Shown here: positions 1 to 64,000 of the stretch, piece by piece
Position numbering within the stretch: the stretch's first letter is position 1
Layout of the letters: each line of letters opens with the position of its first letter
Assembly: GCA_963751455.1 (NCBI GenBank)
Contig: CAVVUN010000001.1
Location: forward strand, 416,001 to 480,000
DNA: 64,000 nt
From: Nitrospirota bacterium
Lineage (GTDB): Bacteria; Nitrospirota; UBA9217
Direction of reading: 5' to 3'
The notes under the pieces: model-generated
What the model was told of the DNA's origin: nothing
Seen by the model: only the letters and a program-made list of their open reading frames with translations
Database searches by the model: none
Position numbers and translations under genes: made by a program

Positions 1-566
1 CTCAGGGTTTCCTGGGTCGTCACGTCGAAGTCCCTCCAGCGCCTGGCTTCCTGATCATCGGTCTTCATCAAAAGCCAGTTGTCCTTCTCTTCCTCTTTTC
101 CGCTGCTGGTCCGGATCAGTTTCCACTGCCCTTTCAGTTTTCTGCCGTCCAGCTGGAATGCAAGCTTGCCCGCTTCGAGGCTTTTTCGCCAGTCGCCCAC
201 CGGTCGCCACGTGCCCTTATCCCAGACCATTACCGTGCCTGCTCCGTACTGTTTTTCCGGAATCAGGCCCTCGAAATCCGCGTATTCCAGAGGATGGTCT
301 TCAACATGCACCGCCAGCCGCTTTTCCGCGGGATCGTAACTGGGGCCTTTCGGCACGGCCCAGCTTTTCAGCACACCGTCGGCTTCCAGCCGAAGATCAT
401 AATGAAGGCTCCTTGCGGCATGTTTCTGTACGACGAATATGGGCGCAACGGAAGGTTTGCGGACCCCTCCTTCGGGTTCACGCGTTTTATCGAAACGTCT
501 TTTTTGTCGGTATTGCTGCAGGTTGGTTACGTCATGCGGCTTTTTTCTGCTTTTTTCTTCTTTCAT
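1..566 (-). CDS. ligD: DNA ligase D, N-terminal 3'-phosphoesterase domain (runs off the window edge)
   Basis: Not in the ORF track. Manual translation from the ATG at 566 (overlapping the ku 3' end) gives MKEEKSRKKPHDVTNLQQYRQKRRFDKTREPEG...FVVQKHAARSLHYDLRLEADGVLKSWAVPKGPS...KRLAVHVEDHPLEYADFEGLIP...YGAGTVMVWDKGTW, the LigD PE-domain motifs; adjacent to ku. Confidence 0.93.
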   Translation of the reverse strand, partial: MKEEKSRKKPHDVTNLQQYRQKRRFDKTREPEGGVRKPSVAPIFVVQKHAARSLHYDLRLEADGVLKSWAVPKGPSYDPAEKRLAVHVEDHPLEYADFEGLIPEKQYGAGTVMVWDKGTWRPVGDWRKSLEAGKLAFQLDGRKLKGQWKLIRTSSGKEEEKDNWLLMKTDDQEARRWRDFDVTTQETL

Positions 567-1359
567 CTCCCGCTTGCTCCACGCTCTTTTGGAGGAGCTT
601 CATGATGTCCTCAGGCATGGTCGCCGCGGCTTCTTCAACCGGTTCCTCCTCGGCAACTTTTACCATTCCGGTCTTTGCCTTCTGTTCTATCCACGTCATC
701 AAGCGTTCCCGGTACTGGTCTTTGTATTTTTCAGGTTGCCACGTCCCGGTCATCGCCTCCACAAACTTTTCCGCCATTTCAATCTCCTTCGGCGATACCC
801 GGAATTCCTTCACACCTTCTGCGGGAAAATCGTAGTCCGCTTCCTTCCGAAGCTCGGATTTGTAACGGAGCAGATTGAGCATAAGCGCGCGGCCCATGGG
901 GAAAAGAACGGCAACATATTCACGAGTCCTGATGACCACGCGCGCAACGCCCACCTTCCCCGTTTTTCTCAGGGTTTCACGCAGCAGAACATAGCCCTTG
1001 ATGCCGGCCTTGGTAGGTACCAGGTAATAAGGCTTGTCGAAATAAATGCCGCTGATTTCTTCGGCCGGGACAAAATCCTCAAGCTCGACGGTCTGCGTAG
1101 CCTTAACATCAGCCCGTTTGAAATCCTCGTCTCCCAGAAGAACGTATCTCCCTTCTTCGTATTCAAAGCCTTTTACGATATTATCCCAGGGAACCTCCTC
1201 GTCCGTTCTTTCATTAACGCGCTGGTACTTGATTTTCGCGTTGTTCCTGCTGTCGATGAGATTGAAGTGCAGTTCCGAGCGCTGCTCTGCAGGGTAGAGA
1301 GTAACGGGTACGTTGATCAGTCCGAACGATATGTGACCCTTCCAGATGGGACGTGCCAT
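532..1359 (-). CDS. ku: Non-homologous end-joining protein Ku
   Basis: MARPIWKGHISFGLINVPVTLY...IVKGFEY...YFDKPYYLVP...GYVLLRETL motifs; GGAGG SD upstream of the ATG at 1359. Confidence 0.96.
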   Translation of the reverse strand: MARPIWKGHISFGLINVPVTLYPAEQRSELHFNLIDSRNNAKIKYQRVNERTDEEVPWDNIVKGFEYEEGRYVLLGDEDFKRADVKATQTVELEDFVPAEEISGIYFDKPYYLVPTKAGIKGYVLLRETLRKTGKVGVARVVIRTREYVAVLFPMGRALMLNLLRYKSELRKEADYDFPAEGVKEFRVSPKEIEMAEKFVEAMTGTWQPEKYKDQYRERLMTWIEQKAKTGMVKVAEEEPVEEAAATMPEDIMKLLQKSVEQAGDERRKKQKKAA

Positions 1360-1395
1360 GTTGCGCCTCCATAGTTCATCCTGAATACGGCAGTT

Positions 1396-1537
1396 GGGCG
1401 CAGATGAACGCAGATAACTGCAGATCAAACAAAGAATTTTTAGATAAAAAAATTCACTCGCAGGGTGACTGCTTTTACGATACAAGAACGTTTTTTTATC
1501 CGACTTTATCTGCGTTTATCCGATTTTTCTGCGTCCC
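1396..1537. repeat. Period-10 repeat hairpin (GCAGAT units facing ATCTGCG units)
   Basis: gggcgcagatgaacgcagataactgcagat (1396-1425) is complementary to atctgcgtttatccgatttttctgcgtccc (1508-1537). Confidence 0.7.
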
Positions 1538-1562
1538 AAATGCTTTTTTTAGGTTCATGAAA

Positions 1563-1656
1563 AAGACGAGGGACGACCCCCTCACTTCCTTCGCCAGGAC
1601 GATGGGCATTTTGCGTCCCCTCATCCCTCGCCGTCTTTTCGTCCCTCATCCGTCTT
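1563..1656. repeat. Period-7 repeat hairpin (GACGAGG family)
   Basis: acgagggacgacc...cttcgc..ggacgatgg facing gtcccctcatccctcg...tcgtccctcatccgtc; a related copy lies at 60384-60460. Confidence 0.7.
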
Positions 1657-1823
1657 ACACTGCGCGTTCACCACTTCTCCCCCGTTCGGGTGTATGATCT
1701 GGCTCGTAATGTAGGTTTATCAGGAAGACTTTGAACTGTTCGGGAAATTCCCTCGGAAGTTTTCTCTCTGCCATATATTCATGCCGCCTTGTATCCGATG
1801 GCGGAACGGAGGAGAAACCGATT

Positions 1824-2024
1824 TCAGGTCGATTTGCCTCTCCTCCTGCTTGAAGCGGGCGGCACTTTTGCGCCTTTTTTGCGCGCCTCAGACAGGCCTA
1901 TTGCGACGGCCTGTTTTGGGTTCCTGACTTTTTTGCCGCTTTTGCCGCTCTTCAGCTTACCTTCCTTCATTTTTTCCATTGCTGCATGGACTGTCTCCTG
2001 AGCTTTTTTCCCGTAGCGAGCCAT
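1824..2024 (-). CDS. Small basic protein, DUF6496-like
   Basis: ...AMEKMKEGKLKSGKSGKKVRNPKQAVAIGLSEARKKGAKVP family motif; GGAGG SD. Confidence 0.85.
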   Translation of the reverse strand: MARYGKKAQETVHAAMEKMKEGKLKSGKSGKKVRNPKQAVAIGLSEARKKGAKVPPASSRRRGKST

Positions 2025-2034
2025 TGTTTCCTCC

Positions 2035-2538
2035 TTAGGCCGCTTTTTTCTCGGTCTTCTGCTCCTGAATCTGCTGTGTTATCTCCTGAATCTGATCCTT
2101 CTCAAGTATTTTCTTTGCCATCTTGAATGTGTTCTTCTCCTCTTCTTCAAGATGATGGTTTACTATTTCGTGAAGTACATTCATCTTTGCCTGCCATCGT
2201 TCATCATCCATCTTCAGTTTCTCTAATTCGCCGAGTACGGTCTTCGCTACATTGTGTTCCTCATAGGCCTCGAGGGCTTTCTCGCGTGCATCTTCGGCTT
2301 GCTGAAGAACCGGATAAAAAAACTTTTCTTCGAGTTCCATATGCATCTGCAGCTCCGACTCCAATTCCGGAAACAGTTCTTCCCTGTTTTCGCCTTCTTC
2401 ATCCTCCTCTATCTGCTCAAACAAGTCCCTCACCTTTTCATGGTCCTGCAGCAGCAGATCAATAAACGTCGTTTCCGATTTCCCTCGCTGCTGGGTTCTG
2501 CCCTTGCTTCCGGTTTGTTTTGCTTTGCTTGCAGGCAT
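2035..2538 (-). CDS. Hemerythrin (HHE) domain protein
   Basis: LLLQDH...HMELEEKFFYP...EEH...HHLEEEE metal-binding pattern. Confidence 0.9.
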   Translation of the reverse strand: MPASKAKQTGSKGRTQQRGKSETTFIDLLLQDHEKVRDLFEQIEEDEEGENREELFPELESELQMHMELEEKFFYPVLQQAEDAREKALEAYEEHNVAKTVLGELEKLKMDDERWQAKMNVLHEIVNHHLEEEEKNTFKMAKKILEKDQIQEITQQIQEQKTEKKAA

Positions 2539-2615
2539 CGTACACCTCCTCCCGGAGTTCTACTCCGGATCGCTGTATCTTCGCGGTATCAGGTTTGGCA
2601 GGGACTAAGTCCTGC

Positions 2616-3785
2616 CTATGGTTTAAGCACTACTTTTATGCACTCCTCATCCTTGTTCTTGAAGATATCGTACGCATGGGGACCGTCTTCCAGGTTCAGC
2701 CGGTGCGTGATAACAAACGAAGGATCGATGTCCCCTTTTTCTATATGCTCCAGCAGAATCCGCATATATTTCTGAACATGAGTCTGTCCCATCCTGAAGG
2801 TCAGCCCTTTCTGAAATGCCGCTCCGAAATTGATCTTGTCGAGTAGACCTCCGTAGACGCCGGGAACAGAGACGATGCCGCCCTTTCGGCAAGCCTGTAT
2901 CGCCTGGCGGAGCACCGTCGGACGATCTGTCTGAAGCCGGACCGTTTGTTTGGCCTTGTCATAGAGACCCACAATTCCTGTCCCGTGGGCTTCCATACCG
3001 ACCGCATCAATGCACGCGTCCGGTCCCCTGCCGTCCGTCATATCATTCAACGTGCTCAGGACCTCTGCCTCCTCGTAATTGATCACTTCGGCATATCCCA
3101 TTTTTTTTGCCAGCAACAGGCGTTCTTCGATCCGGTCTATTGCAATGACACGTTTCGCGCCCAGAAGCCTGGCGCTCTGTATTGCAAACTGCCCGACCGG
3201 GCCGCATCCCCATACCGCAACGACATCATCAGATTTTATTTCGCAATACTGCGCAGCCTGATAACCGGTCGGCAAAACATCGGACAGAAAAAGAACCTGC
3301 TCGTCAGTCAGTTCATGAGGCACTTTTATAGGGCCGATGTCGGCATAAGGGACGCGAACGTACTCCGCCTGCCCACCGGGATATCCTCCGAGCAGGTGAG
3401 AGTAACCATAGATCCCGGCCGGCGAATGTCCCCAGAATTTTTGCGCCATATCGGCATTCGGGTTGGAATTGTCACACAGGGCATATTCCTCACGCTTGCA
3501 GTGATAACAGGCTCCGCACGATATCGGGAAGGGAACCACGACCCGGTCCCCTTTTTTGAGGTTAGTCACAGCCGAACCGGTCTCAACCACTTTCCCCATG
3601 AACTCATGGCCTATGATATCGCCTTTCTCGGTCGTCGGAATGTAGCCGTCATAAATATGAAGATCCGACCCGCAAATCGATGTCAACGCGATTTTTATTA
3701 TTGCATCCCGGGGGTTGAGAATGACAGGATCGGGCGCAGCTTCAACCCGAATATCGTGGGTCCCAAACCATTGCAATGCTTTCAT
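2616..3785 (-). CDS. Zinc-dependent alcohol/formaldehyde dehydrogenase (MDR family)
   Basis: ICGSDLH, GHEFMG, CGACYHC..C and GCGPVG Rossmann motifs. Confidence 0.93.
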
Positions 3786-3873
3786 CTTTCAATCCTTTAT
3801 CGAACGTTTTTTAATAATATTTCTGTGCCGGGGACACCGTTCCCTTACCTCCACAGTGCCCCCGGCACCTCGA

Positions 3874-4047
3874 TCATACGCGTGGCCCGCGTCTCATCAA
3901 TCCCATAATCAGTGAAACCACAAAGATTACGAGAAAGATAAAGAAAAGAACCTTCGCAATACCTGCTGCCGCCGTCGCAGCTCCTCCAAATCCAAGGAAC
4001 GCGGCAATTAGCGCGATAACGAAGAATACCGCTGCCCAGTAAAGCAT
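3874..4047 (-). CDS. DUF1328 (YtjA-like) small membrane protein
   Basis: 57 aa, below the ORF-track cutoff: [57 protein letters not shown]; AGGAGG SD. Confidence 0.92.
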
Positions 4048-4263
4048 GGTTACCTCCTTTGGTCACCTGTTACCCTGTTTGCCGAATAGAATGTTTTAAC
4101 AGGATGTATTGTTCGTGACCCACCTTAATGTCAGCAGAAGTTCACGAACCATGCATGCGCCAGCATGCTCCGGTCGTCTCCCTTGCTGAGCGCCGTTTTA
4201 AAACGGCGATGCTGCTTCTTCACTCTCCTCTGAAAAAAGAGTTCGTGCGTTATAGGCATCCAT

Positions 4264-4593
4264 TCACTTTTTCTTTATCATGAGGAGATTATTTACCTTT
4301 GTCACTCCATACACGCTTTTCGCAATCGCTTCTGCACGGTCTTTCTGCTCTTCGGTGTCAACCGCGCCGTTCAGCGTTACGTTTCCTTCAAACGTGTTGA
4401 CACTGATCGCCATTCCTTTCAAAATGCTCTCTTCATAGAGTTTTGCCTTAACCTTCGTGGTAATCGTGGTATCATCTACTACCTCTCCGGACGTCCGGCC
4501 GGCCGGTGTTCTGCAGGCACTCAGCGTAAGCATCAGCATAAAGAGCATTACCGTGCCTGCGATCGCTCTGCGGGTGTTATCGTGCATGTTCAT
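4264..4593 (-). CDS. BON-domain lipoprotein (OsmY-like)
   Basis: Lipobox LSAC; DDTTITTKVKAKL...ISVNTFEGNVTLNGAV...GVTKVNNLL. Confidence 0.92.
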   Translation of the reverse strand: MNMHDNTRRAIAGTVMLFMLMLTLSACRTPAGRTSGEVVDDTTITTKVKAKLYEESILKGMAISVNTFEGNVTLNGAVDTEEQKDRAEAIAKSVYGVTKVNNLLMIKKK

Positions 4594-4961
4594 CGTCCAC
4601 CTTCCTTAAAATATGCGGATTAATATTCGTTGCCATGCCTTTACTTCCGTTCACTTGGTCTTTCAGTTTTTTCCAGTCGCTGTACCATGTCCGGGATTCT
4701 CATAATTCAATGCTAGCATGGACTTTCTTTTTGTCAATAAATTACAGGAAAGAGCGAATAGGTCCACAATAGATCTGTTTTTTTCTCTAGTACAAAGGAT
4801 TGAAGCACTCAGAGGAATATTAGTGAAGTAACATCTTAAGGACTGAAAATATATGTTGCTTCCTTGGTTCAATTGATATACTATTTTTCTGCTGGAGTAA
4901 GCATTGAACGCTCATCATCACCTGCGCGCACTGCTCCAATTAAAATGAAATAATAGGAGGT

Positions 4962-5414
4962 ATGTTCATGCCGGAAATTGTGAAGGTATCAACCGTAGAG
5001 AACAGCTTGAAACTGATGGGAGTCATCGAGGAATATTTCAAAAACAATCGGTTTGCCGAAATCACACAGGCAATCGGCATACACTCAGTACTTATAGACC
5101 CTCAGCGCGCGATAAGCAACCAGGCAACCTCGTACCGTGCGGTCCTGAACATGCTGAAAAACAGGATCTCCGTCAAGCTCGGCAAGAAATACGGCGAGTG
5201 GTATGCGGAATTTCCAAAGATAATGGACCAGCTTGTATCAGCCGGACAGAATCCGGTGGACCAGTCCGTCAAATCAATGCTATCCTCGCATTTTAACGGC
5301 TTCAGTTCTTTTAAATCTGTTGATGGTTTTTTCTTCTGGTCTCTTGAGGACAGGAGACTGCCCCTGGATCAGATCGTGAAACTCATCGAAAAAACTACGC
5401 AGAAATACGCGTAA
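4962..5414 (+). CDS. Hypothetical protein
   Basis: 150-aa ORF with a strong AGGAGGT SD; no family recognised. Confidence 0.7.
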   Translation: MFMPEIVKVSTVENSLKLMGVIEEYFKNNRFAEITQAIGIHSVLIDPQRAISNQATSYRAVLNMLKNRISVKLGKKYGEWYAEFPKIMDQLVSAGQNPVDQSVKSMLSSHFNGFSSFKSVDGFFFWSLEDRRLPLDQIVKLIEKTTQKYA

Positions 5415-5470
5415 GGACCTTAACTCGTTTCTGAGCCTTTGGGGCAATTGAGAATCTGGTTCCGTAGTTT

Positions 5471-6502
5471 TTAGAGTAATGGCTGGATTTTTTCTAAAAC
5501 TGCTGCTACGGAAATGTCTTCCATGCACCGGTTTTTGTTATCGCACTTCCGCTTGAAACATGGCGAACAATCAATACCGGCCCGTATTGAGACGCATGAC
5601 GGGCCGTAGGGACCCGTCCTCCAGGGAGCCGTCGGTCCGAACAGCGCGACCACCTTCGCCCCCGCCGCCGCCGCAATATGCATGGGGCCTGTGTCAGTGG
5701 TAATGAAGAGATCGCACAATCCGGCAAGAGCCGCCAATTCCTTGAGCGAAGTTTCCCCCGCCCAGTTCGAAGCCTCGCTGCTCATGCCGTCGCATATTCT
5801 CTTAATCGTATCCCTGTCCTGGCGGCTTCCGGTAAAGATTATAGTTGCGTTTTTCTCGGATTGCATTCGGTCAGCCAGAGCGGAAAAGTTCCTCTCGGAC
5901 CACAGCTTGGTTTTCCATCTCGCAACAGGGTTGATGACGACAAGGGGGCTCCCCTCTTTTCTGACCGCAGCGGCACGCGCGGCCATCCGTACACGTTCAG
6001 GTTCAATGGAGAGGATGCAGGACGTCGCCGGGTTCTCTGCACCGAGATGACGCACAATATCCAGATACCGTTCAAGAGCATGTCTCTCGATATCGAACGC
6101 AGGCAGCCGCTCATTAAGAAACAGGTACGATAACTCGCGGGTGCCGTTGAAACCGATTTTGCGGTGAGCACGCGTTATTCCGATAAGCACGCCGCTCTTA
6201 AAGAGCCCCTGAAAGTCTATCGCGATGTCGTAGGTATCGCTCCGCAGTTCTCGAATGAAACGGATAACGCTTCGAAGCCCCTGCATGAACGTGTCTCGTT
6301 TCGTCATCATGCGCATCCACTTTTTTCTTTCCGACACGAGAACCTTGTCAATCAGAGGATGCCCCTCTATCAGGCCTGCGGCGGCTTCTTCCACAAGCCA
6401 GGTAATGCGGCTCTCAGGGTATTTCTTTTTGATGGTTTCCAATGCAGGCAGCGTTTGGACTACATCGCCGATAGCGGATAACTTGATAAAGAGTATCTTC
6501 AT
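5471..6502 (-). CDS. LPS heptosyltransferase (glycosyltransferase family 9, WaaC/WaaF type)
   Basis: MKILFIKLSAIGDVVQTLP...DFQGLFKS...DTGPMHIAAA..ALFGPT; start set at MKILF. Confidence 0.93.
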   Translation of the reverse strand: MKILFIKLSAIGDVVQTLPALETIKKKYPESRITWLVEEAAAGLIEGHPLIDKVLVSERKKWMRMMTKRDTFMQGLRSVIRFIRELRSDTYDIAIDFQGLFKSGVLIGITRAHRKIGFNGTRELSYLFLNERLPAFDIERHALERYLDIVRHLGAENPATSCILSIEPERVRMAARAAAVRKEGSPLVVINPVARWKTKLWSERNFSALADRMQSEKNATIIFTGSRQDRDTIKRICDGMSSEASNWAGETSLKELAALAGLCDLFITTDTGPMHIAAAAGAKVVALFGPTAPWRTGPYGPSCVSIRAGIDCSPCFKRKCDNKNRCMEDISVAAVLEKIQPLL

Positions 6503-6737
6503 GAAAACTGGATTGAGCGTCAGCGAGCAGACATGTGGCGTTGAGCTTGAAAGAATTTTACCTGATACAGCGTGTAATAGCAAGATTTACTTGCTCAATC
6601 TATTCCTGCAGCGGATGCGCCCTTCTTTTATCTTGCATTTTCAGTGTATTTTGATACAATTTTTGGTGATTCGTATCACACTCCTGGGCATGGATCGTCC
6701 TGCCTTTAGAATTAAAAACTCATAAAACAAGGAGGGG

Positions 6738-7304
6738 TTGGTCATGGCTGTCCGGACAAAAGGAAAGAATAAAGCTATAAAATCAAAGGCGCGAAAAACC
6801 GCCGGTAAAAAAAAGGTGAGAAATACAACAGTAAAGAAAAAAGCAGGTACCCCGAAAAAGGCAGTAGCAAATAAAACCGCTCAAAAAAAAGCAGCGAAAA
6901 AAAAGACGGCTGGAAAGAAAAAGTCACCTACGAAGCGCGCCCGGAAGCCGGCAGCGCAAACCTTATCGATGACTTCAATGGAGCTTAAATCTGCGATGGT
7001 CGAACCGGGGCCGTCTGCTGGCGGGATTCCACCCGTTGAAGAACCCGCTGAAAATGAGGAAGCGGTCGGCACGGTGACGCATTACTACAGTGACCTCGGA
7101 GTCGCTATTATCCAGATCAACAAGGACAGACTCAAGACAGGCGATACTATTCATATCCAGGGACATACCACTGATTTTAGTCAGAAAGTCGAATCGATGG
7201 AATACGAGCACCGCCGGGTCGAGGACGCCTGCGCCGGCCAGAGCATCGGCGTGAAGGTAATCGATCACACTCGGGAGCATGACATCGTATATCGCGTCAA
7301 ATAG
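6738..7304 (+). CDS. Lys/Ala-rich N-terminus fused to a translation-factor-like beta-barrel
   Basis: KKTA/KKAA low-complexity N-terminal half; C-terminal VGTVTHYY..GVA..LKTGDTIHIQGHTTDFSQKVESM..AGQSIGVKV. Confidence 0.75.
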   Translation: MVMAVRTKGKNKAIKSKARKTAGKKKVRNTTVKKKAGTPKKAVANKTAQKKAAKKKTAGKKKSPTKRARKPAAQTLSMTSMELKSAMVEPGPSAGGIPPVEEPAENEEAVGTVTHYYSDLGVAIIQINKDRLKTGDTIHIQGHTTDFSQKVESMEYEHRRVEDACAGQSIGVKVIDHTREHDIVYRVK

Positions 7305-7458
7305 CATTTCAGCGTTCCGTTCCAGAGCGCAGGTTGTTATCTGCGCTTTTTTTGCACCCGCTGTGGTAAAATTAATTAGAATCATTAAGGTTTAATGGTG
7401 CATAGGCACGGCGAAGAGCGTTAAAACGCTCGCGTTGCGCCCTGCGGAGGAGTAGCCC

Positions 7459-9132
7459 ATCCCTTCTGTTCATGGCAACATAACCGGTCTCAAACCGGCT
7501 GAGATCAGGATGCTCAAGCGTCTCTACCGGAGAAAGACGCCTCCCGGTATGATCATCACCGCAGAAGCCGCCCGCGCGCTGACCGAAGCGTCAGCCGCGA
7601 TAGGAAGGCAGGTGGGATTAATCATGGACAGGGCCGGGAACATTAGGGACGTCCTCGTCGGCACAAATAAAGACATCCTGATACCGGACCTTTCCGAACA
7701 CCGTCTCGGCGCCCGGCGGCTCCGCGGGGTAAGGCTGCTACACACTCACCTCAGAGACCAGCCGCTGAACCAGGAGGACCTCACGGACCTCGCGCTGCTC
7801 AGGCTCGACATGATTGCCTCGGTGGCGGTACGCCCCGACGGTCTTCCGGGAAATATCTCCATCGCACATTTGCTTCCGCCGAACCAGGAAGAAAGAATGT
7901 ACGAAGTAGAACAACCGCGGCCGGTCCATACACTCGGTCCCGACAGCGCGGATTTCATCCCTGAGCTTGAACGCGAAATGGAGCGTGCGCAAATCGCCCG
8001 GGAAGTGGCCGTAAAAGATCGGGCGATTCTCGTCAGTGTTTCTAAAAGAAGCAGGCATGAGCAGGAAGAGTCCCTCGATGAATTGAAAGAACTTGCAAGA
8101 TCAGACGGAATCACGGTTCTTGACTCGGTAATTCAGCGGCCGCACGATATTAATCCTAAATATCTGCTGGGCGAAGGCAAGCTTAAGGAGTTGATTATCC
8201 GGTCCCAGCAGCTCGGTGCAGATCTGATCGTCTTCGGCCAGAACCTCACGCCGGCGCAGGTAAAAGCGATCGGCGACATTAGCGAAATGCGCGTAATCGA
8301 CCGCACCCAGCTGATCCTTGATATCTTTGCCCGAAGGGCGCACAGCGGAGACGGAAAGGTGCAGGTCGAACTGGCTCAACTCAAGTACCGCCTGCCGCGC
8401 CTTTCCGAGCGCTCTACGGCGTTGTCCCGTCTTACAGGCGGTATCGGAGGCAGGGGCCCGGGCGAAACGAGACTTGAAATAGACATGCGACGCGCGCGTG
8501 ACAGGATTCGAAGGCTCGAAAACCAGTTGGATTCACTGGGCAGGGCAAGAGGACAGCGCAGAGAGAAACGGATCAAAAGCTCTGTGCCGATCGTTTCCAT
8601 AGCCGGATACACGAATGCCGGCAAATCGACGCTCTTTAATGCTCTTACGAAATCGGCGGTCAAAGCCGAGAACCTCCTTTTTGCAACGCTGGATACCGCT
8701 ACCCGCAGACTGCGTTTTCCTCGTGATCGGGAAGTGGTCATTACCGATACCGTGGGTTTTATCAAGGATCTGCCTAAAGATCTTCTGGGCGCGTTCAAGG
8801 CAACGCTCGACGAAATGCAGGATGCTGACCTGATCCTTCATGTCGTCGACATCAGCAATCCCAGGTTCGAGCAGCAGATGGAGTCCGTCAACGGTCTTTT
8901 GTCGGAAATCGGACTTGATCACATACCGCAGCTTCATGTTTTCAATAAGGTGGACCTCGTGGACACGGCGTGGGCGAAGACGATTGCGGACCGCTTCAAC
9001 GGACTAGTCTGTTCGGCCGTCAAACCGGAAACGTTCGGAGATTTACTGAAAGAGATAGAAAGAATAATATGGCCGGATAAAAACCTGGAGATGAAGATCC
9101 ATGCCGTCGGTAAAGGGCATGGCGGTGGTTGA
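7459..9132 (+). CDS. hflX: Ribosome-splitting GTPase HflX (long N-terminal form); probable ATC start
   Basis: DRTQLILDIFARRA, GKVQVELAQLKY, GGRGPGET, GYTNAGKST, LFATLD, DTVGFI and NKVD motifs. The in-frame GNITGLK segment lies upstream of ATG 7510; GGAGGAG SD precedes ATC 7459. Confidence 0.95.
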   Translation: MPSVHGNITGLKPAEIRMLKRLYRRKTPPGMIITAEAARALTEASAAIGRQVGLIMDRAGNIRDVLVGTNKDILIPDLSEHRLGARRLRGVRLLHTHLRDQPLNQEDLTDLALLRLDMIASVAVRPDGLPGNISIAHLLPPNQEERMYEVEQPRPVHTLGPDSADFIPELEREMERAQIAREVAVKDRAILVSVSKRSRHEQEESLDELKELARSDGITVLDSVIQRPHDINPKYLLGEGKLKELIIRSQQLGADLIVFGQNLTPAQVKAIGDISEMRVIDRTQLILDIFARRAHSGDGKVQVELAQLKYRLPRLSERSTALSRLTGGIGGRGPGETRLEIDMRRARDRIRRLENQLDSLGRARGQRREKRIKSSVPIVSIAGYTNAGKSTLFNALTKSAVKAENLLFATLDTATRRLRFPRDREVVITDTVGFIKDLPKDLLGAFKATLDEMQDADLILHVVDISNPRFEQQMESVNGLLSEIGLDHIPQLHVFNKVDLVDTAWAKTIADRFNGLVCSAVKPETFGDLLKEIERIIWPDKNLEMKIHAVGKGHGGG

Positions 9133-9145
9133 CACTAGCGTCGGT

Positions 9146-9877
9146 TTACTCGGCACATCGGACTATGTACTTCTGAAAAATACCGTTCTTATTTGATGTC
9201 CCGTTGTTCTTTGTTTCACTTCCATTCGACATTACATTCTGCAGCATCCTGCCGTTATCTAAAATATGTTTTATTTGTTCGCGCTGTTTTTCGTTCAACC
9301 CGCCGCTCAGCTCTTCAAGCAGGATCACCGAACAGCCGATGATAATAGTGAGCGACGATCTGAATTGGCTATGTATCCTGGCAATAAATTCGGTCTTCGT
9401 GCAGCTATCTGCTTCTGCTGTTTGCCGCGCCTGCAGGAGTTCCTTTGTGCGATTATGCACCCGGCTTTCAAGCTGCTCCTCCAACATCTGGACTTTTTCA
9501 TCCAATTCCTGCTTTTCCACGGCCTGCCTTATCTGGATCAATAATTGACCGGGATCATAGGGTTTCAGAAGATACCCGAAGGCCCAACTGTCTGCAGCTT
9601 CAGCAGCCATATCCAACGTTTCTTTTCCGGTCAGGATGATCACTTCGGGGGACAATAGATATCTGCGTCTCCTCAAAATCAAATCGACATCCTGTACATG
9701 TTCTGGTTTCTTGATGTCGATCAAAATAATCTGCGGCCCTTTTTGAGGTAAATTCGCGAGTCCTTCTGTCCCATGGCCGGCTACGAGTGTTTCATAACCC
9801 GCTCTGGTGATCAGGTCCGAAAGGGTGTTTCTCGAATGCTCATCGTCGTCGACAATAAGAACTGTCGGAATGCGCAT
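9146..9877 (-). CDS. Response regulator receiver domain with a C-terminal HisKA-like segment
   Basis: VLIVDDD...ILIDIKKP...LLKPY; C-terminal KTEFIARIHSQFRSSLTIIIG..LNEKQRE resembles a degenerate HisKA with no HATPase. Confidence 0.8.
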   Translation of the reverse strand: MRIPTVLIVDDDEHSRNTLSDLITRAGYETLVAGHGTEGLANLPQKGPQIILIDIKKPEHVQDVDLILRRRRYLLSPEVIILTGKETLDMAAEAADSWAFGYLLKPYDPGQLLIQIRQAVEKQELDEKVQMLEEQLESRVHNRTKELLQARQTAEADSCTKTEFIARIHSQFRSSLTIIIGCSVILLEELSGGLNEKQREQIKHILDNGRMLQNVMSNGSETKNNGTSNKNGIFQKYIVRCAE

Positions 9878-10034
9878 GCCTGTTTTTTCCTTCTCGCAGT
9901 TTATCTCTTAAAACAAAGATACTTTAGCATCAGGTTCCTTATTTGTCTATCCGTAGAACTACGTAGGTAAATGGACTACAAGATAAGAGCTGAAAGGACG
10001 CGCAGCTGCCAGGCCAATGACGAGATAAAAAGGG

Positions 10035-10679
10035 CTATCGAACAATACCAAGCCGGGTCGCATCAAGAACAAGATCCGCCCTGTTTCGTGCATGAAGCTT
10101 ATTCATAAGGTTTCCGCGGTGTGTTTCTACGGTTCTGACACTTATTGACAACCGCTCGGAAATATCCATACTCGAAAGCCCGTGTACGGTCATCCTGAAT
10201 ATTTCCCGCTCCCGGGATGTCAGTGAATCATACCGCTGCCGGAGAAGACCATCGGATGCACCGAACCCCGTCGAACGATCAGATCCCTCTTTTTCTTTTG
10301 GTAACCGGCCCGCTTTTTTAAGGATCGTAAACAGGAGATGCATATCAGGAGGTTTGACGGTGAAGTCATATGCTCCGTACTTCATGGCCTCTACGGCAGT
10401 CGGAATATCCCCATAGGCAGTCATAATGACAATAGGCACCGTCCTGTCTATTTTCTTCATTTCCTTCATTGTTTCAATGCCGTTCATCAAAGGCATTTTC
10501 AGATCGAGCAGTACGACGTCGGGCCTTTCTCCGTTAAAGCATTTGATTGCTGCGAATCCGTCTCCTGCCTCCTGAATAATAAATTGCTGATCAGCCGACA
10601 AACCTGCAGTGAGACCTTCTCTGGTCAGTTGGTCATCGTCTACGATTAGCAGCTTGATAGTTTGATCGTGAATACTCAT
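10035..10679 (-). CDS. REC-LuxR HTH response regulator (FixJ/NarL type)
   Basis: LLIVDDD, LLDLKMP, KP; LTSREREI..ISVRTVETHRGNLMNKL. Confidence 0.93.
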   Translation of the reverse strand: MSIHDQTIKLLIVDDDQLTREGLTAGLSADQQFIIQEAGDGFAAIKCFNGERPDVVLLDLKMPLMNGIETMKEMKKIDRTVPIVIMTAYGDIPTAVEAMKYGAYDFTVKPPDMHLLFTILKKAGRLPKEKEGSDRSTGFGASDGLLRQRYDSLTSREREIFRMTVHGLSSMDISERLSISVRTVETHRGNLMNKLHARNRADLVLDATRLGIVR

Positions 10680-10740
10680 GGTTAAGAGGCATATTGCACT
10701 GTGCCGAACCCTGAGGACCTACCCAAGGAATGTGATCAGG

Positions 10741-13101
10741 TTAATGCGGCTGGCTGTCCAATATTTGCCTGACCTTTTTTAATAATGTCCCTGGATGAAC
10801 GGGCTTTGCAAGAAATGTAAGTCCGTGATCTGAGAGAGCCTTCGCATCAACGTGGTCTGCCGCATAACCGCTCATGATAATCGTTTTCAAATCCGGGCGG
10901 TATCGTTTAATCTCCTGGTAGACCCTCATCCCGGTCTTCCGGGGCATGACCATATCGAGGATGGCAAGATTGATTTTGTCTTTACTCTCCACAAACTTTT
11001 CCAGAGCTTCCTCTCCGTCAATTGCGGTGATCACGGTATATCCCGCTTCCAGAAGAATGGATTCGGTTCCTTCTCTGACATAGTCTTCATCTTCAGCGAT
11101 TAAAATCGTCTCCGAGCCGCCCCGATAATTATTTTGTTCTTCCAGTGCAGCCGGTGCCGCATCCGCATGCTGCAGTGGTATATATACGATAAAGGTTGTT
11201 CCTTTTGCCGGTTCGGTCTTCACATCGATATAACCGTTGTGCTGCTGAACAATTCCATATACGATTGACAATCCCAGGCCGGTCCCTTTGCCTATTTGCT
11301 TTGTGGTGAAGAACGGTTCAAATATTTTTTTTGTTGTTTCGGGGTCCATTCCGCAACCGGTGTCGGCCACCGATAGCGCCGCATACCCGCCCTGCACGCC
11401 GTAGCCGTGCGCGCTGATAAACTCTGTGTCCATCATGAATCGCTGCGTATCGATGATCAGTTCACCGCCGGCCGGCATGGCATCTCTTGCGTTTACCACG
11501 AAATTCATCAGGATTTGCTCTATCTGTCCGCTGTCCGCGTTTATTACGAGATTATCCTTCGTCAGTCTGATCTTCATGACTATGTCTTCACCGATTACCC
11601 TCGAAAGCATATCTCTGTTCTTTTGCACGAGTTCGTTCAGATCTACCGGTTTCGGGTTGAGTATCTGTTTTCGCGTGAACGTGAGCATGCTGCTGATGAG
11701 ACCGGCAGCCTTTTCGCTTGCCGTCATGATTTTTGTCGCCATTAATTCGAGGGCATCTTGTTTTCGAGAAAGACCGACCTGCAGCCGATAAGCATAGCTT
11801 ACTATGGCGGTTAGAATATTGTTGAAATCATGGGCAATTCCGCCTGTCAACCTTCCGACCGCTTCCATCTTCTGCGCATGCATAAGTTGCTGCTCGAGGC
11901 TTCGTTCAGTCGTCACATCGCGCAGCATGCCGCGGTACGCAACGATTTCACCGGCGCCATTACGCACGGCGGTAGCCGTAACCGCTATATGGAGCAGTTG
12001 TCCGTCTTTTTTTCGCATTTTGACGGGGAACTCCCTGATAAAGCCCTCGCGCTCTACAACCTGCTTATACGTGGCCCTCTCTTCCCGGTTCTCATAGAGG
12101 TCGTCCAGCATGTTGTGCGCCATCACTTCTTCTTTGCTCGAGCAACCGAAGAGCGAGACCCCAGCGGGGTTGATATCAATGATCCTGCCGTCCGGAGCCA
12201 TGATGAAAATCACATTAATCGACTCCTCGAAAAGCTCGCGGTATTTTTTTTCCGATTCGCGCACCGCGTGTTCAGCGCGCTTTCGCCCCTCGACCATTGA
12301 ATTAAAGGCCATGGACAGTCTGCCGATGTCATCCTGGGACTCGACGGGTATCGGCTGAATTTCTCTTCCGCTGCCAAGCTCCTTTACCTTCTCCGTAAGG
12401 TTCTCGAGAGGCTTCGTTATTTTTCTTACGCTGTAATAAACCACAATGACGCTGGAAATTATAAAAACAAGTGCAAGGACGCTATTACGCTTCAATATGT
12501 CCAGAATTTGACGGTTCAGACCTTCTTTTTCGAGAACCACCTTTACGTACCCTATTACCCTGTCCCTGGTCTCTGCTTTCTCGTTCTCGAGATACAGTGT
12601 CTCCTCGCCGTTGGTATATATTTTCAGGATGACGCTCTTTATTAACTCGACAGTCGATGAGGTTTCGCGTAATGATATTTCATGCAGTTTTGGACGGATC
12701 ATTGTCATCGAATCCCCGGTCAGGACCGTTCCCGACAAAGGCTTCCTGCGCTTTTTTTTATCAGCGCTATACAATAATTTCAACTCGGAATTATAAATAG
12801 CGACCTGTATGACGTCAGGCTCGGCAAGAACCCCTTCCGCGGCGTCCTTCAGCACCGTTTTGTTTTCCGCGAACACGCCCACCCGGGCGCTGTATGAAAG
12901 CATATTAAGAAGCGTTTCACCGTCTTTCGCAAGTTCTGCCCGGGTCCTGTTCGACTCATGCACTACGGAGAAAACGGTGTATGCAAGAAACAGGGTGATG
13001 ATGATGGCAATTACCGTGCTGAAAAGCCGGATACCGAGGTTCTTCTTTGGAGAAAAGAGCAGCTTGCTACTCCAATTTTTCGGCGTTTCTAATGATATCA
13101 T
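10741..13101 (-). CDS. Hybrid sensor histidine kinase (2 TM, periplasmic domain, HAMP, PAS, HisKA, HATPase, REC)
   Basis: [35 protein letters not shown] motifs and a C-terminal receiver domain. Confidence 0.95.
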
Positions 13102-13984
13102 TATTGAATTTTATCCCTATTTTTGAAGCTATTTTCATATTTACTGTAAGGCGGCGGGCTTCCGCATACGTTTCAAAAGGCTGTCTTTCCCCTTTTGACA
13201 GTTGTCGGGCTATTTCCGCGGCCTTTTGTCCCATGGAGAATGGATCTATGCTCAAGGCGGCTGCGGCCCCTAACTCAACGTATTTACGGGAAAAAGAGAA
13301 TATCGGCAGATTATTCTGGAAAGAAAAGAGCATCAGATAATTGATTGTATCGGCATTCAGAACGGTCGTATCAGGCAGCATCCAGAATACGTCTATCTGG
13401 TTTCGCATTTCGTCCAGTAACTCAGGCACCTGTTGAGCATTACGGACAGTCTTGATTACGAGAACGACACCGAGCGGGCGGGCAACAGCGGCGGCTTCTT
13501 CTGCAAAGTGACCTGTCTGCCGAGGGTCGGAGAGCAGGCCGATCCGGCGGACCCCGGGGAAGAGATTGATGATGGTGCCAAGGGATTCGCGCGGTGAAAC
13601 ATCCATGCTTACGCCGTATGTATTCTGCATTGATAATCCGGCAAGTTCGGACGGCATCACCATGGAATAAATCACCGGAATGTCTTTAATGGTCCTGGCT
13701 TTTCTGAATGCCTTCGTTCCTACCGCGAAAACAGCGTCAGGCCGGTTTTTAGCCACCTTCTCGATCACTCCGTTTGCCAGCTCCAGTTCCTTCACGCTGC
13801 AGTTGCAAACACTTTTAAACCCTTCAATTGCATTACTGTATGGTTTGATTTCGGATTCTCTTATGACGACAACTTCGGTAGCGTAAACAGGGAAAGCGGA
13901 CAGGAATGAGTATAAGAATATCAGCCCTGAGAGCAGGAGAAAAAACCAATTTATATGATTGTTTTTTTTCGTTTCGTTCTTCAT
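13067..13984 (-). CDS. Periplasmic ABC-type substrate-binding protein (sensor partner)
   Basis: Signal peptide; PDAVFAVG, RRIGLL, DVFWMLPD, YVELGA and LTVNMKIA pattern; overlaps the kinase start; no permease nearby. Confidence 0.85.
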   Translation of the reverse strand: MKNETKKNNHINWFFLLLSGLIFLYSFLSAFPVYATEVVVIRESEIKPYSNAIEGFKSVCNCSVKELELANGVIEKVAKNRPDAVFAVGTKAFRKARTIKDIPVIYSMVMPSELAGLSMQNTYGVSMDVSPRESLGTIINLFPGVRRIGLLSDPRQTGHFAEEAAAVARPLGVVLVIKTVRNAQQVPELLDEMRNQIDVFWMLPDTTVLNADTINYLMLFSFQNNLPIFSFSRKYVELGAAAALSIDPFSMGQKAAEIARQLSKGERQPFETYAEARRLTVNMKIASKIGIKFNNDIIRNAEKLE

Positions 13985-14001
13985 GGAGCACGCTGACTAT
14001 T

Positions 14002-15294
14002 TTAGAGACTGTTATATCGGATATCCTGCAGGATGAACGATTGCAGCGCCTTATCGAAATACTGTTTTCTGCAATCCAGCCCCGAAAGAGAGCCTTCCCG
14101 CAGCAGATTCATATATTTACATCCTCCGAAACAAAGAGGCAGATAGCAGCAATCAAGGCACTCATCGTTCTTCCAGTTGGCGAGAACGTGAGATTCGCGG
14201 TAATCGGTCAGCCCGCTCTTAACATCACCAACACAGAAGTCCATTCTTCCGATCAATCCCGGACACTTATAGAAACTGCCGTCATAATGCACGATAATAC
14301 TGTCCTGGATCTCGATAACGCAGGGAGCAGGAGCGACGCTGGAGGTATGGTATCCTCTCTGCAATATCTCTTGCCGGAGATATACGGCCGCGTCGATGAG
14401 CCAGGGTTCGTCCGTGCAATTGCACCCTTCGCTGAAATCAGGCATGGCAAACTCGCTTCTGTCATTCAGGACCGGGTCGAATTTAACTGTGTGAATCTTT
14501 TCAGAGGTGAGCCCGATATGTGCGAGGTAGTCGAGAAGCTCCGGAAATTCACGAAAATGCTCTTTTGTGTAATTCCCGCCGACGCGTACTTGCAGCGACT
14601 CGCACACTTCCCTTATATTCTGCACGATAACATTAAAGGAGCCCTTGCCCGACTTGAAAGGCCGGTACATATTATGGATGCGTTCCGGACCGTCAAGGGT
14701 AATCTTGGCGCTTTCAAGGCCGAGTGGCTTTAACCGCTCAACGATTTTCGATGTCAGGAAGGTCCCGTTAGTCACAAGGGAAAAGCTGTATTTCAAGCCT
14801 TTGCTTTCAGCGAAATTCCCGATTTTTTTAGAAATATCCGCAATGCGCTCCGTACTCAAGAGCGGTTCTCCGCCATAAAAAGTAATCTTCAGCTCTTGCT
14901 TGTTGGAATAATTCCTGCTCTTCACAAAAGATATGAATTGGTCTGCTGTTTCGTCGGATAGATAAAATTTCCCTTTCCTTGTTCCCTCGAAACAATAAGT
15001 GCATCCCAGGTTGCAATCGAGGTTCAGGACAAGAGTGAATTTGAACGTTCTGTTGAGGGCGTTCAACTTCTGCACGTAGTCGAGCATCTCCCGCTTTTCA
15101 TTTTCGCCATTGTTGACGATAAGGTCAAGCTCCAAGAGTGTCTCCTTCTCTTCCACGGACAAGCTGCCTTTTTTAACGTCTTCAATTAAAGCGGAAGGCA
15201 CAAGAACAGCGGACGTCTTTTTTGTGGAAAAAAGAACGACAGAGTCACGCTCTTCGGCGCAGGGGTACGTTTTGGAATAGCGAGATAATTTCAT
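14002..15294 (-). CDS. Radical SAM/SPASM peptide maturase (geopeptide type)
   Basis: CNLGCTYC, FYGGEPLL and TLDGP motifs; SPASM cysteines PAPC..YKC..CLDCCYLPLCFGGC..C; directly downstream of a short Cys peptide. Confidence 0.92.
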   Translation of the reverse strand: MKLSRYSKTYPCAEERDSVVLFSTKKTSAVLVPSALIEDVKKGSLSVEEKETLLELDLIVNNGENEKREMLDYVQKLNALNRTFKFTLVLNLDCNLGCTYCFEGTRKGKFYLSDETADQFISFVKSRNYSNKQELKITFYGGEPLLSTERIADISKKIGNFAESKGLKYSFSLVTNGTFLTSKIVERLKPLGLESAKITLDGPERIHNMYRPFKSGKGSFNVIVQNIREVCESLQVRVGGNYTKEHFREFPELLDYLAHIGLTSEKIHTVKFDPVLNDRSEFAMPDFSEGCNCTDEPWLIDAAVYLRQEILQRGYHTSSVAPAPCVIEIQDSIIVHYDGSFYKCPGLIGRMDFCVGDVKSGLTDYRESHVLANWKNDECLDCCYLPLCFGGCKYMNLLREGSLSGLDCRKQYFDKALQSFILQDIRYNSL

Positions 15295-15313
15295 ATTTAT
15301 CGGCAGAAAGAAG

Positions 15314-15338
15314 GAGGGAGAGCAATCCGCTCTCCCTC
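15314..15338 (-). terminator. Stem-loop between the peptide gene and the maturase gene
   Basis: Perfect 10-bp stem gagggagagc-aatcc-gctctccctc, followed on the minus strand by cttctttc. Confidence 0.6.
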
Positions 15339-15353
15339 AAAGGGGGCTAAACG

Positions 15354-15446
15354 CTACCAATAAATTAATCCACCCCAGCAGCAGGGCCATTCAGATGCAA
15401 AGGATTCATCGATGCCCTTTTTCAAGACCACGATGCGCTTCTTCAT
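15354..15446 (-). CDS. RiPP precursor peptide (geopeptide-like), 30 aa
   Basis: Not in the ORF track: MKKRIVVLKKGIDESFASEWPCCWGGLIYW*; AAGGAGGG SD; lies between the TonB receptor and the rSAM gene. Confidence 0.88.
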   Translation of the reverse strand: MKKRIVVLKKGIDESFASEWPCCWGGLIYW

Positions 15447-15495
15447 GTCAGTTTACCCTCCTTCGTGAATTTGACTGCTATAAAGCCGAGTATGT

Positions 15496-17313
15496 TTAAA
15501 ATGTATAGCGTATTCCTGCTTCAACCCAGCGTTCCGGATTCTGGTACGCTTCAGCAAAATATTGTGACCCGTTAAAGATATTATGTATATCCACAAAGAT
15601 CGCGAGGACTTGGTCATCATGGGTATAAAAATCATTCATCACATGGAGGTCCGTAATGAACGCATTGTATTTTCCCATGAAGAAAGGATCGGAATTCCAG
15701 TAAATATAGTGGCCCTTAAGCAGAACCTTGAGAGCTTTTTCATCGTCGTATTGAAGCCCCAGATCGTAGGTTCGCTGTGGGACATTGGGCACGGTGCCGC
15801 CGGTATTAAGATCTTTTGTATTGATAAAAGCCGCTCCTGCGGAAAGAGAAGTGTGATATGCAGGCGCGGTTTTCAATTCGATTTCCATCCCTTGTCGCCT
15901 TTGCTTTTCACTGTTTACGGGGAGGGCGCCTGTAATAGCATCCCTTATTTCGTGCCTGAACCCGGAGAACTTCAGCCAGAAGTATTTCGAGGCGGCGGTT
16001 TCGGCCCCCACCTCATAAGAGGAGACCTTCTCCATCTTCAAATCAGGATTTGCGTTAGTAGCCGAGAGAGGCGGAATATTGAAACCCCGGGCAGAATACG
16101 CCCTCAACACAGTTGAGTCAGCCAGTTTGTAAGTTATGCCAAAACTCGGACTGGTAAAGTCTCCATTCGAGTTCGTATGGTCCCTGCGGATTCCGGGTGT
16201 AGCGGATAACCTGCCGAATGACATGGTATCATTGATAAAAAACGCTGATTTTGTTAATTTCTGCTCTCCGCTGGTCAGCGTATTCGACTCCATGGTCCTG
16301 GTATCAGAATCGACGCCTGTTACAACATTATGCAGTGCATTTTTCCAGAAGAGCTTTGCGGTGGATCCGTAACCGGAATCTTCGAAGTTCTGTTGCATAA
16401 GCTGTGAACCGGACGTAAGCTGGAAATAAAAAAAATCGTAGGTCTGGTGTAAGCGCCATAAAGAAAGGTTAATGGAAGTCTGTTCATTTAGTGTCGAATT
16501 CATTGAAACTGCCGTTGACAATCTCTCAAATTTATCATTTCTATACATATTTCGCGACAGATCCTCAAACTCCCCTCTTGAAAGATTGTCATACCCGACA
16601 GTGAAAAGGGCGCTGGTATTCTTTGAAAGATCGTAGCTGAGCTTTGCATAGGTATTTTTGCCCGAGAAATCATTATGAGGCTTGAAACCGTCCGTCTGAA
16701 GCCTGCCTGCATTCACATAGTATCCGAAGCCTCCCTGCCTGCCGGACGTTTCGGCGCGAATGTCGCCGGTGTTCCTCTTGCCGTACGAGAGGGATGTGGT
16801 TGTTTTCGGCGCCTGGTCGCTTGCAGATTTTGTAATAATGTTGATAACGCCTCCAAGGGCCGACCCCCACGCTGAAGATGCAGGTCCCTTGATGATCTCT
16901 ATTTTTTCTACATACTGGACAGGAAAAGATGCTACGTCAGAAACATTATTAGAAAGATTGTTCAATGGGATTCCGTCCATGAACACGGAAACATGCCGGC
17001 TGTTGAACCCCTGGATCGAGGCCTGTGAAACACTCCCCGGGCCTCCTGTCATCAATACCTGAACGCCGGTGATTGAATTCAACACATCGGCCGGAGTATG
17101 AGCATTCATAAGCTCAATGTCCGAAGCCGTGATCACCGTTACGTTCTCCGCCACCTGAGATACCGGTTTTGGACTCCGGGAAGGAGAAACTACGACAAGT
17201 TCTTCTTCTTTGAAATACAGCAGAAGAAAACTTCTTTCCTCATCAGGTTGGGTAAAGGCGGTTGATATTGATAATGCACTAAAAAGTGCAACACCCGTTA
17301 AAATCTTATACAC
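15496..17313 (-). CDS. TonB-dependent receptor
   Basis: Signal peptide; plug motifs VTVITASDI and VEKIEIIKGPASSAWGSALGGVINIITK; C-terminal ...GIRYTF. Confidence 0.93.
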   Translation of the reverse strand: MYKILTGVALFSALSISTAFTQPDEERSFLLLYFKEEELVVVSPSRSPKPVSQVAENVTVITASDIELMNAHTPADVLNSITGVQVLMTGGPGSVSQASIQGFNSRHVSVFMDGIPLNNLSNNVSDVASFPVQYVEKIEIIKGPASSAWGSALGGVINIITKSASDQAPKTTTSLSYGKRNTGDIRAETSGRQGGFGYYVNAGRLQTDGFKPHNDFSGKNTYAKLSYDLSKNTSALFTVGYDNLSRGEFEDLSRNMYRNDKFERLSTAVSMNSTLNEQTSINLSLWRLHQTYDFFYFQLTSGSQLMQQNFEDSGYGSTAKLFWKNALHNVVTGVDSDTRTMESNTLTSGEQKLTKSAFFINDTMSFGRLSATPGIRRDHTNSNGDFTSPSFGITYKLADSTVLRAYSARGFNIPPLSATNANPDLKMEKVSSYEVGAETAASKYFWLKFSGFRHEIRDAITGALPVNSEKQRRQGMEIELKTAPAYHTSLSAGAAFINTKDLNTGGTVPNVPQRTYDLGLQYDDEKALKVLLKGHYIYWNSDPFFMGKYNAFITDLHVMNDFYTHDDQVLAIFVDIHNIFNGSQYFAEAYQNPERWVEAGIRYTF

Positions 17314-17564
17314 GATATCCGGGTCCTTTCTATATTTATTTTCTTAAAAAAGAGTTATTTCTGATAATAAAGTATTAGACAAAGAGGTATACTTTTAAAC
17401 TATATCATAACCGCTAAAAATTGCAAAAATAAAAAACAATAATTTTAAGCTTTAACCGAAAGTAGAGAGGGGTCGTATATGAAGGTTTTTATTGATTAAA
17501 TTGGCAGCGCTACCTAATTAATCAATAATTACAATAAGATATTGTATTTATTAGGAATAACGGG

Positions 17565-18902
17565 TTATTTCCCGCCAATGGAAAGTTCTTTAATAAGAAG
17601 TGAGGGACTGCCGATCCTGCCTGAGAAGCGGATATCGGAGCCGACAGTATCCACGTTCATCATGAGGTCCAGGATGTTTCCTGCGATTGTGACCTCGCGT
17701 ACCGGATACGCTTTTTTACCATTCTCTATCCAGAAACCGGTTGCGCCGATAGAAAAGTCTCCGGATATCGGGTTTGCCGTATGCATACCCATGACATCGA
17801 TGACATAGAGGCCTTTGCCCGCCCGCTTCATCAGGTTTTCAACCGTCGTGGTTCCGGGCTCTATATACAGGTTCGTTATGCCCACGCCCGGAACGCCCTT
17901 GAATCCGCCCCGCATACCGTTCCCGGTGGACACTGTTTTGTCCTTGTTTGCGGTATACATGTTATGAAGGAACATTGAGAGAACGCCCTGATCGATGACT
18001 TTTTTCTTTTGCACAGGCACTGTCTCGTCATCCGAAGGCGCCGTTCCAAGTCCGCCTTCAAGCAAACCATCATCGTATACAGTTACCGCCGAGGAAACAA
18101 TCTGTTGGCCGAGCTTTCCGATCAGCAGCGATTTTCTTTTTTGAACGTTCTCGGCCGAAAACCCGCTGGCTATCATGGCAAGAAATTCCTGCGCGACGAT
18201 CGAATCAAGTATCACGGGAGCCTTCGTCGAATCGATATGCCTGGCGCCGAGCAGCTCTACTGCGCGCCGGGCAGCCTTGCGGCCGACCTGCTCGATCTCA
18301 AGCTTCCCGTAAAACCGGTTCACATCGAACTCGGATCCCGCTTGAGACTCGCCCTTATCTTCCGCGACGACCTCGATGCTCGATGAACAGGCGGTGCTTT
18401 CGTACTCCACCTCTGCGCCGTTCGTGTTCACGATGATTGTCCGGGCTGCGGAGAAACTTGCCGATGCTTTCCGTATCCGTTTTATCCTGTGGTCGACGGC
18501 AAAAGCCTCGCGTTCCATCGACATGACACGCTCTATTTTTTCCCGCTCGCCCAAGCGAACCAATTCGGGATCATAGACAGATACTGTCCGATACGGCGAC
18601 AGGGATTTTGGTGCGAGCGCCTGCCAGGGATCGAGCTCGGCGTTCTCAGCGTTTGTTATCGCCGAGCGTACAAATGTCGTAACCGCCTTGTCGGTAAAAT
18701 CGGTGGCAAAAGCGAAACCCGCGCGGCCGTTAACGAACACCCTGAGACCGGCGCCGATATCCTGAGCGCGGTCGAACGCGTCTACCTTCTGCTCTTTTAT
18801 TTCGACAGTCGTGGAAGAAAAAGATCGAAGGAAGACGTCGGCTTTATCAACGTTCGAATTTCTGCACAGGTCGAGTATTTTTACTGCCGTCTTTCTGTGC
18901 AT
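17565..18902 (-). CDS. pmbA: PmbA/TldE family protein
   Basis: GAGLRVF, DDETVP, STGNG, NPISGDFS, EVTIAGN and GSPSLLI motifs. Confidence 0.9.
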   Translation of the reverse strand: MHRKTAVKILDLCRNSNVDKADVFLRSFSSTTVEIKEQKVDAFDRAQDIGAGLRVFVNGRAGFAFATDFTDKAVTTFVRSAITNAENAELDPWQALAPKSLSPYRTVSVYDPELVRLGEREKIERVMSMEREAFAVDHRIKRIRKASASFSAARTIIVNTNGAEVEYESTACSSSIEVVAEDKGESQAGSEFDVNRFYGKLEIEQVGRKAARRAVELLGARHIDSTKAPVILDSIVAQEFLAMIASGFSAENVQKRKSLLIGKLGQQIVSSAVTVYDDGLLEGGLGTAPSDDETVPVQKKKVIDQGVLSMFLHNMYTANKDKTVSTGNGMRGGFKGVPGVGITNLYIEPGTTTVENLMKRAGKGLYVIDVMGMHTANPISGDFSIGATGFWIENGKKAYPVREVTIAGNILDLMMNVDTVGSDIRFSGRIGSPSLLIKELSIGGK

Positions 18903-18938
18903 CTGGCCCACTCTCACGTGAAGACGGAAATCAAACAA

Positions 18939-19307
18939 TTAATCGAAATAGCTGGCGGAGGCGGTATCCGATTCCCACACGGTAACACTGCTGACTTCAA
19001 GGTTTTCATCGTTGATTTTCTTTGCCATGGTGTCATAGATCCATTTTGCCAGGTTCTCGGACGAAGGATTGATTTGGGTGAAAGGAAATATATCGTTCAA
19101 AAAGGTATGCTCGAGCTGGTCAAGCACTTCCCTGAGATATTTTTTCAGGTCCTGAAAATCAACCGCAAGCCCCTGCTCGTTCAGCCGTTCGGCCGTCACC
19201 GCCATGGTTACGCGCCAGTTATGGCCGTGGAGCCGTTCACATTTGCCACGATAGCCGCGCAGCTGATGCGCAGCAGCGAATTTGGATTCGATCATGAGTT
19301 CGTACAT
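18939..19307 (-). CDS. queD: 6-carboxytetrahydropterin synthase
   Basis: FAAAHQL..CERLHGHNW..NPSSENLA..VWES. Confidence 0.95.
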   Translation of the reverse strand: MYELMIESKFAAAHQLRGYRGKCERLHGHNWRVTMAVTAERLNEQGLAVDFQDLKKYLREVLDQLEHTFLNDIFPFTQINPSSENLAKWIYDTMAKKINDENLEVSSVTVWESDTASASYFD

Positions 19308-19316
19308 GATGGAAAA

Positions 19317-19388
19317 AATATATGGCATACACCGGTAAAAGTCAATACATAAAAAAATCTTGCAAAAGCCGATAAATTAATATATCAT
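19317..19388. promoter_or_regulatory. Back-to-back sigma70-type promoters for queD and the hfq-like operon
   Basis: Minus strand: TTGACT(19345-40)-17-TATATT(19322-17). Plus strand: TTGCAA(19360-65)-17-TATCAT(19383-88). Confidence 0.6.
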
Positions 19389-19396
19389 TTTAGGTA

Positions 19397-19879
19397 ATGG
19401 AAGTAATGAAAGAAGAGTCGTCCAGGGCATCTATCGAGCAGCAGTTCCTGTCGCAGGCCCAGACAAGCGGTGTTAACGTTTTTATCGGCCAGATGAATAA
19501 GACCGAGCATCAGGGAACTATCCGGGATATCGGCCGGTACGAAATCAATATCGAAGAAAACGGCAGGATCGTGACCATTCTGAAGCAGGAAATTTCCTAC
19601 CTCTCCGTTTTCCAGCCCCTCCTCACGGTTGCTCCCGTGTCGACAGCCCAGAATACGGCGGAAGAACCCTCTGATACGGCCACCACCGGAAGGCCGAACA
19701 TCCAGCAGGAATTTCTGGACAAAGCGATCAGGGAAAATCAGCAGCTCACGTTCTTCCTCATAAACGCCCAGCGAATAAAAGCCACCATCGAGGCATACGA
19801 CAGTTTTACCATTCTGCTCAAAGAAGGCGGCAGACAGCATTTATATTATAAACATTCGATCACGACGATCAATCGTTGA
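19397..19879 (+). CDS. Hfq-like protein with two tandem Sm domains
   Basis: C-terminal domain NIQQEFL..FFLINAQRIKATIEAYDSFTILL..QHLYYKHSITTI; divergent N-terminal domain SIEQQFL..GTIRDIGRYEINI..ILKQEISYL. Confidence 0.8.
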   Translation: MEVMKEESSRASIEQQFLSQAQTSGVNVFIGQMNKTEHQGTIRDIGRYEINIEENGRIVTILKQEISYLSVFQPLLTVAPVSTAQNTAEEPSDTATTGRPNIQQEFLDKAIRENQQLTFFLINAQRIKATIEAYDSFTILLKEGGRQHLYYKHSITTINR

Positions 19880-19887
19880 GGTGAACG

Positions 19888-20292
19888 ATGGAAACAAATC
19901 TCCTCGATAGAATGCTGCAGACATATCTGGCTGATCAGATTCCGGTAACCATTACTCTCCAGAACAAAATACGGGTATCCGGCAAAATCAGAGCTTTTGA
20001 CAGTTACGTTATAATACTCGAGGATCAGAAGCGCGAGATCGTGTATCGCCATGCCGTTTCCTGCTTAAGCATGACGGGACATGACGAGCAAAGGCGTTCT
20101 TCTCCTGTAACCGTAATCCGGCAGCCACAGGCGAAAAGCGCAATGAAAAATTCCAAACCCCCTGTTCACAAAGCCAAACCCTCACCCCCGCCTCAGGTCG
20201 TTCTTGCGGCATCCTCAAACGAAACATGTATCAACAGCAGCATGAAAGAAGGTCTTCTCAAGTGGATGCAGGAGCAAAGGGCGGCAAAATAG
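19888..20292 (+). CDS. Hfq-like protein with a disordered tail
   Basis: NLLDRML..IPVTITLQNKIRVSGKIRAFDSYVIIL..IVYRHAVSCL. Confidence 0.82.
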   Translation: METNLLDRMLQTYLADQIPVTITLQNKIRVSGKIRAFDSYVIILEDQKREIVYRHAVSCLSMTGHDEQRRSSPVTVIRQPQAKSAMKNSKPPVHKAKPSPPPQVVLAASSNETCINSSMKEGLLKWMQEQRAAK

Positions 20293-20293
20293 A

Positions 20294-21841
20294 ATGAACA
20301 TTCGCAGTAGCGCTCTCGCCGCGGCATCCGGTCTGCTGCTCGCGATGACATTTCCCACGGTCGATATGCACCTGTTCGCATGGATCGGCCTTATCCCTCT
20401 TTTCCTGGCTCTCAAAAAACAGTCCGTCAAAACGGCCTTCCAGCTCGGCGGCATAACCGGAATAGTCTATTTCGCCGGGACTGTCCATTGGGTCACCAAT
20501 TCCGTGCATTTTTTCGGAAACATACCGCTCATTCCCGCTTCGTTAATAACTTTGCTGCTGTGCGCGTACCTGGCGCTTTACCTCGCCCTGTTCGCTGCAG
20601 CCGTTGTCCGTTTGAAGCCCCGCTACCCGTCTCTTGTCTTTGTCGCCGCGCCCGCGCTCTGGACGGCACTCGAGCTTGCGCGCACCTATGTTTTCAGCGG
20701 TTTTCCGTGGTCGCTGCTCGGCTATTCTCAGTACCGAGCTCTGCCGGTCATCCAGATATCTGACATAACCGGCGTTTATGGCGTCTCGTTCCTGATTGTT
20801 CTCGTCAATGTTTCGCTGTCTGAATTCATATTGGACAGGAGACGCTACGCCGGTATCATTGTCTCCTCGATCATGCTGGTGCTCGTCCTGGCTTACGGCT
20901 ATCACCAGTTGCGCGCGCCGATGAGTCCTGAAAGCCTGTCAATAGCGGTCGTTCAAGGAAACATCGAACAGGACAAAAAATGGGATCCTGCGTACCAGGC
21001 AGCCACGATAGCGGTTTACCGCCGGCTTACCCGGAATGCGCTTAAGGACAATCCGGCGCTCGTGATCTGGCCGGAAACCGCGATGCCCTTCTATTTTACC
21101 GGTGATAATCCGGTAGATCGGAAGCTGACCTCCGATCTCAAGGAATTCGTCAAGGAAAACGGCACTCCCCTCCTCTTCGGAAGCCCTACATACGAGCTTC
21201 GACCGAAGAGGCAGGTTGCCCTGCGCAACTCCGCATTTCTGCTTTCGAAGACTGGCGACATCGACCAGGTCTATCATAAGCATCACCTTGTGCCCTTCGG
21301 AGAATATGTGCCTGTGAAAAAAATTCTTTTCTTCGTAGAGAAAATGGTCCAGGCAATCGGCGATTTCGAATCCGGAAAAGATTATACGGTGATGACGATC
21401 CCTGTTGCCGCTTCCGGGAGTGTTGAAGTGAGCACCGTCATCTGCTATGAAATCATCTTTCCCGATCTCGTACGAAGGTTTGTCGACAACGGAGCACGCA
21501 TAGTTACGACAATTACGAACGATGCATGGTTCGGTAAAACCGCAGCACCGTACCAGCATTTTTCCATGGCAGTATTCCGGGCAATCGAGAACCGCGTGCC
21601 CATAGCGCGCGCTGCAAATACCGGCATCTCCGGCTTCATCGACTCTCGCGGAAACATTCTCGCGGTTTCCCCTCTGTTCACCGAAGCCGTCATGACAGGC
21701 CGGCTTTCACCCGGCACTACAAGAACATTCTATACCAGCCATGGGGACCTTTTTTCCTACGCGTGTCTCCTGTTCAGCCTGGCGATACTGCTCTTTACAT
21801 ACAAGCGGACTCCTGATGTGAATCCGGCTCGTAAACATTGA
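20294..21841 (+). CDS. lnt: Apolipoprotein N-acyltransferase
   Basis: GFPW, VQGNI, WPETA, YHKHHLVPFGEYVP, ICYE, TNDAWFG and RAANTGIS motifs. Confidence 0.96.
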   Translation: MNIRSSALAAASGLLLAMTFPTVDMHLFAWIGLIPLFLALKKQSVKTAFQLGGITGIVYFAGTVHWVTNSVHFFGNIPLIPASLITLLLCAYLALYLALFAAAVVRLKPRYPSLVFVAAPALWTALELARTYVFSGFPWSLLGYSQYRALPVIQISDITGVYGVSFLIVLVNVSLSEFILDRRRYAGIIVSSIMLVLVLAYGYHQLRAPMSPESLSIAVVQGNIEQDKKWDPAYQAATIAVYRRLTRNALKDNPALVIWPETAMPFYFTGDNPVDRKLTSDLKEFVKENGTPLLFGSPTYELRPKRQVALRNSAFLLSKTGDIDQVYHKHHLVPFGEYVPVKKILFFVEKMVQAIGDFESGKDYTVMTIPVAASGSVEVSTVICYEIIFPDLVRRFVDNGARIVTTITNDAWFGKTAAPYQHFSMAVFRAIENRVPIARAANTGISGFIDSRGNILAVSPLFTEAVMTGRLSPGTTRTFYTSHGDLFSYACLLFSLAILLFTYKRTPDVNPARKH

Positions 21842-21932
21842 TATTCACCGATACTTTGTTTTTTCCCTTCTGTGTGATATAATTCCGAAACTAAACGGAC
21901 ACCATTCCGAGAAAAGCAGCCAGGAGAATTTC

Positions 21933-23067
21933 ATGCTGATAGAAGATCTGAAACAGCAAATCGACGAGATCAAGAACAGGCTCGAAATCCTGCGGAGGCA
22001 TCTTTGACACCCCGGTCAAGGAAGCAAAACTAGCCGAGCTTACCCGCCTCACGGAAACAGCCGGATTCTGGAATAATACTGACAAAGCAAACGCGATACT
22101 GAAGGAAAAAGCGGCGATCGAGCGCTCGCTCAGGGACTGGAGGTCCATTTCACGGCGTGTCGGGGACCTCGAGGCCATGGCCGAGCTCGCTTCAGAAGAA
22201 GGCGGCGATTCGATGCGCTCCGAGTTGCAGCGGGAAAACGATGTCATTATGAATGAAATAGCGACCGCCGAGGTTGCGGCGCTTCTGTCCGGCGAGCAGG
22301 ACCTTTCTAACGGCATCATTTCAATCCATCCTGGCGCGGGCGGCACCGAGGCCCAGGATTGGGCTGAAATGCTCATGAGAATGTACCTCCGCTGGGCCGA
22401 GAAGCGCGGTTACCGGACCGAAATACTCGATTACCAGAACGGCGAAGAAGCCGGCGTCAAATCGGTCACGTTCATGGTTTCCGGGGATTATGCCTACGGC
22501 AGAATGAAAGCAGAGGCCGGGGTCCATCGCCTCGTCCGCATATCTCCATTTGACGCCAACAAGCGGAGACATACCTCATTTGCCTCGGTATTTGTATACC
22601 CGGAGGTCGAAGACGATATCGACATCGTAATCGACGATAAGGAACTGCGCATTGACACATACCGGGCGTCGAGCGCAGGCGGTCAGCACGTGAATAAAAC
22701 CGATTCCGCAGTCCGGATCACGCATCTTCCGACCAACATCGTCGTACAGTGTCAGAACGAGCGATCGCAGCTCAAGAACAAGAATGTGGCCATGAAAGTG
22801 CTGCGCTCACGGCTGTATGAATTACGGAAGAAGGAACAAGAAGAAAAACTCGGCAAGCTGGTCAGTGAGAAGAAAGACATTGCCTGGGGGAGCCAGATCA
22901 GGTCCTATGTGTTCCAGCCGTATCAACTGGTCAAGGACCATCGCACCGGCGTTGAAGTCGGCCAGGTAACAGCGGTCATGGACGGAGATATCGACCAGTT
23001 CATCGAGTCCTATCTCATCATGAGCAGCGGAACGAAAAGCGAAAACCCGGTAGACAACAGACAGTAG
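21933..23067 (+). CDS. prfB: Peptide chain release factor 2 with programmed +1 frameshift
   Basis: ATG 21933, 24 codons to CTT TGA C (22002-22008), preceded by an internal GGAGG; the +1 frame carries SPF and GGQ motifs. Confidence 0.97.
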
Positions 23068-23135
23068 ACTGGAGACAGGGATACAAAACACGCGAAAAAA
23101 GCTGATTCACGCTGCTTACTGCATGCTGTCTACCG
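23048..23135. repeat. Period-7 repeat hairpin (AGACAGT family) overlapping the prfB stop codon
   Basis: cggtagacaacagacagtagactggagacagg faces ctgcttactgcatgctgtctaccg. Confidence 0.7.
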
Positions 23136-23306
23136 TATTCTATTGCATCAGTTAACGGTGACTGAAATATAATTGAACCCAAGGATTCCCAACAAGGACT
23201 GTCATCGTGGGAATTGCGAAGACGGAACCCATACCCAATGCAGCTGCTAAAGGGCCGCTCTGGGAATCGCTGGCCGAATTCTCCTGAATATGCAATCGAA
23301 ACGAGA

Positions 23307-24290
23307 TTATCTCGTCTTTTTTGGAATTCCGACATAATATAGATCAAACCCGCCTTTGCCGCCGGGACGGTTTGAAGAAAAAATCATTAAATCATTTGAA
23401 TAACCCCACGCATAGACAACAACGGGGCGATATTCATCATAAGCCGTATTGATGGATTGGCCGAAATTAACAGGCGTCGACCATCCGCCCGTGCCATATG
23501 TTGAATAGTAGAGATCGTACCCGCCATACCCGCCGGGCCTGTCCGACGTAAAAACGAGGAGTGTTCCATTTATGTAAGGGCATTTGTCATTATTTGAGGT
23601 GCTCAAAGCCTCGTCTTTTGTTATAATTACATTCCCCGTGCCCGTTAACCACGTCAGTACATCTGCTCCTTCCGGGACAGTAGTTTGATAGATGTCGAAA
23701 TCCCCTCCTCTATTCGAGGTAAAATAAATCGAGTTGTCCGGACCGAACGTAGGATAGGCGTCATCAGATGTTGAGTTGAGAGCGTTCGATACGTTGACAA
23801 TTCCATCACTTTCAAGATGATAAATATCTAAATCCCCGTTCATATCGCTCGCATATAAATAGAGTTTTTCGTTCTCGGATAGGTACACTAAAGCAGGACC
23901 GTATTCATTCGAAGGAGAATTGGTCCCCGGCCAAACCATATCACCAGACACAGGTGACACTTCCATGCTGAAATCCCCGTCATTCTGACGATTATAGTAT
24001 CCATGGACGAGCATACTTTCAATATCAAAAGTCCCTCCCTGGGTATCCCTGTTTGAAGAAAAGTACAATGGGAAATACCCCTCCAGAATGGGTCCCGGTC
24101 CGGAGTTGAAATCGTCGAATTCGCTGTTCACAGCGGAGAAGGGCGTAACTATTTCCGTGATTGCGGCGTTGATTTCTGTGTCCTCATTTTTTTTCAAATC
24201 CAGGCACGCAGACGCAGAGAACTGAAGAGTCGCCAATATGGCAAGGAGCAGATGCCGGCAACCTGGAGGGAAATAATTACGAATTTTCAT
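23307..24290 (-). CDS. Exported/lipoprotein with PD40 (TolB-like) repeats
   Basis: Repeated YFSSNR/YFTSNRGG/FTSDRPGG.GGYDLY/FSSNRPGGKGGFDLY motifs. Confidence 0.85.
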   Translation of the reverse strand: MKIRNYFPPGCRHLLLAILATLQFSASACLDLKKNEDTEINAAITEIVTPFSAVNSEFDDFNSGPGPILEGYFPLYFSSNRDTQGGTFDIESMLVHGYYNRQNDGDFSMEVSPVSGDMVWPGTNSPSNEYGPALVYLSENEKLYLYASDMNGDLDIYHLESDGIVNVSNALNSTSDDAYPTFGPDNSIYFTSNRGGDFDIYQTTVPEGADVLTWLTGTGNVIITKDEALSTSNNDKCPYINGTLLVFTSDRPGGYGGYDLYYSTYGTGGWSTPVNFGQSINTAYDEYRPVVVYAWGYSNDLMIFSSNRPGGKGGFDLYYVGIPKKTR

Positions 24291-24423
24291 CGTCGACTCC
24301 TATAAAGGGAACTAAGCAGGATCACATTTCATCTGGCGCTTTTGTGACCTGATTAGATCTGTGACCTGATTAGAATTGACGTGAGTAATTAAGATGGGCT
24401 CAGGTGTTTGACTATCGCAAGTT

Positions 24424-24735
24424 TCACTCGAAAACGACCCTATACAGAACAAAAGGCAAGACGACAGGAAAAAACACGAGCGTATCAAGAAGAAAACTGA
24501 ATGGGAGATCGAGTTTGGGATAGCTAGGCGGTTCTACTCCATGCTTTTGTTTATACCTTTGAAGAACGCGTTCATTCTTTGAGATTGCGTGAATATCAAG
24601 CCTGGTGCCGCTGTAGATCAAAGGGCTCCCCTCACTGAAATGAGTTACAGTTCTTGCGGTCGCGCAGTTTGTTGTTAGCATCAGAAAAACTGCTAAGATA
24701 GAAAGTAATCGCATTATTTTCATCCTTATTCTCAA
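24424..24735 (-). CDS. YceK/YidQ-like lipoprotein
   Basis: TNCAT..IYSGTRLD..DLPFSFLLDTLVFFP. Confidence 0.8.
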   Translation of the reverse strand: MRIRMKIMRLLSILAVFLMLTTNCATARTVTHFSEGSPLIYSGTRLDIHAISKNERVLQRYKQKHGVEPPSYPKLDLPFSFLLDTLVFFPVVLPFVLYRVVFE

Positions 24736-25382
24736 TTAATACCAATTCCAAGGTACACTGCAGTAAAAGATGATCCATCAGGCTCTCCTTCGTGACCTGA
24801 ATAGAATTGTCGCGAATAATCAAGATTAAGTGAGACTTTCAGGCGTTCGCCGAGCGGTATGGCATAGCCCACGCCGCCCAAAAGCCCATATCCATGAATT
24901 CTGCTTGTTCCTGTCGAACCTGATACGCTAAATGTCGCTATAAAATCCGATCTTCCACCCCCAGCCCTGATAAAAAACCTCTCTCCTGTTGGATAGTGTG
25001 TAAACATTAAAAAATAATTACTTATCTGGAGGGAGCCTTCAATTTTACCTGATAGACCTATAGCTTCCCCTTCCTGTCTTACAGCGGTGTAATCAAAACC
25101 AAAAAAAGTATTCGGATATATTCTGATTCCGGCCTTTAAATTAGCGGTTACTTTCGGTGTCTTGTCGAATCCATTAGCGTCCATTGCTTTATCAAAAGTA
25201 ATTGAATATTGATTATCCCTCTCATATCTCGCATCGATAGCGGTGCCGAGACCTAACCCTAGATACCAATTATCTAACTGATGATTCTCAGCATTACTTT
25301 TTTGGGGCAGGGTTAAACATAATAAAATGCACGAGAGAATTAAGATTCGCTTAAGCATATTTTTCTCCATTTGTAAAATCAT
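24732..25382 (-). CDS. Outer-membrane beta-barrel protein
   Basis: Signal peptide and amphipathic strands (WYLGLGLG, FFIRAGGG, LGGVGY). Confidence 0.75.
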   Translation of the reverse strand: MILQMEKNMLKRILILSCILLCLTLPQKSNAENHQLDNWYLGLGLGTAIDARYERDNQYSITFDKAMDANGFDKTPKVTANLKAGIRIYPNTFFGFDYTAVRQEGEAIGLSGKIEGSLQISNYFLMFTHYPTGERFFIRAGGGRSDFIATFSVSGSTGTSRIHGYGLLGGVGYAIPLGERLKVSLNLDYSRQFYSGHEGEPDGSSFTAVYLGIGIN

Positions 25383-25412
25383 ATAACAAACTCCCGCCGC
25401 TGATTGATTAGT

Positions 25413-25790
25413 CTAAATTTCCACTGGTTCTGTTTTATTCTTATTAAAAATTTCAATCCGCACTGTTTGGGTTTCACCGGCAGCATTAAATGTTACCGTG
25501 TCAAGAAGAATTCTGTTATCGTTATCATCTATCTGTCGCACCTTATAAACATAGGGCGGCACAGGCACATCATAATTGAATTCACTATAAAGGACGCAGC
25601 TAATCTGCTGCAAGTCGCCTACGCGATTGTCAGTTGAAGCATCAACAATCTCGATATCGAGAGAATCAAGGCCCATGCATATAACTTGTATTCGGCTCAT
25701 ATTATTAGCAAGTGGTCCGGGTTTGTCAGTACATCCCGCTATAAAAAAGCTGATGACGAGAAGCATTATCCAGAGTTTTGCCGACTTCAT
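25413..25790 (-). CDS. Hypothetical lipoprotein
   Basis: Lipobox IAGC; GGAG SD. Confidence 0.7.
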   Translation of the reverse strand: MKSAKLWIMLLVISFFIAGCTDKPGPLANNMSRIQVICMGLDSLDIEIVDASTDNRVGDLQQISCVLYSEFNYDVPVPPYVYKVRQIDDNDNRILLDTVTFNAAGETQTVRIEIFNKNKTEPVEI

Positions 25791-25850
25791 ATGTTTCTCC
25801 TCTCATTTACTTATTCTCACTTTTAAGTTCTAAAGAGTCGCTTTTAAGTT

Positions 25851-27167
25851 TTAAAGAGTCGTTGCAATAAATGGCACATTGAGCGGCATTGGAGCCAACG
25901 CATCACGGTATACTCGAAGCAATATGGCATTACCTGTATTATGTGCGATAAGATTTTGAAGGCTGGTGACTCTACTATTTGAACTCAGAATTAAATCAGA
26001 TTCTTCATTAACAATCGCAATCAAAAGGATGTAATTTCTCGAAGAACCAACAAATTCGCTTAAGGGAATAGAAAAATTAAAACTTACGGTTAAGCTATCG
26101 GGAATCGTATCAACAGATAAAAAGGTACGACCCTCTCCTTCCTCAGGCGCAATTTGGCCAACAATGGTTTTCCCGATCCAGAGTTCATTAGGAACAGTTG
26201 TTGTGATTGTAAAATCTTTCGTAGGGAGTGAATAATTTAAGTCAAAAGAAGATACCCGAAAAAGATTATATTCTTCAGAAACATCTTTCAATTTTATGTA
26301 ATCCGCTGCAAAAGTTGTTATGTTAAATGTCTGTGATGGAGGAACATCAGCAAAGAGTTTCATCTTCAAACGTTCTTTACGAGAACATCCTGGACAAGTA
26401 ACTTCCTGAGGCACAATAGTAAGAGTGCGATTGACACCATCGTGAATATAATAGCCTGTAACAACATATTTTGGATATTGCGCTGTTTTAGCACTCATTG
26501 AACCATCCGTATTAATACCAACGACAAATGCAGAACTATTGTGACTGCCAGCAAAGAAATAATTACCTGTATTCACTTCGCTGCCGGAGATCGCGATTAC
26601 CGGCTTCAACATATAGCCCTGACCAAGCGCATAATGCACCGATTGACCCGGGTCGAGATCGATATCAAGAGTATAAAGCTTGCCAGAAGGAATTGAAAAA
26701 ATGCCGTCTATTTTTATGCCTGTCTGCTCTCCACTCGGTACAATAAGAGGCTGCCGGGTTCCATCGGTGAAAGTAATTGTAGTATTCGAATCAAGGATCA
26801 GACGAATTTGTTTATAAAGACCGGGCGCCACCATGGTGTGTGCAAGAACCACCGGATTGTTATTTGTCAGATCAAGCAGATTAAAGGATTGTGGCTCAGA
26901 AGAAATTACAATCTTGTTATCGTTTATATCGATAATTTGTGTTTCAATAACCCTCATATCAATTCTGCTTATCGTGCTACCCTCTACGAGCGTATCGTGA
27001 AAAGTAATTTTTAATTCAGCTAATCCACTTGACCTGTTATTATTGCAACTCAATGAAAAAAGGAGGAGGAGTAACAGTGAATAACCTGCTATCACATTAT
27101 TAACTGTATTTTTTTGCCTTTTCATATAAGATTCTCCTTTTCGCTGCATATTATCAGCAGACTTCAT
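25851..27167 (-). CDS. DUF4382-domain lipoprotein
   Basis: Lipobox; FNLLDL..G.YKQIRL..L.VPSGEQTGIKI..DLDPGQSV..LKPVI. The start may be the downstream MKRQ. Confidence 0.8.
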   Translation of the reverse strand: MKSADNMQRKGESYMKRQKNTVNNVIAGYSLLLLLLFSLSCNNNRSSGLAELKITFHDTLVEGSTISRIDMRVIETQIIDINDNKIVISSEPQSFNLLDLTNNNPVVLAHTMVAPGLYKQIRLILDSNTTITFTDGTRQPLIVPSGEQTGIKIDGIFSIPSGKLYTLDIDLDPGQSVHYALGQGYMLKPVIAISGSEVNTGNYFFAGSHNSSAFVVGINTDGSMSAKTAQYPKYVVTGYYIHDGVNRTLTIVPQEVTCPGCSRKERLKMKLFADVPPSQTFNITTFAADYIKLKDVSEEYNLFRVSSFDLNYSLPTKDFTITTTVPNELWIGKTIVGQIAPEEGEGRTFLSVDTIPDSLTVSFNFSIPLSEFVGSSRNYILLIAIVNEESDLILSSNSRVTSLQNLIAHNTGNAILLRVYRDALAPMPLNVPFIATTL

Positions 27168-27473
27168 GCGCTGAATTAAGACGGAAGACGCTGATAAGCA
27201 TTTGATTTTTTTGGAAAAAAATAAAAGAATCTAAATTTCTCGTACTAAAGCATCTGACTCAAATTAAATAGCAAAAGATGATAAAAAGCAAGTTTTTTTC
27301 AGGGTATTTTTGGGGTATTAACGAAAATTTCAGTTTGTTGCGCTTTGTTGCGCTTCAAATCCGAAAGTTATGAGGGGTTCTTGCAGTTAGTTACTCTGCC
27401 TTTTCATTTGCGAAATCAGCGTAATCTGCGGATATGACTTGAAAACTTTCCGATTCCACATTCCGCAATCGAG

Positions 27474-29267
27474 TCATATTCCCACTATCTGCGGGGAGCG
27501 GGCATCCATGTATTTTTTTACACCTTCAAAAAGCGCTTCTGCTATCTTTTGTCGGTACGAGTCCTTGCGGAGCAGCTGTTCCTCCTCCGCGTTACTGATG
27601 AAACCCACCTCGGCAAGAATACTCGGTATATTGGTATTCATCAGAACATAAAAAAAAGCGCTCTTGACTCCGTGGTTCACAATGCCGCGCTGGAGCGGTT
27701 TCATCATATCGATAAGCGAGCCCTGGACCGTGCCCGCGAGTTGAATCGATTCTTCAATTTTGTTATCTATCTTCAAGTCCTTCAGCATCTTGTCCACTTC
27801 CGAATCCAGCTCGCTCAAACTTCTCGTGGACATTGCGTTTTCACGGGCAGCTGTCGCCATTGCCTCGCGGTCCGAGGCCTTCAACCCCTGCACATAGGTC
27901 TCGATGCCCCTTGTCTTTTTCTTCCGGTTTGCATTTACATGGATGGATACGAACAGATCAGCGTTCTGGGACTTTGCGATGAACGGCCGCTGGTCAAGCG
28001 GGATATACACATCACGGTCCCTGGTCATGACCACATTGCATCCGAGCCGCTGTTTTACCAGAACCGCCAGGCGCTTTGCGATGTCCAGCGTAATCTGCTT
28101 TTCTTTCAGCCCGCTCTTTCCGATGGCGCCCGGGTCTTGTCCGCCGTGACCGGCATCAATCGCGATGGTCTTTATTTTAAGACCCATCTGGCGTGAAAGG
28201 GTAAGCCTGCTCCCCTCGTTTTCCAGCTCGGCAGGCTGCGCAGCGTGAATACCGGGCACCGCATGGCCCTTTTTTTCGTCCGCTTTTTCCGCAGTTCCAT
28301 TTTTGACGCTGTCCGTCCCGGCGGACAACGGCTGGCCATTGCCCGAAGTTCCAGTTTCACCTGTCACATCGATAACAAGACGATGGGGATCCAGCAGCCT
28401 GAACGCGGCATAGCTCTTGATGCTTGCAAGGTCCAGAACCACCCGCACTGTGTCGGACGTATATTGCCCTGCACGAACCTGTTTCAGAATGCCGTCATTG
28501 ATGAATATATTGTTTTTGCTTAACTTGCTGTCGGCGCGCGAATTCAGGATATCGAACACCAGACGGTCCGGGTTTCTGAGTTCCTGCACATGGTACTCAA
28601 CCGGTTTTGTCTGATCGATCACGATCCGGGTATACGCGCCCTCGGACCAGTGGCGTATGCTTTTGACAGTGCCGATTTGGCCTTTTTTTCCCACTGTTGC
28701 GATTGCTTGAGGAGAATGGTGTTTGCTATGAAGCCCTGATGCCGCTTTTGCCGTGCCCACGCCAAGGAGTTTTTTTGCTCGCTCGGTCCATGCGCTGTCC
28801 GGATAGGCTTGCGCCAGCCGTGTGTATGTCTTAAGCGCAAGGGCGCCGTCTTTTTTGTAGCCGGCTGTCAGTTCTATGCTGCGAAAAAGGGCTTCCGGAA
28901 TCCTGGCATGGCCGGGATACAGGGACCAGCACTTGTCGTAGGTTGAGATTGATTCATTGAGGTCGCGGGAATATTTATTGAATTGATAGAGCTCTGAATA
29001 TACCTGTGCCCGATCGAAGCAGGCGTCCCCGGCGCTTGGGCTTTTGGGATACTGCTTTTCGACCAGTTCGAAGGTACGAACGCAATCGATCCAGTACGAG
29101 CGGTATTTCTTTTTGTTCGAGGATTTCCTGAGATCGAACAGACGCTGGCAGGCGACAGAGTATTTGCGCCCGGCTTCTGAATCATAAGACGGGTAGGCAG
29201 GAACGGAAATGAGCAGCACGATAAAGCATGCTACGGAGGCCGCGATAAGACGGCCATAACTCTTCAT
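27474..29267 (-). CDS. N-acetylmuramoyl-L-alanine amidase (TPR-like, AMIN, Amidase_3)
   Basis: IAIDAGHGGQDPGA, EK, FVSIHVNA and LAEVGFISN motifs; AMIN motif PDRLVFD. Confidence 0.93.
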   Translation of the reverse strand: MKSYGRLIAASVACFIVLLISVPAYPSYDSEAGRKYSVACQRLFDLRKSSNKKKYRSYWIDCVRTFELVEKQYPKSPSAGDACFDRAQVYSELYQFNKYSRDLNESISTYDKCWSLYPGHARIPEALFRSIELTAGYKKDGALALKTYTRLAQAYPDSAWTERAKKLLGVGTAKAASGLHSKHHSPQAIATVGKKGQIGTVKSIRHWSEGAYTRIVIDQTKPVEYHVQELRNPDRLVFDILNSRADSKLSKNNIFINDGILKQVRAGQYTSDTVRVVLDLASIKSYAAFRLLDPHRLVIDVTGETGTSGNGQPLSAGTDSVKNGTAEKADEKKGHAVPGIHAAQPAELENEGSRLTLSRQMGLKIKTIAIDAGHGGQDPGAIGKSGLKEKQITLDIAKRLAVLVKQRLGCNVVMTRDRDVYIPLDQRPFIAKSQNADLFVSIHVNANRKKKTRGIETYVQGLKASDREAMATAARENAMSTRSLSELDSEVDKMLKDLKIDNKIEESIQLAGTVQGSLIDMMKPLQRGIVNHGVKSAFFYVLMNTNIPSILAEVGFISNAEEEQLLRKDSYRQKIAEALFEGVKKYMDARSPQIVGI

Positions 29268-29308
29268 AATTAATTCGTTTTTTAACCGAATTATCGGGAG
29301 ATGTCAAC

Positions 29309-29335
29309 AAAAAAAGGCCCCGCTGGGGGGCCTTT
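29309..29335 (-). terminator. Intrinsic terminator of the thrS-infC-rpmI-rplT operon
   Basis: aaaggcccc..ggggcc stem followed by a T run on the minus strand. Confidence 0.8.
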
Positions 29336-29363
29336 GACACTTTGACTGACGCTCGGATCTCTG

Positions 29364-29717
29364 CTAGGATGCAGCTTTGGCCGTCTCTACAATCTTGGTA
29401 AAACCAGCCGGGTCCGAAACAGCAAGATCGGCGAGTATTTTTCGGTCAATGGCCACGCCGTTTTTCGTAAGTCCGGCAATCAGCCTGCTGTAGGACATAC
29501 CGTTCAGTCTGGCCGCCGCATTGATGCGCGCGATCCACAACCTCCGGAAATCTCTTTTCCTGGCCTTCCGATCCCTGTACGCGTATTTGAGCGCGCGGTC
29601 GACCGCCTCTGTTGCACTTCTGAACAGCTTCGATTTTGCTCCCCAGTAACCTTCTGCCAGGTTGAGCACCCGTTTTCTTCTGGCCCTCGTCTTGGGGCCG
29701 CCTTTAGCTCTAGGCAT
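29364..29717 (-). CDS. rplT: 50S ribosomal protein L20
   Basis: [26 protein letters not shown]. Confidence 0.98.
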
Positions 29718-29745
29718 TGCTTTGTGACCTCCTCGAATTAATCCT

Positions 29746-29815
29746 GATGCACGATGCAGGATCCACGATACACAATAGAAAACCAGCTTCTGTTCTGCAT
29801 CCTGTATACTGAATC
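29746..29815. repeat. Period-7 repeat hairpin (GATGCAG family) between rpmI and rplT
   Basis: gatgcac gatgcag gatccac gatacac faces ctgcatcctgtatactgaatc. Confidence 0.7.
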
Positions 29816-29825
29816 TTTTTACGCG

Positions 29826-30029
29826 TTAGGCGTACGGAAGCATCGCTTTTACATTTTTCAGATTGTCCTTGTGCACTTCCAGCGACCCGGTCAGGCGTCT
29901 CTTGCGGGTCGAGTTTTTGCCCGACAGCAGGTGCCCCTTCCAGCCCTTACGTCTCATGATCTTTCCCGAACCGGTGACCTTCAATCTTTTTGCGGCGCTG
30001 CGGTTTGTCTTTAATTTCATCTTTGCCAT
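29826..30029 (-). CDS. rpmI: 50S ribosomal protein L35
   Basis: KLKTNRSAAKRLKVTGSGKI..HLL..KRRL. Confidence 0.97.
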   Translation of the reverse strand: MAKMKLKTNRSAAKRLKVTGSGKIMRRKGWKGHLLSGKNSTRKRRLTGSLEVHKDNLKNVKAMLPYA

Positions 30030-30169
30030 TTCATTTCCCCTTCTTGCACCCGGTCTAAGTATTACGCATGCGCTAGTGTAGCGCCTGCATCTTTATGTTA
30101 TATCGAATAGTCAATATGTTTACAGCGGAGGTTTTTCCTCTCCGCGGAATTCACTCACGTGATGCGGTA

Positions 30170-30691
30170 TTACGGTTTACTCGCTTTGGGTCCGAGCAGC
30201 AGGGTCATGTTCTTCCCCTCCATACGGGGCGGCTGCTCCACAACGGCGTCGTTTTGAAGCTCGGCAACGATGCGATCCAGTACGGCCCTTCCCATCGAGG
30301 TATGCGCCATTTCTCTTCCCCTGAACATGACACTGACTTTGACCTTGTTCCCGTCTTCAAGGAAGCGCTTGGTGTTGTTCAGTTTGAACTGGACATCATG
30401 TTCATCAGTTCGGGGCCTCAGCTTGATTTCCTTCACAATGATGACCGTCTGGTTCTTTCTGGACTCGTGCGCTTTTTTGGCAAGCTCATATTTGTACTTG
30501 CCGAAATCCATGATGCGGCAAACCGGCGGTTTGGCCGTCGGCGCCACTTCAACGAGGTCAAGACCAGCCTCCTCGGCCCTTTTAATCGCTTCCCGGGTGT
30601 CGAGAATGCCGAGCTGCTCACCGTCTGCGCTGATCACACGGACTTCCTTTACCTTGATCATGTAATTGATTCTTGTTGTAATTTTACTGAT
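30170..30691 (-). CDS. infC: Translation initiation factor IF-3, non-canonical ATC start
   Basis: IF3 motifs (LDLVEVAP..PPVCRIMDFGKYKY, KEIKLRP, FRGRE). The conserved RIN lies upstream of ATG 30661; ATC 30691 follows an AGGGGGTGA SD, with an in-frame stop just upstream. Confidence 0.96.
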   Translation of the reverse strand: MSKITTRINYMIKVKEVRVISADGEQLGILDTREAIKRAEEAGLDLVEVAPTAKPPVCRIMDFGKYKYELAKKAHESRKNQTVIIVKEIKLRPRTDEHDVQFKLNNTKRFLEDGNKVKVSVMFRGREMAHTSMGRAVLDRIVAELQNDAVVEQPPRMEGKNMTLLLGPKASKP

Positions 30692-30705
30692 AAATAATCA
30701 CCCCC

Positions 30706-32637
30706 TTAGATTTCTATTGCTATGCTTTTATCTTTAATTTTTTTGAGAATTTTATCGATGAAATCCTGAAGCGGCATTACACCGAGATCTTTTCCGCCGC
30801 GTTCCCTCACCGCAACCCCGTTCTGCTCCACTTCCTTGTCACCGGCTACCAGTATATAGGGCACCTTTTCGAGCGCTGCCTCACGGATTTTGAACCCTAT
30901 TTTTTCCGACCGGGTGTCGAGTTCCGCCCGTAAACCTGCGGCTAGCAGTTTATCGCGGACGCCTTTCGCATATTCAAACTGCTTATCGCTGATCGACATC
31001 ACCTTTGCCTGGACCGGCGCGAGCCAGACCGGAAACGCACCTGCGTAATGCTCGATCAGCATGCCGAAGAACCGCTCGATCGAACCGAGCAGCGCCCGGT
31101 GGATCATGTACGGACGGTGGGCCTGGTTGTCGACACCGATGAATGACATATCGAACCGTTCGGACATATTGAAGTCGAACTGTACCGTCGAACACTGCCA
31201 GAGACGTCCAAGAGCGTCCTTGATCTTGATGTCGATTTTAGGACCGTAGAATGCGCCCCCGCCTTCGTCTATCTCGTATCCAAGACTAACTTTATCGGCA
31301 GCGACTTTAAGGGCCTGCGTTGCCTGTTCCCACACAGCATTATCGCCCACGGACTTTTCCGGCCGCGTCGCGATGTATGCTTTGAAATCCTCGAACCCGA
31401 AGGTGCGGAGCATTTTTACTACAAAGTCTATCACCCGGATGACCTCTGTTTCCATCTCCTCGGGCGCCACGAAAATATGCGCGTCGTCCTGCGTGAATCC
31501 GCGCACCCGCAAAAGACCGTGCAGCACGCCCGAACGCTCGAACCGGTAGACTGTCCCCAGTTCCGCAAATCTCATCGGCAAATCCCGGTACGACCGAAGC
31601 TTGTTCTTATAAATCATGATATGAAACGGGCAGTTCATCGGCTTTACGTAATACTCCTGCCCTTCCACATCCATAGACGAATACATGTTCTCGCGGTAAA
31701 AGCCGAGATGGCCGGACGTTTCCCACAGGTTTGCGCGTCCCACGTGCGGGGAATACACGAAATCATATCCGTTCTTCTGATGCTCGTCTCGCCAGAAGTC
31801 CTCTATCGTCTTCCGTATCAATGCCCCGCGCGGATGCCACAATACCAGGCCGCCGCCCACTTCGTCGGAAACCGAGAAGAGATCCAGGTCCTTGCCGAGT
31901 TTGCGATGGTCACGCCGCTTGATCTCTTCCAGACGGGTAATGTACGCGTCGAGAGCGTCCTTGGCCGGAAAAGAAACGCCGTAAATCCGCTGCAGCATCT
32001 TGTTTTTCTCGTTGCCCCGCCAATATGCTCCGGCAACGGAAAGAAGCTTGAAGGCCTTTATCTTCGAGGTGGACCCCACATGCGGGCCTCTGCACAAGTC
32101 TGCGAAATCGCCCTGCTCGTACACCGTGATCGTATTATCGGGCAGTTCGCTGATGAGTTCGGTTTTATATGGTTCGCCCAGTTTTTGAAAGAACGACAAG
32201 GCCTCTGCCTTGGAAATGTTTTTTCTTCTGATCGGCGCAGCAGCCTTTGCAAGCTCCGCCATCTTCTTCTCGATCTTCGCGAGGTCCTCCGGTGTAAACG
32301 GACGATCGAGATCGAAATCGTAGTAGAACCCTTCCTCGATCGCGGGACCGATGGCGAGTTTCGCCTGCGGAAAGAGCTGCTTTACCGCGTGGGCCATCAA
32401 ATGCGAGGTACTGTGCCAGTACACTTCGCGGCCCTCCGGCGCAGAAAAGGTAACTATCTCTATCGCGGCGTTGTGATCAACGGGGACGTTGAGATCCTGA
32501 AGTTGACCGTCTACTTTAATGGCAAGCGCGTCTTTAGCGAGGCGAGAGCCGATTTTCTCGGCAACTTCCTGACCGGTGATGCCGGATGGCATACTTTTGT
32601 CCTGACCGTCAGGCAGCCTGAGTTGTATGTCACTCAT
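30706..32637 (-). CDS. thrS: Threonine-tRNA ligase
   Basis: TGS domain, HSTSHLMA, DLCRGPH, RDHRKLG, KPMNCP and GAFYGPKID motifs. Confidence 0.98.
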   Translation of the reverse strand: MSDIQLRLPDGQDKSMPSGITGQEVAEKIGSRLAKDALAIKVDGQLQDLNVPVDHNAAIEIVTFSAPEGREVYWHSTSHLMAHAVKQLFPQAKLAIGPAIEEGFYYDFDLDRPFTPEDLAKIEKKMAELAKAAAPIRRKNISKAEALSFFQKLGEPYKTELISELPDNTITVYEQGDFADLCRGPHVGSTSKIKAFKLLSVAGAYWRGNEKNKMLQRIYGVSFPAKDALDAYITRLEEIKRRDHRKLGKDLDLFSVSDEVGGGLVLWHPRGALIRKTIEDFWRDEHQKNGYDFVYSPHVGRANLWETSGHLGFYRENMYSSMDVEGQEYYVKPMNCPFHIMIYKNKLRSYRDLPMRFAELGTVYRFERSGVLHGLLRVRGFTQDDAHIFVAPEEMETEVIRVIDFVVKMLRTFGFEDFKAYIATRPEKSVGDNAVWEQATQALKVAADKVSLGYEIDEGGGAFYGPKIDIKIKDALGRLWQCSTVQFDFNMSERFDMSFIGVDNQAHRPYMIHRALLGSIERFFGMLIEHYAGAFPVWLAPVQAKVMSISDKQFEYAKGVRDKLLAAGLRAELDTRSEKIGFKIREAALEKVPYILVAGDKEVEQNGVAVRERGGKDLGVMPLQDFIDKILKKIKDKSIAIEI

Positions 32638-32732
32638 AAGATAGATAACATAGAAGATAACTTTACGAAAACGGGATCATGGTTAGATTATAACCGAGCA
32701 GCAGAAAGCTACTTGCTTTCACCCGACTTAAC

Positions 32733-32807
32733 TGGTAGGCCCGGGCGGTTTCGAACCGCCGACCTCTTGCGTGTCAAGCAAGCGCTCTCCCCCTGAGCTA
32801 CGAGCCT
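32733..32807 (-). tRNA. tRNA-Val(GAC)
   Basis: Cloverleaf with anticodon arm cttgc-ttGACac-gcaag and encoded CCA. Confidence 0.97.
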
Positions 32808-32948
32808 CTGTTCTGTTTTGTAAAAGCGAATTTTATGAGATTTCAGGTAGTTTGTCAAGAAAAAAGCAAAGCGCCAAAGAGTTCAGCCGCTCTCTGACGC
32901 TATTTTTGACTGTATCCGGGTTAGTGTCCGGTTTATGACACTTTGACA

Positions 32949-35177
32949 CTATTTCTTCGTCATTACAAATACGCCGTCCCAGTCCCGCGGCAGTTCTGTC
33001 TTACGCAGGCTCTCGATCCGGGAAAGGAACGTCTTTGAAGGGCCGTCACCGGGGTTCTTTGCCAGCACTTCATTAAAAAATTTATCAGCCTTTATCCAGT
33101 CCTGCTTCCGATATGCGGCAAGCCCGGCCTCGAACAGGCCGGCGATCTCCAACAGCCTGCCGTCCGCCTTGTGCCCCATCAGTTCGTAGATCCTGATCGG
33201 TATTGTCTTGCCTTTTACCCGTATCAGGTCGAGGTGCCGGAGAACGAATTCGTTTCTTACATCCTCATACGTATATTTCGGAACGATAATATGAGTGCCG
33301 TACTCTTTATTCAACCCCTCAAGGCGGGAGCCCAGGTTAACGGAATCTCCCATGACGGTGTAATCGAACCTGGTCGTAGACCCCATGTTGCCGACGGTGA
33401 GATTGCCGGTCGATAGACCGATGCCGATGTCTATTTTCGGCAGGTTGGCCTTTTCAAACGCGGCCTGGAGCACCTTGAGCTCGTCCATCATGTCGAGTGC
33501 TGCCTTGCAGGCCCTGATCGAGTTGTCCTCCTGCCATACGGGCGCTCCCCAGAATGCCATTATCGCGTCGCCCATATATTTATCTATTGTTCCCCCGTTT
33601 CTCAGAACAATTTCCGTCATGGGGGTCAGATAGTCATTTATCAGTTTTACCAGGGCCTGGGGCGTCAACCCCTCGGAGATCGTGGTAAAACCCCTGATGT
33701 CTGAAAACAGGACCGTCAGGCGGCGCTCTTCGCCGCCGAGAACGAGTTTTGCCGGATCCTTCAGGATCTGGCTGACCAGGGAAGGCGCGACATAACGGGA
33801 AAACGCGTCTTTTATCTCGCGCCTCTTCTTTTCCTCTGTCATGAACCGATAGGTTGTGACTCCGCCGAACACGGAAAGAGTCGTAAATACGGGATACACC
33901 TGGGTTAACCAGGTTTTCCACGCATTGAAAATGAAGTCATTCACGAGTACATAGCTGACGATAATGCCGACCGTAAAGAGCGTGGCATAGAGAGGGCGCG
34001 TCTTTGAAATGATCCAGGACAGAAAAAGTCCGATAAGTATGATTGCCGCCAGATCAAAGAGAACGATCCAGTCGGGCCTGCTTATGGAGTCTTCCCTGAG
34101 AATATTGTCAATTATATTTGCATGGATCTCCACACCCGGGAAAGTCCCGGAAAACGGAACGACCCTCATGTCATAGATACCGATCGCGCTCGCTCCTACA
34201 AGCACGATCTTGTCCTTTAACGCCGAGACCGGGACCGTACCGGCCAGAACGTCCGAAACAGAATAATACGGGAATGTTTTGTCCCCTCCCCTGAAATTGA
34301 TCAGGAGTCTGCCCCGTTCATCGGTCTTAATGGTCTTCTTTCCGATCTGGATCGAATCTATACCGTACTCCGCCGCGTTTATGATCAATGGCGGCGATCC
34401 CATATACTTTCGCACGGCCTCCACCGAGATATGTGAAAACATATCGCTGTTGTACTTAATTGCGAGCGGGACCCATCGAACCGTCCCGTCTTCGTCGGGA
34501 ACGATGTTGAAATAGCCGAAATCGGCTGCAGCGTCCGATATTATGGGAATATTTCTTTCGACCGCGAAGGCTAAAGGAACGCTCAGGTCGCGAGTCCCCT
34601 TGTCCAGGTAACGGATTGATGAGTAGCGTGAAGGAATACGGTATTCCGCGAACTTCTCGCTTTTCGTCTTGAGATGCTTGACTTCGTCATCCGAGGTAAA
34701 GAAAAAATACCCGAGGATGACCGAGGGGCTTCTCTTCAAAACGGAAGAAAGCTTGGCATCATTGTCCGCTTCTTTTTCTGCCTGTTCGAAGGCCGTACGC
34801 AGGCCCCGGTCCCCGAAGCGCTCCTTGAACGTCCTCATGACGCTCACTCCGGAGCTATCGTCCGGCTCAGCGAAGATCACGTCGAAAGCGACCACTTTCG
34901 CTTCATACTTGTTCAGGCTGTCAATAAGCTCCGCTATCCGGTAGCGAGGCCACGGCCACCGTCCAAGCGTATCGACGCTCTTCTGGTCAATCGAAACAAT
35001 GACTACTTCGTCACCGGGGGCTACCTTGCCCCTGGTCAAAAAGTGCAGATCGTATGCCTTGAGCTCCATGGTATTAAAAAATGAAAAACCCATCGCATAC
35101 ACAATGAGCGTGACAAACGTGAGGAACAGTCCGATTTTAAAGGCGGTAGGCTTGAACAACTTTTTAAACTTAGACAT
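32949..35177 (-). CDS. CHASE2-domain class III adenylate/guanylate cyclase
   Basis: GRWPWPR, D.DG.VR and PGVEIHA (CHASE2); LFSDIRGFT, DKYMGDAIMA and GDSVNLGSRLE (cyclase). Confidence 0.95.
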   Translation of the reverse strand: MSKFKKLFKPTAFKIGLFLTFVTLIVYAMGFSFFNTMELKAYDLHFLTRGKVAPGDEVVIVSIDQKSVDTLGRWPWPRYRIAELIDSLNKYEAKVVAFDVIFAEPDDSSGVSVMRTFKERFGDRGLRTAFEQAEKEADNDAKLSSVLKRSPSVILGYFFFTSDDEVKHLKTKSEKFAEYRIPSRYSSIRYLDKGTRDLSVPLAFAVERNIPIISDAAADFGYFNIVPDEDGTVRWVPLAIKYNSDMFSHISVEAVRKYMGSPPLIINAAEYGIDSIQIGKKTIKTDERGRLLINFRGGDKTFPYYSVSDVLAGTVPVSALKDKIVLVGASAIGIYDMRVVPFSGTFPGVEIHANIIDNILREDSISRPDWIVLFDLAAIILIGLFLSWIISKTRPLYATLFTVGIIVSYVLVNDFIFNAWKTWLTQVYPVFTTLSVFGGVTTYRFMTEEKKRREIKDAFSRYVAPSLVSQILKDPAKLVLGGEERRLTVLFSDIRGFTTISEGLTPQALVKLINDYLTPMTEIVLRNGGTIDKYMGDAIMAFWGAPVWQEDNSIRACKAALDMMDELKVLQAAFEKANLPKIDIGIGLSTGNLTVGNMGSTTRFDYTVMGDSVNLGSRLEGLNKEYGTHIIVPKYTYEDVRNEFVLRHLDLIRVKGKTIPIRIYELMGHKADGRLLEIAGLFEAGLAAYRKQDWIKADKFFNEVLAKNPGDGPSKTFLSRIESLRKTELPRDWDGVFVMTKK

Positions 35178-35222
35178 TCGTGAATGACCTCACATGCAAT
35201 GATCTGAACTTGAAATCTACTC

Positions 35223-36821
35223 TTACTGCTTTTGCCCGGTCGGGTCGAATTCCATAACAAAGCAATCAGAGGTTTCAACTAATGGGTCGTTATCTTTATT
35301 GATATTTTTGTCCAGGTCGCCAACCGTATAACCGGTCACGAGCACGTTGCCGTTGCTGCCTGCCGCGATTGCCATGCCCTCGTCATCACTCGAGGTTCCC
35401 CTCTGACGCGTCCATTGTTTCTCACCGTTAGCGTTGTACTTTACGATAAGCAAATCATACCCGCCGCTGCTGGTATTTCCGTCGAATCCGCCCGCGGTAC
35501 CTCCTGTTGCGTAGATATTTCCTGCAGAGTCAGTGGCAATTCCGTTGGCACTGTCGTTGTCACTGGTCCCTGCCTGCCTCGTCCACTGCCAGGCGCCTGA
35601 AGCACTGTATTTTACGATGAACAGGTCTGACGTAAATCCGGTCGAATCGGGGTTCGCAAATCCATCAAGTCCGTTGTACGTACCGCCGGCTACGAACACA
35701 TTTCCTGATGAATCGACGGCCAAATCCCACGCCTGATCGTCGTCAATGGACCCTCGCTGGCTGATCCACAACTGGGTGACGGATTGATCGTATTTCGCCA
35801 CGAATAGATCATACAAACCGGTATTAGTCGTACCCGCAAGCGTTCCACCTGTATATCCGGCGATTATGATATTGCCGGAAGCGTCCATCGTGATCGCTTC
35901 GCTCGAATCATTTTGGGCTGTCCCGAGCAGGCGTGTCTGCACCGCTGCCCTGGTCCCTGCTGAATCAAACTTGACGATGAAAGCGTCGTACCCGCCTGCA
36001 TTTGTTTGACCGTCTATGGTTCCGTCAGTTGTCCCGGTAACGAAGGCGGTACCGGTGTTATCGACCGCGATGCCGGAGCTGAAATCGCTGCCAGTGGAAC
36101 CGAACTGATGCATCCAGAGCTGATTGCCTGATGAATCATATTTGGCAATAAAGCAGTCCGTTCCGCCCGCGGATGGATCAGCGCCTACAACACCATTGGT
36201 GGAACCTGTAATATACACATTTCCGTCAGTGTCCAAGGCCACGCCGTACCCTTCGTTAAACGTATTGCTCGCACCGAATTGACGCTGCCACTGTTGGCTC
36301 CCCGACGAGTCAAATTTGGTAAGGACTACATCGGATGAGAACATTGTAGTCATGGTCGAATAAACCGTCCCTATAACATAGGCGTTTCCCGCTTTATCGG
36401 TCGCGATACCGTAGGATTCGTCGTTTGTAGCTGCACCGAACTGCCTGGTACTGGGCTGAAGCTCGATATCGATCGACGTCGGCTTGCCATCGAGCGTAAT
36501 CCCCGACTTGCTACCCCTATAAATAACGTCCTGGAGGTCGTCCCGCACAGCAACATCGAAGATCCTGTCCTGCCCGTTAAGTACAAACAACGTCGTTGAA
36601 ACAGGCTGACCTGTAGAAATATTAGTCAACACGGTTTTCATCTCTTCCATGCCAGGCCCGGTAACCGTAAACGTAACGCTGTTGATCGAGGCCGAAGCAG
36701 CGTGGCTCGCTCCTATCAGAATTGTTATAGAAGAATGAGTACTCTGTCCGCTCCCGCTGCATGCAGCGATTGACAGGCATAGAGCAAATATTATCGACAA
36801 TGAGTAGAGAGACCTCTTCAT
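35223..36821 (-). CDS. SBBP beta-propeller repeat lipoprotein
   Basis: Lipobox IAAC; repeated IA.D..GN.YVTG.T..D.FI.KYD..G...W units. Confidence 0.9.
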   Translation of the reverse strand: MKRSLYSLSIIFALCLSIAACSGSGQSTHSSITILIGASHAASASINSVTFTVTGPGMEEMKTVLTNISTGQPVSTTLFVLNGQDRIFDVAVRDDLQDVIYRGSKSGITLDGKPTSIDIELQPSTRQFGAATNDESYGIATDKAGNAYVIGTVYSTMTTMFSSDVVLTKFDSSGSQQWQRQFGASNTFNEGYGVALDTDGNVYITGSTNGVVGADPSAGGTDCFIAKYDSSGNQLWMHQFGSTGSDFSSGIAVDNTGTAFVTGTTDGTIDGQTNAGGYDAFIVKFDSAGTRAAVQTRLLGTAQNDSSEAITMDASGNIIIAGYTGGTLAGTTNTGLYDLFVAKYDQSVTQLWISQRGSIDDDQAWDLAVDSSGNVFVAGGTYNGLDGFANPDSTGFTSDLFIVKYSASGAWQWTRQAGTSDNDSANGIATDSAGNIYATGGTAGGFDGNTSSGGYDLLIVKYNANGEKQWTRQRGTSSDDEGMAIAAGSNGNVLVTGYTVGDLDKNINKDNDPLVETSDCFVMEFDPTGQKQ

Positions 36822-36834
36822 GTACTCCTCCTAG

Positions 36835-37800
36835 CTATTGCGGAATAGTTACTTTCACTGTTACCGGGGTTACAATTAATGAAGGATCTGTCTCCGTAAT
36901 AGGAATAACCGGAGGCTGGTTTGCAAACTGCAGGACAGGAGACACTGCGGCACGAATCGCAGGTACGGGAAGCGGCATATCTGCCGACTGATTAATTAAT
37001 GCCGGAATACTCATGTTCTCAGCCACAACGTTCAGTGCCATTGCGGTCGGCGCCGACTCGGCCTCCGCACCTCCGGACGGTGCCACGCCCGGTGTACCGT
37101 CACTCGATTTTGCAGGTTCTCCATCAGAGGAAGTTTTATCCGCTACGGTTGTGGCTTCTACGTGAACCGCCAGTTGATTGGCTGAAACTGTCCGGGCCGC
37201 TGCAGGGGGCGTATCGCTGCTTAAAACGAACGTTGCCTGTCCACGGTTTACGGGAATGATTCTGTCAGGGATGGCCGGGTTATAGACAAATCCATGACCC
37301 TCGGTGAAAATGACACCCGTCACACCCCTTTCATAAAAGACAATGAGACCGGTCCCCTTTACTCCGGCAATCGCTGTCCTGGTCTTTATACTGAAGTTCG
37401 AATCGGTGCCGCCCTTTGCCTGCATGATGCCTCTTGTCTTCGATACTAATGCCCGAATCTTGCCGCGAAACAGGCTCAATAAGCCCGTCTTCCGGACATT
37501 GTCCTGACCCACGGCATAATCATCTACCTTTATGCGGGATTCAGGAGCAAGCTGAATTACCGAATCGTCATGGAAGCGTATCTCGGCCTTTCCCGACCGT
37601 TTCGTTCGAATGATATCACCGGTGAAAACAGGGTCGCCGGTGTTGGCATTGACGGGGACCGTTTCCGTCAATTTCAGGATATCCACACTTCCTTCCACCC
37701 GTGTCAGGGTGCCCACCGGTTCCGAAAAAGCGGACGCCGGTGCGATAAACATAAGAAACAGCAGTAACGGAAGAAAATATTTTTTATGATAAATGCCCAT
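36835..37800 (-). CDS. FecR-domain exported protein
   Basis: GDIIRT..AEIRF.D.S.IQL..ES and TAIAGVKGT motifs; start set at MGIYH (GGAGG SD). Confidence 0.88.
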   Translation of the reverse strand: MGIYHKKYFLPLLLFLMFIAPASAFSEPVGTLTRVEGSVDILKLTETVPVNANTGDPVFTGDIIRTKRSGKAEIRFHDDSVIQLAPESRIKVDDYAVGQDNVRKTGLLSLFRGKIRALVSKTRGIMQAKGGTDSNFSIKTRTAIAGVKGTGLIVFYERGVTGVIFTEGHGFVYNPAIPDRIIPVNRGQATFVLSSDTPPAAARTVSANQLAVHVEATTVADKTSSDGEPAKSSDGTPGVAPSGGAEAESAPTAMALNVVAENMSIPALINQSADMPLPVPAIRAAVSPVLQFANQPPVIPITETDPSLIVTPVTVKVTIPQ

Positions 37801-37872
37801 TGCAACCTCCGCCTTAATATGCGTATTGGTTAAAGTCTTTTCCGAGAACAAAGCGATTTTTTATTTTCACTA

Positions 37873-39399
37873 TCAGAAAGCCGCTGAAAGCCCGATTCCG
37901 GCGATGTTCTTATCGAAGCTGTATACTGCTATTGTTGAATCGGCCTTTGTGTACGAATACATAAATTGGGCCTCTATATTCTTTGATACAGGATATGTCA
38001 GCTGAAACCCTGTCGTATATGTTGTGTCCTTTCGTTTCTGCTGAAAAGTCGAGTGCACGTTGTCGAAAGCCTGGATATTAATTTCAAGATTTCCGCCTAT
38101 TTTTATCTTTTCCGAGATAGGATATTGAATCCCCCCGCTCAGTTTATTTCCGGCATAGCTCCAGTTCGCGCCGTCCGCATCTTCCAGGTTTATGTCATAC
38201 CGGACAGAGAAACTGCCCCCCGGTCCCATGGGCGCAAACCATGCAACCCCTGCTCCGGTATTTGCGGCATTTCTGTTCTCGTCGGCGGGCAAGCCCTCAA
38301 CAACGGTGTAATCTTTTATCTGATAAAGCAGCGAGAGGAAAAAACGATTATTTTCCATGGGAATCAGGCCCAGTGTCGGCGACAGTGTCACAATGTTCAT
38401 ATATGTCTCATTGCTGACAAGCGTGTAGTTGTAGTTTGCGAGAAAACTCAATGATTTGTCGCCGAAACGATAATCTGCTGTACCGCCCAAAATATGGCTC
38501 TGTACGTCAAAGTCCTTGAGGTCTGTATGCGAGTTCCAGTAAAGCGAATACTGTAATTTTAGATCGACCGGTTCGTTTACGGGAAGGGCATACTCTGACT
38601 GCAGGGTGACTACTGCCGACATATCGGATTCGCCGGAAATGTCGACGGGGACACCATTCGGCTTGAGTACCACGTTGCTGTCATACTGGAGCTGAATCCC
38701 CGCAACGCTCCTGAAACGCTTTTGTTTGCTTTCTTCGCCGGCTGCTATGGTATCGACTTGTTCCTGTGCAAGCGTGCCGATATCAGTGTTGGGTTCCTCA
38801 GCTGCCAGTGCCCTGAAAAGATCCTTAGCATGCGCAACCCTTCCAGTTCGGAGAAAAATCATTCCAATCTGGTAAGTAGCTGTCGGAGCTATTTTCTGAT
38901 CCATTGATTTTGCCGATTCAAATGAAGCAAGGGCATCTTCATATTTTTTCTTCTTCGAGAGGATCAGACCCTTCAGGAAGGCGGTCTGGGCAGGCTGGAT
39001 TCGGATATTTTCGGCCACCTCGACGGCATGCAGGGCTTCATCGGGTTTATCTGTCGCGTAATAGATGTCCGCAATCTCCAGAAACGCTTCCTGGACTGCA
39101 GGCTGAAGCTTCACTGCATCCTTCAGATGATTCAGAGCATCAGCGTAATTCTGCATCTTCTTCATGGTCATGCCGAGATAATACGCGGTAAGGGCAGACG
39201 ACGGTTTTATGGAACGGGCCTTTGTAAGTGTCTGCTCGGCTTCCTCATAACTGCCCTGCTGATACGCTTCGATGCCCTGTTTCAAATAGTCGACCTGGGC
39301 GGTTTCCAATACCTGTGAATCGGCATGCTTGCCTGCAGTCATTCCGAAAACCATGAAAAGCAGTAAAAAACCGGATAATCGCTTCAATATCGCCTCCAT
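37873..39399 (-). CDS. TPR-repeat outer-membrane beta-barrel protein (Slam/DUF560-like)
   Basis: Signal peptide, N-terminal TPR helices, QYDSNV at the barrel start, C-terminal Phe. Confidence 0.8.
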   Translation of the reverse strand: MEAILKRLSGFLLLFMVFGMTAGKHADSQVLETAQVDYLKQGIEAYQQGSYEEAEQTLTKARSIKPSSALTAYYLGMTMKKMQNYADALNHLKDAVKLQPAVQEAFLEIADIYYATDKPDEALHAVEVAENIRIQPAQTAFLKGLILSKKKKYEDALASFESAKSMDQKIAPTATYQIGMIFLRTGRVAHAKDLFRALAAEEPNTDIGTLAQEQVDTIAAGEESKQKRFRSVAGIQLQYDSNVVLKPNGVPVDISGESDMSAVVTLQSEYALPVNEPVDLKLQYSLYWNSHTDLKDFDVQSHILGGTADYRFGDKSLSFLANYNYTLVSNETYMNIVTLSPTLGLIPMENNRFFLSLLYQIKDYTVVEGLPADENRNAANTGAGVAWFAPMGPGGSFSVRYDINLEDADGANWSYAGNKLSGGIQYPISEKIKIGGNLEINIQAFDNVHSTFQQKRKDTTYTTGFQLTYPVSKNIEAQFMYSYTKADSTIAVYSFDKNIAGIGLSAAF

Positions 39400-39546
39400 T
39401 ATCGAAAAAAAAGGTCGTTATTCGTCTTGCGGTGACGAGGCCCGTTTCGGGTCACGTATCACGTCGTTCGTCTTTAATACGTTGCCGATTAGATGCTCGA
39501 CGAAACGGGCATCGTTTGCGTTACCGTTACCCTTTGGTTCCGGTTC

Positions 39547-42500
39547 TTACCATGTTTCCCCGTAATGCTGCTGCAGGATCATCATGTCTTTTCCGTCAAC
39601 CATATTGTTTTTATCCAGGTCGCAGACAGGGTTCCAGTAGGTGTCTCCAGGCCTGCTGCCGAACGCATGGAACACCTTCTGAACGTCAGCCTCGTCCACG
39701 CTGTTTAGCGCTCCGCTGTTGTCCACGTTCCAGGGATGGACCGGGTCATACCCGGTTGCATAGTTTACCTTGGCGTTCGAGACACTGGTGGCCGGGTTTG
39801 CAACAAGGTCAGTCGCTGTAAACGATACGGTATAGAACGCTCCATCAACAAGAGTTATGCCCGTGCTTAGCGAATGAGTCCCCTGTGAAAGGTCCGCTGT
39901 CTGCATGGTATAAACCTGCGGAGAAGCAGTGTCCTGGCTTCCAGCTGTTCGGGTAAATGTTATGGTGCCGGACTGGGCGCTCTCGCTCAGGCTGTACGTG
40001 ACCGTAGCGCTGGATATAATGGCCTTGGTTGACGGGCTGGTGACCGTTATCACAACCGACTGGTTATCGAACTCAATATTAGTGCTCAATGCCGTCGCGC
40101 TGGTGTTTCCTGCTGTATCAACCATATTGCCGATCTCGAAGGTATATATCGCGCCGTTTACAAGGGCCTTCCCTGTATCGATCGTATGTCCGCCGGCGGT
40201 CAGTTCGGAACTCGACAACGGATAGGTATACGGTGAGAGCGCGTCTGTGGTGCCGCCTGTCTGGATTATCGTGATCGTCCCACCTGTTACCGTTTCACTC
40301 AGAGTGTAACTTATCCTTGCCGTATTCACTCTGCTGTTCGAAACCGGGCCGGTAATGGCTACGCTCGGGATTGTTTCGTCATAGGTTATGTTCGCGTTCG
40401 GTACACTGGCAGTGTTCCCCTGACTGTCAGTTGCTTGGAAAGTTACTGTATAGATGGCGCCGTTCACGAGCGTCAGGCCGGTATCGGCCGTATGACTGCC
40501 TGCGCTAGTTTCCGTAAATGTGTATGTACGCGCGGAGACCAGGTCCGTCACACCGCCCGTCCAGGTGAATGTCACTGTCCCGCTTGCCACATCCTTATCC
40601 AGCGTGTACCCGACTCTTGCGTTACTGATGACACTGTCCGCGGCCGGAGACGTGGAACTGAAAGAAGGCGGGGCTGTTGTCGCTGCAAATACCGCAGATA
40701 TAGTATGGTTCGCTGCAACCGAGGAGAATGAGTAGGACAAGACGGCGCCCACTGATACTCCATCAGCCAGAACATCGGCAACGTAGTATCCGGCAAGCGG
40801 GGTGATGGTGAAGCTCTGGCTTGATCCGTGATTTACAGATACAGGGCCTGAGGGCGAAACTGTTCCGCCCGTTGTCGCAGATGCAGTGATCGTATACGTA
40901 TTGATCGCGAAAGAAGCATCGATCGTATGGCTTGCAGTAACAGAGGTAAACGTATACGCTGAGATAATCCCTTGTGATATGCCGTCTATGAGAACATCTA
41001 TGATGTGATATCCGGTGTTCGGAGTAATCGTAAATGTCTGATCAGATCCATAGTTAACCGTTATGGATGGTGACGGATTGATTGAACCACCGGTTCCGAT
41101 GTTCGCGGTAATCAGGAATGTATCTATCCCAAACGAAGCATCTATCGTGTGGTTCGCCGTTACCGTGGTAAATGTATACGAAGAAACGATGTTCTGCGAT
41201 ACACCGTCAATAAGAATACCTGTGATATGGTATCCGGCGCCTGGTGTTATGGTGAATGCCTGGTCCGCTCCGTAGTTCACGGAAACCGCGCCCGTCGGCG
41301 AAATGGATCCACCTGCGCCTGTCGTGGCCGTAATTGTCGCTGACGTGACTGTTGTGAAGTTCCAGCTGTAATCGGCAGCAAGCCCATTTCCTGCCAAATC
41401 CTGCGCGCCGGTTGACAGCGTTGCCGTATATGTGGTCCCGGTCGCGAGTGACGACGAGGGGGTGAAGGTCGCTGTTTTCGATAGCCCGTCATACCCGACG
41501 GTTCCTGTCACGCCGGTCACAATAAAGCTCGATGCAATAGTCGTCTGGTCCATGTCTTCGCTGAATGTCGCGGTGATCGCCGTGTCCACCGGAATATTCG
41601 CTGCCCCCGCTGTCGGCGTGACCGAAGAAACCAGTGGAGGTACTGTATCCAGGAGGACCGTGTCGCTGTATGCGGCCGACCAGTTTCCTGCATTGTCCTT
41701 GAACTTGGCATATACCGTCTTGAGGCCGTCTCCCGACGGTAAATTCCATGATCTTGAGGGAGCGCGCGTTTCCGGCGTTGTGTAGGAGATACCATCATCG
41801 GAGAACTGCATTTCGGCACAGCCGCTGCCGATGTCCGTGCAGGTGAGCGTCAGTGAAACAGCGGGGCTGGCGGTCCTGCCTGTGCCGCCGTTGACAAAAA
41901 TTGAAACAGTTCCGCCCGGAGCCATGGACGCTCCAAGAATGGTACCGTAGTTTCCTGCAACAAGCGCGGTGTCACCACCCACAGCGACTGCGTTGAGTCC
42001 ATTCGTTGTTACATCCATTGTTCTTTCATTCCAGTTGGTTCCATCAGTAGACGACAATATCGTGGAAGATCCGGCAGCCAGGAAAGTGTTGTTGCCGAAT
42101 GCAATTCCGCGAAGATCGCTCGATGTCGGAGAGGACGCCGGGGACCAGTCGACTCCGTCAGCTGACGTCAGTATCGTTCCGGAAGCTCCTACTGAGATGA
42201 ACATGTTATTTGCAAACGTGATCCCATACAGGTCTGTGGTAACTCCTGATGGTCCGAGGGTCCAGGTAGTTCCGTTACTCGAGGTCATGATCGTTCCCTG
42301 ATAGCCTACTGCGACGAACAGTCCGTTGCCGAAAGCCACGTCGTAGAGCATGTAGTCGGAATAATGATCGATCATCGCCCAGTTGATACCGTCCGGAGAG
42401 GTAAGTGTCAGGTATCCCATTGCGCCTTCGATTCCGCCTCCGACCGCTACGAACATATTATTTCCGAAAGCAACTCCATAAGGATCATATATTGTGGTTC

Positions 42501-45500
42501 CGGAATCCGCAGCCGACCAATTCATTCCGTCACTGGAAGAGATGACAGCGCCGTTAACACCCACGGATACGAATGTCCCATTGCCGAATGTGACATCTTT
42601 CAGGTTATTCGTGGTGGGTGATGTGGCCGAAGTCCATGTATTTCCGTCAACGGACGACAGTACCGCTCCTCCGCTGCCTACGGCGACAAACGTGTTATTT
42701 CCGTAGGTCATTCCCGCCAGATCACTCTTCGAACCCGTGGTTCGGTTGTTCCATGCGCTCCCATCGGCCGATGTGAGTATGACATTCGGCCAACCAGTCG
42801 CTATATAGAGGTTATTAGCGAAAGAGACGCTGCTGAGATTGTCGGTGATTCCGGAAGATTTCGGCGTCCAGGAAATGCCGTCGGTTGAAGACAGGATGGT
42901 CCCTGAATCGCCGACAGCCATGAACGTTCCGATTCCGTCGAACGCAACTCCATAGATCCAGTTCGCCTGGCCGGTCGAATGGGATGTCCAGATTAAACCG
43001 TCTGATGAGGTGAGAACAGTGCCGTTATAAACAGTGACAACGAACGTATTATTGCCGAAAGCCGCATCTGTCAGCCAGTTCGTGGTGCCCGAAGTACTGT
43101 TTGTCCACGTGACGCCGTTGTCTGAAGACGTAAGGATTGTGCCGTTATAGCCGGAAGCAACAAAAATACCGTTGCCGAAAGCCACACCGAAGATATCATT
43201 CGCGGTATTTGATGTCCTGGCTGTCCATGTTACTCCGTCCGGAGATGTAACGATCGCGCCGGCTGCTCCAACCGCGACAAACTGGTTATTCTGGAAAATG
43301 ACTTTAATAAGCTCACTGGCGGTTCCCGATGTCCTGTTTGTCCATGTGATGCCGTCGGACGATGTCAGGATCGTGCCGGCGCCTCCGACAGCGACAAAGG
43401 TCCCATTGCCGAAAGCAACGCTGTCCAATATATAACTCGTTCCCGACGTCCGCATGGTCCAGGAGATGCCGTCCGCAGAGGTAAGGAGTGTTCCGTTGTA
43501 CCCTGTTAGTACGAACGTGCCGTTTCCGTACGCAGCCTCCTGCAGCTGGTTTCCCTGCGGGAGCGGATTTCTCCACTCCCATATATCGAGAGAGCCGCCC
43601 TCCGACGGTTCGGGCGGGGTCGTGTCGAGCGTGATAGTGGCCGTTACGGCGCTCGACAGACTTCCTGCGCCGTCCTGGAACTTGACAAAAACCGTCTTCG
43701 GCCCGTCACCTGAAGAAAGGTTCCAGGTCGTGGTCGTTGCATACGAGGCCAGACCCGTATAGTTCACGTTGTCATTGCTGATCTGCATCTGGCTGCAGCT
43801 GCTGGCCGCATCAAAGCAGGTGAACGCAAGAGTAACCGCCGGATCGTTCGTGAAGGAAGCGCTGCCGTTGATCGAAAGCGTGCCCGTCGGAGGCGTGATG
43901 TCGACGATACTTAAAACGAGGGATGGTGAATAGGACACGTTCCAGGACAACCCACCGCCGGGCGACGGAATGTTCAAAGTTCCGGTCTGTGAGGCGTACG
44001 TCATGACTGTATACGTCTGGCCGGTTGCAAGTGTATGTCCACCAACCAGGTTCACGATCATGGACCCGCCAAGGGATGCATTCCCGCTGACCGCAAGCTG
44101 GTCGTACTGGCCTGTTCCTGTGCCGCCCAGATCGATATTGATGACGCTCGATGCTGTCTGGGGAAGTGGTCCGGTTACATTCAGTGTGCCCGAAGTTCCT
44201 GGCGCTGCAGGATCGATCGCGCCGTTGTTCGTGAACGTCCCGGACGACACATCAAGCGTCCCAGAGCCCTGGATTAATCCTGTATTAGTCAATGCGCTGA
44301 TCGGCGACACAGTCCCGGTCTGGACATCGAGAATACCGCTGTTGTTAAACGGTATACCGAGCGCGGTCGCGCCTGTCGTGGTGGTCTTCCTGAACGTACC
44401 TGAATTGTTGAATATGCCGCCGGTACTGTTGGCCATATTCACGTCACTCTGGACCTCGAAGATCGATCCCGTCTGGTTATTGATGGTCCCGTTGTTGTAG
44501 AAGTACAGAGGTCCGGAGCCTCCCCAGGTCGCTGTTCCGGCTATATTTAACACCCTTGTATCAAGGTTCTTACTCAATGTACCGCTTATCGAGAGCGTCC
44601 CTCCGGATGGAATAACCGTGCTTCCCGTGCCGGTCATGTATCCGTCGTTCCATGTTGCCGTCTGTGCGGTCACAATACCGCTGCCTGAGAGGTATCCGTC
44701 CGATATGTTCAAACCCGTAGTCGTTGAGTTCGCATTATCGAAGTTAACCGTGGCGCTGCCCGATAAGGTCGTTATGCCGGTTACGTCGTATGTTACCCCT
44801 GTGCCGATCGTCGTAGTGCCGCCGTTGTTAAAGTTGATCCCTCCGGTCCCGCTAAGCGAAGCAGGAGAATTGATGGTGTATGTTGCGCTGCTGAACACAA
44901 GTGTGCCGGGCTTCGTTGCCGTAAATAATCCCGTGCCGGTTCCTCCGCTGTTCAAAGACACAGAACCGCTCTGTATGTCCATAGCACCGTTGTTGTTGAA
45001 CGGTATACCGACCGTTGTCGCACCCGTTGCTGCGGTGGTCTTCCTGAACGTACCGGAATTGTTGAATAGGCCGCCGAAACTGTTGGACATGTTCGTATCA
45101 TTCTGGACATCGAAGAAGGCTCCCGTCTGGTTGTTGATGGTCCCGTTGTTGTAGAAGTACATATACCCGGTGCCTGTCCAGGTGGCTGTGCCGGCTATAT
45201 TCAACAGCCTTGCATCAAGGTGCTTACTCGGTGTCCCGCTTATAGAGAGCGTCCCACCGGACGTAATAACCGTGCTTCCTGTACCGCTCATGTATCCGCC
45301 GCTCCATGTTGCTGTCTGTACGGTCACGATACCACTGCCCGAAAGATACCCCGCCAAAACCACCAACCCGACCGTACTCGCGTTCGTGTTAAAGGCCGCT
45401 GCGGCCGCGCCCCCGGTCACGCTCGTCACACCCGCTACATTGTACGTCACCCCGGATGCGATCGTCGCGGTACCGCCGCTGAAGTCGATCGTGCCTGTCC

Positions 45501-48500
45501 CTCCCATATTTCCCGCATCAATGCTGTGCGTACCACCGCTGAACCGCAGTGTTCCGGGAGATGTTGCAATAAACGAACCTGTCGTATGCGTACCGCCGTT
45601 GTTCAATGAGACGATGCCGCTCTGTATATCCACGCTCCCGCTGTTATTGAACGGGATAGCGATGGTAGTCGTACCCGTTGCAACCGTCTTCCGGAACGTG
45701 CCGTAGTTAGTGAAAATTCCTCCCGATGAGTTCTGCATGGGTACATTGCTCTGGATATCGAAGATCCCGCTCACCAGGTTATTGAATTTCCCGTTGTTGT
45801 AGAAGTACATCCAACCCGTGCCGCTCCACGTTGCCGTACCGTTGTTGTTCAAGGTCCGGGTGTCCACGTTCACGCTGCTCGCACCGCTGATCGAAAGGGT
45901 GCCGTTCACGTCCGTGCTGCCCGAGCCGCCCATGGTACCACCCGTCCAGGTCCCGGTTGTGGCCGAAACAACGCCGCTCCCCGTCAGCGTACCGCTCGAA
46001 ACCAGCAGGCCGACCGTAATGGCATTCGTGTTAAAGGCTGCGGCAGTCGCACCGGTCACGCTCGTCACACCCGTTACAAAGTACGTAACCCCCGATGCGA
46101 TCGTCGTGGTCCCGCCGCTGAAGTCGATCGTGCCCGTCCCGCCCACATTTCCCGCGGCGATGCTGTGCGTACCGCCGCCGAACCGCAGGGTTCCGGGAGA
46201 TGTCGCACTAAGCGAACCCGTCGTATGCGTGCCGCCGTTGTTCAACGATACGGTGCCGCTCTGGATATCAACGCTGCCGCTGTTATTGAACGGGATGGAA
46301 ATCGTGCTCGTAGCTGTCGCAACTGTTTTCCGGAACGTACCATAGTTGTTGAACACACCACCTGATGAATTTTGCATAGTCTGGTCGTTCCGGATATCGA
46401 AAAGTCCGCCCGCCTGGTTATTGATAGCGGCATTGTTGTAGAAGTACATCCAGTTCGTGTTGGTCAACGCTGTCGTGCCGCTGTTGTTCAGAGTTCGGGT
46501 ATCAAGATACACACCGCTCGAGCCGCTGATGGTAAGCGTAGCTCCCGACAGAATATTCGTGCTCCCCGTGCCGCTCATCGTGCCGCTCGTCCACGTCAGC
46601 GAAGTCCCGGATACAGTTAACGCGCTGCTTCCTCCCAGGGTACCGCCGGACAACGTCAGTGGTACAGTAGTCGTTATCGGAGTGTTGATATTGACCGTCC
46701 CGCTGTTGATCGCCATCGCTCCGGTCCCGCCGAGCGATGCCCCGGCATCAAAATTATGAGTACCGCTTACAAATTGAAGAACACCCGGAGATGTCGCTGT
46801 AAACGGGCCCGTATACGTGCCGCTGGTCAACGATACGATGCCGCTCTGTATTTCGACGTTCCCGCTGTTAATGAACGGAATCGCGATCGTGCTCGTAGCT
46901 GTTGCAACTGTTTTCCGGAATGTGCCGTAGTTGTTGAAAACACCACCCGATGAGTTCTGCATGGTCTGGTCGTTTCGGATATCGAAAAGTGCACCCACCT
47001 GGTTATTGATAGCGGCATTGTTATAGAAGTACACCCAGTTCGCGTTGGTCAACGCAGTTGTACCGCTGTTATTCAAGGTTCGGGCGTCCAGGCTGACGCT
47101 GCTGGTGCCGCTGATCGTAAGCGTAGCTCCCGACAGAATATTCGTGCTCCCCGTGCCGCTCATCGTGCCGCTTGTCCATGTCAGCGAACTTCCCGAGACG
47201 CTTAACGTGCCGCTTCCTCCCAAGGTGCCGCCAGACAGCGTCAGTGGCACAGTACTCGTTATCGCAGTGTTTATATTGACTGTGCCGGTGCTGATCACGA
47301 TCGCTCCCGTTCCTCCGAGCGAAACTCCTGTATTAAAATTATGCGTGCCGCCGCCAAACCGCAGTGTTCCGGGCGATGTCGCAGTAAACGGGCTCGTATC
47401 CGTGCCGCCATTGCTCAACGATACGGTGCCGCTCCGGATATCCACGCTACCGCTGTTATTGAATGGAATAGAGATCGTGCTCGTAGCCGTTGCAACCGTC
47501 TTCCGGAACGTCCCATAGTTATTGAACACACCACCCGATGAATTCTGCATGGTCTGATCGTTTTGGATATCGAAAAGTCCGCCCGTGTTGTTATTGATAG
47601 TGGCATTGTTGTAGAAGGACATCCAGTTCGTGTTGGCCCACACAACCGTACCGCTGTTGTTCAAAGTCCGGGTGTCCAGGCTAACGCTGCTCGTGCCGCT
47701 GATTGTTAGCGTCGCGCCCGAAACAATATTCGTGCTCCCTGTGCCGCTCATTGAACCGCCCGACCAATTGTATGCCCCGTTCACCGTGAGGCTGCCGGGC
47801 CCTGTTATTGTCCCACTGGAATGATTCAGGATACCGTTTGTATTAATCGAGCTGGCATTGTTCAACGTCAGCGTGTTCCCGGATATCGAGAGTGTTTGTT
47901 TAGTAGAGGATCCGCCGAGGGAGAGGCTCGCTACTGTCGCATTCGTATCAAGTGTGACTGTACAATTGATACAACCGTCTCCGATTACGACATCATTCAA
48001 GTCAGTTGGAACCCCAGCCGGACTCCAGTTACCCGCTGTGTTCCAGAGACCACCTGCTGAAGAAATCCATGTCTTAACCGATGAAGAAACATTCAGCGTT
48101 AACCCCGAGCTATTATACGCAGGGCTCCACATTTTACCGCTAAGCGCTGGGTAATCGTAAGTCGAGTATTGCCCGATGGCTGCTATGACCATAGAAGAAT
48201 CAAGCACGAAGAATGTATTACCAATGGCCGGCACAAAGCCGCTCAGAAGAAGCACCCTCAGAGTGCCGCCGAGAGTATAAGTATCGGTCTGAGTTCCAAA
48301 TACTATCTGGTCATAATCGACACCAGCGGTCGCCTGCCCCTGCATTTCTATCTCCGTTATGCCGGCAGCGGCGTGCGTAAACGGCCCTGAGAATGTTAAT
48401 TTCCCGATTGCACCAACGCCTCCCGGCCGGATGGTTCCCTCATTGGTAATCAGCACTCCAGTAGACAGGGTACCGTTTCCTTCTATTGACCCTGTGGATG

Positions 48501-49107
48501 TATTCGTGAGCGATCCGCTAGTGTTGAGCGTCGGAGGTGAAGCACCCCCGACGAGCGTGATCAAGCCGCTGTTCGTATGAACGCCCCCGGCCTTATTGAA
48601 AGACATGCCCTTATTAATCGTGATCGTTCCCTGGTTAACAACGTTACCATTAATGTAGTTCTCGGTAATAGATGTACCGGAATCGGTAATCATGCCGATA
48701 GCCGTGTTGGTGATGGTGCCGCTGCTTATAAGAGTTGCACCTCCTGTTGAGACAGAGTTGATCTGAATTGTTCCGTTATTGGTAACTCCATTTACGGCTG
48801 TCAGGCTGATTGCCGACCCGACATTGGCGATTTTCAAGGTCGAGCCGCTTCCGATAAAGAGCGAATTTACGGTTACACTCAAATTTGATGCATCCACCAA
48901 GCCGGACGACGCAGGGATATCGACGTCATCCGTCGAGGTAGGAACGGCATTCGTGGACCAGTTAGCTGCATCCGTCCATGATGTCGTTGTCGCGCCGCCG
49001 TCCCAAGTGACGGCTGCGCTGGCAACTGAAGAGTAAAATGTGAGAAGCAGCAGACTAGACCATAACAGCAAGCGAATATATCGTGGATTATTGGAAGGCA
49101 TAGTCAC
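39547..49107 (-). CDS. Giant (3186 aa) secreted surface protein with beta-helix repeats, propeller, Ig-like domains and a dockerin-like C-terminus
   Basis: Signal peptide; ~200-aa G/T/N/S repeats; FGNGTFVAVG..GTILTS.DG..WT repeats; TATFSEDMD Ig domain; C-terminal DLDKNNMVDGKD. Confidence 0.9.
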   Translation of the reverse strand: MTMPSNNPRYIRLLLWSSLLLLTFYSSVASAAVTWDGGATTTSWTDAANWSTNAVPTSTDDVDIPASSGLVDASNLSVTVNSLFIGSGSTLKIANVGSAISLTAVNGVTNNGTIQINSVSTGGATLISSGTITNTAIGMITDSGTSITENYINGNVVNQGTITINKGMSFNKAGGVHTNSGLITLVGGASPPTLNTSGSLTNTSTGSIEGNGTLSTGVLITNEGTIRPGGVGAIGKLTFSGPFTHAAAGITEIEMQGQATAGVDYDQIVFGTQTDTYTLGGTLRVLLLSGFVPAIGNTFFVLDSSMVIAAIGQYSTYDYPALSGKMWSPAYNSSGLTLNVSSSVKTWISSAGGLWNTAGNWSPAGVPTDLNDVVIGDGCINCTVTLDTNATVASLSLGGSSTKQTLSISGNTLTLNNASSINTNGILNHSSGTITGPGSLTVNGAYNWSGGSMSGTGSTNIVSGATLTISGTSSVSLDTRTLNNSGTVVWANTNWMSFYNNATINNNTGGLFDIQNDQTMQNSSGGVFNNYGTFRKTVATATSTISIPFNNSGSVDIRSGTVSLSNGGTDTSPFTATSPGTLRFGGGTHNFNTGVSLGGTGAIVISTGTVNINTAITSTVPLTLSGGTLGGSGTLSVSGSSLTWTSGTMSGTGSTNILSGATLTISGTSSVSLDARTLNNSGTTALTNANWVYFYNNAAINNQVGALFDIRNDQTMQNSSGGVFNNYGTFRKTVATATSTIAIPFINSGNVEIQSGIVSLTSGTYTGPFTATSPGVLQFVSGTHNFDAGASLGGTGAMAINSGTVNINTPITTTVPLTLSGGTLGGSSALTVSGTSLTWTSGTMSGTGSTNILSGATLTISGSSGVYLDTRTLNNSGTTALTNTNWMYFYNNAAINNQAGGLFDIRNDQTMQNSSGGVFNNYGTFRKTVATATSTISIPFNNSGSVDIQSGTVSLNNGGTHTTGSLSATSPGTLRFGGGTHSIAAGNVGGTGTIDFSGGTTTIASGVTYFVTGVTSVTGATAAAFNTNAITVGLLVSSGTLTGSGVVSATTGTWTGGTMGGSGSTDVNGTLSISGASSVNVDTRTLNNNGTATWSGTGWMYFYNNGKFNNLVSGIFDIQSNVPMQNSSGGIFTNYGTFRKTVATGTTTIAIPFNNSGSVDIQSGIVSLNNGGTHTTGSFIATSPGTLRFSGGTHSIDAGNMGGTGTIDFSGGTATIASGVTYNVAGVTSVTGGAAAAAFNTNASTVGLVVLAGYLSGSGIVTVQTATWSGGYMSGTGSTVITSGGTLSISGTPSKHLDARLLNIAGTATWTGTGYMYFYNNGTINNQTGAFFDVQNDTNMSNSFGGLFNNSGTFRKTTAATGATTVGIPFNNNGAMDIQSGSVSLNSGGTGTGLFTATKPGTLVFSSATYTINSPASLSGTGGINFNNGGTTTIGTGVTYDVTGITTLSGSATVNFDNANSTTTGLNISDGYLSGSGIVTAQTATWNDGYMTGTGSTVIPSGGTLSISGTLSKNLDTRVLNIAGTATWGGSGPLYFYNNGTINNQTGSIFEVQSDVNMANSTGGIFNNSGTFRKTTTTGATALGIPFNNSGILDVQTGTVSPISALTNTGLIQGSGTLDVSSGTFTNNGAIDPAAPGTSGTLNVTGPLPQTASSVINIDLGGTGTGQYDQLAVSGNASLGGSMIVNLVGGHTLATGQTYTVMTYASQTGTLNIPSPGGGLSWNVSYSPSLVLSIVDITPPTGTLSINGSASFTNDPAVTLAFTCFDAASSCSQMQISNDNVNYTGLASYATTTTWNLSSGDGPKTVFVKFQDGAGSLSSAVTATITLDTTPPEPSEGGSLDIWEWRNPLPQGNQLQEAAYGNGTFVLTGYNGTLLTSADGISWTMRTSGTSYILDSVAFGNGTFVAVGGAGTILTSSDGITWTNRTSGTASELIKVIFQNNQFVAVGAAGAIVTSPDGVTWTARTSNTANDIFGVAFGNGIFVASGYNGTILTSSDNGVTWTNSTSGTTNWLTDAAFGNNTFVVTVYNGTVLTSSDGLIWTSHSTGQANWIYGVAFDGIGTFMAVGDSGTILSSTDGISWTPKSSGITDNLSSVSFANNLYIATGWPNVILTSADGSAWNNRTTGSKSDLAGMTYGNNTFVAVGSGGAVLSSVDGNTWTSATSPTTNNLKDVTFGNGTFVSVGVNGAVISSSDGMNWSAADSGTTIYDPYGVAFGNNMFVAVGGGIEGAMGYLTLTSPDGINWAMIDHYSDYMLYDVAFGNGLFVAVGYQGTIMTSSNGTTWTLGPSGVTTDLYGITFANNMFISVGASGTILTSADGVDWSPASSPTSSDLRGIAFGNNTFLAAGSSTILSSTDGTNWNERTMDVTTNGLNAVAVGGDTALVAGNYGTILGASMAPGGTVSIFVNGGTGRTASPAVSLTLTCTDIGSGCAEMQFSDDGISYTTPETRAPSRSWNLPSGDGLKTVYAKFKDNAGNWSAAYSDTVLLDTVPPLVSSVTPTAGAANIPVDTAITATFSEDMDQTTIASSFIVTGVTGTVGYDGLSKTATFTPSSSLATGTTYTATLSTGAQDLAGNGLAADYSWNFTTVTSATITATTGAGGSISPTGAVSVNYGADQAFTITPGAGYHITGILIDGVSQNIVSSYTFTTVTANHTIDASFGIDTFLITANIGTGGSINPSPSITVNYGSDQTFTITPNTGYHIIDVLIDGISQGIISAYTFTSVTASHTIDASFAINTYTITASATTGGTVSPSGPVSVNHGSSQSFTITPLAGYYVADVLADGVSVGAVLSYSFSSVAANHTISAVFAATTAPPSFSSTSPAADSVISNARVGYTLDKDVASGTVTFTWTGGVTDLVSARTYTFTETSAGSHTADTGLTLVNGAIYTVTFQATDSQGNTASVPNANITYDETIPSVAITGPVSNSRVNTARISYTLSETVTGGTITIIQTGGTTDALSPYTYPLSSSELTAGGHTIDTGKALVNGAIYTFEIGNMVDTAGNTSATALSTNIEFDNQSVVITVTSPSTKAIISSATVTYSLSESAQSGTITFTRTAGSQDTASPQVYTMQTADLSQGTHSLSTGITLVDGAFYTVSFTATDLVANPATSVSNAKVNYATGYDPVHPWNVDNSGALNSVDEADVQKVFHAFGSRPGDTYWNPVCDLDKNNMVDGKDMMILQQHYGETW
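44330..47760 (-). repeat. About six internal tandem repeats (~585-655 bp) in the giant gene
   Basis: FNN.GTFRKT units recur near 47490, 46900, 46315, 45680, 45035 and 44380. Confidence 0.85.
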
Positions 49108-49365
49108 CTCGCGACTTACTGAAAAATACTTTAGTAGCAGTTTTTTTTGTATATGAGTTCACTTGCGAATTGTAATTTGAGGTTTTGCAATCTTTTGTAT
49201 CAGGTCGAGTATCGTATTTTTTTAAAAAAATGACAAGTGAATTCTTACATTAAAGCGGGGTATTTTAAGGGTATGGTTATTGTAGATTGATTATCTACAA
49301 AATGTATGGAAGTTAGAAACAAAAAGGGCCGGTCTTGAACTAACCGGACTTTTATATTCATTTTA

Positions 49366-49408
49366 TGGTGCACTGGGGTGACTCGAAACCCGAACGCGGT
49401 TTAGGACA
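49366..49408 (-). repeat. Degenerate copy of the tRNA-Arg 3' half (att-like, copy 3)
   Basis: tggtgcactggggtgactcgaaacccgaacgcggtttaggaca compared with tRNA 56300-56345. Confidence 0.88.
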
Positions 49409-49471
49409 TGTCGGGTCTGCAAATCGTTAGCAGTTATTATTCGGAATACTTCACCTCCCATGATTAGTTGA

Positions 49472-49497
49472 AAGCCGGCCTCCAATGAGGCCGGCTT
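49472..49497. terminator. Hairpin downstream of the cytochrome gene
   Basis: aagccggcctc-caat-gaggccggctt. Confidence 0.6.
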
Positions 49498-49587
49498 ATC
49501 TTACCCTGAAGCGCTTTGAGGTATAAACCAAATCCCTCTTTGCGAGATCGCATCACATTCCCCTGAATTAGCTTTGCCTGCCGGGGT

Positions 49588-51045
49588 CTATTCAATGCTT
49601 GATCCATTCGTTGAGAGCGATTTCAGATATTCGATCAGATCGTTCTTTTCCGGATCGCTCAATCCCAATCCAAGTACCCTATTGTAATGGTTGACGACAT
49701 CCAGAAGCGTCGCGAATCTGCCGTCATGATAGAAGCGGCCCTTATTCTCGGGCTTCATGTTGATGCCGAGTTCCCGGACGAATATGCCTGCAAGGTTCAT
49801 CGTCTTGTATGCTTTCCCCGGCGACCGGTCTGATTGGAAGCTGTCAATCCCGATGTCTTCGGGTTTATGAGCATTCCATCCAGGCTCGGTCCAGAGAGGC
49901 TCGATATGGCAAGTCCCGCACAGCGCTTTTCCTCCGAAAAGCTCGTCCCCGCGCGAGGCCGCTGCTGCGTCAAAATCGACACCCGCTGTCGGCTTCGGAC
50001 CAAGAAGCGACAGCTGGTAAAGATGCAGGCCCGGAAGCTTCTTTGTGACCCGGTCGCTGTCCGCATCAACCGTTATATGGCCCTTCTTGAGAGCAACGGC
50101 GATCGGAAACCGGGGCGCGCTGTCCGGGAACTGCTGCGGATCGTCAAGCCGGGGGTCATGAAAATTTCCGATTCCTCCCATTTCGTGAACCGCAACAAGG
50201 GCGTTCCAATAGGGCACGCTCCCCCAGTCTGCAGTCCAGGTATGCATGTTATAACCGGCCATGCCATAGGCATTCGGAATCAGAGTGGCGGCGGGTTTGC
50301 CGTCAGGCCGGAACGCCTTGCCGTCGAAAAGCAGTTGGGCATCAAATTTTCCCGGCCCCCAACTATTCAGCACAGTCCGTACCGTTGCAGCGTCAATTGG
50401 AGCATCAACGACTTTCAGCTGGTTCACGATCGCACTCAAATCGGGCGCGAGGGCGATGATCGCTCCGACGTTTAAATCGCGGTTGGCCCAGCCGTCAAGC
50501 CGGTGACCAATGCCTGGCGCGAACGAATTGTCGACGGTTGAATGACACAGGCTGCACTGAATGCCGATTGATTGAAGCGAACCGTCGTTGTTGAAGAAAC
50601 CCGTAATGCCGAGCACTGCGTTCAGCTTGAACAGCGCAAGAGTCGTGGCCGGATCATCGAGGTCCACCTTTCCCTGTTTAATCTGATCGACAAGACTCGA
50701 GGGAAGAGCGTCCACGTCGACTTTGAGTCCGACATCGGGAGCGGTCTTCGGGCTTACACCCGGCCCGACTCCCCCGAAATTGGATCCCTCGATAGCTCGA
50801 TGAAGTTTGAGCGTATCACCCAAGAACTTTTCGTCACCGAAGGTATCGAACCGAAAGGTCTGCTGCCCTTCCTTCAGGAGATCTTCTGCCGTAGTACCCG
50901 TGGTATTCGAAACAGGATTCGTCTGGGTCGTCAGCGAATTCTGACCGGCAGCGTTATTATCCGCTTTTGCCGAACTGCAGCTGGACACTAGCACCCACAC
51001 AATAACGGGCAGTACCAGCAACTCTATTCCGTGAAATTTTCTCAT
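49588..51045 (-). CDS. Di-heme c-type cytochrome lipoprotein (peroxidase-like C-terminus)
   Basis: Lipobox VSSC; CSLCH and CGTCH heme sites; FYHDGRFATLLDVVNHY..EKNDLIEYLKSL. Confidence 0.85.
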   Translation of the reverse strand: MRKFHGIELLVLPVIVWVLVSSCSSAKADNNAAGQNSLTTQTNPVSNTTGTTAEDLLKEGQQTFRFDTFGDEKFLGDTLKLHRAIEGSNFGGVGPGVSPKTAPDVGLKVDVDALPSSLVDQIKQGKVDLDDPATTLALFKLNAVLGITGFFNNDGSLQSIGIQCSLCHSTVDNSFAPGIGHRLDGWANRDLNVGAIIALAPDLSAIVNQLKVVDAPIDAATVRTVLNSWGPGKFDAQLLFDGKAFRPDGKPAATLIPNAYGMAGYNMHTWTADWGSVPYWNALVAVHEMGGIGNFHDPRLDDPQQFPDSAPRFPIAVALKKGHITVDADSDRVTKKLPGLHLYQLSLLGPKPTAGVDFDAAAASRGDELFGGKALCGTCHIEPLWTEPGWNAHKPEDIGIDSFQSDRSPGKAYKTMNLAGIFVRELGINMKPENKGRFYHDGRFATLLDVVNHYNRVLGLGLSDPEKNDLIEYLKSLSTNGSSIE

Positions 51046-51374
51046 GGTGGTTCCTCCTTGGTGTTAATTTACCGGTTTTGAAGAAGAGGCGCTGCCCGTT
51101 TTTCCGGTCGTTGCGTTTTCGCTAATCGGGATCGGATTACTCAGCGCTTACCGAACTACAGTGAGTCTTTTAAGTATTTGCAGTATAAAGAACGGGCAGC
51201 TAAGACGCCGCTTTACGGGAACCATCATTCGTCCGACGGACAAGCGGTTCTTAAAATTCGAGCATTTTTTGGAAGATCAGTAAGAAGGGTTTTAGGGTTA
51301 AAAACGAATGTAAATCAGCAGACCTTTAAAAAGGCCGATACAGTCCTGTATAGGCCTTAAACCATTATTTATTA

Positions 51375-51420
51375 TGGTGCCCCTGGGGTGACTCGAATAC
51401 CCGGCACGCGGTTTAGGAAA
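51375..51420 (-). repeat. Copy of the tRNA-Arg 3' half (att-like, copy 2)
   Basis: 45 of 46 bases identical to 56300-56345. Confidence 0.95.
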
Positions 51421-51525
51421 TGTTGGGCAACACCATCTTTGTTTGATGATCAATTACATAAGATAATCATGGGGATTCTCGACCGACTCGTTAATGCGGT
51501 GGAAGACTTCGATTGCACAAACAAA

Positions 51526-51555
51526 TGAACAGGCGGGGCGAGCCCCGCCTGTTCA
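51526..51555. terminator. Hairpin downstream of the PKD protein gene
   Basis: tgaacaggcggggc-ga-gccccgcctgttca. Confidence 0.7.
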
Positions 51556-51563
51556 ACTCGATC

Positions 51564-53408
51564 TTATTGTTTATCCCTCATATCGTGAGGACAAATCGCT
51601 TCCGTTGAAACAGCAGTCGTATTGCCGGCATTGTCGGTTATGACGGCCATGATGGTATAGTGCCTGCCATCCTTGTCAGTGCCGTCCCTCCACGCTTCCA
51701 GAGGAATCGTCGTGTTGAACCCGCTGATGACGGGCTCTACCGTGCCGTATTCGTCCGTTACCGTAAAGACGACCGACCCGATTCCCGACGTTCCGTCCGA
51801 CGGACCGCCATTCACCGCGACGTTTACCATCTTGTGGTTCGGCGGCCAGAGGATGCCAGGTGTCACGGAGATGTTCCCTGCGGGCGCCGTATTGTCGATT
51901 TTGATCGTCAATGTTGTCCCAGGCTCCTCGACGTTTCCGGCATTGTCCGCTGCTTTGAACGAAACGCTGTGGACTCCGTCGCCACGGACAGCTATTGTTG
52001 CCGAATCGCCTGCGGTACTCGCGGTCGCGGTATCTACAACTGTGCGAATTTCCTTGACGCCGGTACACGCGTCAGCCGAATCGACCGTTATCAGCACGTC
52101 CGACCGGTACCAGCCGTTGTCGCCTGGGATCCCGGCGATGCTTCGGAGGGTCGTGGTCGGCGGCGTGGTGTCGCGGATCGACGCGGTCACCGTATCCTGC
52201 GCTGTCCCGCCCTTGTTGTCGTCGACCGTAAGAGTAATTTCGTGCTCGCCCAGCGGGAGAACAACCGCGAGCGTTTCACCCGTGCCCAGGATCGTGTCGC
52301 CTTCTTTCCAAGTATAGGTAAGGACGTCGTTGTTCACATCTGAAGACCCAGAGCCGTCCAGGTTCACAGACGCTCCCTGGGGACCGGCGCATTCCACGGT
52401 TTGGTCCGGACCGGCATCGGCCACGGGCGGATCGTTGGGTGAAACATACAGGATCTGGACTGCAGTGCCCAACTTCCCGGAAACCGCAACCAAGCTGGTT
52501 CCATCGTACCGGTATATCTTTCCGACGCCGGTTGAACTACGGACATATCCTGCTTCGCCGCCCACTGCGACATAGAGGTTCGAACCGTTCTTGGCCAGCG
52601 AAAGGATCTGGTTACTGTAGTGATCGGACGTGACCGTAGCCTCGGTTATGGCCGTGGAGCCGTCATAGCTGCGAAGCTTCAAAACATCGCCGAAAAAGAG
52701 CTTGTCATTGAAGGTTTTTACCGCCCAGATATTCGACCCGCCGACGTACAGGGACGGCCAGCTCGTGCCATTGGACGTGGAATACATCATGCCGTAATAG
52801 GCGCTGGAAAACAATTTGTCTTTATACGGTTCGAAGTCCCAGATGCAACTCCTGCCGGCACTCAGGACCGTCTGGTTCGTGGTGCCGTTGTATCTCCATA
52901 TCCTGTCTGAGTTCCAATCGCCGAGGTAAAGGGCATCGTCCTTTTCCCATACTTCCATCGCTCGCACGCCGGTCCCCAGAGAGGACAATACCAGGGTCCA
53001 GGCGCCGGTGGCTTCTTCGTAACGATACAAACCCCGGGTGCCGCTGACGGTGCCCGCGTAGAGTTTCCCTCTCCAGACCACAAGCGATGCGACCTGGTAG
53101 TCTATCGTCTTGAGCAGGGTCCATGTCGTTCCGCTGTCGTGCCGATAGATCTGGCCTGTATTGTTACTGGACATCGTGCCTGCATAAAGATGCCCGTTAT
53201 ATTCAACCAGGCTGAGAACGACTTTGCCGAGTGTCGGCGATATGGAAGTCCAGGTGTCGCCGTTTTCCGATTCATAAACCACGCCTGGATTGGCGCTTCC
53301 CGCATACATCTTGGCTTCGGCGAGGTCGGCTCCAGCAACCCCGAGAATGAAACAAAATATAAGCGCCGGGAAAATCCTAACAATCGTATGGGTCAATTTC
53401 TTTAACAT
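51564..53408 (-). CDS. Secreted beta-propeller + PKD/Ig-like domain protein
   Basis: Signal peptide, YNGHLYAGT repeats, PPVADAGPDQ..LDGSGSSD (PKD), LWPPNHKMV C-terminal domain. Confidence 0.85.
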   Translation of the reverse strand: MLKKLTHTIVRIFPALIFCFILGVAGADLAEAKMYAGSANPGVVYESENGDTWTSISPTLGKVVLSLVEYNGHLYAGTMSSNNTGQIYRHDSGTTWTLLKTIDYQVASLVVWRGKLYAGTVSGTRGLYRYEEATGAWTLVLSSLGTGVRAMEVWEKDDALYLGDWNSDRIWRYNGTTNQTVLSAGRSCIWDFEPYKDKLFSSAYYGMMYSTSNGTSWPSLYVGGSNIWAVKTFNDKLFFGDVLKLRSYDGSTAITEATVTSDHYSNQILSLAKNGSNLYVAVGGEAGYVRSSTGVGKIYRYDGTSLVAVSGKLGTAVQILYVSPNDPPVADAGPDQTVECAGPQGASVNLDGSGSSDVNNDVLTYTWKEGDTILGTGETLAVVLPLGEHEITLTVDDNKGGTAQDTVTASIRDTTPPTTTLRSIAGIPGDNGWYRSDVLITVDSADACTGVKEIRTVVDTATASTAGDSATIAVRGDGVHSVSFKAADNAGNVEEPGTTLTIKIDNTAPAGNISVTPGILWPPNHKMVNVAVNGGPSDGTSGIGSVVFTVTDEYGTVEPVISGFNTTIPLEAWRDGTDKDGRHYTIMAVITDNAGNTTAVSTEAICPHDMRDKQ

Positions 53409-53842
53409 ATTTTCCCTCCAATTTATTTATTAGGTAAAAGCTGGTGCTTACACTACCGCATACAAAACATCTTCATTCAATGAATCCGCGAAAATACTGC
53501 GCAATGCACCATCCGTCAGGGGTCATACATAAGTACCTCCTTTTTTCAAGTGTTGTTATCAGGTGGTCTTTGTCCCGCCTCGTTCATTTCGTTCATCTGG
53601 AGATGTAGTGCCCTAGCCACTTTTAAAAAACTTAATACTTTCTCATTACACAAAATTAACTCTATCCCAACTTAACTAGTTTGTCTCGGCTTTTTTTGTG
53701 AACTTTTTCGGCATTTCTTGCGATTTCAACATACTTTGTCACTTTCAAACGGAAAAATACAGAAAAGAGCACTTAGAACGCGGAAAAAATAATTCAGATT
53801 AGACAAAAAATGAAGGGCAAGTCTTGGGGTTAAATCTCACGT

Positions 53843-54086
53843 TATTCTTATCTGAGCTAATTTGAAGAGACTGGCGATTCAGAAGCTCAAGATCGATAAA
53901 ACCTTTGTCGAAGACATCGGAACCAGTTCAATGACCGGGCGATTGTCCGCGCCTTCTCCTCATAGCCTACTCAATGAATTTGCAGGTGGTAGCGGAAGGA
54001 TTGAAAAAGAAAACCAACTCTCATTTTTTTCGCGAGCAGCAGTGCGACGTGGCCCAGGATTTCCTCTTCAGCGAACCGTTAATTAA
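53843..54086 (+). pseudogene. Frameshifted C-terminal remnant of an EAL phosphodiesterase
   Basis: LKRLAIQKLKIDKTFVEDI, NLQVVAEG, IEKENQL and FREQQCDVAQDFLFSEPL are spread over different frames. Confidence 0.85.
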
Positions 54087-54218
54087 CTTCGGAGAATTTT
54101 CGGGAGTTGGCGATGATGGGGAAATAACAAATAACAAGAATCGTCAAGAATTGACAATAATCGCTAGCAATTTTATAAAAAAAGGCCGATACAATTCGGC
54201 CTAATCTATTGATTATAT

Positions 54219-54264
54219 TGGTGCCCCTGGGGTGACTCGAACACCCGGCACGCGGTTTAGGAAA
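54219..54264 (-). repeat. Exact copy of the tRNA-Arg 3' half (att-like, copy 1)
   Basis: 46 of 46 bases identical to 56300-56345. Confidence 0.97.
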
Positions 54265-54396
54265 TGTCGGGCAATCACGCGATTGCTTGATTATCAATTA
54301 CATAACATAACCATATCTGCACGAAAACCAGCATTCTTGATGTAATCGGGTTAGAAAAAGGTTAGGATTTCCACTTCAACTAGCAGACAAAATACT

Positions 54397-55104
54397 TTAC
54401 TTCCTAAGTTGATTTTCTAGCAACTCAATTAAATGCAAGTGGGTTTTAGAATCAGTGGGACTCAAAGTGTAATATATTTTCTCCGTAGGGGCGGTCCCAA
54501 GTCTCGGCTCAATAGTCAATGGTTTAGACAGTATTTGAATGTTATTATCCAAGAGTGATTGATCCAGATCTTTGTAAGTAACATTGAATGAGAGTGATCT
54601 GGGAATTATGTCTATCTTCGCCTTATTATCAACTGCAGAAGCACAGATTTTCTTTGCATCATTCCTTAAAAAGGTCAAAAACACATTAGAGAACAATTTA
54701 TCAAAGTTAAAATCAAAAGCCACGACACACTGTGTTTGTGTTGTTTTTAATTTAAAATTATCTTCTTTGAACTGTTTTTGTAAATCAATCTCAGATAAAA
54801 TCTGAGCTATCTCTTGATAGAACTGATTAGCAATTTCTGTATCCCCATTAATATTAATCAATATCGATGTTCGATCAATTATTAATCGGTCAATGGGATA
54901 TATCTTGTTGCTATACTTGTACTCACCCATTTTCATTGTAACTGACACCAAATTGTGATTTTCATCCTCACCGATTTCTGTCTCTCTAAATAAAAATCGA
55001 TTCGTAAAAGATTGCAGGTTGGTTGCTGTAACCACTTGCCTAAATGGAATTTCATCTACTATGAATAATCTTTTATCAATTACACTGAGCTGAATCAGTT
55101 TCAT
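54397..55104 (-). CDS. Hypothetical protein, third gene of the hicAB operon
   Basis: 235-aa AT-rich ORF with an AGGAGG SD, 10 bp after the hicB stop. Confidence 0.75.
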   Translation of the reverse strand: MKLIQLSVIDKRLFIVDEIPFRQVVTATNLQSFTNRFLFRETEIGEDENHNLVSVTMKMGEYKYSNKIYPIDRLIIDRTSILININGDTEIANQFYQEIAQILSEIDLQKQFKEDNFKLKTTQTQCVVAFDFNFDKLFSNVFLTFLRNDAKKICASAVDNKAKIDIIPRSLSFNVTYKDLDQSLLDNNIQILSKPLTIEPRLGTAPTEKIYYTLSPTDSKTHLHLIELLENQLRK

Positions 55105-55114
55105 TACATTCCTC

Positions 55115-55717
55115 CTAAACTACATGTCTCTCAGTTTCTTCTTCATCAGAAGTAAAGCGATCTGTCCTTACAGAAGGCGGAGCATTCCACAATTCTCTTT
55201 CTTGAATGTGAGGTGTCCGGCTTTTCATGTAAGAATGTTGCAGCCATACGGGAGCACCAGCCACTATAACAGCATGCGCTTTTTGGCTAACAATTTCTCT
55301 CTCTAAATTGTTAATTTTCTGACTAATTGAAGTCATGGACTCTTCGAGGTGATGCTGAATAGCAGATCGCTCCAATCCTTCAGCCAGATATGTAAGAATC
55401 AATTGATTTAAACTAATTCCCTCCTGTTGAGCGCGATCATTCAATTTTTCATGCAATGATTTGGGGGTTCTAACTGTAATCCGGCCACTCGTCTCAATTG
55501 GTACGATAGGTTCTGGTATAGCCCAACCCGCTTTTATCGCTGTTTCAAGCCATTCATCTTTTACTTTGAGTCCCTTTTTTACAGCTTCTTCTGCGGTATC
55601 TGCATCAGCAATGCAACCGGGTAATTCTGGAAACTTAATAAAATATACTTTATCCTCGGGATAATACTCTAACGTCATACGATATTTTAAATTCTTATAA
55701 TAATTTAAATCTTTCAT
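55115..55717 (-). CDS. hicB: HicB antitoxin with a C-terminal extension
   Basis: FPELPGCIADADT.EEA..IPEP..SGRITVRTPKSLHEKL..A..EGISLNQ. Confidence 0.9.
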   Translation of the reverse strand: MKDLNYYKNLKYRMTLEYYPEDKVYFIKFPELPGCIADADTAEEAVKKGLKVKDEWLETAIKAGWAIPEPIVPIETSGRITVRTPKSLHEKLNDRAQQEGISLNQLILTYLAEGLERSAIQHHLEESMTSISQKINNLEREIVSQKAHAVIVAGAPVWLQHSYMKSRTPHIQERELWNAPPSVRTDRFTSDEEETERHVV

Positions 55718-56004
55718 ATCTTTTCTCCTTTATCTCCTAATTCTGAAACCTTCTGGGATAAGAGAATTTCTATTGCATCAATACACATTGTTATATATGG
55801 TTTTTTGACTTTTTTTTCTCCTCCGTGAGGTATTGCTACTCGAGGCAACATAACACCAATTAGTCGTTCATGATAAAAAATATAGCCATCAGATGTCCGC
55901 CTCTCCTCAAAGCCGAAAGCCCGCATGAGAGCCAAAATTTCATCAATCGTAACATTGCCTGGCCCTTCCTTTACTTTTTGCAATTTTTTTTCAGGCTTTG
56001 ACAT
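55714..56004 (-). CDS. hicA: HicA-family toxin
   Basis: MSKPEKKL..LMRAFGFEERR..IFYH..IPHGG..VKKPYI; ATGA overlap with hicB. Confidence 0.8.
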   Translation of the reverse strand: MSKPEKKLQKVKEGPGNVTIDEILALMRAFGFEERRTSDGYIFYHERLIGVMLPRVAIPHGGEKKVKKPYITMCIDAIEILLSQKVSELGDKGEKI

Positions 56005-56010
56005 TATTAT

Positions 56011-56040
56011 AGCATACGATGACATCACATATGATGTCAA
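56011..56040 (-). promoter_or_regulatory. hicAB promoter with palindromic operator
   Basis: TTGACA(56040-35)-18-TATGCT(56016-11); a perfect inverted repeat TGACATCA-N4-TGATGTCA (56020-56039) overlaps the -35. Confidence 0.75.
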
Positions 56041-56105
56041 GCAAAAAATTGCGATGGCCAGCGACTTGTAATAAGTGCTTTTATTTGTTGATTTTGTAGC
56101 CGAGG

Positions 56106-56135
56106 TTCGAACACCTGGCACGCGGTCTAGACAAC
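56106..56135 (-). repeat. Short degenerate tRNA-Arg fragment
   Basis: ttcgaacacctggcacgcggtctaga compared with ctcgaacacccggcacgcggtttagg. Confidence 0.75.
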
Positions 56136-56299
56136 CCGCATACCATGTGTCTAATTATGTTAATAATTCAATGGGTTCAGTCAATCAATATCAATTTCGA
56201 TCAATTAAGGTTAGAAAAAGGTTAGAAGTAAAAAAAAATAAAAAAAGGCCAATCGAGTCTTGTATTGGCCTTAACATCCCAGTTTTATTAAGTTTTATT

Positions 56300-56376
56300 T
56301 GGTGCCCCTGGGGTGACTCGAACACCCGGCACGCGGTTTAGGAAACCGCTGCTCTATCCACCTGAGCTACAGGGGC
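56300..56376 (-). tRNA. tRNA-Arg(CCT)
   Basis: Anticodon arm gcggt-ttCCTaa-accgc and encoded CCA. Confidence 0.97.
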
Positions 56377-56386
56377 GCTTTAAAAA

Positions 56387-56454
56387 AATTCAAAATTCAA
56401 AAAGGAACATTCAAAATTAAACGACTTGAATCCTGAATATTGAATGTTGAATTT
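56387..56454. repeat. Period-7 repeat hairpin (ATTCAAA family)
   Basis: aattcaaaattcaaaa..cattcaaaatt faces ttgaatcctgaatattgaatgttgaattt. Confidence 0.7.
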
Positions 56455-56461
56455 GTCGTTA

Positions 56462-57427
56462 TCAGAGCATTTCTTCCAGCTCTATTTTTTTCCGCCGGGT
56501 AATGACCCTGAGCTTATTCAGGGCCTGTGTCTCGATCTGGCGAACGCGCTCGCGGGTAATGCCGAATTCCTTGCCGATGGAATCCAGGGTCTGCGGTTCA
56601 CCGTCCACCAGGCCGAACCGCATCTCGATAACCTTGCGTTCGCTGACGGAGAGCTGATTGAGCCATTCATCGATATGCTCACGCCTTCGTATATCGTCCG
56701 AGAGGCTAGCGGGAGAGAGAGCGTTGTTGTCCTGCAGAATGTCTTTAAGGGTGTCTTCTTCCTGATCGCCGATGAGCATGTCCAGAGAGTACGTTTCCCG
56801 CACTACCTGGGACACGCTTCTCACCTTCTCGACGGTGACCTTCATTTTCTTTGCGATTTCTTCTATCTGGGGTTCACGCCCGAGTGACTGGGTAAGCTGG
56901 CGTACGGCCCGCATGTAGGAATTGACGATCTCCGCGATATGGACGGGCAAACGGATTGTCCTAGTCTGGTTTACGATCGCGCGTTCTATCGATTGTTTTA
57001 TCCACCAGGATGCGTAAGTGCTGAATTTGAATCCCCGCTCATACTGGAACTTCTCTACGGCCCTTATCAGGCCAAGATTGCCTTCTTCGATAATATCCGA
57101 AAACTGCAAACCCCGGTTGATATACTTCTTGCCGATAGCGACAACGAGCCGAAGATTCGCTTCGATCATCTTGGCGCGGGCTTCCTGGTCGCCCTTGGCA
57201 ATGCGCTTTGCCAATTCCTGTTCCTGGTCGAACGTAAGGAGAGGAGTTCTGCGAATTTCCTTGAGATAATATTTTATTGCATCAAGACCGCGTTGAGCGG
57301 AGGCATCTTCGGCAACTTCAGGACTGCTCTCAGTATTTGTTTTTTCAACTTGTTCTTTTTCCTCAAGCTCCTCACTGTAGGACCCGGCGTCAAGAACATC
57401 ATCGACTGGTCTTTCCCTTTCACTCAT
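56462..57427 (-). CDS. Group 2 sigma70 factor (RpoS-like)
   Basis: Region 1.2 [35 protein letters not shown] and TRERVRQIE; region 1.1 is absent. Confidence 0.92.
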
Positions 57428-57678
57428 GAACACCTCTTCCGCCAAGGCAGACAATAAGACATCGCGGTGTTCCATGCTGCCACTGATAAGCAGGCGCCCC
57501 TGCCACCGTAAACCCAAACGCTGATTGATCCTTATAACACTTAAGGTGGCATAAAGCGGGCAGTAGGTAGGAGCACACTGTAAAAACTCGAACGCGGCGC
57601 TCCGGCATGAACGCCGCTTTTTTTAATAATATAATAAATAGAGAGGAAATGGGTTATCCTCTGCTTTTAAAGGGAAAA

Positions 57679-57756
<78 letters not shown>

Positions 57757-57790
57757 CAAGGCCGTATATTATACTATCCCGTTTCGCATG

Positions 57791-58870
57791 TCAACGAACA
57801 TTCTTCTCCTGCGCGTTGATGAAGTTGTCAAAAGCCTCCTGATAATAATCCCTTTTAGCGCGAATGGACTGCGGCACTCTGTTTTCGTAAAGCTCCCTCC
57901 CCTCGGCCACATCGGCCTTGAGCAAATCGTAAAAAGTTCCGTTTTTCAAGCCGTCGGCCACGGATTCCTGGTTATAAAGCGCTATGTCCGATACAATGAT
58001 GCGTGCAAACCGCCGCGCCTTCTCAACAGCTTCCGGGTCCGCCTCGTCCACCCTGGGGATGTCGCATTCTTCTTTCTGGAAAATGGAGGCTTCCAGGCTG
58101 AAGGATTCGGGTGTGATCGCAGTTCCTGTCTCATTAGCGGCCTCGGATGCCGGTCGTACTGCAGGAGCCGAGGGAGTCGGTGCAGGCGTCACTCTTTCGC
58201 CGCCGGCAGACCGGTCCGCTTTCAAGAGGGACGGCTGAAACTCGCGGGCCGGCGGCCGCGACATCTCCGGGAGCACGCTCTGTGCCGCGCCTCTCGACCC
58301 CGGAGGAGAGTCATCCGATGCGGGACTCAGCAATTTTTGCAGTTTCTCGGGAAGAAAATCCGGTATATGATGTTTTTCGATATAATCGTCGGCGCCGTAC
58401 AGGCTGACCGGCGTTCGTTTATAACGCCTCATGTCGTATACGGAAGAAAGAAGAATTATTTTGATGCCGTTTGTTTCGCTGCTTCCCTTCAATCTCTCGC
58501 ACAGTTCAAACCCGTAAATTCCGGGAAGGCCGACGTCGAGCACCATTGCCTGCGGCCTGTTCTCGACGGCTTTCTTCAATGCTTCATTTCCATCCCCCGC
58601 GCTGTCCACAGCGTACCCCGCTTCATGAAGGACACTCGCGATACTGTCCCTGACTGCGCCGCTGTCATGAGCCACGAGTACCAGCGGGCCTGCGGCCCCG
58701 CGGGAGGACTGCTCGATGTTCAGCGGCGAAGCGGCGGCAGCGGGCATGGCCTCCGGTTTGAAAACCGCCAGAATGTTTCCGCAGCGCGGGCACCGCACTC
58801 TTATTCCCTGCTCGCTGATTTTGGCATCGTCAATCTTCAGTTTTGCTCCGCATTCGCACGGCACAATCAT
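57791..58870 (-). CDS. Zinc-ribbon + receiver domain protein
   Basis: CECG..VRCPRCG finger, VLDVGLP receiver, C-terminal [16 protein letters not shown] domain. Confidence 0.85.
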
Positions 58871-59556
58871 AAATAATCGTCTCTCTTCCCGCCTAAAAAA
58901 GGCACGTTTCTTCGCTTGAACAATCCGATCAGGATTATGCCGGCGACGAAACCTCCGACATGCGCATACCACGCAATGCCCGGCGCTCCCCCGGACATAA
59001 GTGCGCTTACGAACTGAAGCACGAACCAGAACCCGAGAATGAACATAGCAGGAACTTCGATTGTCCTGATATAAAAACCCAGAGCAATAAGTGTCAGTAC
59101 CCGGGCGCGGGGATAGAGCACGAGGTACGCGCCCAGGATCCCTGAAACGGCGCCGCTTGCACCGATCATCGGAACCGCCGAGGTCACATTGGTCAAGGCA
59201 TGACTAAACGCTGCAACAGCGCCGCAGAGAAAATAAAATACCGTAAAACGGATGCGGCCCATGGAATCTTCAATATTGTTGCCGAAGATCCAGAGATACA
59301 GCATGTTCCCGCCTACGTGAAGAAAGCCCCCGTGCAAAAACATCGATGTAAAAACTGCCGTTCCGGCCGGGATGCCGCCTGCGTAAACACCGGAAAAAAG
59401 TTTCCGCGGCACCAAGGCAAACGCTTCTATGAACTGTTCTGCGCCTTCCGGGCCCAGCAACAACTGATAGATAAAAATCGCGATATTCAGAGCGATCAGG
59501 ATGAGCGTCACTACGGGAAAACGCAGGGTCGGATTGATATCTTTTATCGGGATCAA
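58867..59556 (-). CDS. Rhomboid intramembrane serine protease
   Basis: TSMFLHGG..HVGGNM, GASGAVSG and AHVGGF motifs; TTG start. Confidence 0.94.
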   Translation of the reverse strand: MIPIKDINPTLRFPVVTLILIALNIAIFIYQLLLGPEGAEQFIEAFALVPRKLFSGVYAGGIPAGTAVFTSMFLHGGFLHVGGNMLYLWIFGNNIEDSMGRIRFTVFYFLCGAVAAFSHALTNVTSAVPMIGASGAVSGILGAYLVLYPRARVLTLIALGFYIRTIEVPAMFILGFWFVLQFVSALMSGGAPGIAWYAHVGGFVAGIILIGLFKRRNVPFLGGKRDDYL

Positions 59557-59561
59557 CTCAT

Positions 59562-59752
59562 GACCTCTCTGCACACTCCTGTCTGCCCCGGAGTGGAGCC
59601 CCCTCCGGCGGGAGCCGGAGGCGCCCGGGAACAACGCGGCCTCCCGCCTGCACCCAGCGGTTATGAGTGCTACGCCGCGAATGCAGGGTGCGGGTTGCGA
59701 CGTGATTCATAGTCGCGGGATTGAACATACTTCAGCGGATGAACGAAGAGAC
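59562..59752 (-). ncRNA. Candidate structured RNA (possibly 6S RNA)
   Basis: About 190 nt, GC-rich, with several stems, downstream of TTGACA-17-TATCTT; the 5' ctgaagtatgttc can pair with the 3' part. Family not certain. Confidence 0.4.
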
Positions 59753-59765
59753 AAAAATCATCGCC

Positions 59766-59794
59766 AAGATACAAGAAAATAGTTGGTTTGTCAA
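59766..59794 (-). promoter_or_regulatory. Sigma70-type promoter
   Basis: TTGACA(59794-89)-17-TATCTT(59771-66), with TG immediately upstream of the -10. Confidence 0.7.
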
Positions 59795-59819
59795 TGGCAT
59801 GGAAGAGTGATGCAAAAAT

Positions 59820-60371
59820 CTAGGCGGGCGGATGAGAGCATAGTTCAGCGCCCCGCTTCAGCGCTTTCTCATTCAACGGGATTAAACTCTGACGACGGGC
59901 GGGCAGGACCTCTTTGAGAGCGGAAAGAACTGATTCGAGAGCCACAATGCCGTTCTTCTTCAGGTATGCTCCCAGCATCACCATATTCGCTATGCGGGTG
60001 TCCCCGAGCTCTTCTGCAATATCGTTTGCTCTGATTTCGACCCGATTGATGTCCGTTCGCACAGCAGGCTGATGAACCAGAGAGGTATTCAGAAAAAGCG
60101 AGCCCCCCGTCCTGATCCGGTTCTCGAATTTTTTAAATGATGCTTCATTGAAAATCAGCATCGCGGAGGGGTGCTGGAGAACAGGAGAGCCGATTTCACT
60201 GCCGGATATGATGACCGTGCAATTGGCCGTCCCTCCCCGTATCTCGGCGCCATAGGACGGAAACCACGTTACATGCTTTCCCTCGAGCATTCCGGCGTAA
60301 GCCAGGAGTTTGCCTGCGAGCAGGATACCCTGTCCGCCGAAGCCGGCTATCATGACATCGTGGTACATCAA
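59820..60371 (-). CDS. 2-oxoacid:acceptor oxidoreductase gamma subunit
   Basis: [26 protein letters not shown] and ANMVMLGA motifs. Confidence 0.93.
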
Positions 60372-61186
60372 AAAACCTCCGAAGAACGAGGGACGACCGC
60401 TTCGCTGGGACGATGGACGCCCATGCTTTTTTGTCCCTCGTCCTTCGTCCCTCGTCGGTCTTTAAACACTCCCAGAGGATAATACTTCATCATATGATCC
60501 CGGACCCAGTCCAGCGACTGAAGCGGCGTCATCCCCCAGTCAGTCGGGCACAGGGAAAGCACTTCGACGAGGGAAAAACCGCCCCCGTCTATCTGGATTT
60601 TGAACGCCTTCTGAATGGCTCTTTTCGCCGCAAGAACATTTTTGGGGTTATCGACTGAAACACGCTCAATATAGGAAGGACCGTCGAGCGTTGCGAGCAT
60701 TTCACTGATCCGTATCGGATTCCCGTGTTCCTTTGCGTTTCTGCCTGACGGGGTAGTTGTCGTTTTCTGGCCAGGCAGGGTCGTAGGCGCCATCTGGCCG
60801 CCCGTCATGCCGTAATTGCCGTTGTTCACGAATATAACCGTGATATTCTCGCCGCGTGCGGCCGCGTGGATGATCTCCGCCGTACCGATCGCAGCAAGAT
60901 CACCGTCGCCCTGATAGCTGAACACGAAGAGGTCAGGCCTGGAACGCTTCATCCCTGTCGCTATGGCAGGCGGTCTCCCGTGCGGCACTTCGATCATGTC
61001 TATATCGAAGTAATCATACGCAAATACCGCGCAGCCGACCGGAGCGATACCGATCGTCTTGCCGCGTATGCCGAACGCATCTATGGTTTCCGCGACGATG
61101 CGATGCAGGACGCCGTGACTGCAGCCCGGACAATAGCGGAACTGTTTTTCTTTTAAAGAGACCGGCCGCGAAAAAACCTTTTGCAT
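60368..61186 (-). CDS. 2-oxoacid:ferredoxin oxidoreductase beta subunit (TPP-binding)
   Basis: [29 protein letters not shown] and CPT motifs. Confidence 0.94.
60384..60460. repeat. GACGAGG-family hairpin inside the 3' end of the beta-subunit CDS
   Basis: Shares acgagggacgacc, cttcgc and ggacgatgg with 1563-1656. Confidence 0.75.
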
Positions 61187-61455
61187 GTTCCTCCATGGAT
61201 GATACAATCAAGCACGAACAAGCTGGGAGCAAAGATTTGCAACGAAGGCTCTAAAACGCGAACGATAGATAGATTCATTCAATCCTGTTTTTCTTTGAGA
61301 CTTTGTGTCTCTCTTCGCCCCGCGTCCTCATGCATTGAAACGGAGCGGAGACAGCGAATTCTGTTTTCCCCACTGCATACAGGGAAGAAAAATCCCTTGA
61401 CATTCAACCCTGCTCTCTGTTATTTTATCGTCCTGCCCGATCAAGCCATCCAGAT

Positions 61456-61531
61456 GCCGAGGTAGCTCAGTTGGTAGAGCAGAGGCCTGAAAAGCCTCGT
61501 GTCCGCAGTTCGATTCTGCGCCTCGGCACCA
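61456..61531 (+). tRNA. tRNA-Phe(GAA)
   Basis: Anticodon arm gaggc-ctGAAaa-gcctc, encoded CCA, and TTGACA upstream at 61397. Confidence 0.97.
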
Positions 61532-61550
61532 CTTTCTTTTCACTTCTTTT

Positions 61551-61737
61551 TGTAACCACAGATGAACACGGATTAACATAGATTAAGGAAGTAAGATTCA
61601 TCTTTGTTGATCTGTGGTTAAATGATTTTTTGTTATTTCTTGTCGAAGCCAACCACAGCCACCAAATTAACACAGGTAAAGCAAATTCAAATCAGTTACC
61701 CCTTTGAAGATTCCATCTGTGTTCATCTGTGGTTACA
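61551..61737. repeat. Period-10 double hairpin with a 23-bp outer inverted repeat
   Basis: tgtaaccacagatgaacacggat (61551-73) and atctgtgttcatctgtggttaca (61715-37) differ by one mismatch; an inner arm lies at 61600-61620. Confidence 0.8.
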
Positions 61738-61745
61738 AATTATTG

Positions 61746-63143
61746 TCATTCCGTATCGAACAGCCCCAATTGCAGCATTTTTTCGCCCGGGAACGGCACC
61801 GGGTATTCGCCGTCGAAGCACGCGGCGCAGTAGTTTATCGGATGGGCCACCACTTTCTTCAGTCCCTCAATGCTAATGTAGCCGAGAGTATCCGCCGTTA
61901 TATACTTCCTGATTTCTTCTATACTGTGAGTAGAAGCAATAAGCTCCTGACGAGTCGGCATGTCAATGCCGTAGAAACAGGGATAGGACGTGGGCGGTGA
62001 ACTTATCCTCAAATGCACTTCAGCGGCCCCCGCATCCCTGATCATCTTGATGATCTTCTTGCTCGTCGTGCCGCGCACAATCGAATCATCCACCACGATG
62101 ACCCTTTTTCCTTTCAAAGCGTCTTTTACGGGATTCAGTTTGATCTTGACGCCGAAATGCCTGATCGCCTGCTGCGGCTCGATAAAGGTGCGGCCGACAT
62201 AATGGTTTCTGATGAGCCCCGTATCGAACGGGATTCCCGCCTCTTCGGCGTAACCCAATGCTGCGGGAACGCCCGAATCCGGTACGGGTATGACAACATC
62301 AGCCGGAACGCCTGCCTCCCGGGCGAGTTGTCTCCCGAATTCTTTCCGTATCGAGTACACGTTCTGGCCGAAGACCATGCTGTCCGGCCTCGCAAAATAA
62401 ATAAATTCAAAAATGCAATGGGATGGCTCGGCATGTTGGAACGGAAACGAGGAATGTATGCCATTCCTGTTGATTATGACCATTTCACCGGGGGCAATAT
62501 CCCGGATATACGTTGCTTCGATCAAATCGAAAGCGCACGTCTCCGAGGCGACGACATACGCACCGTCGAGTTCCGCGAGTGAGAGCGGCCTGAACCCGTG
62601 CGTGTCGCGAACCGCGATCAATTCGTCTTCCGTCATAATAAGAAGGCTGTAGGACCCCTGGACGTGGCTGAGAGCGTCGACAATACGTTCATGCAGGGTG
62701 GCCATGCGCGACTGCGCAATGAGGTGGACGATGACTTCCGTATCCGTGGTCGTCACGAATATAGAACCGTAGGCTTCCAACTCGTCTTTCAGTATCCCTG
62801 CATTAACCAGATTGCCGTTATGCGCGATTGCGAGACCGCCAAGGGCAAAGTTTACGAGAATGGGCTGGATGTTGAATGCGAAGCTGCCGCCCGCCGTCGA
62901 ATAGCGGTTGTGGCCTATGGCCATCTGTCCGGGGAGTCTCTTGATCCGGTCCGAACTGAAAATGTCGGCCACGAGGCCCATTGCCTTCTCGCCGAAAAGC
63001 TGTTTCCCGTCGGATGATACGATACCCGCCGATTCCTGGCCCCGATGCTGCAAGGCATAGAGCCCCAGGTACGTAAGGTTTGCGGCGTCCGGGTGGCCGT
63101 AGATCCCGAACACTCCGCATTCTTCGTGAAGCTTGTCGTACAT
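61746..63143 (-). CDS. purF: Amidophosphoribosyltransferase
   Basis: EECGVFG, LQHRGQE, GHNRYST, PVPDSG and [11 protein letters not shown] motifs. Confidence 0.98.
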
Positions 63144-63158
63144 AATACATCCTTAATC

Positions 63159-63225
63159 GATACAGGATGCAGGACGCAAGACGCACGACAAAGATGTCGT
63201 AATCATGCATCGTGAATCATGCATC
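63159..63225. repeat. GATGCAG-family period-7 hairpin between purB and purF
   Basis: gatacag gatgcag gacgcaa gacgcac faces aatcatgcatcgtgaatcatgcatc. Confidence 0.72.
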
Positions 63226-64000
63226 ACGTTTTTTTCTTAAACACCCTCTTGAAGATAAAATCGACTTTCTTCAAGGTATGTTTCACGTCGAAACAGTTCT
63301 CTATCTCCCTGATGTTGAGATGTTTCCGGATGTCAGCGTCTTTCTTCAGGCGCTCCTTGAAATCCCCGCCCGTCTTCCAGACTTCCATGGCATTCCGTTG
63401 GACATAGGAATAGGCTGTCTCGCGGGTGATTCCCTTTGCCACGAGCGCCAGCATAACGGTCTCTGAGTGGAACAAACCCTTCGAGATCGACATGTTCCGT
63501 TCCATATTCGCGGGATATACGAAGAGCCTGTCTACCAGGCTGTTGAAACGCGCCAGCATGTAATCGATCAGTATCGTGCTGTCGGGAATGATGATTCGCT
63601 CCACGGAGGAGTGGCTTATGTCCCTTTCATGCCAGAGGGCGACATTTTCCATCGCAGCCAGCGCGTTTGCCCGTACGATCCTCGCAAGGCCGGACAGGTT
63701 CTCGGCTGAAATCGGGTTCCTCTTGTGCGGCATGGCGGAAGAGCCCTTTTGCCCCTCCGAGAAATACTCCTCCGCCTCGAGCACTTCCGTCCTTTGAAGG
63801 TGACGAAGCTCTACCGAGAACTTCTCAATAGACGATGCGACGAGCGCAAGCGAGGTCAAAAACTCGGCGTGCCGGTCACGCTGCACCACCTGGGTTGCAA
63901 CCGGCTCCGGGACAAGACCCAGTTTCCGGCACACATAGGATTCGACAAAAGGATCAATATTTGCAAACGTCCCGACCGCGCCCGAAACCTTTCCGACGCT
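63224..64000 (-). CDS. purB: Adenylosuccinate lyase (5' part outside the window)
   Basis: [22 protein letters not shown] and [13 protein letters not shown] motifs. Confidence 0.97.

Follow-up and report, generated by a model that had tools for sequence, protein, structure and literature searches.

Integrase-free units stacked behind a tRNA-Arg(CCT) gene suggest a family of cassettes that hitch-hike on phage integrases

How do small units that encode no integrase come to stand one behind the other at the end of a single tRNA gene? We addressed this question in a 64,000-nucleotide stretch of a Nitrospirota genome (the window); all features located below lie on its minus (-) strand. The integration target, tRNA-Arg(CCT) at 56300..56376, was predicted as a cloverleaf by ARAGORN and is functionally the attL of unit 1; the sigma-factor gene adjoining it is the same in most family members. 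Three partial copies of the tRNA follow. Copy 1 (54219..54264; 46/46, exact) is the junction between the right end of unit 1 and the left end of unit 2, copy 2 (51375..51420; 45/46) has a mismatch which breaks a T-stem pair, and the decayed copy 3 (49366..49408; 40/46 columns, three 1-nt gaps, one change within the 7-nt overlap) is the distal boundary of the stack. When the 3′ 46 nt of the tRNA were compared by BLAST with the whole genome, these copies gave E values of 9e-20, 2e-17 and 0.07, respectively; the core-to-core spacings are 2081, 2844 and ~2010 bp. The first-pass annotation had described a tandem stack behind this tRNA, and the copies indeed bound three integrase-free units. Identity was said to stop one base past the 7-nt anticodon loop, and it does begin one base 5′ of that loop. 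On the other hand, the proposed rise of decay with distance from the tRNA holds for the three junction copies only, because a more degenerate fourth copy (30/46) is the one closest to the tRNA; this is a different kind of site, discussed below. A hairpin at 49327..49349 resembles those behind the tRNA in relatives without an att copy (flanks of loci L017, L018 and L028) and is likely the original chromosomal flank.

Profile searches and a relaxed tblastn bear out the earlier observation that neither the units nor the window hold an integrase or a remnant of one. PF00589 has 15 matches in the genome and none within the window, a custom integrase profile likewise has no match there, and the best hit of 10 integrase sequences against the array by relaxed tblastn has an E value of 0.05. 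Searches of the genome with the two integrases known at the site found no close relative of either (28% and 32% identity at best), and no autonomous element neighbours the stack; an integrase remnant is, however, present in a tRNA-Val unit of the same genome. All cargo genes lie on the tRNA strand, as first noted. Their proposed identities stand for HicB, the PKD domains and the two CxxCH motifs, whereas HicA falls below the Pfam cut-off and a propeller was not confirmed by Pfam.

Unit 1 is the most complete of the three. Its left end runs from the tRNA through a hairpin and an arm pair to a second core 120-165 bp in, and its right end consists of an arm pair followed by the core. The hairpin (56246..56271) carries a T-run, is terminator-like, and has homologs behind the first two att copies. 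The left pair of direct repeats with an 11-bp period (17-mer at 56209..56225) is predicted to form arm-type integrase sites, and the predicted right pair (54349..54365) has the same motif and orientation; the genome (5.7 Mb) has just two copies of the 17-mer, in the left pair and at 54349. Overall, unit 1 has complete ends with arm pairs at both, measures 2 kb and is free of any integrase remnant. Its cargo begins with a promoter-like sequence containing a palindrome (56006..56040) upstream of hicA, which is conserved in a homologous integrase-free hicAB cassette (L032) and is where homology between the two starts. The hicA-like toxin gene (55714..56004) gives a Pfam HicA E value of 0.012, below the cut-off, with a query that missed the first two codons, the start having been read from the sequence; its product shares 57 identities over ~94 aa with the L032 counterpart. 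The hicB antitoxin gene (55115..55717) matches PF05534 and PF15919 above the cut-off. A 235-aa ORF (54397..55104) travels with hicAB; its family has no Pfam match, its homologs occur in 3 of 400 other genomes of the phylum, and it matches unnamed Atlas clusters. The hicA-hicB-ORF cargo recurs at this tRNA in a different genus, there flanked by other arms, and in genome G399 the module has no tRNA nearby.

Units 2 and 3 are probably older relatives with eroded ends, likely now fixed. The left end of unit 2 (54163..54214) comprises a putative IHF site (54202-54214), the only exact match to the IHF consensus and present at this end alone, a hairpin (54183-54202) and an eroded arm repeat (54163-54174); it matches the left end of locus L040 at 81 of 124 aligned columns. 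The cargo is a 614-aa, probably secreted protein with PKD/Ig-like domains recognised by Pfam and NCBIfam (51564..53408), and domains paralogous to these are found elsewhere in the genome and in 10 of 63 family genomes. The 50 nt before att copy 2 agree with the right end of unit 1 at 38 of 50 positions, but the arm pair sought there is gone. In unit 3, the left end (51332..51370) has a near-IHF match and a hairpin of the same family, with 38/45 columns matching the L040 left end, and the cargo is a 485-aa di-heme c-type cytochrome (49588..51045; CxxCH at residues 164 and 376) with weak MauG/peroxidase similarity. Its gene is present in 3 of 63 family genomes, none of the three with a tRNA within 1.5 kb. 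A search for a second core in these two units returned no significant site and only half-matches at plausible positions: that of unit 2 scores no better than 40% of null windows, and the best score in unit 3 comes from a different, unconvincing place. The description of all three units as minimal non-autonomous cassettes suits unit 1, with its arm repeats at both ends and internal second core, while units 2 and 3 are indistinguishable from decayed islands.

Comparison of the locus across relatives shows that its content varies. Most relatives lack an att copy at the site, and in the others it is occupied by small units of other kinds, by an integrase element of 5.7 kb or by the end of a prophage; in many of the 34 relative loci with the tRNA, tRNA-Arg(CCT) is directly followed by tRNA-Val. 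Within the sequence covered at each locus, four of the 34 carry a complete att-bounded unit (2.1-11.8 kb), none with a tyrosine integrase. The same 45-47 nt serve as att in empty sites, other units, the integrase element and a phage attP, which supports the earlier proposal that the units were added in sequence through site-specific recombination at the anticodon loop, by tyrosine integrases that they do not encode themselves. In the phage contig (L052), the same 46 nt form an attP, with CCGACA in front of them as in copies 1 and 3 of the window; the gene of a 360-aa tyrosine integrase ends next to this attP, which names a candidate helper family for the site. Furthermore, the arm motif of L052 is found at both ends of the integrase-free cassette L032. 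An alignment of the L032 right arm with the prophage end present at this att in L053 agrees in 77 of 92 columns. Among viral sequences, the L052 integrase has no close relatives besides itself. As for the unit 1 arm motif, no integrase accompanied by it was found; two viral matches were read as chance, both being without a tRNA att. Integrase elements clearly do decay at sites of this kind: L163 retains the C-terminal remnant of an integrase at this att, four relatives have only a left arm of the L055 type, and in genome G077 an integrase element stands in tandem with an integrase-free unit. Phages and a small integrase element account for the ends related to those of our units; none of these ends comes from a recognised ICE.

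The fourth tRNA copy, missed by the first-pass annotation, lies at about 56090-56140, ~160 bp behind the tRNA. It contains the second core (56111..56150, core 56122-56139), which symmetrically mimics the anticodon-stem core, has an altered 7-nt spacer and lies inside an extended imperfect palindrome (hairpin z = -3.15); tRNA-like sequence runs on from it to ~56090. It scores only 8/10, or 9/10 with a one-base insertion, and 1.9% of null windows reach its score. In the window and at loci L025 and L183 the second core continues into T-arm sequence, and in second cores 1-5 of the 7 spacer positions depart from the attP overlap. A second core is present in 4/4 complete integrase-free, tRNA-proximal units of relatives against 0/4 integrase-bearing ends (L052, L055, L050 and L163; Fisher p 0.03, kin not independent). 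Across the 34 loci the counts are 4/4 versus 1/30 (p 1e-4, again with kin not independent), the single exception being a truncated element end; the background is 0.013 per 300 nt. Many integrase-free distal units are without a second core, and viral contigs with both att and second core numbered 0. In this genome, an integrase-free unit at tRNA-Thr(CGT) has at +134 a site that copies the Thr stem at 12/12 positions; own-stem mimics were found for 1 of 53 tRNAs, against 13 of 2750 wrong-stem control pairs. A second Thr example, in an integrase-free Thr array (L228, genome G271), was dropped because the match sits in a longer palindromic repeat, presumably a REP-like element.

In a GTDB scan, 26 of 33 tRNA/att-type matches, all selected on the motif, fell in 8 of the 31 allowed positions, in Nitrospirota and Actinomycetota. 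Before this count, 24 of 57 matches were removed: in 18 the primary match was not tRNA/att sequence, and six had an 8-nt spacer. The 33 retained include L186 and L191, whose second match appears to be an adjacent tRNA or a tRNA duplicate, a few likely chance matches in GC-rich DNA, and four that duplicate loci already in the set. Three further GTDB units examined whole (8.2, 11.6 and 9.8 kb) had no PF00589 match; an Actinomycetota locus (L198/L350) has a second core with integrase genes 1.5-5 kb downstream. That the second core is a relic of an integrase-promoter operator was considered and rejected, there being no such site upstream of the L052 or L055 integrases. We found no published description of this site. 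As judged from these patterns, the second core argues for a dedicated non-autonomous class over mere decay.

Overall, we rather favour the reading that the three units entered the anticodon loop in succession, using lambda-type tyrosine integrases supplied by temperate phages that share the site. The ends and the extra core of unit 1 suggest that such cassettes form a family of hitch-hikers, with visiting phages the likely source of the integrases that move them; unit 1 is probably a still-competent member. We infer the order of arrival, in which each newcomer would enter the restored tRNA and displace older units outward, and likewise action in trans and the part played by the second core. 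Since in the latter the halves for integrase binding are preserved and the 7-nt spacer varies, it is predicted to bind integrase without strand exchange; it may recruit or tie up the helper integrase on the shared arm pair, and either effect would tune excision against stable residence. More tentatively, and at odds that we place a little short of even, these units may represent an undescribed, multi-phylum class of phage tyrosine-integrase hitch-hikers. Each would consist of an attP skeleton, cargo, and a spacer-altered core which tracks the target (Arg or Thr) and captures or redirects the helper, so that tRNAs would become phage-driven cassette arrays.

Alternatively, the units could be ordinary decayed islands (CIMEs), that is, leftovers of prophages or integrase islands after internal deletion, which useful cargo or the toxin-antitoxin pair has preserved and which could at most be carried along in cis by a neighbouring element. 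Their second core would be an inherited scar of an old att-half recombination. Tandem accretion with decay to CIMEs has been described in the CIME sections of PMC5704250, and this account, which we consider rather unlikely, would accommodate the G077 tandem, the integrase remnants at L163 and in the tRNA-Val unit, and the match of the L032 right arm to a prophage end. The run of the second core into the T-arm in the window, L025 and L183 is also what an old att copy would give. However, were it a neutral scar, the second core would not be expected to preserve its two binding halves next to a drifting spacer, to occupy fixed distances in two phyla, or to copy the Thr stem where a unit targets tRNA-Thr. 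Moreover, in the phage sharing the L032 arms the position of the second core is taken up by integrase codons, and the window units are without any integrase trace.

The second core might instead be a real, attI-like recombination site, with the cargo between the two cores captured or swapped by a helper integrase, or with a helper phage integrating there in the excised circle and bringing it into another host. Arms, second core and cargo do assort independently: the window and L032 have common cargo and different arms, the window and L029 share the second-core spacer but neither cargo nor arms, and G399 holds the hicAB-ORF module away from any tRNA. Tyrosine integrases generally require matching overlaps, whereas the second-core spacers depart from that of attP as given above. 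Neither a partner with a matching spacer nor a module inserted at the second core was seen, and viral contigs combining att and second core are lacking, all of which leaves this reading improbable. An assembly artefact, or a tRNA end duplicated locally by means other than an integrase, is very improbable, given that the 46-nt repeats have distinct flanks and mismatches, all start at the anticodon loop, and have the same boundaries in other genomes and in the phage attP.

Island finders that require an integrase overlook such units, and integrase-free tRNA islets are usually dismissed as debris. In the unbiased Nitrospirota set, the second-core signature is restricted to units without an integrase; it would tell purpose-built hitchers apart from the products of decay, and any genome can be screened for it. 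With their common arm motif, the L052 integrase and the L032 cassette make trans-movement of integrase-free, att-bounded islets directly testable. If true, an accessory core modulating a lambda-type intasome would be a new control element for integrase engineering.

How does the stack compare with known systems? The first-pass annotation called it integron-like, which holds as an analogy only. Like the integron cassettes, CALINs and MITEs treated as 'hitchers' in the relevant part of PMC11389934, the units are co-oriented, have one to three genes and depend on a recombinase encoded elsewhere. However, their junctions are tRNA-derived, phage lambda-type att sites with arms, not attC, a hairpin terminator lies behind every junction, and the array has neither a shared promoter nor an integrase of its own. 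Elements that hitch-hike on phage integrases at tRNA sites are not among the hitchers listed in that part of the review. Class A of Islander, as outlined in PMC4383910, consists of islands and prophages of tRNA-targeting tyrosine integrases with anticodon-centred att sites; it shares with the stack the displaced tRNA 3′ fragment from the anticodon loop on and the tandem arrays. Unlike such islands, no unit here encodes its own tyrosine integrase, and since Islander, according to the same account, accepts tandems only with an integrase per member, the units are invisible to it. Prochlorococcus Tycheposons, in the account of bioRxiv 10.1101/2020.12.28.424599, are also tRNA-integrating cargo elements parted by partial tRNA copies, with newcomers pushing older elements outward; those, however, encode an integrase and often replication genes, whereas our units carry cargo only. 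Both an integrase of their own and a replication or packaging-interference module, as in Tycheposons and PICIs, are absent from them. The predicted sites recall the core-type and arm-type sites of lambda and KplE1, which work with IHF help as set out in PMC2951348. Finally, CIMEs are presented in the CIME sections of PMC5704250 as ICE/IME decay products moved in cis by conjugation. Those sections do not mention anything like the second core of unit 1, and our units differ further in that the candidate helpers are temperate phages and that unit 1 has intact arms and no remnant. The layout in G077 would suit cis-mobilisation by an adjacent element. As in CIMEs, integration genes are missing (no integration or transfer gene was found in the units) and attL and attR are kept, with cores at both ends of all three units and arm pairs at both ends of unit 1 only. 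The tandem arrangement at the tRNA 3′ end, the composite junctions and the newest arrival inferred next to the tRNA are shared as well, and the stack is a tandem accretion of CIME-like elements, a known phenomenon.

The array behind tRNA-Arg(CCT), predicted at 56300–56376 (−) of the window, is confirmed as the first-pass annotation had described it, and the interpretation placed on it is partly supported. Three displaced copies of the 3′ part of the tRNA gene lie at 54219 (46/46 positions), 51375 (45/46) and 49366 (40 of 46 columns), closing units 1, 2 and 3, respectively, unit 1 being proximal to the tRNA. As claimed, identity starts one base ahead of the 7-nt anticodon loop, which is where the anticodon-centred class of att sites tallied by the Islander study (PMC4383910) begins. 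The cargo consists of hicA-hicB and a 235-aa ORF in unit 1, a 614-aa PKD/Ig protein in unit 2 and, in unit 3, a protein of 485 aa in which CxxCH occurs twice. No integrase had been recognised there, and indeed all 15 PF00589 matches of the genome fall outside the window; relaxed tBLASTn of integrases against the array and a custom integrase profile run on the window revealed no integrase remnant. A fourth, degenerate copy (30/46), nearest the tRNA at about 56090–56140 in the left end of unit 1, had been overlooked. It is referred to below as the second core.

Two segments at 53410–54080, in the 800-bp leader of unit 2, have 68–84% matches at about ten other places of the genome and are possibly small repeats. 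The remainder up to tRNA-Val(GAC) (32808–49320) shows no att boundary; it encodes a repetitive surface protein of 3186 aa and contains four more genes. Far from the array, at G000:C12:361367–361443 (+), G000 being the genome of the window, lies a second, degenerate sequence resembling tRNA-Arg(CCT), whose acceptor stem is broken and whose anticodon and T arms are intact.

Unit 1 carries at both ends an identical 17-nt pair of repeats with an 11-bp period, present in only two copies genome-wide, and hairpins of one family occur at the left ends of all three units. In many left ends, a match to the IHF consensus follows 2–5 bases after CCA. The placement of the repeats is the layout of arm-type sites in the scheme of core-type, arm-type and IHF sites (PMC2951348). 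The right end of unit 2 matches that of unit 1 at 38 of 50 bases, the arm pair being lost; a T-stem position is altered in copy 2, and a position inside the overlap in copy 3. Judging from the state of arms and cores, unit 1 looks recombination-competent, and units 2 and 3 appear fixed.

The tRNA and its adjoining sigma-factor gene are conserved across the family. Among 36 loci fetched, one from each of 36 family genomes, 34 contain tRNA-Arg(CCT); many of these have tRNA-Val(GAC) no more than a few hundred bases further on, as against a distance of 23.5 kb in the window. Complete att-bounded units (2.1–11.8 kb), none with a tyrosine integrase, lie inside the fetched stretch at 4 of the 34 loci (L025, L029, L032 and L033), a lower bound because several loci are short contig ends. 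A pattern search of 63 other family genomes, which detects only copies without a preceding G, was positive for att in 5. Equivalent positions to the unit 1 pairs hold at least six different repeat motifs in relatives. L032, from another genus, carries the hicA-hicB-ORF cargo of unit 1 (identities 57/94, 99/200 and 119/235), and its arm repeats differ from those of unit 1; G399 has this module without any tRNA near, and a unit 1-type ORF lies near an integrase at tRNA-Gly in G140. The locus is therefore variable among genomes, and cargo and ends reassort.

The sole viral contig matching the tRNA-Arg(CCT) pattern, L052, carries the same 46 nt flanked left and right by phage genes, so we read them as attP; its 360-aa tyrosine integrase gene ends a few bases away. 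The L052 core and copies 1 and 3 are all preceded by CCGACA; in copy 2 one of these bases differs. The L052 arm motif recurs at both ends of L032, and in G087 the end of a prophage lying at this att agrees with the right arm of L032 at 77 of 92 columns. G027 carries a 46-kb prophage at tRNA-Arg(CCG) with a 45-nt loop-type att and an integrase 44–46% identical to that of L052. A second, distant integrase family occupies the tRNA-Arg(CCT) att in G077: beyond a 5.7-kb integrase element with arms of 12-bp period come an integrase-free unit of 15.7 kb and a decayed att. G000 encodes no close relative of either integrase (best 28% and 32% identity), so the units are without a known resident helper.

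The second core has the symmetric consensus GCGGT-N7-ACCGC and lies 120–165 bases into the left end. It reaches at least 9/10 in 5 of the 34 relative loci, namely the end of one truncated element and each of the four complete units without an integrase, and is absent at that position from the integrase-bearing ends L052, L055, L050 and L163 (0/4); the background rate is 0.013 per 300 nt. The window's own example is imperfect (8/10, or 9/10 allowing one inserted base), sits inside a 40-nt imperfect palindrome and has a profile score equalled by 1.9% of null windows; by that score, units 2 and 3 have no significant second core. An independent test is provided by a 2.6-kb integrase-free unit behind tRNA-Thr(CGT) of G000 (C1:232479–235222 (−); 48-nt att copy, 11-bp arm pair, three ORFs), in which the Thr anticodon stem is reproduced at 12/12 positions, around a different loop, at +134. 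This match is unique among the 53 G000 tRNAs, and wrong-stem control pairs gave 13/2750.

Another Nitrospirota family has an integrase-free two-unit array at tRNA-Thr(CGT) (L232:26–3800). In G000, tRNA-Val(CAC) is followed by two tandem units (4.6 and 3.1 kb; C3:139005–146844 (+)) whose att copies are 45 nt long and whose arm pairs match. Both lack a stem mimic, and a short remnant of an integrase C terminus survives in the second. Short (~120–190 nt) GC-rich hairpin repeats, each ending in 16–23 nt of its own tRNA's 3′ end, directly follow many G000 tRNAs (C15:1131067–1131570; also Ala(GGC), Leu(CAA), Leu(TAA), Arg(ACG), Arg(TCT) and Asn); tRNA-Ala(CGC) has three of them in tandem. Islands that bear an integrase along with phage-like genes occupy tRNA-Gly(GCC) (15 kb; C9:417858–433103) and tRNA-Glu(TTC) (20 kb; C15:708021–728194). 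Three related tyrosine recombinase genes of ~450 aa (C1:553957–555288, C2:446969–448360 and C3:356578–358123), one of them in pieces, share an N-terminal extension.

A GTDB scan for tRNA/att plus second core returned 57 loci, 33 of which were kept (tRNA/att primary, 7-nt spacer). In 26 of these the core falls at +123–125 or +136–140, which make up 8 of the 31 positions allowed. A binomial test gives a nominal p of 3e-10, an overstatement because kin are included. Most loci outside Nitrospirota come from Thermoleophilia/Actinomycetes and have a longer palindrome, several standing in tandem arrays without an integrase, and three further units checked end to end gave no PF00589 match. There are counter-cases: one actinobacterial locus with a second core has integrase genes shortly behind the site, the second core is missing from many distal units, and integrase remnants show that plain decay also happens. 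In Actinomycetota, tandem arrays free of integrase and containing several att copies of tRNA-Arg(CCT) occur at L210, L220, L227, L334–L335 and L344, and G409 has eight matches, two contigs apparently repeating one stretch. Actinobacterial integrase genes at L343:13257–14330 and L336:6515–7080, both apparently frameshifted, reach or cross a tRNA-Arg(CCT) att core with their 3′ end; they adjoin a pair of tRNA-Ser genes, and in G406 the tRNA-Arg gene is far away.

Since its halves are conserved while the spacer drifts, we read the second core as a putative binding site that would not exchange strands. The left arm pair lies ~95–115 bases past the tRNA core and ~55–95 ahead of the second core, so one arm pair could serve either. 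Most likely, to judge from these sequence features, the second core would retain a helper integrase on the cassette end and bias excision against residence. It might also broaden the range of helpers, the core being common to all integrases of this tRNA and the arms variable. Rival explanations are that the second core is a scar of old recombination or a true capture site; the latter would fit the drifting spacer less well, as tyrosine recombination generally requires a matching overlap.

Like CIMEs, whose accretion stacks integrase-free, att-bounded elements at tRNAs (PMC5704250), the window units are integrase-free, att-bounded and stacked at a tRNA; in tycheposons, older elements are pushed back by new arrivals (bioRxiv 10.1101/2020.12.28.424599). 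Recognised recombinase hitchers are CALINs and MITEs (PMC11389934), and the part of PMC13626063 covered adds nothing further for this comparison. In the titles and abstract openings of open-access papers retrieved on att elements lacking an integrase or on an additional core site, a second core is not described. The array itself is familiar; what is new and testable is the target-tracking second core, together with the matching integrase of phage contig L052.
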